A DNA stretch of 64,000 bases from Eledone cirrhosa (taxonomy: Eukaryota). The translations under genes and the position numbers were made by a program. Location of the stretch: positions 164,672,001-164,736,000 of the forward strand of contig OZ024740.1 in assembly GCA_964016885.1 (NCBI GenBank), read 5' to 3'. This document shows, piece after piece, positions 1-64,000 of the stretch. Numbering within the stretch: the stretch's first letter is position 1; each line of letters begins with the position of its first letter. Under the pieces are notes generated by a model, which did no database searches, had not been told where the DNA came from, and was given only the letters and a program-made list of their open reading frames with translations.

Positions 1-34
1 ATGTGAGTATGTGTGTGTGTGGGTGTGCGTGTGA

Positions 35-128
<94 letters not shown>

Positions 129-203
129 ATGTGTGTGTGTGCGTGTGTCAAAATTAAGCAGAAATAACATAGCAAACACAACAGTATGTTGAAGAAATAT
201 ATT

Positions 204-263
204 AGTCTAACGCTTGAGATAGCAGAGTCTTCACGTTTCGGAACCTTTTCCTTCATCAGATCA
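204..263 (-). ncRNA. Degenerate type I hammerhead ribozyme motif
   Basis: Reverse complement reads CTGATGA-a-GGAA(aagg)TTCC-GAAACG...CGTT-aga. Core and helix II are good; helix I is poor. Confidence 0.5.
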
Positions 264-462
264 TAGATTGAGAAATAAAAGATAAATAGATATATAAAGA
301 GTGAAAAGAGGAAGAAATGGGGGGAAAAATACATGTGATATTCAGTCAGCCACTTTTTAGATTTGCTGGTGAAGGGGTATCTGACTAGTTAGAGCGGTTT
401 AGGAAGGGAGGTAATCATTGTAGATGTGGACATGTCTCCCCCCCCACTCTCTCTCTCTCTCT

Positions 463-529
<67 letters not shown>

Positions 530-1173
530 CCATTTCTTATTTTATGTGCATGCATCATTTTAATTTCACCCAGAAAGACATAGAACACTCATGCATGCAT
601 ACATACATCCACAAATACATGCATACACGTACATATGCATGTATGTGCATGTATGTATGCACATATCTGTGTTTTATAGCGTTGTGGGTAAAGATAAATT
701 GAAGAATGCACATAAAAATTAGAAAGGTTATTTATTTAGTTTATACGTCTAAGCAATTAAGACCACCCATTATGCATGATAAAGAAAGCGTTGTGATGCG
801 TCTGTAAGTATATCGGTATTTATGTATGTATTTATATGTGTGTGGGTGTGCATTTGTGTATCAGTGTGTCTAGGTGTGTACATATTTATAGATATATGGG
901 TGTGATAGTATATTTATTTAATAACAGAACAGTGTAATTCTCTCTTATTCCGTTGCTCTACGAACGCAGGGAAGCATGTATACGCACACGTGCGCACACA
1001 CACATAAATACATGCACTCACGCACACGCACACACAGGATCGCATACACACAAACACACACATATTTATATATATATATATATAATAAGTGTGTATATGT
1101 ATGGATGCGTGCATCAATTATATATATATACATATATAAATTACACAATTATCAGTTATGTTCAAATCATTTA

Positions 1174-1230
1174 ATTGCTGACAATCGTTTCTTCCAAACT
1201 TTCGTTTGGCATCATCGGAGGATTAGCAAT
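1174..1230 (-). ncRNA. Degenerate HHR (left arm)
   Basis: rc: attgct..cCGATGA-tgccaaac(gaaa)gtttgga-a-GAAAC-gatt-GTC-agcaat. GAAAC/GUC intact; CUGAUGA damaged. Confidence 0.6.
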
Positions 1231-1550
1231 TTTTGTACATATAATTAACTCCCTTTTCAACTGAACAATCATATAGATACATATATATTTAATGTTGTGA
1301 ACAACAGTTTCGTATTTACAGGGTGTAATGGATGCGACATATATTATACGAGAATTCTACTCTCTTGTATTATCTGTCGCATGTATTCCACTCTGTGCTT
1401 TTAATTTGAATTTGAATGTTTGTACAATTCTCGTATAATATATGTCGCATCCATTCCACCCTGTAAATACGAAACTGTTGTTCACAACATCAATATATAT
1501 GTATCTATATGATTGTTCAGTTGAATAGGAGGTTAATTATATGTACAAAT

Positions 1551-1601
1551 ATTGCTCTGATGACTCCAAACGAAAGTTTGGAAGAACCCATTGTCAGCAA
1601 T
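1551..1601 (+). ncRNA. Degenerate HHR (right arm)
   Basis: attgct-CTGATGA-c-tccaaac(gaaa)gtttgga-a-GAAcc-catt-GTC-agcaat. Helix I (6 bp) and helix II (7 bp) are perfect; GAAAC is mutated. Confidence 0.65.
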
Positions 1602-1778
1602 TAAATGATTTGAACATAACATTGATTATTGTGTAATTTATATTCCTGCTCTGTAAAACACCTGATGTTCTTGAGCTATTTCACTTACTGGTAATAAGAT
1701 AGTAATAAATTACTGACCTTTCCTGTTTATAGTTGTTTATAGTATATACATAACTATAAATAGTATCATTATTATTAT

Positions 1779-1889
<111 letters not shown>

Positions 1890-2106
1890 CAAGTATTGTA
1901 CCGAGAAAAATATAAACGTCGGCGTGAAAGAGAATAGGAATTTATATGCTGACTACAATATATATTGTTCAATCAATACTTAATATATTCATCACACTTC
2001 ATTAGAAAGCCTATAATAGTGTAAGTGACTATTCACTACGCGGTAGTAAGTAGTTTTCTTGTTTAAGCATTCATTCCTTATATATAAACAAAACCTTACC
2101 TACCTT

Positions 2107-2238
<132 letters not shown>

Positions 2239-2429
2239 GGTTTGAGGTTCACCACTGTATAGAGCTGGTCTATTCCGTATGGTCAATCGTAATGCAATAA
2301 TATAGAGAGTACTCAACGTAAAGCAGTTCAACCGTCTTTGTTTTTGTAGTTGGTGGTGCTATTACGGAGTTAAATATTATAATGAAATGACAGGAGGCTG
2401 GATTTGTGTAAATCCTTGAAAGGTTTATT

Positions 2430-2487
2430 ATACTATGATCATTTCAATGACCGGGTTCCGTATGAATCCGGTGATATCATCAGGTAT
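2430..2487 (-). ncRNA. Type I HHR (unit 1)
   Basis: rc: atac-CTGATGA-tatc-accgg...ccggt-catt-GAAA-TGATCA-TA-gtat-AATAAA. AUA site; palindromic helix III. Confidence 0.85.
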
Positions 2488-2894
2488 TCGAAATATAATA
2501 CGTGAATGTAATAGGTAAAATCCATGGGGCTGAAAATCGAGACCCGAGGGCGACCGCTATTCTGTTCCTTCAACCTCAGCCGGTCGCCCTGGAGTGACGT
2601 GGCTAAATTTTATAGTCGAATTGTGGTTAGATATATTCAGTCCCATGTCGCTGTTGATTATTACATTTTGAAGTGCTCAACATTTCAGGAGCGTTATTTA
2701 TTCAGGTTTGAGGTTCACACTGTATAGAGCTGGTCTATTCCGTATGGTCAATCGTAATGCAATAATATAGAGAGTACTCAACGTAAAGCAGTTCAAACGT
2801 CTTTGTTTTTGTAGTTGGTGGTGCTATTACGGAGTTAAATATTATAATGAAATGACAGGAGGCTGGATTTGTGTAAATCCTTGAAAGGTTTATT

Positions 2895-2952
2895 ATACTA
2901 TGATCATTTCAATGACCGGGTTCCGTATGAATCCGGTGATATCATCAGGTAT
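2895..2952 (-). ncRNA. Type I HHR (unit 2)
   Basis: Same motif, 465 nt from the first copy. Confidence 0.85.
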
Positions 2953-3489
2953 TCGAAATATAATACGTGAATGTAATAGGTAAAATCCATGGGGCTGAAA
3001 ATCGAGACCCGAGGGCGACCGCTATTCTGTTCCTTCAACCTCAGCCGGTCGCCCTGGAGTGACGTGGCTAAATTTTATAGTCGAATTGTGATTAGATATA
3101 TTCAGTCCCATGCCGCTGTTGATTATTACATTTTGAAGTAACTCTGTAATAGCACCACCAACTACAAAAACAAAGACGGTTGAACTGCTTTACGTTGAGT
3201 ACTCTCTATATTATTGCATTACGATTGACCATACGGAATAGACCAGCTCTATACAGTGGTGAACCTCAAACCTGAATAAATAACGCTCCTGAAATGTTGA
3301 GCACTTCAAAATGTAATAATCAACAGCGGCATGGGACTGAATATATCTAACCACAATTCGACTATAAAATTTAGCCACCTCACTCCAGGGCGACCGGCTG
3401 AGGTTGAAGGAACAGAATAGCGGTCGCCCTCGGGTCTCGATTTTCAGCCCCATGGATTTTACCTATTACATTCACGTATTATATTTCGA

Positions 3490-3547
3490 ATACCTGATGA
3501 TATCACCGGATTCATACGGAACCCGGTCATTGAAATGATCATAGTAT
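3490..3547 (+). ncRNA. Type I HHR (inverted unit)
   Basis: atac-CTGATGA(3494-3500)...GAAA(3532)-TGATC-ATA-gtat, with AATAAA at 3548. Confidence 0.85.
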
Positions 3548-3600
3548 AATAAACCTTTCAAGGATTTACACAAATCCAGCCTCCTGTCATTTCATTATAT

Positions 3601-3678
<78 letters not shown>

Positions 3679-3765
3679 GAAGGATATACATTGTTACAGG
3701 CATGCATCGTAACATACATATAAACACGTACATAGGTTTATCTCCAAATATATGTATACACTCTT

Positions 3766-4850
3766 TTACTTGCTCCATCCATCCGGCTGAAGCCATGCTG
3801 CGGAACCGCCCTTGTTGCTACACATTCTATCTCCAGCTGTGTTGGCTGGCCATTGGTGCAAGAGAGAGTTCGTTACTGCTGCCCTTAAAATACTTTCGTA
3901 ACATGCTGTGGGCTCATTCGGGATCCTGGATAGTAGAGTGTCAAGATGTTTCTTGAAAACATCCACGTCCACACCATGCAGATTTCTCAAATTTCTTGGC
4001 AGTTTGTTGATGAGTTGAGGGCCTTTGAACCCCAGGTTATTGCAATATCTGCTCCTTATTCTAGATGTGAAAGACGGGAAGTTTGGCACTACACAGTGAC
4101 ATCCTGTTCGTGGGTTGGTTCACTTCTCAATGCGAACGTTTGGTGTTAGTCCCGCCAGGATTTTCCATATGTATATCACTGCGTATCTCTGCTGTCTTCG
4201 TTCGAAGGAGTAGAGTTTCAGTTTTTTTTAGCTTCTCTTAGTGGCTCATCTCCTTCATCGGGGCAATTCTCTCGGTGTAGCTTCGTTGGATTGCCTCAAG
4301 ATCCGTGGTTAGTTTGATACTATGGGATGACCACAGTTGGGAGCAGTAGTCCAGTCGGCATAGGACAAATGTCCTCCATAGTACCAACATGGTCTCTCGG
4401 CCTCTTGTCCGGAAAGTCGTCAAGATCCAGCCAGCTAGTCGTCTGCACATTGTCGCCACCCTCATGATGTGTGAAAAAAAAGATGCATCATCGCTCATGT
4501 CTACCCCCAGGTCTCGTATCAATTTCGACACGGAGATTTTGATCCCTCCTGATCCGTTGTAGCTGTGTTGTACTGTCTTTGTGTTAGCAGGTTGGTATTG
4601 TAGGGCTTGAACATTTTCAGTATTAAATTGCATGTTGTTGTTCTCATCCCATTTTTATATGCCCTGAAAATCTTGTTGTAAAAGGGCAGCATCAACCGGG
4701 TTACCTTTGTGATACCTTTGTGTCATCAACATAATTAGTGAGGGATGTACTTCTGAGAGAGCCACCAAAAGCAGTAGTGGTCCCAAGACCGTACTGTGGG
4801 GTACCCCATGGCACAGTCTTGGCACTTGATGTTTCTTTTAGAGGACCCCG
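3766..4850 (-). mobile_element. 5'-truncated, decayed CR1/L2-group LINE (RT C-terminal part and 3' end)
   Basis: Broken frames give GVPHSTVLGPLL, YVDDTK, IRDLGV, LDYCSQLWS, LEAIQRSYT, GPQLINKLPRNLR and FKKHLD. Confidence 0.85.
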
Positions 4851-4871
4851 TTTCTCAGCTTAAAACCTTTC

Positions 4872-4953
<82 letters not shown>

Positions 4954-5024
4954 AAATTTGAGCAAGAAGAGTTAACTTTTAACTCCTATTAATTCTTTTT
5001 AATTTTTATTTCAATACTCAACAT

Positions 5025-5062
5025 CTGATAAGATGGATTTTAATAATACATCGAAACTGGTA
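5025..5062 (+). ncRNA. Degenerate HHR relic
   Basis: CTGATAA-gatg...catc-GAAAC-tg-GTA, next to a (CA)n(TA)n tract. G8>A in the core; weak helix I. Confidence 0.4.
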
Positions 5063-5148
5063 ATTCTTCATATGCTTTATATACATCATAACATTTAAAA
5101 AAAAAAAGAATTGTCCTTTTCATTTTTTCAATAATGTTATCTTTTCAA

Positions 5149-5305
5149 TAATTGTTTCTACTTTTGGCACAAGGCCAGCAATTATTCCAGTGCATTACTG
5201 GTACTTTATTTTATCGACCCCGTAAGGATGAAAGGCAAAGTTAACCTCGGCGGGATTTGAACTCAGATCATAAAGGGAGGTAACTCTATGCTTCAAAGCA
5301 TGGCA
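5149..5305 (-). mobile_element. tRNA-derived SINE, partial
   Basis: rc contains the B-box GAGTTCAAATCCC, the core gcctttcatccttacggggtcgataaaataaagtaccag and the tail gccttgtgccaaaagtagaaacaatt. Confidence 0.85.
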
Positions 5306-5418
5306 ATGTCACTTTGACGAATCAAAAAAGAAAAACAGACCCTTAAATATATTTTCCGTCCTATTTCCAATTTCACTTTTTCTCTATATCCACTGTTATG
5401 TATAGAACCTTATTTCCC

Positions 5419-5450
<32 letters not shown>

Positions 5451-5874
5451 CATGTGTGTGTGTGTGTGCGTGTGTATAGCATGGCCTTGTAATAAATTGT
5501 TTAGTTTCATGATCAAAGAGTTGACAGTTTAGATATGGATAGTTTAGTTGACGGTATAGTATGCACGTATGTTCGTTGCTCTAATGAAACCGGAGTCGAT
5601 AACTCTGCAATGACCTGATCAACACTCAATAATAAACAGGAATAAAACGATACCTTAGAGTTGCAACGATTCAATTTTGTATAGAATGTAGAATGGACAA
5701 CCTGAACAATCATGAGAGAAAATAAAGGAAACAGATATCTAGGGAAAATGTATTTACCTGGACCGTTTATAGCACACCTGGCTGTACGTATGTGGGGCTA
5801 AATAAATGCATTACACGAATTTACAGCAATAGCATAAGGAAGAGTTGTATTTTTGCGGAGACTACGCTAATATT

Positions 5875-5875
<1 letters not shown>

Positions 5876-5936
<61 letters not shown>
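5876..5936. repeat. (CTA)n microsatellite
   Basis: Perfect trinucleotide run. Confidence 0.95.
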
Positions 5937-8264
5937 ATGTAGCTGTCACTGTCATTATATGTCTACTGAGCAGTAATCTATTAGTAACGTCTATCCATAT
6001 TCCACGGCTAGAAAATCTAAAGCTAGTTTTAAAATCTCGGCGTTCGATTAATATTACGATATTCAAAGGGAGTTGTTCTTAGTTCATATAGATTTCAATT
6101 CGCATATATACACAGAGACACACACATACCACCCCCATATTATATATATATATTACTGGCATGTTAACCGTGATTGGTTTCAATACGTGGGGCAGGGGCA
6201 TATTTCTTTTCAATTTTTATATTTTAGCCAATACTAGATATATATTTATATATGTATCTGTGTGGTTTCCCACCTGTGCCTGTGCATGTCTATTTGTTTC
6301 TATGACTCTCACTAAAGATAGCGAACATGGAACGTACTTTTAGAATATGATCCTTTCTACACCCTTTTTGCGCATTTCTTCCTTAACAATCAATAAAAGT
6401 TTAATGGTGTATGAACGAACAAAATAAAAAATAAAACTTCCGTTAACATATTCAAAGGCAAAAAATATAGTAAAATAACGATTTTTAATTTAGGCACAGG
6501 TCCATAGATATCCGTAGAGTAACGCTCTATCCCAAAATGTCGCTGTTATATTCTCTATCGACATTGAAATGAGAAAAAAAGGGAAGTCATTTAAGGCAGA
6601 ATGACACCTTTTGATTGCTCTCCTTTTCTATTGATTCTGCTACGGATTAAATTATGAAACTATGTATGGCCAGATTGAAACAGAAAAATATTAGATCAGA
6701 AATATAAAATAAAATGTAGAAAAGTCAATGAGGAAGAATAAACTATGTAACGAAAGAAGAAATACATTAATGAAATAGAGAAAGAGGACGCACAAGAAAG
6801 AAATCCAAAGTCATAAACAGTGATATAATCAGGTCGGTTGGAGCAAAGATTGAAAAACAGAAAAATTGAAATAAACCAAATTATATAATGGTGGAAACAA
6901 ATTCAGAAAACTATAAGGAATTAATTTGAAGAAAATATTATGACATAAAAGAAAATGAGAATTAATTCAAAATAAATGAATTTCAAATTTACATGTCATA
7001 AAAGTAAAGGAAACCAAACAGGAATGGTAACGTACAAAAAGGAATATAAGAATAGACGAAGACTAATACTAATAAGTGGCGGAATACGTGGAAAAAGAGA
7101 GTGATGAATAAGGAATATGAACGTGAGATAGATGACGATGAGTGAAAGAATGAAAAAATTAAAATGAAAGAGAAAAAGAGAAAAAGGAAAATATATTGAA
7201 CGAATGAAAATGTAAGAGAAAAAAGAGAAAAAATTAAAATATATTGAAAAAAGTGAAAAAATAAAAATATTTTGAACGAATGAATTCTAAAGAAGAAGTT
7301 ACATATAAATAAAGAAAGCATTAAAACTATTATAGCGAAAAGAAGGATGAATTCAAAATAGAAATAGAAATAGTAAAATAATTCAGAGAGAAGGAAAAGG
7401 CAGAAGGAGAATAAAGGTAGGGAAAATAGGGGAAGAAAAAGAAGAAATAAAGGAATGAATAAAGGAGTCTGGAACTATTTCCAGATCTAAAGTAGTTTAG
7501 AGATTGGCGGAAGCTATCAGTTTTGTTTATGATGATTAAGCTGTCATTAGGTTAACTAGCGGCATAAAGTAACGGGAATTGGACCCGTTTCTTCCTCCTT
7601 CACTCATTACATACTTCCATCAGACATATATAGAAATATACAAATATACACACATACACATTCAGCTGTGTGCGTCTGTATCTGCACGCGTATACACACA
7701 CAGACATATATATATATATATACACTATAAATGTGCGTATGTAGCTATGTAGGCATGTAGCTACAAATGTGCGTATGTAGCTATGTATTTATCAAGGTAT
7801 GTGGATGTATGTATGTAATACATCCCACATCGATCATATTCAAACCACGTAGGACACATTCCCCGTACCTCCATCAATCCTGGATATATGTGTTACGATC
7901 ATTAAATCAAAATGAAACGGAGATGAGAGTATATATATGTGAGTGGTTGTGTGTAAGAAGGTGTACATGAGTGTGTATCTCTATATAATGGCCTTATCAA
8001 CATTGATGGAAATAAAAGTACAGATTATGTAACAGTGAAAATAGTGAAAAGAACAAAAAACAAAGGTGGCGGCAATGGTAGTGATAGTAGACATTGTGAA
8101 GCTTTTGGTAGTGAAAGAATCATAACGATATCAAGACGTTCAACAAAGTAGACAAATACATCGAGTTAGTCTGGACATTATTCTATGTTCTATACATGCA
8201 CATTTGATGAATTGTAGTGCACCTGAGCTCTGTACACGATGATTTCCATTATTACTATTATTAA

Positions 8265-8455
8265 GGGCGGTGGATTGGCAGTAATGGTAGAGGGTCGGAC
8301 GCCATGCTTTGACGCATAGAGTTACAGCCCTTGCCATTCTGAGTTCAAATCCTGCCGAGGTTAACTTTGCCTTTCATCCTTACGGGGTCGATAAAATAAA
8401 GTACCAGTAATGCACTGGGTAATTGCTGGCCTTGTGCCAAACATAGAAACAATTA
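8265..8455 (+). mobile_element. tRNA-derived SINE, full length
   Basis: Head ggcggtggattggcagtaatggtagag (A-box-like), B-box gagttcaaatcc, conserved core and (ATT)n tail. Confidence 0.9.
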
Positions 8456-8615
8456 TTACTATTATTAAAACATTTACATTAAATAATTTAAATGGATATA
8501 GAATGTGATTCACAGAGACACACAAGCACACATATGTACAATTATACGCTCCACTCACAAATACATGCATGCACGCGCGCACGTACACATACACGCACAC
8601 ACACACATACACACA

Positions 8616-8671
<56 letters not shown>

Positions 8672-8715
8672 CACATACATGTTAAGTGTATGAAACATTA
8701 TATTTATACTATATA

Positions 8716-8759
8716 CTGATGATTTCCTTCCCTTCGAATGAAACAGTTCTAGACCTGTA
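8716..8759 (+). ncRNA. Degenerate HHR relic
   Basis: CTGATGA...GAAACAG-tTCTAGAc-CTGTA. Helix III is 4 bp with a palindromic loop; helix I is absent. Confidence 0.5.
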
Positions 8760-8797
8760 GAAGCCATTGCTATATTAAATATTGTATAAATAAATAA

Positions 8798-8843
<46 letters not shown>

Positions 8844-8884
8844 TGGAGAATGGAAATGGCTGTGTAGTTGCTATTTAAGGTAAC

Positions 8885-9180
8885 TTAAAATACAGTGGGA
8901 ATACGAAGAAAGCAAGAACGGGGGGAGGGGTGTTTCCTCTATCAGTTGTCTACTGGAAGTCTCGGATATTTCTACGCTTTAAAGACAAGATATCTAACTC
9001 CAGGGCGTCAATAACTGGATAAGTTATTGGGAAAACGGAGGAAGGAGGGAAGGAAAGCAAAGGGGAAGAAATGAGAAAACAGTAAACATACAGCAAAAAA
9101 ACAACAACAACAAACCGAGCAACGTACGAGCAACTTAAGGGAAGGAAATCCAAGACCACTCGCTAAGAGAACTTAAGTTC
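8885..9180 (-). repeat. Interspersed family Y (other copies ~11080-11345 and ~32005-32260; hairpin at 32609-32695)
   Basis: Block atcagttgtct...gatatttc...agacaagata...aagttattggg shared by three places, each near TA repeats. Confidence 0.75.
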
Positions 9181-9612
9181 TATGGAGAGAGAGGGGTGTA
9201 GGGAGAGGGAGTGACCGGGAGAGAGAGGAGAGAAAGAGAGAGAGAGAGGGGGAGAGAGAGAGAGAGAGAGTTAGGTAAAATCCCGAACGCGGTACCAAAC
9301 GATTTCGGCTTGTGTGTTCAGCAAACCTTTTCAGGGATGTAGTAATTGCTAGGTCTTTAAAACTAGGTCACTAGTTTTGCTAGTGCCTTGGTAAAATTTA
9401 TCATAGTAGGTAGTAAGCTGAGCTGATGGAGAAAGTTAGATGGGGGCAGAGAATAGTAGGTGTATTAAAACAAGATAGGGATGAAGAGAAGTGGGTAATG
9501 TCTGTGGGGGTATGAGTGGTTAGTGTGGAGGTGTGGAGTAGGAAGAGAAGGAATGGAATGGTCATAGGAGTAGGGGTGGAGGTGGTGATTGATAAGACTA
9601 CCTACAGACAGG

Positions 9613-9802
9613 GCTGAGAAGCAAATCCTCTTTCTGCTGGAAGCAAATCCTCTTTCTGCTGGAAGCAAATCCTCTTTCTGCTGGAAGCAAATTCACTTTC
9701 TGCTGGAAGCAAATCCTCTTTCTGCTGAGAAGTAAATCCTCTTTCTGCTGGACTCTTTCTGCTGGAATCCAACAGAAAGAGGATTTGCTTGGAAATCACT
9801 AG
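9613..9802. repeat. 22-bp minisatellite (GCTGGAAGCAAATCCTCTTTCT)n derived from the apex of the 10627-10989 palindrome
   Basis: About 6 units of period 22, ending in ggactctttctgctggaatccaacagaaagaggatttgctt, which also occurs at ~10797-10837. Confidence 0.85.
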
Positions 9803-9834
9803 TTGAAGGGTGGGTATTTTAAAGAAAAGAATAT

Positions 9835-9990
9835 TTGGGCACAAGGCCACCTATTTTCGGGATGGGAAAGTCGATTAGATTGACTTCAGTGCATTACTAG
9901 TGCTTTATTTTATCCACCTCATAAGGATGAAAGGCAAAGCTAACCTCGGTGGGATTTGAACTCAATATGTAAAGGTAGACGACTCTATGC
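9835..9990 (-). mobile_element. tRNA-derived SINE (longer variant)
   Basis: gcacaaggcc...ggatgaaaggcaaagctaacctcggtgggatttgaactc. Confidence 0.8.
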
Positions 9991-10672
9991 AAAATAATAA
10001 GTTGATTTTCTAGAAGCATATGAGCAAATAGTTAAATAATTTAGTATGTAGATGGCTGAATAGGAATAAATAAAACAAAATAAAATCAAGTAAAATTTAA
10101 TATTTAAAAATAGATGATAAAATAGATAATATGGGAGGCTAACTTGTGTTATATGTAAGCATATTGCATACATACAAGCACACACAAGTATACGAAGATA
10201 TTTTAAAATATTTTACATAGAAATACATGAATAAATAAATCAATTAACACTTTAAAGAAAGGACTGGGGTGAAATGAGATAACATTTAGAGGGTAAGAAA
10301 ATGAGTAGATGGATAGATAAGTGTGTAAATTACATACACTAGGTGGGTAGGTGAGTGGATAAAATATGTACATATACCACAGGCGTGTGCAGACTTGTAG
10401 ACTTGTGCATGCACACACAAGCATAAGTGCATTCATACCTGCACGCGTACTAGTGTGCACACATATACATGCTTATTCAAATACTTACGTGCACATATAT
10501 ATATATACACGCACACATACACACACATACACATATATATATATATTTGAAGTAAGGTTGCTTGGATGCGCCCATAGGCGGTATGCCGGTTGAGCACTCT
10601 ATGCTCCTTTGGAGCAGAGTATGATAATATGGAAAACGAATAATCAGTGATGCACCGGAACACAATTTATTA

Positions 10673-10763
10673 GGTATTACAATTGTTTCTCCGGCGAACA
10701 GCTCGAGGTGCGGTCTGTTTGTGGATCGAACCTGACTCTGGATTCGCAAGTTCTTCAGATACG
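10673..10763 (-). ncRNA. Type I HHR with extended helix II (left arm)
   Basis: rc: gtat-CTGAAGA-[62 nt]-GAAAC-AATT-GTA-atac, then AATAAA. Confidence 0.8.
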
Positions 10764-10850
10764 TCTAGTGATTTCGAAGCAAATCCTCTTTCTGCTGGAC
10801 TCTTTCTGCTGGAATCCAACAGAAAGAGGATTTGCTTCGAAATCGCTAGA

Positions 10851-10941
10851 CGTATCTGAGGAACTTGCGAATCCAGTGTCAGGTTCGATCCACAAACAGA
10901 CCCCACCTCGAGCTGTTCGCCGGAGAAACAATTGTAATACG
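10851..10941 (+). ncRNA. Type I HHR with extended helix II (right arm)
   Basis: cgtat-CTGAGGA-acttGCGAAT...GTTCGCcgga-GAAAC-AATT-GTA-atacg; AATAAA at 10943. Confidence 0.8.
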
Positions 10942-10982
10942 TAATAAATTGTGTTCCGGTGCATCACTGATTATTCGTTTTC

Positions 10983-11083
<101 letters not shown>

Positions 11084-11406
11084 AAGAAACAGGGGGTGTG
11101 TAGTTGCTGAAAAAGGTGTAGTTTTAAGAGGAAAGCATAAACGGGAGAAAACTTTCCTTCATCAGTTGTCTGCTGGGGATCATGGATATTTCTACGCATT
11201 AAAGACAAGATATCTAGCCTCAGTGCGTCAATAACTAAAGGAAGTTATTGGGAAAAAGGGAGAGAGAGAAAAAATATATAACAGAAGGGAAAAGGGAAGA
11301 AAAAGGAAAAAGACAGCGAAACAAACGGGAAACAACAAACCGAATATATATCTATATATTACCAGCCAAGACGCGATTCTCGCTGAATTTATATATATAT
11401 ATATAT

Positions 11407-11609
11407 AATGAACGAAGTGTGGTAAGGAACCAGGTGGACCATAACGCACCAGAGTACTCGAATACTTTTGGTAGTAGAGTGGGTAATAGGAAAATGTTCA
11501 GGACCCCGACGGCAGAGTTCAAGCTGTTTCGACGGCTATTTCTGGACTAAATTTAGTTCAGAAATAGCCATCGAAACGGCTTGAGCCCTGCCGTCGGGGT
11601 CTTGAACAT

Positions 11610-11615
<6 letters not shown>
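11407..11615. mobile_element. Solo PLE terminus (family X) with fold-back
   Basis: Matches the outer end of the PLE at 19790-19935. Arms 11489-11550 and 11553-11614; within (TA)n. Confidence 0.85.
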
Positions 11616-11648
<33 letters not shown>

Positions 11649-12500
11649 CACACATGCACGTTCACGCACAATCCCACATGCATACACAAAAGCTACTCTC
11701 CTCATGTGGACATGAGGAGAGTAGTGGGCAGAATGTTCAGCCCACACGTGCCTATATGTATCATACACATGCACAGATATTTGTAAATACCACATTCATA
11801 CATCCATACAGAAACCAGGGCAGGGGATATGATAAAGTTACCTGCACACATGTACATGGAAAGATGAGTAGTGGTTGGTTGACGGTATATATGGTAGGTA
11901 GTAGGTGAATACCCTAGATGGGGAGAGGCAGAATGGGATGTGGATATGGTGTGTCCGCAGATGGCTTCCCGTTGGAGGAGCGAGTGATGGATAGGAGTGT
12001 AGGCTGGAGCTTAGTCCAAGTGCATGACACTGTGTGGGATTAAACGACGGGTGGTTCGGGTTTCCAGCGATTGCTAACTGTGGATCATTAACCTCCAGGA
12101 TCGTGTGTTGGTTTGTGGCATAGTTACGAATTTTGTATGCGATGCATAAATTTTGTCATCAGTTCAGATTTTTTGTTTATTAATATTATTCATTATTCTA
12201 TGCAATTATATGTGTCGGTTGGGCTGTTCCGTTAATGACCATAAGGTCATAATTTCAGTCGGTTCCCGCTGGATTTGGTCTCTTGGAACACGAATCTTAT
12301 TTCATTTTGAATCTGTAATTAAAAAAACTGGTCTTGCGAATGTGCCACTGGACATATTACACATTTCTAATGTAACAGAGATGAGATGAGAATTCCTGGA
12401 AATTCAATGGTACCAGTTTTCAAAGTTGGAAGTAGGAAGTATACTGATGTTGTTTAACGTAAGATCTATATCCAAAGCCACTCCACTTTATTCAGATAGC

Positions 12501-12544
<44 letters not shown>

Positions 12545-12548
<4 letters not shown>

Positions 12549-12822
12549 GAAAGGTATAGAAAACATTGCAGCGAAAAGCCAACAGTATTCCATAATATAT
12601 AAGTGACTATAGCGTCAAAATGAGAAAAATAGTTAACGGAAGATGTGGGAAAAATAATTCAAACTCATCTCAAAGAGAATCAGGATATAGATTCATCCAC
12701 AGAATTTAGTGAAATCCAGGGAAAAATCAATAGAGCCTTAACTCATGATAAAATAAAGTTTAAAATACTCATCCTTCAATTTGGAAAAACTTCAAATGCT
12801 CTGTATAGTCTTAAAGACTATA
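12545..12822. repeat. TA-flanked interspersed family also at ~54118-54450
   Basis: Shared tatataagtgactata...aaaact(t/a)caaatgc..tatagt.ttaaa(a)gac blocks. Confidence 0.6.
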
Positions 12823-12830
12823 TATATATA

Positions 12831-12950
12831 TCGAAACGGGTTGAGCTCAGCCTTCGGGGTCCTACTTGTTCCTATTACCCACGCTACTACTCTAAGTATT
12901 GAGTACTTTGGTGTGTTATGGTCCATCTGGTTCATATGGTCCATCATATG
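12831..12950 (+). mobile_element. Family X PLE-terminus fragment
   Basis: tcgaaacgggttgagctcagccttcggggtcctac...gagtactttggtg, between TA runs. Confidence 0.8.
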
Positions 12951-12953
12951 TAT

Positions 12954-13062
<109 letters not shown>

Positions 13063-14779
13063 CAAATATATATATATATATACACATTATATGAAAACCA
13101 CTGAATTTTTGTCACCGATCTCCGGTCATTACCCACTTACTCAATGAGATAATAAGTTCACATATTCATTAATTAGTGAGTAAGATGGAAAAAAAAATAT
13201 ATATTACAGCCGTAAATAAATGAGAACTATAGTATTCATTATATTATTTTGTTTTGTTAAAAAACTGAAGCTCCCTTTCGTTTAACTCAGAATTTCTCTT
13301 AGTGAAACAGTCCAATATATTTTGATTAAATCAACGCCAATCATGAACCGGTGTAGATGTAAGTAACTATGGCATCTCCAAATATGTATCGCTTTATGTC
13401 TATGTTAGAAATCGTCATTGGTACTTATTTTCTCAAATTCAGAGTAAAAAAATAATATGAAAGACAAAAATCGAGCCTAAGGGATTTGAACTCGGAAGGA
13501 AGTGATATGAAATACAATATTGTAATGCATTTCGCTATCTCCGATATTTCCCCTGTCTACTAGTCTTGAATGATTGCCAGGAAACGGAAGACAAATGTTT
13601 TCCAAGTATTTTCTCCAATTTCTTATTTTTCATAAAAATACGTTCGTTGATTGTAAATCATTTACTTTTCTGTATGAAAGAGAAGAGGAACGTGAATGTG
13701 AGTGCAACAGGCAAATCAAAAACAAGATGATACATCGCCATAACTTCTCCTCTTAGTCGGACGTCCATTTAATTGGGGTTGCATAGTTGGTCATAATTCT
13801 ATGGGATCTGCCAATGGTTGTCTATTGATGCGAAAATACTTGAATAGTTTATTTATTTATTTATTTGCAAATGTGATTTTAGACTATATAAATGATAAGT
13901 TTATTTCTATAGTCTCAAGGGTTATATATATTTTTTCTCGCATTACTGTATCTATGCTTATGTTTATATTCCAGTGTTTTTTTATTCAAGGCAACGAGAT
14001 GAGGATCCTTTGATGATATATACTTCTAGGAAATTTCCTTGTGGCAATCCTCTGTAACTAACAAACAAACCATCCAAATAATTAGCTAAGTAATCAAAGA
14101 AACAAAGAGCAAATTATTTATTGTTTTCAAAACGAGAAAAGAAATTACTTGGGTAAATATTCGAATTTAATGGTATCCATTAAACGATAAATACACCCAA
14201 AACTCAATTAAATATAATTTATTAACGTTAATGTTTTTCCTAATAGGATTAACAAAGAGTTTGTATCGAATATCAGAACCCCATTTCTGATTTAGCATGC
14301 CAGAAATGTCCTTCTACTTTAAAGCACGTAATTAACAAATATGGTGGACGTACCTGTGGAGTTTTAATTTAAATACAAATTCCTCAAAGAATGTAGTTTC
14401 TTTCTAAATTTGAACAAAAGCAATTGTCTCATGAATACGAAACTGCTCCCACGTCTTCTGGATTTGTATTTCCTATCTCATATTATATTCATGTGTATTC
14501 ATGACTATATAATGAATTTACGTCTTTGTAAATTTAAAACCGTCTGAATAGGAATGATGTCAAATGATCTTTGAAACGCTGCCGCTCCTTTTCAAAATTG
14601 TACACTAAACAAAATATCGACATACACGGACACACACAAACACACGCGCACACACACACATATATATTTATATATACGTTAAGACTCTATTCCTGTTCTT
14701 TCAAGCGGTAAATTTCGTCATTGTATTGTGCTGATTGCTTTGTTATTTCCTTTCACATACATAAATGCATACATACATA

Positions 14780-14903
<124 letters not shown>

Positions 14904-15061
14904 GTGATGGGGATCGATCAAATGAGTAAAACAGAAACATGTGGGGATGCGAGGGTGCGTTGCAATAGGCTTCATTTCACATTATTCATTATTATGCATT
15001 ATGAAAGTAAGAATTTATGATACTGAACAGCCACAAGGTTGAACATACATACATACATACA

Positions 15062-15635
15062 TGGTGGCTGCCAATTCGTTTTCGAGTACGGCCACTACTT
15101 TACATCCATGTAGGAGAACCCCTACCGATGCGCTGAACGAGTGACTTTTTAGTCCAGTCAGCGACTTGAAAACTCTGGCACAAACACTACACTTGTGACA
15201 ATTATTGACACATAGTGATGGGTCCATGGTACCATGTGACGACAAGTGCAGAGAGATCTCCAGATATAAAGCAATGCCTGTGCCATGAAGCTTTTATAGT
15301 GAGCAAAGGCACTGCACAAAGCCAGTCCCACTCTCTTAACCAAGAGGATATTTACCAAAAAGAAGAATAAGTCAACATCATTTGATACCATCAGGGTTGC
15401 AGGTGTTATATCAGAGTTTTCCTTCTCCTAGAATTCTGCCTTGACAAAGGCTAAGGAGTCATCTCTCCCGGTGATTTTGGATGGCCATTGACTCTTAAGA
15501 GCTCCTTTGCCCTTTGACAGGTTTTGTATTTAGTCCTGCAGGATGTCCAAAGTCACCCTCCTCACCAAGAAACCTTGGTGGGGTTGCCAGTTTAGTCGCC
15601 AACGACCCGACCATGAGACAGGTTGTACTGGGATA
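15062..15635 (-). mobile_element. Internally deleted RTE-type LINE derivative (5'UTR-like part joined to C-terminal zinc-finger end), in (CATA)n
   Basis: CSVCARVFKSLTGLKSH resembles the C-terminal C2H2-like motif of RTE ORFs. The upstream ggagaaggaaaactctgatataa block resembles RTE 5' UTRs. (CATA)n on both flanks. Confidence 0.55.
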
Positions 15636-15871
15636 CATGTTACATGTATACATACATACATACATACATACATACATACATACATACAACACACACACAT
15701 ATATATATATATATTATTTCAGGGATCTTGTTAAACATTAGCACGAAACGTTTTGTCAGTAAAAGAATAATGTTATATATCTTATTGATTGAGACAGTTG
15801 GCATATTAGTATCGATGTGTGAGCTGTGTGAATTTAGTGAATATTTATGAGTGATCACTTGTCTTAAATAT

Positions 15872-15971
<100 letters not shown>

Positions 15972-16004
15972 TATACATATATATATTAATACATATTTTT
16001 CTTA

Positions 16005-16260
16005 TTTTTCTTCTTCTACTTCTTCTTCTGTTCTGTTGGTGGGTCGAGTCCCAAACACGCCTTCTAGCAGTTCCTGTCAGAAGCATCCTGCTCCAATTAA
16101 TTTGGATGATTATTTAAGCGAGTCCAGTCGAGCTCATGATTGTTATCCAACCATCTTGTTCGGCGTCTATCCCTGGGTCTCCTGTCGGTATGTTTTGCGT
16201 GTAAAATCTGTCCAGCCTGTAAAATCTGGAACTAGCTGTTGAAATGGTAAGAGCAAAGCC
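16005..16260 (-). mobile_element. RTE LINE 3' end with (AGA)n tail
   Basis: An rc frame reads RRPRDRRRTRWLD (the RTE GRP..RW.D motif); ends in AGA repeats. Confidence 0.65.
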
Positions 16261-16277
16261 ATCGGGTGCAAATTTTC

Positions 16278-16325
<48 letters not shown>

Positions 16326-16331
<6 letters not shown>

Positions 16332-16520
16332 ATTTGCCACAAGGGCGCACAAGAAAAGGGGACAATACAAAGACATATGGCGGGGAATTTACATACAGTC
16401 GTGTAAAAAAAAAGGTTTTAACATGAAAATATAACAATCGAAATCCCCAATAGGGCGGAGGCGTTACAAATGGGCTGCTTTATACTCCTTTGATAGAACA
16501 ACCCTCAACTCCAGGAGCAT
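16326..16520 (-). repeat. Probable LINE 3'-UTR fragment (related pieces ~23385-23445 and ~63300-63430)
   Basis: rc ends ...ccttgtggcaAATAAAgg-(TA)n; a similar terminal block recurs. Confidence 0.45.
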
Positions 16521-16652
16521 AAAATGTCAGGACCCCGATGGCTGAACACCGGCTGTTTCGACAGTTAGATCCGAGTTCGTATTACTACCCAAAGTATCGA
16601 GTACTCTGGTGAGTTATGGTCCACCTGGTATCTGACCACACCCTCCCTGTTA
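16520..16652 (-). mobile_element. Family X PLE-terminus, diverged copy
   Basis: aggaccccgatggctga...gtttcgac followed by an inverted gagtactctggtg..atggtccacctgg. Confidence 0.7.
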
Positions 16653-16653
16653 T

Positions 16654-16684
<31 letters not shown>

Positions 16685-16711
16685 CACACACACACATATA
16701 TATATATATAT

Positions 16712-16744
<33 letters not shown>

Positions 16745-17731
16745 CACACACATATATATCGCACACACTCACACACACATACACAGTATACATTTTCTCA
16801 AGCCAGTTCTACCTGCCTTGTATTACATTTTGGTAAGTATAATGGAATGTTTAGATATATCCTATTATTTATCGCCGTCGTTTTATTAGACATTCTCTAT
16901 TTTAAGTATACTACAATGAAAATAGTAATGTTTATAGTATATCACTGGAGATTAGATCTAATAACATATAGCAAAAACTGCTATTGCTTCGTCGTAATTA
17001 TGAGACCACAAATCATAACGTGTGACTTATGTAGTTTCCGTATCCCTCCACCACTCTTGTTTAAATTCGACCTTTATCTTGACCAGTGATCTTTCCAGTC
17101 TAACTAAATAATTAGACGCTTTAGTTTTATATATCCCTTCCTTTTTTATTTTATAAGTATAGCGTCATTTGTTTCAGGGCTTGCATTTCTCATTTTTCAA
17201 CTTCAACTAGGAAACGTTTATTGTGGAGTTCAAAGACTCTCGGAGAAAATATTTGATAGAATTCATAAACCACAGCTAACTCATGAGGAAATTATTATCA
17301 AATTAATCTCATAATTAATTCCATTTAATATATCTTTAAAAACAAAATCAAAAACAAAAAGAAACAACAGCATTCTTTAGCACTGCTATATATATATATA
17401 TAAAATTATATATATATTATCTAAGTACTTTTCTGTCTGTATAGCAAATCGTTTTCAATAAATTTTCTGCAATTACAACGTCATCATTCCTTTGAACTTC
17501 AACTATTTAGGGTCATTTAAAAAGATGGATGAGTAAAATGTTTAGAGGTAATGTCAGTAGAAAAAGGAGATGGGAAACGGAAGAGTGTTTGTATATCAAT
17601 CAATTTTCTTACAGAAATGGAAACAAAGCGATGAGGAAATATAGACCTATACTACCAAAAGCATGATCGACTCGATGCACAGGAAATATATATATATATA
17701 TATATACATGTACACACACACACACACACAG

Positions 17732-17812
<81 letters not shown>

Positions 17813-18001
17813 CACACACACATATATATATATATATATGAGTAAGTATGTTTTGAAACAGTGAGCAGGGGTTTGAAATTAGAATAGATTTCAGCGTATT
17901 ATTTGACTAAAGAAATTTTAGCCTGATAGTGGTGTTTAGAACCCTCAGATAAATGGAAAAAGATGAGTATTGATGTACATGGGAGTCGAACCCACATCTT
18001 T

Positions 18002-18051
<50 letters not shown>

Positions 18052-18207
18052 GATACATGTACACACACATATATATATATGTGTGTTTCTTATTGGCAAC
18101 ATGACCCTCCCAAAGTATAACAATATCGGTTTCAACACACGATTTCAGATAAAGAATCTTGCTAAACAAATTCAGAAACGAAATATATATATATATATAT
18201 ATATTTA

Positions 18208-18430
18208 AAAGAATAGAGGTGTAACACACAAGTTATGATATATTGGTAAACGGAAAAGAAAATGCTGAGAAATTGCTCACAGTGAAAAATAGTTTAATTA
18301 GGAATAAGTGAGAATTAGTAATAGTATTGGTTAGTATTCAGTTTTGGTTTTAAGTTTTACCGGTTGCGCATTTCTAATGCTTTTCAAAAATAATTTTGAG
18401 ATAGAGCGTCCGTGATGTTTGCTCTAATCT
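18208..18430 (-). mobile_element. TA-flanked non-coding element, same family as 39116-39598
   Basis: High identity to the 39116-39304 arm; flanked by (TA)n. Confidence 0.8.
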
Positions 18431-18433
18431 GTG

Positions 18434-18502
<69 letters not shown>

Positions 18503-18867
18503 CCATTCTGCTCTGATGATACAGTGGTCACAGCATTTGATAATTAAGTTTTGTAAATAGTTATAAATTTGTACATAGCATAAATAGGCTGTATAACAAC
18601 CGTGGAAACATTTGTAAGCACACAAAATAAATTACCTTTTCATGATGTCTACCTGTTATTATTCATTCTTTATATATATATAATAAACGTATGTGTTCCT
18701 ACATGTAATTAATACACACAGGATACAAGTATAGTCCGACCATATGCAAGTGTGGTTCAATGGCAAGTTAATAAATTAACAAGCCAGAACATATAAAATC
18801 AAAGGAAAGCAAATAAAGAAAAACATTTTAAATAAATTTTAAATTATTCACTGTCCTTACTATATGT

Positions 18868-18942
18868 GCCTTTACCGCGGTTTCAAATCCCAAACGAATA
18901 GATAATCCAGGCGGATTTCCATTGAGAAGGGGATTATCGTCA
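18868..18942 (-). ncRNA. Truncated HHR (inverted copy)
   Basis: rc: TGACGA-taatccc...gggattt-GAAAC-CGCG-GTA-aaggc. Lacks C3 and the 5' strand of helix I. Confidence 0.6.
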
Positions 18943-19049
18943 TACCAAAAACTGCTTTATCATTCATCTACTCTCATTCTGAAGCAGTTAGGAATGGCGC
19001 CAGTTTGAAATTTTTAACTCGGGAATTTTATATTCCCCGGGAGAGAAAT

Positions 19050-19130
19050 GCCTTCTGACGATAATCCCATTCTCAATGGAAATCCGCCTGGATTATCTAT
19101 TCGTTTGCGATTTGAAACCACGGTAAAGGG
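19050..19130 (+). ncRNA. Type I HHR (unit 1)
   Basis: gcctt-CTGACGA-taatcc...gattt-GAAAC-CACG-GTA-aagg. Confidence 0.8.
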
Positions 19131-19527
19131 ACATATAGTAAGTACAGTGAATTTTTTAAAATTTATTTAAAAATTTTTTCTTTATTTGTTTTCCCTTGAT
19201 TTTATATGTTCTGGCTTGTTATTTTATTAACTTGCTATTGAACCACACTGGTATATGGTCGGACTATATTTGTATCCCTGTGTGTATTAATTACATGTAG
19301 GAACAAATTATTATTATTCTCCCCAATGGTAGAGAAAACAATAGTCGTCTGAATGGCTGCTATTTTTAGCAGTAGAGGATTGACTTGTCCAGCGTGCTCT
19401 CGCCTTTGCACACGGTACCATACCAAAAACTGCTTTACAATTCATCTACTCTCATTCTGGGGCAGTTTGGAATGGCGACAGTTTGAAATTTCTAACTCAG
19501 GAATTTTATATTCTCCGGTAGAGAAAT

Positions 19528-19608
19528 GCCTTCTGACGATAATCCCCTTCTCAATGTAAGTCCGCCTGGATTATCTATTCGTTTGGGATTTGAAACCGCG
19601 GTAAAAGC
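19528..19608 (+). ncRNA. Type I HHR (unit 2)
   Basis: gcctt-CTGACGA-t-aatccc...gggatt-t-GAAAC-CGCG-GTA-aaagc. Palindromic helix III ACCGCGGT. Confidence 0.82.
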
Positions 19609-19789
19609 ACATATACTAAGTACAGTGAATTTAAAAAAATGTATTTAAACATTTTTTCTTTATTTGCTTTCCCTTGATTTTATATATATATATATATATA
19701 TACACATGTGTGTGTGGGGGTTTTTCAGCGTGTATCAGTGCCGGTGGGTGGATTTATACATTCAAACATATATATATATATATATATAT

Positions 19790-22700
19790 ATAACGAAGGA
19801 AATGTGGTAAGGAACCAGATGGACCATAACGCACCAAAGTATCAATACTTAGGGTAGTAGAGTGGGTAATAGGAAAGAGTAGGTCCCCGACGGCTGAGCT
19901 CAAGCCATTTCGACGGCTAATTCTGGACTAAATGAAAAGTTTTATCCTGGTATATGAATAGCCAAGCTTCTCAGGGGGTAATTCCATATATGGTAAAAGT
20001 GATTGTCACAAGGATTGGTCAAAAGTTTGTTGTTGAGACACATAATTCTATCATGGCAATTTGTGGGAAGGGGTAGCTGAACCTGCCAGTAGAAGAAGGA
20101 GGGAGAGGGGGTGGAGGAAACCCAGTCGTGCGTTGATAGTGCCAACTACAGCAGGGCAGGAGGTCAAGGAAGTATACTAGGGAGGGGGAGGGGGGGAGTC
20201 GAAACAATAATTAAAACAATATGGGGTAAATATATAGAAGAATACCAAGAATGTTAAAAAAACAATTAAATATAAAAAAAACAAAACACAATTTCTGGTT
20301 ACTATTCCCTAACGACAGCTATCAAGTCTCTCACTGGTACTGCTAGACTATAGAAAAGTTTACTAGGTGGGACGGAATTATAATGAGACTCTTTTAAGAG
20401 GTAGTAGTAATCAACCGAGTATATCTTACGGTGACGGGTCAACAAGTGTGTGTGTGTGGGGGGGGGGGGCAATATAATAAAGAAACTACCACGATAATAA
20501 TTCAGAGTCCCGAGACTAATACGAAATAATTGTTTCTACCCTAGGCACAAGGCCAGCAACCACCCAGTACAAAAAATAAACTAATACGAAATAATAATTC
20601 AGAATCCCGAAAAAGAATACTAATACTATCTCTAAGGGTGCCGCTACGATACAAAAATTCTAGTGCAAATTACATAAATGCTCGTACGAAGTATATGAAA
20701 AATTTGATACGGAAAATTAATTCAGAATCCCCAACACCTCCCACCCCTAAACCCCCCAAAAAAATTAATACTGATATACGAGAAATTAAAGCAAATATAC
20801 CACTAAGAAATGTAGAAAGGACGGAAAAGGGGCAGCCATCGGATAAGAAAGCAAGTATCCGGGGTCTATCACATCTGCTATAAAAAGCGGAGTTGGCCAA
20901 TTCTATCATAGAATAGGGCAAGAGGGTGGGGGTACTGAGGCTCCAAAGGACCGAGGGGCTGCCTCGGGTGGGCGAGAAAGGGAAAAGGACGACGACAAAG
21001 AAAGAGGACTGGGTGTAAAAACTAGGAAGGGATGGGGTGAAAAGGAAATATAGAGGAAGCGATAAAAAGATATAAAAGAAGATCTTACGTCTACCCTTGC
21101 AAGCAGGGGTTACCCATTACAAAGTTAGCAAGTGGGTTTTACAGCCCTTGTCTACCCCCCGGGTCATTATGGGGTTTGAGGGCGAGGTAAGTCCTACGCA
21201 ATCTGTGTTTGCATGCAGTTACCAGTTCGTCTTTCTTGTTTAGGAGTTGGTCCGTAGAAAACAGCATTTGTAAAGTTTCCTCCGAGCATAAATTGCACAG
21301 ACGGCGTCCTCCCGTGTAAGAGTTGTTCTCTGGACAGTAAGCTCCAAGTGAGATCATAGGTAATGTTGTTATCCTTCAGGTCCCAGATGTGGCCCGAAAG
21401 TGTGGTGGCGTGACGCCGGGCCGGGTTTCGGAAGGTATGTCTGTGTTGGTATAGCCGGGTCTTGAAGTCACATGCGGTTAATCCTATATAAGCTTTGTTG
21501 GAGGTGTCCGTCCTCACGTTGCACTGGTAGATCACATTACGATCTCTGCATCTGGATCCATCAGGACAGTTGCACTTCCTGGTCAGCTCTCCACTGCTAT
21601 TTAGGTTATTTCTTCCATAGGGGTTGCGTTTTTTGTTGTTAGAGGAGACGATGTTTTGTGCAAAGTTTGGTGTGGTGCTGTAGGAGAGTTTGATGGTATT
21701 TTTGTTAATTATATTGTGGTAGCGGTGTTGTAGTTGGAAGTGTTTTTCGATGAGCCTAAAGAAGATTTTCCCGTAAGGAGTTGTCACCTCGGCGTTGTGG
21801 GATGGATTGAACCATGTTACATTGCGTGAGCGGCGGTGTCGCCTGCTGGTTCCGCTAATGGAAGCTGGACAGTAGGATATTTCCTCCCGGAAACCACTCC
21901 GCTTGAGGGCCTGGTTGTAATAAGGCGCATGTTCCTCGAATATCCGCTCATTAGGGGACAAACGAGATATGCGGAGGGAGATGTTTTTAATCAGTTTATT
22001 GGTGATGTTCCTAGAATAGTTTGACCGGCGGTGGATGTAGTGCAGATCTTCTTTTATATCTTTTTATCGCTTCCTCTATATTTCCTTTTTCCCCCCATCC
22101 CTTCCTAGTCCTTCCACCCCAGTCCTCTTTCTTTGTCGTCGTCCTTTTCCCTTTCTCACCCACCCGAGGCAGCCCCTCGGTCCTTTGGAGCCTCAGTACC
22201 CCCACCCTCTTGCCCTATTCTATGATAGAATTGGCCGACTCCGCTTTTTATAGCAGATGTGATAGACCCCGGATACTTGCTTTCTTATCCGATGGCTGCC
22301 CCTTTTCCGTCCTTTCTACATTTCTTAGTGGTATCTTTGCTTTAATTTCTGGGGGGGGGGGGGGGGGGGTTAGAGGCGGGAGGTGTTGGGGATTCTGAAT
22401 TAATTTTCCGTATCAAATTTTTCATATACTTCGTACGAGCATTTATGTAGTTTGCACTAGAATTTTTGTATCGTAGCGGCACCCTTAGAGATAGTATTAG
22501 TATTATTTTTCGGGATTCTGAATTATTATTTCGTATTAGTTTATTTTTTGTACTGGGTGGTTGCTGGCCTTGTGCCTAGGGTTGAAACAATTATTTCGTA
22601 TTAGTCTCGGGACTCTGAATTATTATTTCGTGGTAGTTTCTTTAGTATTTTGGCCCTCCCCCACTTGTTGACCCGTCACCGTAAGATATACTCGGTTGAT

Positions 22701-23235
22701 TACTACTACCTCTTAAAAGAGTCTCATTATAATTCCGTCCCACCTAGTAAACTTTTCTATAGTCTAGCAGTACCAGTGAGAGACTTGATGGCTGCCGTTA
22801 GGGAATAGTAACCAGAAATTCTGTTTTGTTTTTTTTATATTTAATTGTTTTTTTAACATTCTTGGTATTCTTCTATATATTTACCCCATATTGTTTTACT
22901 TATTGTTTCGACTCCCCCCCCCTCCCTAGTATACTTCCTTGACCTCCTGCCCTGCTGTAGTTGGCACTATCAACGCACGACTGGGTTTCCTCCACCCCCT
23001 CTCCCTCCTTCTTCTACTGGCAGGTTCAGCTACCCCTTCTTTCCACAAATTGCCATGATAGAATTATATGTCTCAACAACAAACTTTTGACCAATCCTCG
23101 TGACAATCACTTTTACCATATATGGAAATACCCCCTGAGAAGCTCGGCTATTCATATACCACAATAACAATTTTCATTTAGTCCAGAATTAGCCGTCGAA
23201 ACGGCTTGAGATCAGCCGTCGGGGTCCTACTCATT

Positions 23236-23240
<5 letters not shown>
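19790..23240 (-). mobile_element. 5'-truncated Penelope-like element (Naiad-like) with inverted ~1.2-kb pseudo-LTR arms
   Basis: Arms 19868-21085 and 22044-23240 are reverse complements and enclose an RT-thumb/GIY-YIG coding remnant. Both ends lie in (TA)n. Confidence 0.9.
21139..22020 (-). pseudogene. PLE ORF remnant: RT C-terminus/linker plus GIY-YIG endonuclease (frameshifted)
   Basis: YNQALKRSGF, VTWFNP, TIKLSYS, CNC..C, NVIYQC..YIGLT..FKTR..QH, TLS..IWDLK; then CNLCSEE..LLNKKDEL..CKH in a second frame. Confidence 0.9.
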
Positions 23241-23324
<84 letters not shown>

Positions 23325-23819
23325 TGTGTGTATGTATGCATCTATGAATTATTGGTAATAATTTTTTCATTCCAAAATCTCTACTGCTTTTGTACCTTGT
23401 CTTTTTTCGGTATCCTGTATTTGTGACCTCCGTGGCAAATATAAGTTCCCATAATTATAAGGTCCTGATTTCGAATCCCAACGAGATACTTTTTGTCCTT
23501 CACACTTTTTGTGTCAATATAATAAACCACCAGTTATCGGTTTAATATAATAGAATGTTCCTTCCCCTTTGTGTCTAAAATAGTAACCATTATTGTGATA
23601 TTTTAGACACAAAGAGGATATCAAATCGGCAAAGAGGCAAATAAAATAACTTAAGTTAAGGTGCAGCCCTTTACTTTCTGAATCCATAGCCTGATGATGC
23701 CAACGATAAATTTACTCCTTTTGAGTTTGATAAGAGAAATTTCTGTTGAAATACTGAAGTCGACTTAATTGACTTGCTTCCTCCTTCATTAAAAAATTAT
23801 GGCCTTTTGTCTATGTAAG

Positions 23820-24190
23820 AAATTATAAGAGAGCGGTAGATTACTAAAGTCATTAGGGAGTCGGAAAAATATCTCGTGGTATTATTTGGTGCCCGTTCCT
23901 TACATTCTGGTTTCAAATCCCACCAAGGTGCATCTTCACCTTTCATCCTTTCGGGGTCTATAAAATAAAGATTCAGTAAAGTATTAATGTTGATATAATC
24001 GACTTTCCCCTTCAATTCAAAATTGTTGCCTTTGTAACGAAATCAGTGGTAGATTAGTGGAATCATTAGAGCTTCGGACAAAATGCTTTGCGGTATTTGT
24101 TCTTGTAATTTATGTTCAGACTTGAAATATCCATCAAGGTAAACTTTGCTTTTCATTCTTCTGGAGTCGATAAATAGAGTTCCAGTTATA
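23820..24190 (+). mobile_element. Two diverged SINE copies
   Basis: cctttcatcctttcggggtctataaaataaag and tttgcttttcattcttctggagtcgataaa cores. Confidence 0.65.
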
Positions 24191-25518
24191 GCAGTAGCAT
24201 CAGTGGCAACAACAACTACAACATCAGCTGTATTAAGAAAAACAGCAATAGCTAGAGCAACAGGGACAAACACATCTACAAAAACCACAGACGGAGACGA
24301 CTATAGCTACAAGACTTGGAAGAATAATGATTTCTAGTAAGAAATCTAATGATTTCTAGTATAAGACTTGGAAGAATAATAATAACAAGAGCAACTCGAC
24401 AAGAACTCGGTAGTTGTTAATCCGCTGAGATTTTTTATTCGTATAGTATCTACCAACACAGGGTGTGAGTCTACTAGGCTACTGCTATTGTAGATACTTC
24501 TGTGTCTATATGTTTATTGTGTTAGTCTGCGATATGTGGGAAAAGTAAGGATTTTAGGAACTGTAGTAGAAAGAATCCTTTACAACAACTTCGGATTGTC
24601 AAAGCTTTGTAAGTGCAATCACAAGGGATGTTTTGCCGAAGTTGGAAGTGAACAAATTCATCGCCTGGGGTAAAAATAAAACTTGACGCATGTGCACCAT
24701 TAGTGGATACTAGTCTATCACGAACATTCGGACCAGCTCTCCTGTACGAAGATAACGTGATATCTTCGTAGGCTGTTTCGAAATAAAGCATACAACTGAA
24801 CTTGGTTTCCCCCTTTTGCCTCGTTATCAGTATCGGAAATTCAGAGTAAACCATAAAGATATTTTCAGAAAATGAAGCCTTTAATGAGCCGATAATGCAA
24901 TGTATTTTCAAATCTTCATTTCAAGGCATATAATTACTCCCATTCAGCTATTGTGTGTGTCGAAAACAAAGATATTCTATTGGACTCATCCTATTGATAT
25001 ATAACAACTCTTCCCCTACACGGTTTCTTTGGCTAATGAAACAGAAACAAATATTTATACTCATCTCTCCTCCCAGTTTTTCCTTATTTCTTTTCTTTTC
25101 ACTCCACATTATTCATCTCTTACTTTCATTCGTTATTCTTTCATTTCCAATGTCATGTTGATTGATAATATCAATTAATGAGTTCTACACAGAAGGATCA
25201 GAGGTTAAAGTCTAAATATCAACTTCTGTTTTAAATGCGTTAATCCCCGTTGGTTTCATTTGAAATGTTTAACTTCCTTCCTGTCCGCTATTTTTTTTTT
25301 CATCGAGGAGATAATTGCTTTTCTAACACTGCTGGCCGACGACGATTGAATGCTCAGTAAATATCTTCTTATAATAACTCTCCCTCACTTCCACCTCTCT
25401 CTCTCTGTGTTTCTCGCTCCCTTTGTATCTCACCTCTTTTCTACTTCATCGCATTTTCTCAAGCTTTGTATAACTTCAAATACATACAAAACACCAACAC
25501 ACACACACACACACATAC

Positions 25519-25579
<61 letters not shown>

Positions 25580-26047
25580 TATATACATATACATATATAT
25601 AGTCACACACACAGACACACACACACATACATACACGCGCACATATATATATATGCATAAATGCGTGTGTGTGTGTGTTAAATAACTGTGTATACTTAAT
25701 TATATGGTCTAATTATTATTTCTTCCTTAGGCATCAGGCCAAATTTTTGGAAAGAGAGAGAAAGAGCATGTGTGTATGTGCGAGAGAGGGGGGGGCGAGA
25801 GAGAGGGGGGGGGAGAGAGAGAAGGAGAAAGAGATAGATAGATAGATAGATAGATAGAGAGTGAGAGAGAGAGAGAGAGAGAAAATATAATTGATTGAAT
25901 CCATATATTACTACCGAGTGTGATTTGTTTTAAGCACCCCAGGGGGATATACAGTGATGTGAACTCCGACAGAATGTGAACTCGGAGCCGAGAGGGTGGA
26001 AACTAATTATTGCCATTATTTCCGGTGAGATCAGGAACGAATACCAA

Positions 26048-26150
26048 GTGGATAAGTAAGCAGTAGATCACTAACCGAAAGGTTACAGGTTCGTATATTC
26101 TCACTGGCACTATACTGTGACTGTTACTGAGTACGGCACTTAAATCTCGA
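26048..26150 (+). mobile_element. tRNA-derived head of a second SINE type (decayed)
   Basis: tggataag...cactaaccgaaaggttacaggttcg: A/B-box-like spacing, no acceptor stem. Confidence 0.4.
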
Positions 26151-26520
26151 TGATTGATTTCACCTGGTACTCTGTAGATATATTCAGGTAATCTATAGTC
26201 TGTCTTGTTTGAAGAGGCTCAACTGCCAGGAGGTTATTTCAGTTTACTGAAACGTTCAGCGATTTAGAGTACACATTTCACCTGTTTGAACTGAACGCTT
26301 CTGTTACCTTTGTTCAGCTGAGTGTACAGAATCAATGTTAAATGAAGCGCCGTAATCAATGATTTGAAATGATAAGAGCCAATAATGTTGCGATCCGGAG
26401 CCAAATACGTCAACCACTAGAATGCAAGTTTTTACTAGATATTGAGAGGGATGTAGCTGGAGTATAATTCTTAGAAGTAGTTGATTATATTCACCACAGT
26501 ACATTACAAAGACATTATTT

Positions 26521-27053
26521 ACGCCATGCTTTGATGCATAGAGTTACGGCTCTTTCCAATCTGAGTTCAAATCCCGCCGGGGTTAACTTTGCCTTTCATC
26601 CTTATGGGGTCGATAAAATAAAGTACCAGTAATACACTGGGTAATTGCTGGCCTTGTGCCAAAAGTAGAAACAATTATTAGAAAATAATTGTTTCTACAT
26701 TTGGCACAAGGCCAGCAATTACTCAGTACATTACTGGTACTTTATTTTATCGACCCCGTAAGAATAAAAGGCAAAGTTAACCTCGGTGGGATTTAAACTC
26801 AGATCGTAAAGGGACGTAACTATGCGTCAAAGCATGGCGCCCGACTCTCCACCGATACTGCCAATAATGGAGGTAGATTAGCAGTGTCGGTAGAGAGTCG
26901 GGTGCCATGGTTTGACTCATAGAGTTACGGCCCTTTCCATTCTGAGTTCAAATCCCGCCGAGGTTAACTTTGCCTTGCATCCTTATGGGGTCGATAAAAT
27001 AAAGTACCAGTAATACACTGGAATTGCTGGCCATGTGCCAAAAGTAGAAACAA
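26521..27053. mobile_element. Three adjacent SINE copies in +/-/+ orientation
   Basis: 26521-26678 (+), 26686-26863 (-), 26869-27053 (+). Confidence 0.9.
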
Positions 27054-29013
27054 CTATAAATAATCGCTGTGGTTTAACAAAGATAAACTCTCTCGACATA
27101 CACATATACATATTTTCCATTTAATAATTGATGTAATCCAGTGATTAGCATTTTCTATTTTCTTCGCAGTCACAGATTCCTCGAAATTGTATGTTATCGG
27201 TTAGATATATCAGAGTACATTACCGAAACGGTTTTAAACGATGACAATCATAGCATGTCATATATGGCAGGTATATATGGCTACGTCATTCACAACTGTT
27301 TAAATCCGCACGAGGCAAATGTATTTTGCTATAAAGACTTATCGACCAAAGGCTTGTGAGTAAAATTTTATAGATGGAAATTGTGAAGATGCCCATTGGA
27401 TTGTCTGTAATTGTTCTTAATGCCTTTATCAGAATTCACTCTTAGGAAGCATTTAACACAGATTTCTGATTGCAGGTTATTTCAATTTTCTGATACTTTT
27501 AGAACAAATTCGGCTAATGATTGATGGTCACTACTTTCTTCCCACGATTAATTAAGACATTGAAAATCTTATATTCATATACAGTGGGCAACGGTAAAAT
27601 AAGGATTATTCCCTAGAATTAGTCCCATGCTTTTCCGCATTGTTTCAAAGCACATAGGAACAATAAAGACACAGGTATATATAATATTTAAGACAGGGTA
27701 CTTCACGAAATAAAAAAAAATCAGAGACATTGCGAGTGTATAGAGAAACATATATTACTTAATTCGTACATATATACAGAGAAATAAAGAGAGGGAAACA
27801 CGATGTGGTTTACATATGTACAAACGTCACAACATTACTGGATGCATCTCTATATACCTTAGCGCTGCTGATTGTGAGAGTTGAGCGTACCCATCGTAAA
27901 TATTTTATATCTTGATTTATTGCAATATATGGTCACCTGCACCCCTCCCCCTATTTATATATATATATATATATATATTTATAATGACTCTTTACAAAAA
28001 ATGACTCATCTCATGTTCGCTTCCTTAAGTAATTTTCCTTATACAAATTAACAAATTACTTTACATTTTGAGATTGAATTCCAAGAATGATTATGTTTTT
28101 TTCTGTTTCGAGAATATTTTCTTTACTGCTATCATTATTCCGATAATTTAATAATTTCATAATAACAAAAAGAAAATTACACTATTATTCAAATCGAGTT
28201 CAATTTATAAACATTTTCTCAATTTCTGGTAATATTTGATTATTTTCTAACAATTGTGATTAAACACAGATATTTGTAAAATTTCAATTATAGAACTGTT
28301 ATGTTGTTTTGGATATTTTCGAGTGTTTTATTATTAACGCAGAGATACGTTTTTCGTTTTCGTAAATATTATATCAAATTATTTTTCATCTGTCATTAAT
28401 CTTAGACAATTAATTTAATCACGACGTTGTGACATGTCTGAGGCTAAGTGTGAATGTGGCGCTTTATAACGTTTGTCCCTCTAGATAGGCAACATACTAG
28501 AAATGTGATTAAAAATTTTCTCAGCAACACATCTTTTTTGTTAAGAATTATTCAACGCTGGCCAGTTTATCGGTATTCGTTTCTTCCACTAACACAATCG
28601 AGTATTCATTGAATCTACACATGCATCCCCTTACAGGTACCCTCACAAACTTACACTGGCAAAAAAAAAAGAAAACTAATGATATTGCGACAAGGTAAAA
28701 AGAAGGTGAGACAGCAACTTAAATTATTACACACAAATATATTTTTATTCAACAATATATGAATGTATTTACGTAAATATGTTCAGAAAAATAGAGAGAT
28801 ATGTAGGTCGATACATAGATAGATAGATGAGCAATACTGTTATATATATATATATCACGAAACAGTAAAATAAATTCATATATATGTATGTGTGAAATGT
28901 TGTGTCTTTCGACATTCATGTGAATAAATATGTGTATGCTTATTCTTTCTTTAACGACAAATACACATATATATGTGCATGAATATGTACATATATACGT
29001 ATCTATCTATCAA

Positions 29014-29124
<111 letters not shown>

Positions 29125-29222
29125 ATATATAAACATAATATATATATATGTATATAAACATAATATATATATATATTATGTTTATATACATATATATATA
29201 TATATTATGTTTATATATATAC

Positions 29223-29265
<43 letters not shown>

Positions 29266-29270
29266 CATAT

Positions 29271-29945
29271 ATGGAAAAAATGAAATTTCGTTCCTTAGTC
29301 AGTGTTGAACAAAAGGGCAACGATGGTTGCCGAACACAGTACGCCTTAATTCGGGATGTTTGTTTACAAACAAACCGAATATTATAATAAATGTTCGGTA
29401 AACCCATACGTACATATATATATATGTGTGTGTGTGCCTGTATGTATGTATATACATACTACTGTGCGTCTGTATACATATATGTATGTACGTATGTACG
29501 TATACATACTTATATTTAAGTATCAGCCATACTAAGAGTGAGAAATGAAATTTCCTTTTTTCCATTTATCGTTTTCGGTACGCCCGGCCGACTAACTCAC
29601 TCGATATGCAAATTAGGCTGCTCAGCCGATAATATGAATAAGAAGAGTACATACTTTCAAACGTTCAAACCACTGACAGGAAGGTATATGGTGCTGACGA
29701 CAGATAATAAGCAAGAAACTAGTTCATCGTTCCTTTGTCAGTATTGAACAAAAGGGCAACAATGGTTGCCGAACACTGTACGGCTTAATTCGGGATGTTT
29801 GTTTACAAACAAACCGAACATTATAATAAATGTTCGGTAAACCCATACGTACACACATATATATATATGTGCATGTCTGTATGTATATACATACTACTGT
29901 ACGTCTGTATACATATATGTATGTACGTATACATACTTACATTTA
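29271..29945 (+). mobile_element. HHR-bearing element, ~439-bp partial tandem with short inverted start (same family as 42077-42615)
   Basis: gtcagt(g/a)ttgaacaaaagggc at 29298 and ~29737; TA-rich flanks. Confidence 0.85.
29690..29728 (+). ncRNA. Type I HHR (weak helix II)
   Basis: ggtg-CTGACGA-...-GAAAC-TA-GTT-catc. Confidence 0.65.
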
Positions 29946-30392
29946 TATACATATACATTTATATATATATATATGTGTGTGTGTGTGTGCGCACATATAC
30001 ATATATATATCTATATATATATATCTATATACGTTTTTTTTAATAAATATTTTTATATTATTTTCCGTCATTTTTCATTTGACCAATTCTCCATCCAATA
30101 ACGGACCATTCATAAATATCTTATTTTATAAATCCTATGTCTCATAAATAATAAACCACTGAGGCGATCAGCGGTTACCACGAAACCCTGAGTAACAACG
30201 GAGTGTTATCTCAGAATTTAAACTTCACTTCTGATTTAAATAATTCTTTCCTATTTATAGTAGTTTCGCACATCATTTTATATATATTTATATATATATA
30301 TATAGTAATAATAATAAATTTGAAGACTAAAATCCAAAGAGGGCTCGATAAGGATAAATATATATCAAATATATAAGAACCGTAGAGCAAAT

Positions 30393-30517
30393 ATTTATTA
30401 AAATAACAGATTAAAGTTTAAGCAAAGAATCGCTGCTTTCACCTTTAACGGAAGATGCCGTTAAGGGTGAAAGCAGCGATTCTTTGCTTAAACTTTAATC
30501 TGTTATTTTAATAAATA
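30393..30517. repeat. Near-perfect ~60-bp-arm hairpin; family also at 53178-53240
   Basis: atttattaaaataacaga...taacgg (aagatg) ccgtta...tctgttattttaataaat. Confidence 0.85.
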
Positions 30518-30719
30518 AATATATATATATATATATATACATACATACACACACACACACACACATATATATTTATTTATATATATACACACATATACAC
30601 ACATATACACATATGTGTCATATGTGTCTGTACATATATATATATATATGAATGTATACATGTATGTGTGTTTGCATACATGTATATATTCATATACGCA
30701 CAAATAAACATCTCCCCCC

Positions 30720-30829
<110 letters not shown>

Positions 30830-31195
30830 TGAGAGTGGGAGAGAGATAATTATATATATATGCCCATCAATAATATTGCACTACTGATAGGTTCTAGTGA
30901 AATCATATAGCAACTCTACTGCAAGCAGTGCTACGATTAATAACAAAAAAAATAATGTCAGTGTGATATGTGGTTATAGGGGAAGACTACTATTCCTTCT
31001 GAATCATATAGTAATTTTAGCAGACAATATTTCATATATAATAAGTTGTCGAACTAGTTGTCACAAATTTCGCCAAAATAGCCGATATCTATCTATATAT
31101 GTATCTGACCAATTTCGTAGAGCAAAATCAGCTGTCTGAGGCCAGGTTTATTGCTAATAATTCAAGATTCCTTCATAAGAATTGTTTTTGAAGGG

Positions 31196-31304
<109 letters not shown>

Positions 31305-31403
31305 CTAATAATATATATATATTATTGCTAATATATATATATATATATTATTGCTAATAATTCAAGATTCTTTCATAAGAATTGTTTGTTTTGAAGGGAA
31401 TAT

Positions 31404-31443
<40 letters not shown>

Positions 31444-31453
31444 CATATATCAA

Positions 31454-31641
31454 TAATTGTCTACTTTGGGCACAAGGCCAGCAATTATCTCAGTGTATTA
31501 TAGGTACTTTATTTTATTGACCCCGTAAGGATGAAAGGCAAAGTGAACCTCGGCGTGATGTGAACTCAGTCCGTAAAGAGACGCAACTGTGCTGAAAAGC
31601 ATGGCGTCCGACCCTCTACCGACACTGCCAATCCACCGCCC
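31454..31641 (-). mobile_element. tRNA-derived SINE, full length
   Basis: Tail, core and head (ctgccaatccaccgccc) all present. Confidence 0.9.
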
Positions 31642-31698
31642 TATACATATATCAATAATATTAATAATGCGAATCTATCTTTATAACCCCATATTTAT

Positions 31699-31753
31699 TT
31701 TATTATATATATTTCAAGGGTACCAACATTTTGGTACGCCCTCATCAGATAAA
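31699..31753 (-). ncRNA. Type I HHR (family shared with 58765)
   Basis: rc: tttat-CTGATGA-gggc-gtaccaa(aatg)ttggtac-cctt-GAAAT-ATAT-ATA-ataaa. Confidence 0.85.
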
Positions 31754-31811
31754 ATACAAAAGTTGTTTTATAAATAGTGACATATCCAAAAACAAGAACT
31801 CATAGTTTTAA

Positions 31812-31904
<93 letters not shown>

Positions 31905-31933
31905 TGTGTAATATTAATAATATTATACACACA

Positions 31934-32006
<73 letters not shown>

Positions 32007-33364
32007 ATGAAAAATAAAAGTTACGGGCGAAAGAGAGGAATATCCATCGTCAGTTGTCTGCTAGGAATCATAGGTATTTCTTCGTGTTAGAGACAAGATA
32101 ACTCAGCCTAGGGCGAACAAGAACTAAAATAAGTTATTGGGATAAAAAAAGGGGGGGGGGATATGTAAACAGACACGAAACGTGAAGCAACGTAAAGAGG
32201 GGAAAAATAGGAAAAATATCAAGTCAACAACTCATTTCAAACGTAAGAACTGGCGAGTTTGACGAGAGAGAAAAAGACACTTCTTCGCTGTAGCAGTGTT
32301 AGCGGGAGAAGAGGCTGCGTACAGTGGCGGACGAGAGAGGAAGTGAGCTAGCGGAGAGAGGGTGACTAGCAGAGAGGGAGTGACTAGCAGAGAGGGAGTG
32401 AGTGAAAGTAACGGGAAGCCAGAAACAGATAGTTATAGTGGCAGGCTAGCCGAGAGAAGATGACTAGCAGAGGGCGTGAGCGGAAGTAAGAGGGAGAAGG
32501 ATAGAGAAGGTGGAGAGAGGATAACAACAAGGGGAGAGACAAGAGAGGGGTCACGGCGAAGAAGGAAGCTTATATGAATAAAATGGCGAGCCGTGTGGTT
32601 GTATTTAAGTATAATGAAAAATAAAAGTTACGGGCGAAAGATATGGACGATGGATAAACCTCTCTTTCGCCCGTAACATTTATTTTTCATTATACATAAT
32701 TGCTGACTTTGACCTTTTATCAGAGGTTTTCTAACTATGACCATATCATATTAATTTCAAGTACACAACATCAATAAGTACATAATCTGTTTTTTTTTTC
32801 TTTTTTAAAACGGAAGTGTTTGATTTGGTGGAGTTTGGGCTGTTATTTCTAGCAGAATGTGACCAAATAGAAGGTTCCTGAATAGGTAGAGCTTCCATTG
32901 TGTTGATCCAGTGTTGATTTGAAGTTGTTCAAGATAGACCTTAGTCATATTTATCTGACAATCACAAAGATCATGAGTAAGTCAAAGGAAACCGCAAATA
33001 TATAGAAACCTTTCACACGTTCTGAATCTAAAGTTGATCAAATTATCAAGTGAGGGCGTAGTAGGAATTTTGTGTCTGTAATGCTGTAAATATATTTACA
33101 CACGTGTAGGATTCATAGTGATAATAACAGAGCGATTGTAACAGAAATAGCAGTGTTTGTAGTGTTAATAGAAGTGGTGAGAATGTTAATAGTAATTTTA
33201 TTATCGATAGTAGCATATTTAATATTATTAATAGTACGTTTAGTAATAACAGCATGCCTTTTAATTATAATAGCAGTATTATTAGTATTAATAGTAGCAT
33301 TATTAACATATTATTAATAGTCGCATTATTAACATATTATTAATAGTATCAATTATGATATTAA

Positions 33365-35155
33365 TAATTGTTCTACTTTTGGCCCAAGGCCAGCAAATAC
33401 CCAGTATATTACTGGTACTTTATTTTATCGAGCCCGTAAGGATGAAAGGCAAAGTTAACTTCGGCGGGATTTGAATTCAGTCCACAAAGGGCCGTAACTC
33501 TTTGCTGCAAAGCATGGCGTCCGACCCTCTATATGATACTGCCAATCCACTATTAATAATAGTAGTTAGAGTGTTAAAATATCTAGTATTTATAGTAAAA
33601 TGTGGCGTATTAGCTGAGTTATTATAAGGTCAGATAGAATGTTTTAAGGTACTCATTTTGGTTCTCTGCGCATTGAGTTCAAAACCTGCCGGGGCCAAAT
33701 TTTCCTTTCGTTATTTCGCAGTCGATGAAAAAGTACAGTAACGAGGGAACAAAACTTCCTCTATATCTCTTTCTTACTTTATCTCTCTACTTCTCAGGAA
33801 GAAATAGGTTGTGCTCAGGCTTGGAGAGGAGATTGGCTCCGTGAGGATATAAATGCCCGAGACACGTCGGCTATCACTCTTATGTGCATAGTTTTATGTA
33901 TAGTATTTAAAGCAGTATGTATAGAATAAGTAGTTGTAGTATTAATAGTAATATGTGTGGTACTGATAGTAATAATATTAGTTTTGATAATTCTATCTAA
34001 TATAGGAACAAGGCCAACACTTTGAGTGAGGAAAAAGTCGTTTATATCAACCTGAGTGCTTAATTGGTACTTTACTATAAAGACGCCGGTTGAAAAGCAA
34101 ATTTAACTTCGGCGAAATTTGAAAACCGTAGCTAAATACCGCAAAGCATTTTTTCCCACGCTCTATCAATACTGCCAATCTACCACTATCAGTTGTAGTA
34201 TTAATAATGGTTTTTGATTTTAGGTAGAGGAGGAGGGGAAAGTTGATTTAATCGAATCAGTTACTGTTACTTTATTTTGCCGATTCGTAAATTTGAAAGG
34301 TAAAGCTAACCTCGGAGGGATTTGAACACAGAAGTTAGAATACCGTAACTAAATACCACAAAGTATTTTGGCAGACACTCTACCGATTCTGCTAATCCAC
34401 CACCTTAAATAATTGTTTCTACTTTTGGCACAAGGTCTGCAATTACTCCAGTGTATTACTGGTACTTTATTTCATCGACTCCGTAAGAATGAAAAGCAAA
34501 GTTAACCACGGCGGTATTTGAACTCAGATCATAAAGGGCCGTAACTCTATGCTACAAAGCATGGCGTCCGACCCTCTACCGTTACTGTCATACTCCCACC
34601 TTAAATAATGTTTTCTGATTTAGACACAAGGAGAACAATTTTGGGAGAAGGGGAAAGGCGATTAAATCGAACCAGTGTGTTACTGGTGCTTTATTTATCA
34701 ATTAAAGTCAAAGCTAATCTTGGTGGGATTTAAACCCAGAAGGTAAAGGGCCGTAACTCTATATTGGAAAGCATGTTCTACCACATTCTATCGCGATGTC
34801 GTGGTGTTGCTGGGGTAATAAAGATGCTGCTGCTGCTGCGTACCTCAATAATAATAATGGTTTCTTATATAGGCACAAGGCCAGCAATTATCCAGTGCAT
34901 TACTGGTACTTTATTTTATCGACCTCGTAAGGATGAAAGGCAAAGTCTTTCTTATATAGGCACAAGGCCAGCCATTTTGGGGGGAGGGGAAAGTCGTTTA
35001 AATCGACCCCAGTGTATTACTGGCACTTTATTTTATCGACCCTGTAAGTATGAAAGGCAAAGTTAATCTCAACGGGATTTGAACTCAGAACGTAAAGGGC
35101 CATAACTCCCTGCTGCAAACAATGGTGTCTGACCCTCTACAATATTGCCAATCCA
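33365..35155 (-). mobile_element. Cluster of about 7 SINE copies, mostly on the minus strand
   Basis: Copies near 33365, 34005, 34210, 34409, 34610, 34860 and 34950, plus a diverged plus-strand copy near 33600-33740. Confidence 0.85.
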
Positions 35156-35334
35156 TAACAACAGCAATAATAATGACGGTGATGATGAAGGTGGCGTTGG
35201 TGGTGAAGGTCAAGAAGCTGATGATGATGGATATTGATAAGGCAGAAAGTGGTAAAGAAGAGAGATATGAAGATAAGGACAACTATAACGGTTTGTGGGG
35301 AAATGTTGGCAATAGTTATCATGTAGATAATGGT

Positions 35335-36740
35335 AATGGTGGTGGTGGTGGTGGTGGTGGTGGTGGTGTAGGTGGTGATGGTGGTGGTGGTGGTGGCGGT
35401 AGTAGTAGTTGTGGTGGTGGTGGTGGTAGTAGTAGTTGTGGTGGTGGTGGTAGTGGTGGTGGTGGTGGTGGTGTAGGTGGTGGTGGTGGTGGTGGCGGTA
35501 GTAGTAGTTGTGGTGGTGGTGGTGGTGGTAGTGGTGGTAGTAGTGGTGGTGGTGGTGGTGGTAGTAGTGGTGGTGGTGGTAGTGGTGGTAGTAGTGGTGG
35601 TGGTGGTGGTGGTGATGTTGGTGGTGACGGTGGTGATGGTGAGGGTGGTGATGGTGACGGTGGTGGTGGTGGTGGTGGGGGGGGGGGGTAGTAGTGGTTG
35701 TGGTGGTGGTGGTGGTAGTGGTGGTGGTGGTGGTGGTGTAGGTGGTGATGGTGGTGGTGGTGGTGGCGGTAGTAGTAGTTGTGGTGGTGGTGGTGGTGGT
35801 AGTGGTGGTAGTAGTGGTGGTGGTGGTGGTGGTGGTAGTAGTGGTGGTGGTGGTAGTGGTGGTAGTAGTGGTGGTGGTGGTGGTGGTGATGTTGGTGGTG
35901 ATGGTGGTGATGGTGAGGGTGGTGATGGTGACGGTGGTGGTGGTGGTGGTGGGGGTGGTAGTAGTGGTTGTGGTGGTGGTGGTGGTGGTGATGGTGGTGA
36001 TGGTGATGGCGATGGTGGTGGTGATGATGGTGCTAGTGGTGGTGGTGGTGGTGGTGGTGATGGTGGTCTGATGCTGGTGATGATGATGGTGGTGATGATG
36101 GTGGTGGTGGTGATGGTGGCGGTGATGGTGGTGGTGGTGATGGTGGTGATGATGGCGGTGATGATGATGGTGGTGGTGGTGATGGTGGTAGTGATGGTGG
36201 TGGTGATGATGGTGGTGATGATGGCGGTGGTGATGATGGCGGTGGTGATGGTGGTGGTGGTGGTGGTGATGGTGGTGGTGGTGGTGGTGATGGTGGTGGT
36301 GATGATGGTGGTGATGATGGCCGTGGTGATGGTGGTGGTGGTGGTGATGGTGGTGGTGGTGATGATGATGATGATGGTGGTGGTGATGATGGTGGTGGTG
36401 ATGACGATGGTGGTGGTGATGGTGGTGGTGGTGATGATGGTGGTGGTGAAGATGATTATGATACTGGTGGTGGTGATGATGATGATGATGATGATGATGA
36501 TGGTTGTGGTGGTGGTGGTAGTGGTGGTGGTGGTGATGATGATGATGGTTGTGGTGGTAGTGGTGGTGATGATCATCAGCAACATCATGATTGTGATGAT
36601 CATGATGACGTTGATTATGATGGTGATGTTAACGATTGTGACGACGGCGATGATGATGATGATGATGATAAATCATGATCATCATCATGAACATCATGAT
36701 CATAAAGAGGAGGGGGAGAATGATGATGATGATGATGGGG
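35335..36740. repeat. (GGT/GAT/AGT)n cryptic triplet array with higher-order duplication
   Basis: Block ~35350-35690 is repeated at ~35720-35960; the array grades from GGT to GAT. Confidence 0.95.
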
Positions 36741-37035
36741 TGGAGGAAGAGGAAGAGGAATTATTTGTGTCGTCGACGTGCTTAAGATGATGATAGTGAT
36801 GTTGATATAGAAAATATTGAAAAGAAGAGCTTTCTTGGTGAAAGTGATGACAACGATGACGTTGCTGTTAGTTACGACAACGATGGTGATATGATGGATG
36901 ATGATGGTGATGTTCTTGATGATGCATCTACATTATTGTGTATATGTGAGGAGAGTGTATGTGTGAGAGTGTATGTGGATGTCTAAATGTAAATGCGTGC
37001 CTGTATATATATATATATATATATATATGTATTTA

Positions 37036-37640
<605 letters not shown>

Positions 37641-37800
37641 TATATATATATATATAATTAAAGGTTAAACAAGGTTCAATGAATAAATCAATGAATAAAG
37701 TTTCACAATAGATTAGAAGCACTCCACAAAGAGGATTTCTGGAGTTATTAATATTACTTCAAAATATTAATAAATATAGACATTCATGTGATCAAATATA

Positions 37801-37839
37801 TTTTATTATACATATTTCAGACGTCCTCATCAGATAAAA
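37801..37839 (-). ncRNA. Minimal type I HHR (39 nt)
   Basis: rc: ttttat-CTGATGA-ggacgtct-GAAAT-ATGT-ATA-ataaaa. Confidence 0.75.
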
Positions 37840-38091
37840 CTCCTTTGTTCTGTCCTGAGGATTTGGCGTAGGACAGAACAAACGAGAGGCACAAAACAAA
37901 AAAAAGAATCCCCAGTCACTGAAGAGGTCACAGAATGTGTGACGAAAGAACTTTGACAATATATGAACAACCGTCCGGTTGTGGAACCAACCAACCAACC
38001 GGAAATTTATAAATTTAAAATTTATAAATTAAAAAAAAAAAAAAAATGTTTATATATATATATATATATAATAAACAACATAAGGTAATTA

Positions 38092-38152
38092 TTTCATTTA
38101 CCAGTGGTTTCTTGAAAGCAAACAAATTTTGCTTTCAATCATCAGAATGAAA
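38092..38152 (-). ncRNA. Type I HHR (left arm)
   Basis: Reverse complement of 38217-38277. Confidence 0.88.
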
Positions 38153-38216
38153 AAATCCTGCTGTATTTATTGACATAGGTTTTTAAAATCCAATGTCAAT
38201 AAATACACCAGGATGT

Positions 38217-38277
38217 TTTCATTCTGATGATTGAAAGCAAAATTTGTTTGCTTTCAAGAAACCACTGGTAAATGAAA
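38217..38277 (+). ncRNA. Type I HHR (right arm)
   Basis: tttcatt-CTGATGA-ttgaaagcaaa(atttg)tttgctttcaa-GAAAC-CACTG-GTA-aatgaaa. Helix I 7 bp, helix II 11 bp. Confidence 0.9.
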
Positions 38278-39023
38278 TAATTACCTTATATTGTTTATTA
38301 CATAACTATTAAGTTCTCTCTCTATATATATAACAAATAAAGATTCAGCGAGAATCGCATCTTCTCGCGGGCAGGAAAAGCGAAGCGAAACGAAAAAGTC
38401 AGAAATGATACTGGCAAAGTGGTCAATAGTTAAAAACCAGAGCTAAACAATGTGTTAAGAAGCCTTACAAAACTGAAAAGGGGGTCAAGAAAGCATTAAC
38501 CACCTAAGCCAAAAACCAAATCAAGCTAAACAAGTCAATATACACACACACACATATATATATATACATATATATATTATATATGTATAATATATATATA
38601 TATATTGTGTATATATGTATATATATGTGTGTGTGGTGTGAGTGTGTGTGTGTGTGTGTGAGCTTGCGTGTGTGATTATAATATCCACGATGACGATGAT
38701 ACGGGGAATTTTCCTGATAAGTGACAGTAGAGGCGTAAGGTGAGATCAGGTCTGAAAAAATAACTATATCATATATCAGATAAATTGTAAGATAAAGATA
38801 TCTCTCGATGACTAATTGTATTGAACCCACAATTTTGAGGTTCACTTATTAAACCTGTAAAATATTCACTTTATTTTTCTCTATCTCTCTCGCAGTTTCT
38901 TTCTCACACACACAAAAAAAAAAATATATATATATATACATTAATATTTATACATACATATATATATATATACATATGTGTGTATGTGTGTGTATCACAC
39001 ACACACACACACACACAACACAC

Positions 39024-39115
<92 letters not shown>

Positions 39116-39121
<6 letters not shown>

Positions 39122-39598
39122 TAAACGGAATAGAAAATGCTGACAAATTGTTCACAGTTGAAAAATGGTTTAATTAGGAATAAAAGAGTATTAGTGATTG
39201 TATGGGTTAGTATTCAGTTGTGGTTTTAAGTTTTTACCGGTTGCGCATTTCTAAATGCTTTTCAAAAATAATTTTGAGATAGAGTGTCCGTGCTGTTTGC
39301 TCTGATCAGAGCAAACAGCACGGGCACTCTATCTCAAAATTATTTTTGAAAAGCATTTAGAAATCAGAGCAAACAGCACGGACACTCTATCTCAAAATTA
39401 TTTTTGAAAAGCATTTAGAAATGCGCAACCGGTAATAACTTAAAAAATTAAAACCACAACTGAATACTAACCCATACAATCACTAATACTCTTTTATTCC
39501 TAATTAAACCATTTTTCAACTGTGAACAATTTGTCAGCATTTTCTATTCCGTTTACCAATATATAATAACTTGTGTGTTACACCTCTATTCTTTTAAC
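39116..39598. mobile_element. Fold-back element with an internal ~59-bp tandem duplication
   Basis: Turn at ttgctctgatcagagcaa (~39304); the tcagagcaaacagcacgg block occurs twice. Confidence 0.85.
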
Positions 39599-40382
39599 TA
39601 TATATATTCAATTGAAGGATATTTGGTTGATTGAAAATCTGCCGAATTTTTCTTAACAGTTGTACATCATTCCACGGTTGTTGTTCATCCAGAGTTTTAG
39701 TATAATACATAAAAAAGACGGTTTCATTTATACATTCCTATTTATTATTTTGTTATACGTATTTCAAAGACCTAAGGCAGTTTTATAACAATTACCCTAA
39801 GTGTTCTCTTCAGACAAAAATGCAAACGAGATGTAAAGTTCCGGTCATATGTGTTATTCCCATCACCGACTAGTAAGCATATGTCCGAATTTCTCAAGTA
39901 GCAGTTGTTATATGTGCGGGAGATAGATATTCGAATTGGCGTTGCTGCTTGTGAACTGGCGATGGTATCAATTCACCAGATTGGTCACTTGGTTCATAGG
40001 AAGGCATGTATGAACTGTTAGTCCATGTTTTTATTTTTATTCTAGATTTGATTCACTTAGATACGAATTCTAGTTTTAGATATTTCTACTTTGATACTGA
40101 TTCACCGTGTAAGATATTATTTGTGCCCCTATTTTAAGTATGATTTCCTGGTTTGGTATATCCCATTATTATAATAAAACACTATAATTTAATTAGAAGT
40201 TTGGGTTTGTGTTCAGGAGTTTGATATTTCAAAACTTTCCTATTTTTCAAGAAAAAATACATTTAAAAAAAATTTATCAGTTCATATAATTAAATCAACA
40301 GAGTATATATTTATTTTATTATACAAGCTTATCAAAAGCAAACAAGTAAAAACAAATAACACTTATAAGCAACTTATACACG

Positions 40383-41450
40383 TCAGAAATGACTGGATTT
40401 CCTGGATTTGCGGTTGTAGTCCAGGTCGCATTCCCGCACTAGCCCCCAGATATAGTCCCCCATCATTATTTCATTGTAGTGACCCTGGTACCTCCGCTCT
40501 ATCTCTTTCACATCTTGGTGGAATCGTTCGCCTTGTTCTGAGTAGGCGCCCATATTGTCCTTGAATTTTTCCAGGTGAGCGTCCAGCATATGGAGTTGAA
40601 GCGACATCCTACATTCCATGGCGCCAAAAGCCTTTATCAGATCCTGCACCAGTTACTGGTAGTTTTCAGCTCTGTAGTTGCCCAGGAAGCCCTTAACAAC
40701 TGCCTTGAAACAGTTCCATGCTGTTCTCTCAATCCTATTGATCTTATTGGAGAACTCGGTAGACTCAAACACCTTCTTTATCTGAGGTCCAACAAAAATT
40801 CCACCTTTGATTTTGGCCTTAGATAATTTGGGGAAGAACTCATGAAGGTACTTTTGAAGGTACTTTTGCGGCTGATTCTTGGTTGAGAGCCTTCACAAAC
40901 TGCTTCATCAACCCCAACTTAATGTGCAGTGGCGGCATGAGCACAATCCTGGGATCAACCAGTGGCTCCCACATCACGTTCAGGTCCCAACTACAAATTT
41001 TGTTCGCTGCTCCCAGTTCTTTCTTTTGTATTGGTCTGAGGTGTCTCTGCTGTCCCAAAGGCAGAGGAAGCATTGGAATTTGATAAAGCCTCCTTGGAGT
41101 CCAAGAAGGAAAGCCACCAGCTTGAAGTCTCCAATGATTTTCCAAATGTACTGGTTGTATTTCAGAGCTTCCAAGAGGACTTTCACACTGTAGTAATCTT
41201 CCTTCAAGCAGACTGGATGAGCTAGGGGCAGTGTCGGGAACTTGTTTCCATTGTGGAGGAGGACAGCCTTAAAAATTTTGCACAAACGGCACCCCAATAA
41301 CGTCAAACAGTTCAGGCACGTCATGGCAGAAGCAGAGGCCATCCCTAAGAGTGTAAAAGCCTGAGAAAGGTTCGTGTCGACTTCTCTGACTTGTCACCTG
41401 CACTTACTCCTTGACCAAGTTGCACTGCTTCATCCTGGAGACGAATGCTT
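40383..41450 (-). pseudogene. Chapaev-type (CMC superfamily) DNA transposase, frameshifted
   Basis: VLLHNGNK.PT.PLAH, GDFKLVAFLLGLQGG..K..CFLC.WDSR, PPLHIKLGLMKQFVKAL, KIKGGIFVGPQI, LH.LD.HL..F, SEQGERFHQD..ERRYQG..MMGDYIW. Confidence 0.85.
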
Positions 41451-42076
41451 AAAACACAACTTACCCTTTATTCAGGGTGCGAAAATTCAGTATCAATAAA
41501 TCGCTTTAATCCACTTTTTAACAATTTTATACTTTATTGCACTTTTATAATTTTATTTAGGTTTTACTCTTTATTTAATAATTTTAATTTAACCTGAAAC
41601 ATATATAAAAAAATAATTTAACATAAGTAAATTAAACTTACATACAACGTAAAATCCAGCATACAAATAATTCTAGTGAATAGCTTAGAATTTTTACAAA
41701 CCCAAACTTTTAACTGTTTAATAGCACTTTTTCTTCTGCGGGGGGAGAGAACGGGCTAAGGTGTTGATTTTCCTAATTATCTAGGATTAGTCACGTTAAT
41801 TTTTCATTGAATTCACATTCAAAATTTCAGTTGTAATAATATTCTTCTCATACCTCTAAAATTTGCATTTAAGACGCTGTTTGTTTAATTTATCATCATC
41901 ATTAAAAGATAATTATTGTTCATTAAATTCACGTCACAGTCACTAAATTGAATTTATCAGAGGGAAGCAGAGATCGTAAGGGACAGATGAAAATATGTAC
42001 ATATAATTTATAATGAATTGATATGGTTCAGGGTCAAATTATGATTAGGAAGATAGAATGAAAATTATATTAATTT

Positions 42077-42615
42077 AAATGGAAAAAATGAAACGAAATT
42101 TCATTTCTCACTCTTAGTACGGCTGTTACTTAAATATACATCTTAAATATACGTCTGTATACATATAGGTATGTACGTATACATACTTATATTTAAGTAA
42201 CAGCCGTACTAAGAGTGAGAAATAAAATTTCGTTTCATTTTTTCCATTTATCGTTTTCGGTGCGCCCGGCCGAATAACTCGATCGATATGCAAATTAGGC
42301 TGCTCAGCCGTTTATATGCATAAGGAAAGTATATACTTTCAGACGTTCAATCATCTGGCAGGAAGTTATACGATGCTGACGATAGCTAATAGGCTTGAAA
42401 CTAGTACATCGTTGCTTTGTCAGTGTTGAACAAAAGGGCAACGATGGTTGCTAAACACTGTACGGCTTAATCCGGGCTGTTTGTTTGTTTACAAACAAAC
42501 CGAGCATTATAATAAACCCATACGTACATATATATATGTGTGCATGTATGTATATATATACATACTACTGTACGTCTGTATACATATATGTATGTACGTA
42601 TACATACTTATATAT
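42077..42615 (+). mobile_element. HHR-bearing element with a 5' fold-back (family of 29271-29945)
   Basis: Inverted arms 42077-42137 and 42189-42250; the body matches 29535-29940. Confidence 0.85.
42370..42412 (+). ncRNA. Type I HHR
   Basis: acgatg-CTGACGA-t-agc(taatag)gct-t-GAAAC-TA-GTA-catcgt. Helix I 6 bp; palindrome ACTAGT. Confidence 0.88.
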
Positions 42616-42814
42616 ATTAATTTAATATACAGATAAATCAATATCTAAAAGATAGACCCCAAGGCAACGAGACAGAAGTCCTAAAAGTCCAGAAGTCTAA
42701 AAAAGAAAAAATCAAAGATTTTACATTAAATGAATCGTAGTAAAATCCAAAAGCATTCATAGCGGCGCAAGAGGAAAAGTAAATAACAACAACAACAGTA
42801 ATAATTCTAATAAT

Positions 42815-43102
42815 ATGTTTTTACTTTTGGCATAAAGCCAACAATTACTCCAGTGCATTACTGGTGCTTTATTTTATCGATACTGCTAAACCAATACTGC
42901 CAATACTGCAAACCAATAATAATAAACATAATAATTGGTTTCTGATTTACGCACATGACCAATAATTTGGGGAAATGGGAATGCTAATTAAATCGACCCA
43001 GTATGTTACTAATACATTAGATTGTCGGTCCAGTAAAAATGAAAAGCAAAGCTAAACTCGGCAGGATTAGAAATCAGAACGTAAAGGGTTGTAACTCTAT
43101 GA
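42815..43102 (-). mobile_element. SINE fragments
   Basis: ccagtgcattactggtgctttattttatcga and gcaaagctaaactcggcaggatt. Confidence 0.65.
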
Positions 43103-43319
43103 CACGAAGAATTAGATGTAGTTAAGACTAGGTCATATATCCTAATATGTGTCTTCAATGCACTTATAACCTGATGTGGAAAGGAGGGATTGGAAGGAAT
43201 GGCGATCTCGATCAAAATATGAATGGAAAGGCTATATTAGACTTTTGTTCTCGCAATGGTCTCTCTATTATGATCATCTTCTTCGAGCACAGACACATCC
43301 ATAAATAAATATGGTATAA

Positions 43320-44490
43320 CGGGTATCTGGGACAAAGTTCAATAATTGATTTCGTTATTATCTCTGATCTCTTTGATTCTGTGCTGGATGTTCAAGTGAA
43401 GAGAGGGGCTGAGCTGTCATCTGATCACTATCTAGTTATCTGCATCTTGAAACTACCTAAAGCCAGAGAAGCTCCATAAACTGGAGGTCAAGGTCTACAG
43501 GATAAAGTGGCAAACGTTGGTAGAGAAAGAAATCGAAACCAGGTATGCATCCAAATTCAAAGAAATCCCTGAGCAAATTGAGGATATTGAAACGAAGTGG
43601 ATATTGATCAGGACAGCAGTTTCTGCTTCAGCTGTTAATGCTACGGGCGAAAGAGTCTTGGTCTGGCGTCGGATGACAGGAGAAAGTCCTCCTCCACTCC
43701 TGCTATCAGTAATGCGTCCTAGAGTTTTCTTCTCTTTAGAGAGGTGCATACCCGTGAGGTGGAGAGAATACTTTCCCGTTCTCCTAAACTCGATCACAAC
43801 TACACTTTCTGATGTACTCGAGGTGCATCCCGGAGCATTGGCTAATCTCTCGGAGGCTGATCGCACGAGTAATTAAAGACCACAAATGTAAAAATGCCGC
43901 CGGGGTGGATGAAATTTAGCCCGAGATTATAAAAGCCTGAGAAGGTTTTCTCTTAAATAGAGAAGGTATTCTCTGGTGCTGGGTAGTCGGGATCTCTGGA
44001 AAGGCACCTAAGCAATGACAGTAGTGAGTGATAATACCAATTTTCAAAACGAGAGACAGAAGAGATTGATCCAATTATAGAGAGATCTCCTTTTTAAGCC
44101 TCCCCGATAAAGTATATGCTAAGTGACTGGCATAACGTTGTAGGGAGATTGTCGAGTAAAAAAATGGCCGATAAACAGTATGATTTTCGCCACGGACGCA
44201 GCCGACCAAACATTCACACTGTGGCATGATTTTGAGAAATCGGGGAAATCTGCCAAGAGGTGTATTCTTGTGTTGTACACCCTGAAAAAGCAAATGACCG
44301 CTTTCCACGGGATTTGCTGGTCAGATTCATGTTGCCCTGATGTCTCTATATGGATACCCGAGTATTTGTGTTCGGATAAATAGTGCTAAATCAAAACGAT
44401 TCAATGTGCGATTCGAACTCTGCTTGTTCATTATTTTCATGAAAAGGATTAGCATGCGCAGCTGGGTTCGAAGTCATATCACGACTGGCA
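43320..44490 (+). mobile_element. Decayed RTE LINE (APE endonuclease end plus RT start)
   Basis: SIIDFVII..VLDVQVKRGAELSSDHYLV, RWREYF..LLN and IIPIFK....NYREISFLSLPDKVYAK, with stops and frameshifts. Confidence 0.8.
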
Positions 44491-44569
44491 TGTGTTGAGA
44501 AAAGAAAGATTTTGTTTCACCTTTTAGTTAGAGAGGAATGAGTAGTACTTTTAAGCAGTAGCTTTGAGA

Positions 44570-44700
44570 ATAATTGCTCCCACTTTTGGTACAAGGCCAG
44601 AAATTATCCAGGTGTATTACTGGTACTTTGTTTTATCGACCCCGTAAGGATGAAAGGCAAAGTTAATCTCTGCGCGATTTGAATTACACCATAAAGGGCT
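44570..44700 (-). mobile_element. SINE, partial
   Basis: Tail and core present. Confidence 0.8.
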
Positions 44701-45589
44701 GTGGGAATAATGCGAGAATGTTATACTCAAACTGGAGACATGATCCTAATGCAAACAGAACCCAAGGACAAATAGTGGGGCTAGATAAATCAAATGATGG
44801 ATTATGTCATCCAGGAAGATGAGATTTGATTAGAATGTAGCTTCAGATTTGAGACAGTATAGATTTCGAGAGACAGGAAAGCACGTGTATTCAGGGTTGT
44901 TATTAATTTGAACACGTCCTAACAAATTCGTAACTAGGCATATCATGTATAGAAAACAAATATTTTTACCTGACTGGAAGAATTTTATTATCGAATTAAT
45001 ATATCAATTTTTCACAAATTGAACGGCAATTCATATCATGATACTCCTCGATTCTCATAAAATGTGCTTTGATGCACCAGCGAGTGAGCATGTGCTTGAA
45101 CACACGGTCTGATAGAAGTACCGATGAAATAATACTGAAATCATAACCTACCATCTTAAACAAGGAAGGGAATATTGCTTAATTTAATCCTGAATATACT
45201 GTTCCTGTAAATAAGACTGGAGCTATCTATGAATGGAACATATCTTATATAAAAAAAGACCTGAAGCTAAACAATGACCACAACATATTATTTGAAATGA
45301 GAAAGAAACAAACTTGGCCTCTAAAAGGTTGTATCTATATCTACGATAGCTTATACATACTGGACTTTCTCCAGGTTAATTGATAACATACATCACAGGA
45401 AAATAGAAAGAGGGTACTTAGATATTTATTGTATGGTAATTGCAGCACTGAGGTAAAAATCAACAAAAACTAAAAGAGACTGGATAGAGTTTCAAAAGTC
45501 ATGAGCCAGCACGTTACACACACACACATACACGTGCACACACAAACACAGAGAGTCACACACAGACATTCACACACACACACTCGCAC

Positions 45590-45656
<67 letters not shown>

Positions 45657-46679
45657 TTATATGCAAACATTAAAACTTATACGCTCACCTAAACACATAC
45701 ACGCCCGCACACACATATATACATGTGTATATAATTTATACTGCTCTTTCTCGCTCTTTTCCTCTCTCTCTATATATATCTCCTCCCCTTTTAGACTTAT
45801 ACGTCATTACATACACAGACTCTGGCTCAATGTTTCTCTACCTCCCCATATCAAATTATGTCTCTCTCTCTCTCTATTTTCTCTCTCTTTTTCTACCTCT
45901 CTTTATCACCCTTTCTATCACTTTGTCTATCATTCAGAAATACATACACACATACACACCACAAATTGAAGCATATACATGATGTTACTCTCTTTCTCTT
46001 TCCCATTTCTTTGTTCCCCTCTCCTCTTAAACGAACACATAAAAATGTACATGTTCGCACACATGAAGAAAAAATATGATAAAATACGCCGGGTTGAAGG
46101 TGGTATTTTTTCATTGATATTGACTTGGGGGAGAGACGAAGTAAGTGTAGCTTTAACCTGCAGAAAATAAAGAGGAACCGACTAAGTACTCCCAGGCATT
46201 AATTTATTCTCAATGAAACCACAGCACATCGCAAAAGAAGGAAGGAAAGAAGAAGAGATAGAAAAAAACATTAATAATTTTTTAAAATCATAACAAAAAT
46301 AAAGGGTGGGCTGGAGAAAAAATATAAAACAATCTATTAAAAAATGACAGAAATGAAATATAAAAATAATGATAATAGGAATGAAGAAGATACTGCAGTA
46401 AGATATGAAATGCAATGCAAAGAGACAAAATACGAGTTCTGGTGGGAAATAGGAGGAATATTGGGAGAGAGAAAGAAAAGGAAACGAAATATAGAAAAAA
46501 TAAAAGGAAATAGAATAACAAAAGCAGCAGTTACAACAATAATAGCGACAAAATGGATATCAGTAAAACCAATAACAACATCTAAAATAGAATCTTTCCC
46601 AGCTACAACAGCCACTGCAGCAATTATAATGGTACAATGATAAAGAAGATAAAGATTTTTAGAATAAATATATAAACAA

Positions 46680-47080
46680 TAATTGTTTCTAACATAGACA
46701 CAAGATCAGGAATTTTAACGAAAACGGATAGTCAATTAAATCCTCCCCAATACTTGACTGGTTCTTTATTTTATCGACCCCGGATTGCTGAAAAGCAAAG
46801 ATTAACGCGGTGTAACCTGAACCCCAGGCCTAGAATGTCGTACCTAAATACTGCAAGACATTTGACCAACGTTCCAAGGAGTCTGCCAGTACATGACCTT
46901 AATGACTGTTTCTAACATATGCACAATACTTCAAATTTTGGGGAGAAATATAATCGATTGAATCGATGTTAGTGCATCAATGCTACTTCTTTTATTGACC
47001 CTCTCATGAATGAAGGGCAAATGGACCTCGGCTGGATTTGAATAGGGAATATAAAGAGCCAAAATTAAATACCATAGAAC
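46680..47080 (-). mobile_element. Two old SINE copies
   Basis: ttattttatcgacccc and atgaagggcaaatggacctcggctggatttgaa. Confidence 0.6.
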
Positions 47081-50000
47081 AATTCTATTGCTAGTGTCTC
47101 TGCTAACCATCTCTTATTTGCTGGAATAAAATGAAATGGACCTCCTTGGATTTCAACGATATATGATCGAGTTGTTCGATCAGCAGAACAGCTTGTTCAT
47201 GTAATTACCATGTAAGTGGCTGAAAATACAACAAGCACGTGCATCCTTAACCTAATTCTCAAGGAGATTCAGAGTGCCACAGTATATGATCAGGTTGAAT
47301 TATATATACAGTAAATCTGACGAGCTTCCAGGCTATTTCTGTTTACCAAAGTTTCCTCACAAAACTTTGGTTTACTGGAGGCTATAGGAACTGACACTTG
47401 CCAATATACTACGCAGTAATATTGAACGTGGGACCTAATGAATTCTAAGTGAACTCCTTTCTCATTCGGCCATACTGCTTCTACCCTTGATATAGTATTC
47501 GGTAATAAACACCCTGAGATTATATTTATTGCGGCATAGTCACTTTAAATTTACGATTTTGGAATTTATATCGAGGTGATACTTCTGTTATGTTGAGGCA
47601 ATTTTCCAAAACCAATAGGATATTACTGTTGCTTGTATATAGCGAGTGGGTATGCTCCTTGTTGATTTCGGGGTAAAGGACATGGTCGATTACACCAATG
47701 GTTACAGAAATCGGTGATGCTATTGTAGCAGGAGCATGCGTGCAATAATTCTTTCTTAAATTTCTCAAAGTTCTTTTCAACGTTGTCCATTGCCATAGTG
47801 AGATATCTTGGTGAAGTTTGTATGTGTATCATCAATCATAAAATCATTATTTTTTCTATATTTCTATGAGTTAATATTAGTTTAGTTTACGTTAGTCTTG
47901 GGAAAATGAAAAAGTTGTTTTTCCTATTTACTTAGTTCCAAGTATCTGTATTTTAATGATTTTTGTTTAATCTGATGGACACACACCATCTTTTCGTAGG
48001 TGCCATTTCTTTACAAAGGCACGCAATCATCCTCGTTTATGACGGTAGGAAATAATTTATTATTTATATTCCTTTATATTCATCCAAAGAAAGAACAACA
48101 TTCCATCAACCTTGAAAACTGTAAAAATTCACATTGGACGAGCCGTCAAGAGCTTCCAAGAAAGGCGTCGTGAAGGTCGCCGGCGAATAATAATGATTAA
48201 TTTATTCAGTTACTAATAGTAGCTACATATATCGTCATTCATACCTACAATTACAGCAAACCTTAAAAGCTAGGATTTACAGAAAAATGTGTGGAGATGA
48301 ACTATAAAATATTTTGCGAAAACGGGTGTCAAACTGAGAAGATATAATAAATAGAAAACTATAGAAAAAATACAATGATTATAACAAAAATTTGTTTGTG
48401 AAAGTTCATATAAAACAATTTACAGTTTCCACCAACACATGTGTAAGAACTCATTTCTTAATCTGAGATAGATGATCAATACCCCTCACCACCATCCATT
48501 GTTCATAATGGAGTCTTATGTATCCAAAAATGATCATTAGCTTTCTTTGCGTTGGACGAAAAAAAATCATGGCAATAATCAAATAATGTAACTAACAAAA
48601 GTTTGGCCCTTGGGGTCCTCTTGTATTCTAGATGTATTTGATCTTCAAGTTACCAAGACGTCACTGCAATATCCTTTGTACAAAGCACAAAACTTATATT
48701 TTCTTTAAAATGAGTATGTTCAATTCTCGAAGGACAGTGACTTTCATATCGCCTGCGTATTTGTCGTCGTCATCTGATCACCTTTAGGACAAGCTGGCAT
48801 TTCCTTATCTTTTGATTTCTTTTTCTACTTTTCTTTCTGACTCCTTTCCTTCATTCTCCGGACTCTATTGTGGCTCGACTGTTACAAGTAGCGTGATGGT
48901 TGTGAAAATAGAGCACTTATTCACATTGGCCTATGAGATCGATGACGAGATTGACATTCTTGCCTCTGAAAGAGGTGATGTCAATGTTGTTAGATCTTAT
49001 TGCTGCTGTCAAAAATGTTCCTCTTACATTTTCTCCTCATTGCCGCCAGTTGTTATGGTTAGTAGATGGGTTCCTTTTTTTTCCTGACCATCTTCTACGA
49101 GCAAAGATTAAGACAATAAACGTTTAGGAGATGTTGCTGTCACGTGTAGTCTCCATGTTATATACATCATCCGTGATAATTAAAAAACAAGAAATGGTAA
49201 AATAGACTGACAAAAACCCTATCATACAAAAACAGAGGCGGTTAAAACTTATAAGATAAATACAAGGCAAGTTTTAAAATGTTATGTAGAAAACATTTAA
49301 CTGCGCAATCAAGACATTCCCTGGTTCCATGGTTTGGCTTGTCTAACTAGGGGTCAGTGACAGCGGGGTTATTGGCTAACAGCGGGTCATTGACAAAAAA
49401 GGCTTCATGAACACTGGGAGTGCACTTTAATACTATATGATATCTTGGGTTTCTTTCTATAATCTGATCTAATTTCCTTCCTTATCTGTATTTCCTTTGG
49501 ACAAGTAATTAATGCAGCGCTGTGTAACCGTGCTTCGTTAGGTCGTTCCATCACGACTCATGTGCTATTCTGACTTACTCTTCAACCATTCCTCTGTACT
49601 ACATGTCTGGCCTCGTTTGGTCTTCTTAATTTCATACACTGGTAGAGGCTGGAAAATAAATACTTTTTGCAGCTGCTTCGCTAGGTATTCTGCAACTGTC
49701 GTATTTACTGCATTCGGTAATTGTACAAATTAAAATCGTAGTGTAGTAGGAAACTGTGTTGTTTTTTCTCCGTTGCTAAGAACAACTTTTCGCATGTGAA
49801 GATGGTGGTCGTGGTTTTACTTTTGTTGTTATTGTTGTTGTTTTTAGTGAATTTTTTGTTGTTGTATTGTTTCAACTTTTGGGTTGATGTCAAACTACAA
49901 ATGTTTCTGACTTTGTTGCTGTTGGTGATGTTGCTGTTGTCAGTGTTCTGACTACCACACTGCCAGTGGGTGAACAGCTATGACCGTTACGTTTTGGAGA

Positions 50001-50442
50001 TGTTGTGGGGGAAGGTTTTGCCTCTATTTACAGGGAGTGGTGTACAAGTGTTGTATTTGTATTTAAAATACACTTTCTATCCCTAACGGCAAAATGTTCA
50101 GTGTCTCTGTCATTACAAAGGCGTGCGACACCATCTTAACAGGAATTTAACAAAATTATAACAATATACATATTGTAACCAAATAAAATAACAAATATCT
50201 CCCAGTGCTTTATTGAGGCAAGTGTGATTGGGATGATGGTGATGAAGATGATGATAACAACAAAAACAACCACAATAACAACAACAATAATAATAATAAT
50301 GAACATAATATGGATGTTAATTAGGAAAATGACAATTTAGTATTAATTCAAATATCTTTTCCATACGACGCTGGACAATTTGTCTGGAAGACAAATTTGA
50401 GTTAATTAATGTCCATGACAGCTATGGATCGTCTCCAGTAAA

Positions 50443-50499
<57 letters not shown>

Positions 50500-50640
50500 A
50501 GTTTATGTTGGTTGTATACCAACACCTCAGTATGCAGGCTGGAGTACTCGACGAAGTGCGCAGGTTGGTTTGGTTACTCCGGAGTAGTGTAAAATAAAGT
50601 TAAATAAAAGTCAAATGATTAAAATTTAGCTTCGTTTATT

Positions 50641-50695
50641 ACTGCTATATATATTTCAGTGACAGCCATCTTTGGCTGTGACCTCTTCAGGCAGT
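50641..50695 (-). ncRNA. Type I HHR
   Basis: rc: actgc-CTGAAGA-ggtc-acagcca(aaga)tggctgt-cact-GAAAT-ATAT-ATA-gcagt-AATAAA. Confidence 0.9.
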
Positions 50696-51826
50696 TTGAA
50701 TTAGTATGGTATAGACAAGTACATATGTTGTTTAGGTGTATGATATTGTCAATACTCTGATATGCCCAGTTCCTTGCTGGGTTGTTAATTCACTGGGGAA
50801 CTGGAGTCATATGAATTCAAACAAACGAATTTTCGTGTCACAGGTCCCCTTCTCCTCTCATTGGTCAGTTATTAGTGTTGTCATTGTTGGAGTTAGCTTA
50901 AAAATTGATAAAATGGTAGAAGGGACAAGGTGTTGAAGGAACAAAATATCAAAAGATGTGTCAAACTTCCCATTGTTCAGTTCTGAGAGCATTCCTCAGT
51001 CAGAAGTCTATAGAATTCTTTCTGGGGTGAGGCTCCCTGTGGTGTTTATGCCTGCTATTGTTCAGTACATTTGACCTCCACTATTATTTTGGTACTGTTG
51101 TTGTTGTAGTGGTCAGCTTATACCTTGCTGCTGCTAACAATTTAGAAGTATTCAGTTTGTGTTTTCTCTTCATCCCATATATATATATATAATCCCTTTC
51201 AGAACATATTGCTTAAACACCTCTCTCCATATTATTTACTCACTTCAGTCTATATTTTTACTCACCTCAATCCGAATTATCACCTGAAAAGAATTTTTTT
51301 AATTCTTTTTTTAATTCTTTAATTTCTAATTCTTAATTTCTTAATTGTTTAATTTATAATTTCTGATATTTGATTTAGGATTTTAATTTGTATTTCCAAC
51401 TCTCACTCTTAACTTCCAACGTAAAACCATGATACCTAGAATAAGTTTATTTTCCCTAATAAGGTGATGGTCAGTCGTACCGTCAACGCTTAGTGAGGGG
51501 TAGTATTATGACCTGTAAAAACTAACACTCTCCCATCCCCTCTGGCTCTCGGCTGACTGCCACAGTCGTGATGGGTAGCAGTAAAATATGGTACAGGCAT
51601 TGGTGGGCCATTGTTTTGGATGACAGGGTGAACAGACTAAGCAAATTTCGTTGAAGTCTGCGGTGGAGAATGGTCAACTTCCTTCGGACATGCGCTTGCG
51701 CAGGCCGGTGGGGGTGAATTGGTACTCACAAGGGAGCGGATGAAAAACCCAAGAACACGCAATTCATCCGTTCCCTTGTCGATCCAATTTGGATTGCCTC
51801 GGAAACATTACCTTATTATGTAACAA

Positions 51827-51900
51827 GCTGTCTGATGATGACACGACACTGGCACACAGAACAGTGTGGCCAGTGTCGTCACTGAAATATATATCACAGC
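51827..51900 (+). ncRNA. Type I HHR with long helix II
   Basis: gctgt-CTGATGA-tgac..gacactggc...gccagtgtc-gtca-ct-GAAAT-ATAT-ATC-acagc. Confidence 0.9.
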
Positions 51901-51916
51901 ATTATTATTAAAAGAC

Positions 51917-52096
51917 TTGGCAGTATTGGTAGAGGGTCGGACGCCATGCTTTCCAGCATAGTTACGTCCCTTTACGATCTGAGTTCAAATCCCGCCGAGG
52001 TTGACTTTGCCTTTCATCCTTACGGGGTCGATAAAATAAAGTACCAGTAATGCACTGGATAATTGCTGGCCTTGTGCCTAAAGTAGAAACAATTAT
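51917..52096 (+). mobile_element. tRNA-derived SINE
   Basis: Head, B-box, core and tail present. Confidence 0.9.
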
Positions 52097-52214
52097 TATT
52101 AAAGGACTTGAACATCTGAAACTACTCCGCTTTTCCTTATTCGATATTTACTCCGTCACTCCTATGTGGAAAAAGTACGTTGAGTGCTTGAATTGAATTG
52201 CATCAATATTTACC

Positions 52215-52286
<72 letters not shown>

Positions 52287-52298
52287 TCATATAATATA

Positions 52299-54093
<1,795 letters not shown>

Positions 54094-54390
54094 TATATAT
54101 ATATATATATATATATATAAATGAAAATAAAATTAATGTAAGCAAAATACCAACAATAATTCAGGTATATAAGTGACTATACCATCAACATGAAAAAATA
54201 TTTAATGTATGATGAGGGAAAAAAAAGTAATACAATCTTTATTCAAAACAAATCAAGAAGAAAAACTTTGTCATCAAACTGTATGTAAGTTGGGGAAAAA
54301 GCAATACAATCTTAATTCTAAATAAAATCAAGAAGTAATACTTAACCGTCAATTTGGGGAAAACTACAAATGCACTATATAGTTTTAAAA

Positions 54391-54445
54391 GACCATTTCA
54401 CGAAACTTTTCAGTGGGGTTAGTCACGGTTGGAGTCGATCTTCAG
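54391..54445 (-). ncRNA. Degenerate HHR relic
   Basis: rc: CTGAAGA-tcga...tcgt-GAAAT-g-GTC; helix I is poor. Confidence 0.45.
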
Positions 54446-56706
54446 TAGTTCTCAAAACACTAACTAAATACCACTACTAAAATACCGAGGGGAAAAAATA
54501 ATCCACTGGGAGTTAAAATCAGGCAAGCGAACAGCGTGTAGAAATGAAATAACAAAACACACGTGAACACAAACTAGTGATGGCGGGATGAGATGAGAAA
54601 GCAGTTTCAAGAAACAACAGTCAAAACATATATATATGTATTTATGCGTGTGCGTATGTATATATATGTGTATATTAAAATATAAACACACTTATGAAAA
54701 TATTACCTCACACGCGTGCGAGTACACATATACAAATAAAGAAATTTATATATAAATGCGTGTGTGTCCGCCCAGTAATTTGTATGGCAAGAAGTATGTC
54801 CGTTTGTTAAAGGCAGAATTTGTACTCACACCCGCATAAAATGCCTAAGGAACCACGTTGTTTATGGTGTTGTATTTTTTCGAAGTGTCATTTCCCTCTA
54901 TGGTGTAGTTGACGTTTTGTGAAATCTATGTATTTGGCCTCGCATGCGCAGTGCATCTCACAACCTACGTGGTTATTTATGCATTTTAGGTGTGTATTGT
55001 TGTTGCTGTGTCTGCTTTTCGTTACTGTTATGGTAGTAGTAGGGCTTTAGCAAACGTTGCTCGGTGGGAGGTGTTGTTTCAACGTCTGTACAAGCCTTGT
55101 TAATCGCACTGGAAGACCTGACTGTTTGATGTGTTTACAAGGATCAATATGTCTGCAAATAAAATGATTAATAAAAGGTTTAATTTAGTTAATTTTTTCT
55201 CTTAGTTGAGGAAAGAAAGCAAAAATCTAACAGTATTTATAAATTACAAGAAATATAGAATTAATTTTACAAAATTAATTTATGTGCTCTGGGGATAATT
55301 GATCTTTGCAGAAATGTACTCAGCACATAAACTTCATAGTAAAGCTGATAACTACCGAATATAAAATTTGTAAACTAAAAGCATTCAAGAAGAGTCCCTA
55401 CTTTCTCACAGAAATATAGTATGTATATTCATACATCCCACTTATATTGGATTGTGAAAGCTCTGTTGTAAAATTGGGAACTCCAGGGCAAAGCACTGTA
55501 TGTATTGATAACATCCGATGTCTCTCCCAATCTAGTTTACACGGTGAATATTTCTGAAACCCACAATGATGAGGGAACCATTTCAGACTTCTTGTATCAC
55601 CTGCTTCATGCGTCATAGTGTTTTTTTTTTGTCTCAGGGGGTAACGACTTATTTCCATTACACCTGGTGTTGTGCCTGTATAATTTGTGAAATCCATTAA
55701 TTCATTGTCGTTATATCTAGCAGCATTGGCAATGCAGAGTGCTAATTGTTGCTTTTACCGTTGTTGTTATTTCTGCTCTTGTTGCTGTAGTGTTATAGAT
55801 AGTGGCTTTCTTCTCGGATGGCTATACGTTGTATAATTTCATATGTGGATGGAAATAAATTTTGCCTCAAGATGATAAAAAGTACGAAGAATACTAGATG
55901 GTAAATACTAAATAGTGAGCATATAAAAAGAATTCGTGGATACTTTGATCGCCATAACTTTTAATGGAGACAACAGCGTATTGGGACATGTCAAGATTAA
56001 TTGAAAGTTGTCAGATTGGATAATAATAGATTTATATACACAAGTGGAAAAGTGTTTTCATTCGTCTGACCTTATAGTAAATATGTCTGTATAATATACT
56101 CTGGTTAATACAAACCATTGCAATGACAGAGTTAAATATAACTGTGTTGTTATCGTAACGAGTTAACAAACCACATACTATGTGGTCCATCCACATGCTA
56201 AACAGAATATTGACATCTTCACTCTATACAATAGACACTGAAATACTATGACCGGAAAAGAAATATGGCGTGGAACTTTGACGGTTATACATATTCCGGA
56301 TTTAATTATTTGTCCTTGAATCTTTACTTTCTTGTGAGTAATCTTCACCTCCCTGAAACTTTTGATTATTAAATACCACTATACACTTATATACCTAACT
56401 AACTTCATACACTAATCCGACACTTCCATACTAACTGAATGTGCCACGCTCACAAACATAATTTCCAGCTTCACACATATTCGTACTCTACATACATATA
56501 TACCTACACACATGTTCCCCAACAGTTAAACTGATAGGTAATCGCTTGTGCATGTATATACATACATCACTTTCCCTTTCGCATTTCTCTTCGCTCGTTT
56601 AAACCCGTTCCATTCCTCCTTTACTCCCCCTCTCTTTCTTACACACTTTCCTTCTCTCTTCCTCCTTTTTTTACTACCATCTAGTTCATCACTCCCAAGC
56701 CACCCC

Positions 56707-56759
<53 letters not shown>

Positions 56760-58764
56760 ATCTATCGATCTATCTCTCTTCCTACATGGTTTTTGTACTA
56801 CCTAATTCGCTAGTCTACTTAAGCTCTAACGGCCGTGTCCATTTTACGGAGTATAGACGTATGAGTCACACTTGTTCCTTTCCTTTGTATTTATTTGATT
56901 CTAATTCCTTCCCTCTTTTAATCTACGTCAATAAGAGGTTTAACCTGAAACATCAGATCGTTTCTTTGTCTTTACATTCGACAAAAATGTTTCCTTGTAC
57001 ACATTTCCTGCGTGTTTGTTCACCAACAGTCGTTTTACTCCCTCTCTCTCTCAACTTAGACTCTCTCTATCTCTTTCTCCTTCTCTCACAACCCCGCCAT
57101 CTCTCTCTCTCTCTATATATATATATATACAGAGAGAGAGAGAGAGAGAGAGAGAGGGGAGAGAGGGGGAGATAGTTTATCCTCTTATTTCATTTGATAT
57201 ACTTTATGTTATACTTCATTTGATATTACTTTATGTTATGAAATGAGACCATTATAGATTATTCAATATCCTGATATGCTTCTAGCCAAAAAATGTATTC
57301 TTACTCCAGATATCATCTACCTTAGCACTATTATATAAGAGAAAGTGGAATTTCATAACATAATATGGAAAGTATTATTATAACTATGTATGAGCAGAAT
57401 TGTTAGAGCGCCGGTCAAAATTGCCTTGTAGTAGGTAGATATATCTTTTTACGTTCTAATTTGAAATTTCGGCAAATTTAACTGAAATTTATACTTCCAT
57501 GGTATGTTAAATAAAATACAATTCAAGTACTGGTTCGCTATAATTGTCACCCACTCCCTCAAATTCCTGGCCTTATACTTAAATTATAAACCATTCTTTT
57601 TATTAATATGGAGTTGTCTCAAAATTGTCCCCAAATCCTTCATAACATCATCCTGATATTGAATTGTGACTAAAAGTAATCCCATCATATTTCGTCCTAT
57701 ATTTATAATATTGACCCTGTTTCCATTTTACATGTTTCCTTTATCTAATATTTCGACTTTGATGTTATAGTTTCGACATCACACACGCACACTCGTATAT
57801 ATAAACAAATATATAATTAATTTGGACCCATCTCCAATCGCAGCTGAATTTAAACACCGAGTTAGTATTTCATGTAAAATTTATTGCAGTTGTGTCCGTG
57901 GGGAGCAGCCGAAACACCACCGCCGCTTTAGGCATAGAGCCTATCACCCTCTTCCCTTCCGTGGCCTTAAAGTCCTTGCTTTTCCCTCTCCTTTTCCTAT
58001 GAAGGCATTTATAGCCCTTTCCTTTATACCTGCCCCACTCCCTTCTGTTTGTTGCTCGGTTTTGGTTTTATCCTTTTTTCACATTTTCATCAATATTTGT
58101 AATGCTATTTATACAATTGTGAATTGATTTATTGTCTGTAATTTTATTTTATAACATGGAATAAATAGTTTTAGTGGTTTAACTACAATATGCCAGCGTA
58201 TTCTCAAAAGAACAGTAACATTTTGATTTCTTTTTAGTATAATCAAGAAAAGAATAATAAACTATGAGGCTAAACATTCTAACTGAAGTGAACTAACTCA
58301 ATTGTCCGGACATTCACACGTTATCCATTATCACTATATAATATCTAGCATTTACTTTATTTACTATAGGAAGATTCATGTTTCATTTGGTTATTAACAT
58401 ACAGTGCTTTTACGAAAATATACTCTCCAGTAATGGATTTTCACTACAAATCTATAAATGTTTTCTTAGTGTATAAAAATAAAACAGAATCAAGTGAAGT
58501 AGAAGTGAACAAATAATCAGAATTATTGATACAGTTAATCAGAAAATCCAAAGACATTCAACAAATGACTAATGTTATAGCATTTTTTGTTTAAAAAAAA
58601 AACGGCCACAGCTTGCCAGCTAACATTCAGTACTATATGGGATGATTTCTAATGTCAAAAATTAATAGCATTTTCTTATCTATCTATCTATATATGCAGA
58701 CGGAACTTGAACCGTTAAGGTCTGATTCCTGGGTATGTCACTATTTATAAAACAAACTTTGTAT

Positions 58765-58819
58765 TTTATCTGATGAAAGCGTACCAAAGTTTTGGTACCC
58801 TTGAAATATATATAATAGA
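58765..58819 (+). ncRNA. Type I HHR (family of 31699)
   Basis: tttat-CTGATGA-aagc-gtaccaa(agtt)ttggtac-cctt-GAAAT-ATAT-ATA-ataga, then AATAAA. Confidence 0.85.
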
Positions 58820-58862
58820 ATAAATATGGTTTTATAAATATAGTTTCCATTTATTAATATCA

Positions 58863-58902
<40 letters not shown>

Positions 58903-58903
58903 G

Positions 58904-59016
<113 letters not shown>

Positions 59017-59148
59017 GTAAGCAAAAAAGTGTTGGTAAAATACAGTACTTCAGTATGCGGATAGGGAGCACTCAACAAAGATATCGGTTCCGGAGTTATA
59101 ATGGTGACGAAACATAAGTCAATTGTATGAACTCATTATCCTTTATTT

Positions 59149-59204
59149 ACCGCTATATATATTTCGATGATAGCCATTGTATGGCTATGAGCTCATCAGG
59201 CAGT
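59149..59204 (-). ncRNA. Type I HHR (related to 50641)
   Basis: rc: actgc-CTGATGA-gctc-atagccat(aca)atggctat-catc-GAAAT-ATAT-ATA-gcggt-aAATAAA. Confidence 0.88.
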
Positions 59205-59869
59205 TAGTAAGTTCTTAGATATGCCAGCTCTGGGTTTTTGGTGTTGATGGTTTAAGAGCCTTGGGACATATGAGCTTGTTAGGAATAATTTAATGTTGTC
59301 AGCAGGAATAAACTTAATTCTCATTGGTCAGTTTGTAGATGCTAGTAGGACTGGTATTTGACCTCAAAGAGGTAGGTGGTGTTGTAAAGTTCAAACCGTC
59401 CGGCAAGATGACAATAGTTCCATTGACTGATTTTCACAAAAAGCATTCCTGGTCAGATATATATTCAATTGAGGTGTATAGTATGAAATTCGATACTACA
59501 GGGCATTCTTAAATTGAGGAATTTATGTGGGGTGGTGCTACTGAAAATTATGGTTAGAGTCAAATACTTAGAAAATTTATATATGAAAAGACTTATGTTG
59601 GTTGACTTGTACATGCACTCACACCCATCCCCTAGACACACAAATCCATACAGATGCGTATATATATGTATGTACACACAAGTGCTTATATATATACAAA
59701 AGAGGCTCCCATATTCAAGTATATGGCAGACACAAAATGAGGTGGGTGTTATTTTTAAAGAAAAGGGTGTTTACAAAAAATTAAAAATTAAAAAGGAAAA
59801 ATTATTGTTTAGACTAGACAAAAGTAGGGTGTGATATATATCTTCACAGCAATAGCTTAGTGGCTTTGG

Positions 59870-61780
59870 AGCATAGGCGATTCCATTAGTACAGACCCAC
59901 CCACCCATACTTGTATACCTCTGGATGCGTGTGTATGTCTATATACACATGTGCATTCATACAATAGAGCATACACAAATATACTCTTAAGCATACACTT
60001 GAACATTTTTCAAATGCAACCTGGGGTATTATTATTTCGTTGTGTTCACATAAGTGCGTACATTCACCTAATCCCGGTATACACACACAGCGCACGGTTG
60101 AGGGCACGCATTCATGCGTATATTAGGATAATCGCTCGTCTTGTGTGGGTCACTCCGGTGTGGGGTGGGGGTGGTGGTTCATCAGGTTAAAAAAACGTGG
60201 TTTTGCTGACTCCTAACCAGTAGAGGATGTGGTGGACAATCCACTTTGGGGACCACAAACTATGCGTGGGTGTTGTTGCCCATTGGTCATTGGTACGGGG
60301 TGTAGGGAGCCCTACAGGGGGGGGGGCGCCAATTTCATGTATCTCGCCAGTTCATTAGAGCTTGCTCAGTATGTGAGGAGCTACGGGAGTGGGCCTATGG
60401 GGGCGGGGTGTGTGAAAAAGTACGGGGCGGTGCTAGCCTATTATAGGGGTGCCGAAATTACTACTAAGGGGTGGTCGGAAGGGGTAGGGGAGAAAAAGGG
60501 CGCTGTGGGAGGCCGTATCCGGGGTTTATCCATATAGCTTGAGGAAAGTTCCCGTCCTAAGGTACCTGCAGGTGCCGAATAATTCTGTTTAATAGCTTGG
60601 TTCCGCGATGAAGTATCTCGAGTGTCTCACTAAGACAGAGGTTGCAAATACCAGACACACTTCTGTGTGGGGGAACCTTTCTAACCACAGGACCAGACCA
60701 AAGAGTGCGGGGTCCCTTCAAGTTTGAGCTTCCAGATCAATTCAGAAAGGGCCGTACATTTCCTCTTTTCTACTCTGTTAAAGGAGTGGCGATGGTTATA
60801 CCACCTATCTTTGAAGCTCATCGCCGTGGATCCTATGTAGTGGTGCTCCGAGTTAGGGTTTGTGACCCTGCACCTGTAGACTACGTTTTTCGTCATGCAT
60901 TCATTACTAAGGGGGCATAGTGATGGTTTTCTGCAATTGCATGACTTTTTAAGCCACAGCACATGTACCGTGGGGTTACCATCAGGTGGAGTTGGCTGTG
61001 TAGCCCCGGCATTCAGCACAGGTTCGTTGTATTGCGCTGTGATAGTTGGGCCTGTCCGGGGTCTGGTGTGTCCCGTGTGCTGGTTACTTTGGGTGGCGCC
61101 GGGGTTTACGGTGGTAATAGAGGCAGTGAGCCTACTCCTATTTATGCCGGCTATGTGATGGGCTATGGAACGTGTGGTTGAGTAGGATAGTTTCACCGTG
61201 TGCCTGTTGAATATTTTATGATACCCCAAGGAAACATTTATCCAGTACTCTAAAGAATGTTCTAGCCAGGCTGCTATGTAGACCCACCGAGTACGGGGGG
61301 TTATACCATGCGACTTTCCTGGTCTTATTCCTACGGGGTAGTTGGGTGTCCGCCGTGGTCCATCGCGGGGTGGTGTACAGCTCAGGTCGAGCTCGGTTGA
61401 TGTTACTCAGGTGTGCAGAGCGGGTACCATTCGTTGTTCGGTCACTATCAAGAGGGATATATGGGCCCACCGTGGGGCTATGAACCTGCGCGGTGTGGCC
61501 TCCCTGCTCAATGAGGGTTCGTCGGACGGTGGGGCATGGGAAGGGGTGCCTATGCTCCGCATTACAGTGGTCTTCAGTGATGTCGGTATTAGACCGGTGG
61601 GGTATGCGGGACCTTCTACCGAGGGTGGTGGCAGTTAGGGGTCTGGGAGTATTACTACTGGTCACCGTGATATTAGGTGGGCGACTCATGCCCCTGAGGG
61701 TATTGGCTCGGGGCATCCTTGGGTCATCTCGATCATGTCCCTTAGGGTTATAGCTGATCCTATGGCTGTGGGACGCCTTG
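59870..61780 (-). mobile_element. Penelope-like element remnant (approximate limits)
   Basis: GC-richer block around the GIY-YIG remnant; ends are not sharply defined. Confidence 0.6.
60560..61340 (-). pseudogene. Second Naiad-like PLE ORF remnant (linker plus GIY-YIG), frameshifted
   Basis: VAWYNPPYS, IFNRHTVKLSYS, CNCRKPSLCPL..C, NVVYRC..YIGST..FKDRW.NH, TALSELIWKLK; then CNLCLSE..LLN..ELFGTCRY. Confidence 0.88.
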
Positions 61781-62779
61781 GCTAGCGCTGAGTTATAATA
61801 ATCAGCATTACTATTGAAACGTTAGTGGTGTACATTCTGTTGCAAGCATTTAAATCACGAACATTATAGGAGGATAACTTGATATCTTTCCTCTCTGCTT
61901 TCATTAACAACAGTTCAAGAGTTGTAGTTTCTCTACTTCCACCAGATTCGAAGTTCCCCCAAATCGTCATGATAGATTTGTTTCCTCATTTGACTAAATT
62001 GTATGGACTAAACAATTCTGTTATTTTAACAAATTGGCTGCCTAACTATGTCGACGTGAGTGTTATGTGAACTCAGGAAAGCCGGAGTAAAACAGCGAGA
62101 TTTAGATATGATCATTCTATTTGTCTGTCTGCTGTCTTAAAATTGCTGTGTTAGCGAGAAAAATAATGAAAAGGAAAGAAGGCACTAAAAGAATAATAAG
62201 GGAATACAAGAGAGACACAAAAATACTAATAGAAAAATTAAAAAACGGAACAATAAATGCATAATAAGAGAATAGAGTTAGTAGGAATAAAGCAAGGAAT
62301 ATACAGCAGGAAGAAAGAAATTGTTGAGGAGAAAAAACAAGAAATATTGATGAATGAATAAATGAATAAGAATCATTAAAGAAACAATATAAAGTAAAAG
62401 CACGAAAAATGATGAATAAATGTAAAATTAAATGGAACAAATAATAAACTAGAAGCAGAAAAGTGTAAGAAAAATGTATAAAAGATAGCGAGACAAAAAA
62501 AGGAAAATGAATGAAGGAACGAGAAAATGTAAATAATTGGATTTTCTATAAACGACATTAACAACAACAAAAGCAACATCAACATTTATAATTGCAACAA
62601 TAATAAGACGATGTTGCCAACAACAACATGAGGGACAGCTAAAAAAAAAAAATCAGAACACAAAAAACGAGTGACAATTACAAAATAACTGCAGCTATAA
62701 AATATGTAGTAATGTATATGTACGAAACACAGGGAAATCGCAAAGTAAGAAAAGCTGCAAATGACTGAATATGTATATA

Positions 62780-62835
<56 letters not shown>

Positions 62836-62852
62836 GCGCGCACGCACACACG

Positions 62853-62932
<80 letters not shown>

Positions 62933-63904
62933 GTGAGAAAGTAAACCACCATCAGTAACAACATCAACAACAAGTGACAAAATAAGAGACACCCCACCAA
63001 GAACAACAAACATCGAAGCAGCAAATTCGATATCGCTGATTATCAATAGTGTAGTGTGTCGTGCGCATTATTCAAGCAATGTGTAAGTATATAGAAACAC
63101 ACAAACATACAGACACACAAGTACATACACAACCACATGCTCTGGCATGTATCTACTTTGCGGTTGCAGAGAATTTTATGGATATTTACAGCCGTCAAGC
63201 CACCGTTTAATTAGACTTCCGATGAAATGTCGTCTTTAGCACAATACAAGGGTTTATCGTAATAAGAAACAAACATATCATAAAATGTCACGCATGTCAA
63301 ATAATAATAATGATTTCTTTTATTGGTCACAAGGATACAATACATCGAGGACATCCAGGGTAAAATCAAGACACAGTGGGGTTTACATCTAGTAAAATAT
63401 AGGAGGCCTCCGAAGTTAAAACAGTAGGAATTAAAATAATAGAAACTGTAATAAATACACATAAGAATAGAAAACAATAGCAAATATCAACAAAGATAAG
63501 TTTTAGGCTAATTCCTAGGAGAAACCTCACACAAAACCCTGAAATATTTTATTGCCTCACGAACATTGGAAGGGATATTTCCTGGTTTCTTTTCACTTGC
63601 TATGAAAAGCACACTCAGATTAGGTCCGTTTTGCCTCATCATCAATCTCACTGCTCTCACCCATAACTGCCACTAGAAGGCAGCACCTTCCTCGAAGTAG
63701 TTGAATAGGGATTGGTCGGAGAGGAAAATGTGTGCTCTCAAACCCATTTAGACATGTCCACCATACAGATTCCTTCACATTAACTACCAGGCAGAGGAAG
63801 AATTGTCATACTTTCCTTCTAATATATATATATATATATATATATAATGGAAAAATTTGAACAGGAACAAAACAGAGAGGCAGTACAACGAATGTTTATT
63901 AATT

Positions 63905-63970
63905 TCACGCTCTGGAGAGTGGGGTGTTGTTGGGGAACGACGTTTCGGGCATAAGCCCTTCCTCAGGTGA
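63905..63970 (-). ncRNA. HHR-like motif, cleavage site uncertain
   Basis: rc: tcac-CTGAGGA-a-gggc(ttat)gccc-GAAACG...gtga-aattAATAAA; near (TA)n. Confidence 0.55.
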
Positions 63971-64000
63971 GAAGTGTGTGGGAACAGAGTTCAAAGGGTG

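Follow-up and report, generated by a model that had tools for sequence, protein, structure and literature searches.

An aged, retrozyme-like hammerhead insertion with a 478-nt unit in Eledone cirrhosa DNA, probably derived from a Hydra-clade PLE

In a stretch of 64,000 nt of Eledone cirrhosa DNA (contig OZ024740.1, positions 164,672,001 to 164,736,000; hereafter the window), the segment 18691-19685 contains two plus-strand type I hammerheads spaced exactly 478 nt apart and, ahead of them, an inverted partial copy of the same sequence. We confirmed that this arrangement is real and had been correctly described in a first-pass annotation. The segment is in our judgement probably an aged genomic copy of a small non-autonomous derivative of a Hydra-clade Penelope-like element (PLE), with a non-LTR retrozyme-type unit of 478 nt. 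Judged from its sequence, it would best be filed as a PLE-derived, retrozyme-like insertion of a known kind. The coordinates of all features are collected in Table 1.

Table 1. Features of the insertion and of the two coding PLEs in the window (signed numbers are positions relative to the hammerhead cut)
Feature	Position	Strand	Remarks
Left (TA)n target tract	18671..18682	.	seen in the sequence
Inverted, 5'-truncated copy	18691..18942	-	-69 to +183 (perhaps +190) relative to the hammerhead cut
Truncated hammerhead of the inverted copy	18867..18942	-	from the alignment; without C3, U4 and the 5' strand of helix I
Copy A, complete unit of 478 nt	18941..19418	+	overlaps the inverted copy by 2 nt at the junction (18941-18942)
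Type I hammerhead A	19049..19131	+	predicted cut after GUA at 19125
Predicted cut-to-cut monomer, 478 nt	19126..19603	+	
Stretch occurring once only, 110 nt	19309..19418	+	starts with an AT-rich run at the end of the inverted copy; possible head-to-tail junction
Copy B, partial, 267 nt	19419..19685	+	ends +77 to +82 past its cut, with a short TA-like overlap into (TA)n
Type I hammerhead B	19527..19609	+	predicted cut after GUA at 19603
Right (TA)n target tract	19680..19702	.	seen in the sequence
Broken coding Hydra-like PLE	19793..23240	-	RT tail, linker and GIY-YIG at 21194-22063; sequence unrelated to the insertion
Broken coding Hydra-like PLE	59016..61821	-	CxCX5C linker; coding part 60681-61821; unrelated to the insertion

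The CUGACGA cores lie at 19055 and 19533 on the plus strand, each followed by GAAA and then GUA, with H17 at 19125 and 19603. Helix I starts at 19049 in hammerhead A and at 19527 in hammerhead B, so that the positions first given for the two ribozymes, 19050 and 19528, were right within 1 nt and 478 nt apart. The tandem itself was recovered as a gapless direct repeat of 18941-19207 and 19419-19685 with 243 of 267 positions identical (91.0%), and the inverted partial copy ahead of it as a match of 18691-18942 to 19056-19308 (92.9% over 253 nt). From 18941 to 19685 the tandem thus measures 745/478 = 1.56 units. TRF, run with settings slightly different from those of Li, Clavereau and Pollet 2026 (bioRxiv 10.64898/2026.07.22.740005), reported nothing at period 478, and reported the other tandem discussed here, at 2235-3603 (element 1), with a period of 465 and 2.0 copies. 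Two full units in the TRF-based sense of Li 2026 are thus not present at 18691-19685; yet one whole monomer is flanked by two ribozymes. Both outer ends of the segment merge into (TA)n, and its 3' ends are unequal, lying at +77 to +82 in copy B and at +181 to +190 in the inverted copy. The family has one locus within the window, no similarity of the segment to the rest of the window was detectable, and genome searches returned 0 matches in bacterial or archaeal genomes and 0 in phages.

Both hammerheads follow one design: six pairs in helix I, six in helix II over a U.U mismatch and around an inner stem of 11 pairs, and two in helix III, which close a palindromic loop. The U.U mismatch at the base of helix II is formed by the last nucleotide of the core and the U preceding GAA. 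In hammerhead A 5 of 6 pairs are present in helix I and 5 of 6 in helix II, and the palindrome of helix III is broken by one change; hammerhead B has 5/6 and 6/6 pairs and an intact palindrome. The cores of both are intact, which gives complete cores in two consecutive units. The hammerhead of the inverted copy carries the majority base at every column that it covers and is incomplete as a ribozyme. The ribozymes were called with our own type I hammerhead descriptor and by folding, not from Rfam. The descriptor matched 17 times in the window, compared with 0.05 times on average (maximum 1) in 100 block-wise dinucleotide shuffles, from which we concluded that the hammerheads are not due to chance. 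Rfam at its gathering threshold found no hammerhead over the window, nor did it find one at E<=10 over 18600-19800, where its 10 matches were all to miRNA models on the TA repeat.

The predicted monomer is non-coding and has 36% GC, below 50%. Its longest open reading frame, 68 aa at 19353 with a CxxC motif, stops in copy A and matches none of four PLE proteins; the best tblastn match of these four proteins on the element had an E value of 0.5. The RT, the CxCX5C linker and the GIY-YIG reading frame of an autonomous Hydra-clade PLE are absent from 18691-19685, and remnants of linker and nuclease were found only in neighbouring elements. The first-pass annotation had named the pLTR of a coding PLE as the alternative that would undo the retrozyme reading. 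For the adjacent coding PLE this was rejected, there being no DNA similarity between the two; a version with joined PLE ends is taken up below. Nor did we detect homology to the 12 other hammerhead ends in the window, apart from one match of 24 nt (E 9e-5) in an AT-rich tract.

Non-LTR retrozymes consist of short tandem units that carry type I hammerheads and are expressed as circles of ~170-400 nt (Cervera and de la Pena 2020, PMC7229834), and Li, Clavereau and Pollet 2026 describe them as non-autonomous PLE derivatives. The insertion resembles them in being a short non-coding tandem with GC below 50%, a type I hammerhead in each repeat, a structured monomer and coding PLEs in its vicinity. 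It differs in comprising 1.56 units and an inverted arm instead of an array, in the decay of its copies, and in the long insert of its helix II, with no canonical contact between loops 1 and 2 seen. Its 478 nt are above the ~150-450 nt of cloned retrozymes and inside the 51-972 bp given for predicted families. Known here from DNA sequence, it agrees with the sequence definition of the class in all but the rule of two full units. The retrozyme proposal of the first-pass annotation thus stands for the non-coding unit, the hammerhead in each repeat and the structured monomer; what weakened it is that the layout is not specific to retrozymes, that the copy is decayed, and that a join of PLE ends is a serious rival reading. 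Among individual retrozymes, HHR_Amex2 of the axolotl (PMC7229834) likewise has a U.U mismatch at the foot of helix II and, in helix III, two pairs capped by a tetraloop, but its helix II is canonical and short, it has tens of thousands of copies, and its circles have been demonstrated.

The flanks and the ribozyme type point to the Hydra clade of PLEs, which is defined by the CxCX5C linker (PMC8557442). By our hand count of File S2 of that study the U.U at the base of helix II occurs in 14 of 25 families, and in its File S1 26 of 27 Hydra-clade families are marked as inserting into (TA)n, the entry for Penelope-2_NV being blank. Hand arithmetic on the six novel Hydra families of Craig et al. 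2021 (PMC8557442) places their ends 35-114 nt after the cut. Hydra-clade PLEs, including Hydra-1_Obim of Octopus bimaculoides and Penelope-13_HM with its inverted 5' copy, thus share with the insertion the (TA)n target, a partial tandem with an inverted copy, a hammerhead 35-114 nt before the 3' end and, in many families, the U.U helix II and the palindromic helix III. They differ from it in having the RT and GIY-YIG reading frames and in size, the distance from ribozyme to ribozyme being 478 nt here and ~2-3 kb in them. The span of helix II, 52 nt, is longer in the insertion than in any of the Hydra-clade rows covered in the supplement. Two short motifs of the ribozyme occurred in no Hydra sequence within the supplement files of PMC8557442 that were covered; one of them matched once, in an unrelated sequence.

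At 18691-19685 we found what is expected of a PLE-mobilised insertion, namely (TA)n at both ends, a partial tandem with an adjacent inverted 5'-truncated copy and unequal 3' ends, and a hammerhead near the 3' end with a palindromic helix III (compare File S2, PMC8557442). The 3' end of copy B, at +77 to +82, lies inside the +35 to +114 of the six novel Hydra families and near the initiation sites at +85 to +92 implied for anole Poseidon; the difference between the 3' ends of copy B and of the inverted copy is longer than the 30-40 nt tail given for PLE insertions in PMC8557442. A candidate driver is nearby, since the window contains two broken coding Hydra-like PLEs. The protein of Poseidon from Anolis carolinensis cuts AT-rich DNA and extends both nicked strands, starting inside the RNA downstream of the hammerhead and using uncleaved RNA as the template (Frangieh et al. 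2024, PMC11167929). Two-strand extension of this type would account for the layout of the insertion, which is similar in its AT-rich target and, as proposed below, in the extension of both strands, the starts downstream of the hammerhead and the uncleaved template. In Poseidon, initiation is described as proceeding without target homology and at sites 30-40 nt apart, whereas the ends of the insertion are ~105 nt apart and have short TA-like overlaps.

In the cycle that we propose, a Hydra-type RT/GIY-YIG protein, presumably supplied in trans, would have bound an RNA of several units, either as transcribed or after its hammerheads had cleaved as dimers and a host ligase had closed the product into a circle. 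Dimer cleavage enters this cycle by inference. The protein would nick the (TA)n tract on both strands; one nick would prime ~+80 after the ribozyme cut and copy 745 nt (1.56 units), and the other would prime at ~+185 and copy ~250 nt in the opposite orientation, two-strand priming being suggested by the layout. The two cDNA ends may then have joined at the 2-nt overlap (18941-18942), after which the three copies would have mutated independently. Since each of the three copies runs across a cut site, the template would have been uncleaved or re-ligated.

Element 1 has a 465-nt unit in two full units, its copies are 98.9-99.3% identical, and its ribozyme has the same U.U type. The first-pass annotation had seen no similarity between the two elements; this held, the best local match being 18 nt long (E 0.32), and common ancestry was therefore rejected. 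The same annotation had taken the matching inverted-plus-tandem layout as a sign of a shared architecture. The layout is indeed shared, but it is a generic signature of PLE insertions and not specific to retrozymes. Because it is found also on a coding neighbour and on short hammerhead ends, it indicates the same enzyme and not a special class of element. The inverted arm of element 1 starts at ~+65 and ends at +60 from the cut, which is one unit minus ~5 nt, as if the enzyme had gone once round a circle. It is conceivable, if still the less likely case, that both elements belong to a family of circular-RNA retrozymes of roughly 470 nt that parasitise Hydra-clade PLEs, and that their insertions record two-strand priming from a circular template. 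If true, this would be genomic evidence for a PLE reverse transcriptase copying ribozyme-made circles, which has so far only been hypothesised. Element 1 is a better candidate for the bench than 18691-19685.

The main rival of a non-autonomous 478-nt unit is an unlikely but serious one, in which two 5'-truncated 3' ends of a coding Hydra-type PLE were joined head to tail by a template jump, with an inverted end added. Copy A would then stop at ~+185, the site of the inverted copy, and copy B would start at ~-288; the spacing of 478 nt would be accidental, and neither monomer nor circle would ever have existed. Truncation, a partial tandem and an inverted 5' copy are typical of PLE insertions (PMC8557442), and short hammerhead 3' ends in (TA)n abound in the window. 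The end of the inverted copy falls at an AT-rich run, 19307-19319, and no second copy within the window spans this point. The coincidence is predicted also by overlap-guided priming on a continuous unit, given that all four outer ends of element 1 and of the insertion lie at TA-like words, and the alignment of copy A continues beyond this point at the cost of one substitution and a short gap. Joined ends would moreover require two different start sites (+80 and +185) in one event, and no match to a parental 3' UTR was found in the window. In element 1, of similar layout and size, the repeat boundary is crossed by both the direct and the inverted arm. The lack of a coding remnant in the 288 nt is not decisive, because a 3' UTR can be long, that of the PLE at 60681 being apparently ~1.4 kb. 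This joined-ends version is what survives of the earlier suggestion that the segment consists of PLE ends.

The preferred reading, an aged PLE-derived unit, was examined further through the differences between its copies. The three copies are mutually 90-93% identical (7-10% divergence). Of the 152 columns common to all three, 20 vary, the odd base being in A five times, in B nine times and in the inverted copy six times. This is the pattern of one event followed by independent drift of ~4% per copy. Among 25 ribozyme pairs none was changed on both sides, four were broken in one copy and one became G.U; a further change is the one that breaks the helix III palindrome of A. Compensatory changes between copies were not found, and each plus copy has one helix I mismatch. 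The divergence of 7-10%, together with pair-breaking changes in both ribozymes, makes a circle from this very locus doubtful, and we regard the copy at 18691-19685 as probably inactive.

Folding gave a modest signal of self-pairing for the monomer. The isolated ribozymes had minimum free energies of -14.4 and -13.6 kcal/mol, under the -5 cut-off of Li 2026, and were no more stable than their shuffles (z +0.6 each). The monomer 19126-19603 was 64% paired, with z -3.0 as a circle (0 of 40 shuffles as low) and z -2.1 as a linear molecule. Its minus strand also beat the shuffles (z -2.4), so that part of the monomer z-score reflects hairpin content that is neutral to the strand. We then set the columns covered three ways to their majority state, bearing in mind that a majority of three copies is a weak ancestor. 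The circular fold reached z -5.4, and changing the five odd bases of A to the majority lowered the circular energy from -114.2 to -125.5 kcal/mol, a gain of ~11 that was matched by 0 of 60 sets of five random base changes. In the majority ribozyme helices I and II were formed with pair probabilities of 0.68-1.0. An alternative pairing that might sequester the core had been suspected by eye and was discarded, helices I and II being formed instead in the majority fold. Metazoan hammerheads are described as able to act as dimers by virtue of a palindromic helix III (PMC4209133), and in the majority state the dimer fold was preferred by 9 kcal/mol, at a penalty of 7.1 against 16.2 kcal/mol for the two-monomer fold.

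These results bear on the improbable alternative that the locus itself is an active retrozyme, whose transcript would be cleaved at both sites and ligated into a 478-nt circle with its junction after GUA. The two plus-strand hammerheads retain intact cores and 5/6 helix I pairs each, and in a dimer of A and B 7 of 8 helix III positions can still pair, with 28 of 32 pairs overall; an axolotl ribozyme based on U.U does cleave, and better as a dimer (PMC7229834). Against this, the dimer-fold penalty of the locus as it stands was 21.5 kcal/mol compared with 7.1 in the majority state (two-monomer fold 22.2), and its helix I probabilities were at most 0.02 in A and 0.00-0.60 in B. The energy penalty predicts activity poorly, as the young element 1 scores 17.7 kcal/mol in its dimer fold despite 99% identity. 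An intact core is no sign of selection either, since by our own estimate about two core hits are expected at this divergence. Moreover, eight of nine predicted Xenopus dimers were uncleaved in vitro (bioRxiv 10.64898/2026.07.22.740005), and PLE ribozymes are reported to cleave poorly or only with protein (PMC4209133, PMC11167929). Finally, a local duplication and inversion of one hammerhead-bearing PLE end at the DNA level after insertion, by slippage or repair at microsatellites, would suit a repeat-rich region with 104 TA runs and the satellite-like amplification proposed for PLE ends (bioRxiv 10.64898/2026.07.22.740005), but is very improbable, because the similar divergence of all three copies suits one event, both outer ends lie in (TA)n, and the three-part layout recurs in the unrelated element 1.

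The aged PLE-derived unit that we favour adds one decayed example to a described class and is tied by ribozyme type and target to one PLE clade. Within the open literature covered, a search on octopus hammerhead ribozymes gave no retrozyme paper among the matches listed, and a search on non-autonomous Penelope elements with inverted copies and a microsatellite found nothing. As the 2026 preprint (bioRxiv 10.64898/2026.07.22.740005) states a focus on vertebrates, an invertebrate Hydra-clade case may be undescribed. Unit-length arms recurring across loci would raise the importance of the finding, since they would provide a test of circular templates in PLE reverse transcription and also of what the hammerheads of PLEs are for.

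The window as a whole is microsatellite-rich, animal-like DNA. For 15 of 17 examined cut sites a microsatellite was found within 260 nt downstream against a baseline of 25%, a count in which inverted pairs enter twice and are not independent; the two sites without a nearby microsatellite are internal tandem copies. The two coding PLEs (21194-22063 and 60681-61821) match each other (E 3e-20) as well as a single database protein, P0001, to which tblastn gave E 5e-37 and 1e-25. The Pfam match to GIY-YIG was weak (E 0.007) and fell short of the cut-off, and by eye both resemble the protein of Hydra-1_Obim. In O. vulgaris, recently active Penelope families are described (PMC13282606).

The coding PLE 19793-23240 lies 107 nt from the insertion, is accompanied by an inverted copy of itself (93% over 1224 columns) and is bordered by (TA)n on both sides. 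It carries a tail of ~75 nt on one side and has short relatives at 11410-11617, 12832-12933, 16583-16641 and 37040-37636. Its 3' end shows a hammerhead-like fold in both arms (helix I, GAAA, a long helix III and GUC) whose first core is non-canonical. In the PLE at 59016-61821 long low-complexity inserts lie within the reading frame, and there are apparently ~1.4 kb from its end to a hammerhead. This hammerhead, at 59199, and a (TA)n ~1.4 kb downstream of the coding part presumably mark the 3' end of the same PLE, the continuity of the two parts being our inference.

A further hammerhead candidate was noted on the plus strand at 18506-18670, with its core at 18513, a cut at 18616 and a helix II region of 85 nt, which exceeds the length limit of the stricter descriptor scan. 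It ends in the left (TA)n tract of the insertion itself, making this a cluster of PLE-type ends. Perfect or near-perfect inverted repeats in (TA)n were observed at 10530-10990, 38070-38320, 39113-39600 and 37040-37636, the first two with hammerheads on both arms; such MITE-like short inverted repeats in (TA)n are probably paired PLE 3' ends. By eye, the hammerheads at 2483, 2948, 3494, 31748, 50690, 58770 and 59199, which belong to several unrelated families, share a C.C mismatch as the fourth position of helix II, possibly a conserved structural feature. A repeat of 160-190 nt with more than 10 copies, among them 5147-5304, 8253-8465, 26521-27063, 31452-31636, 33355-33564, 34408-34590 and 51917-52101, is SINE-like and may resemble an octopus SINE.
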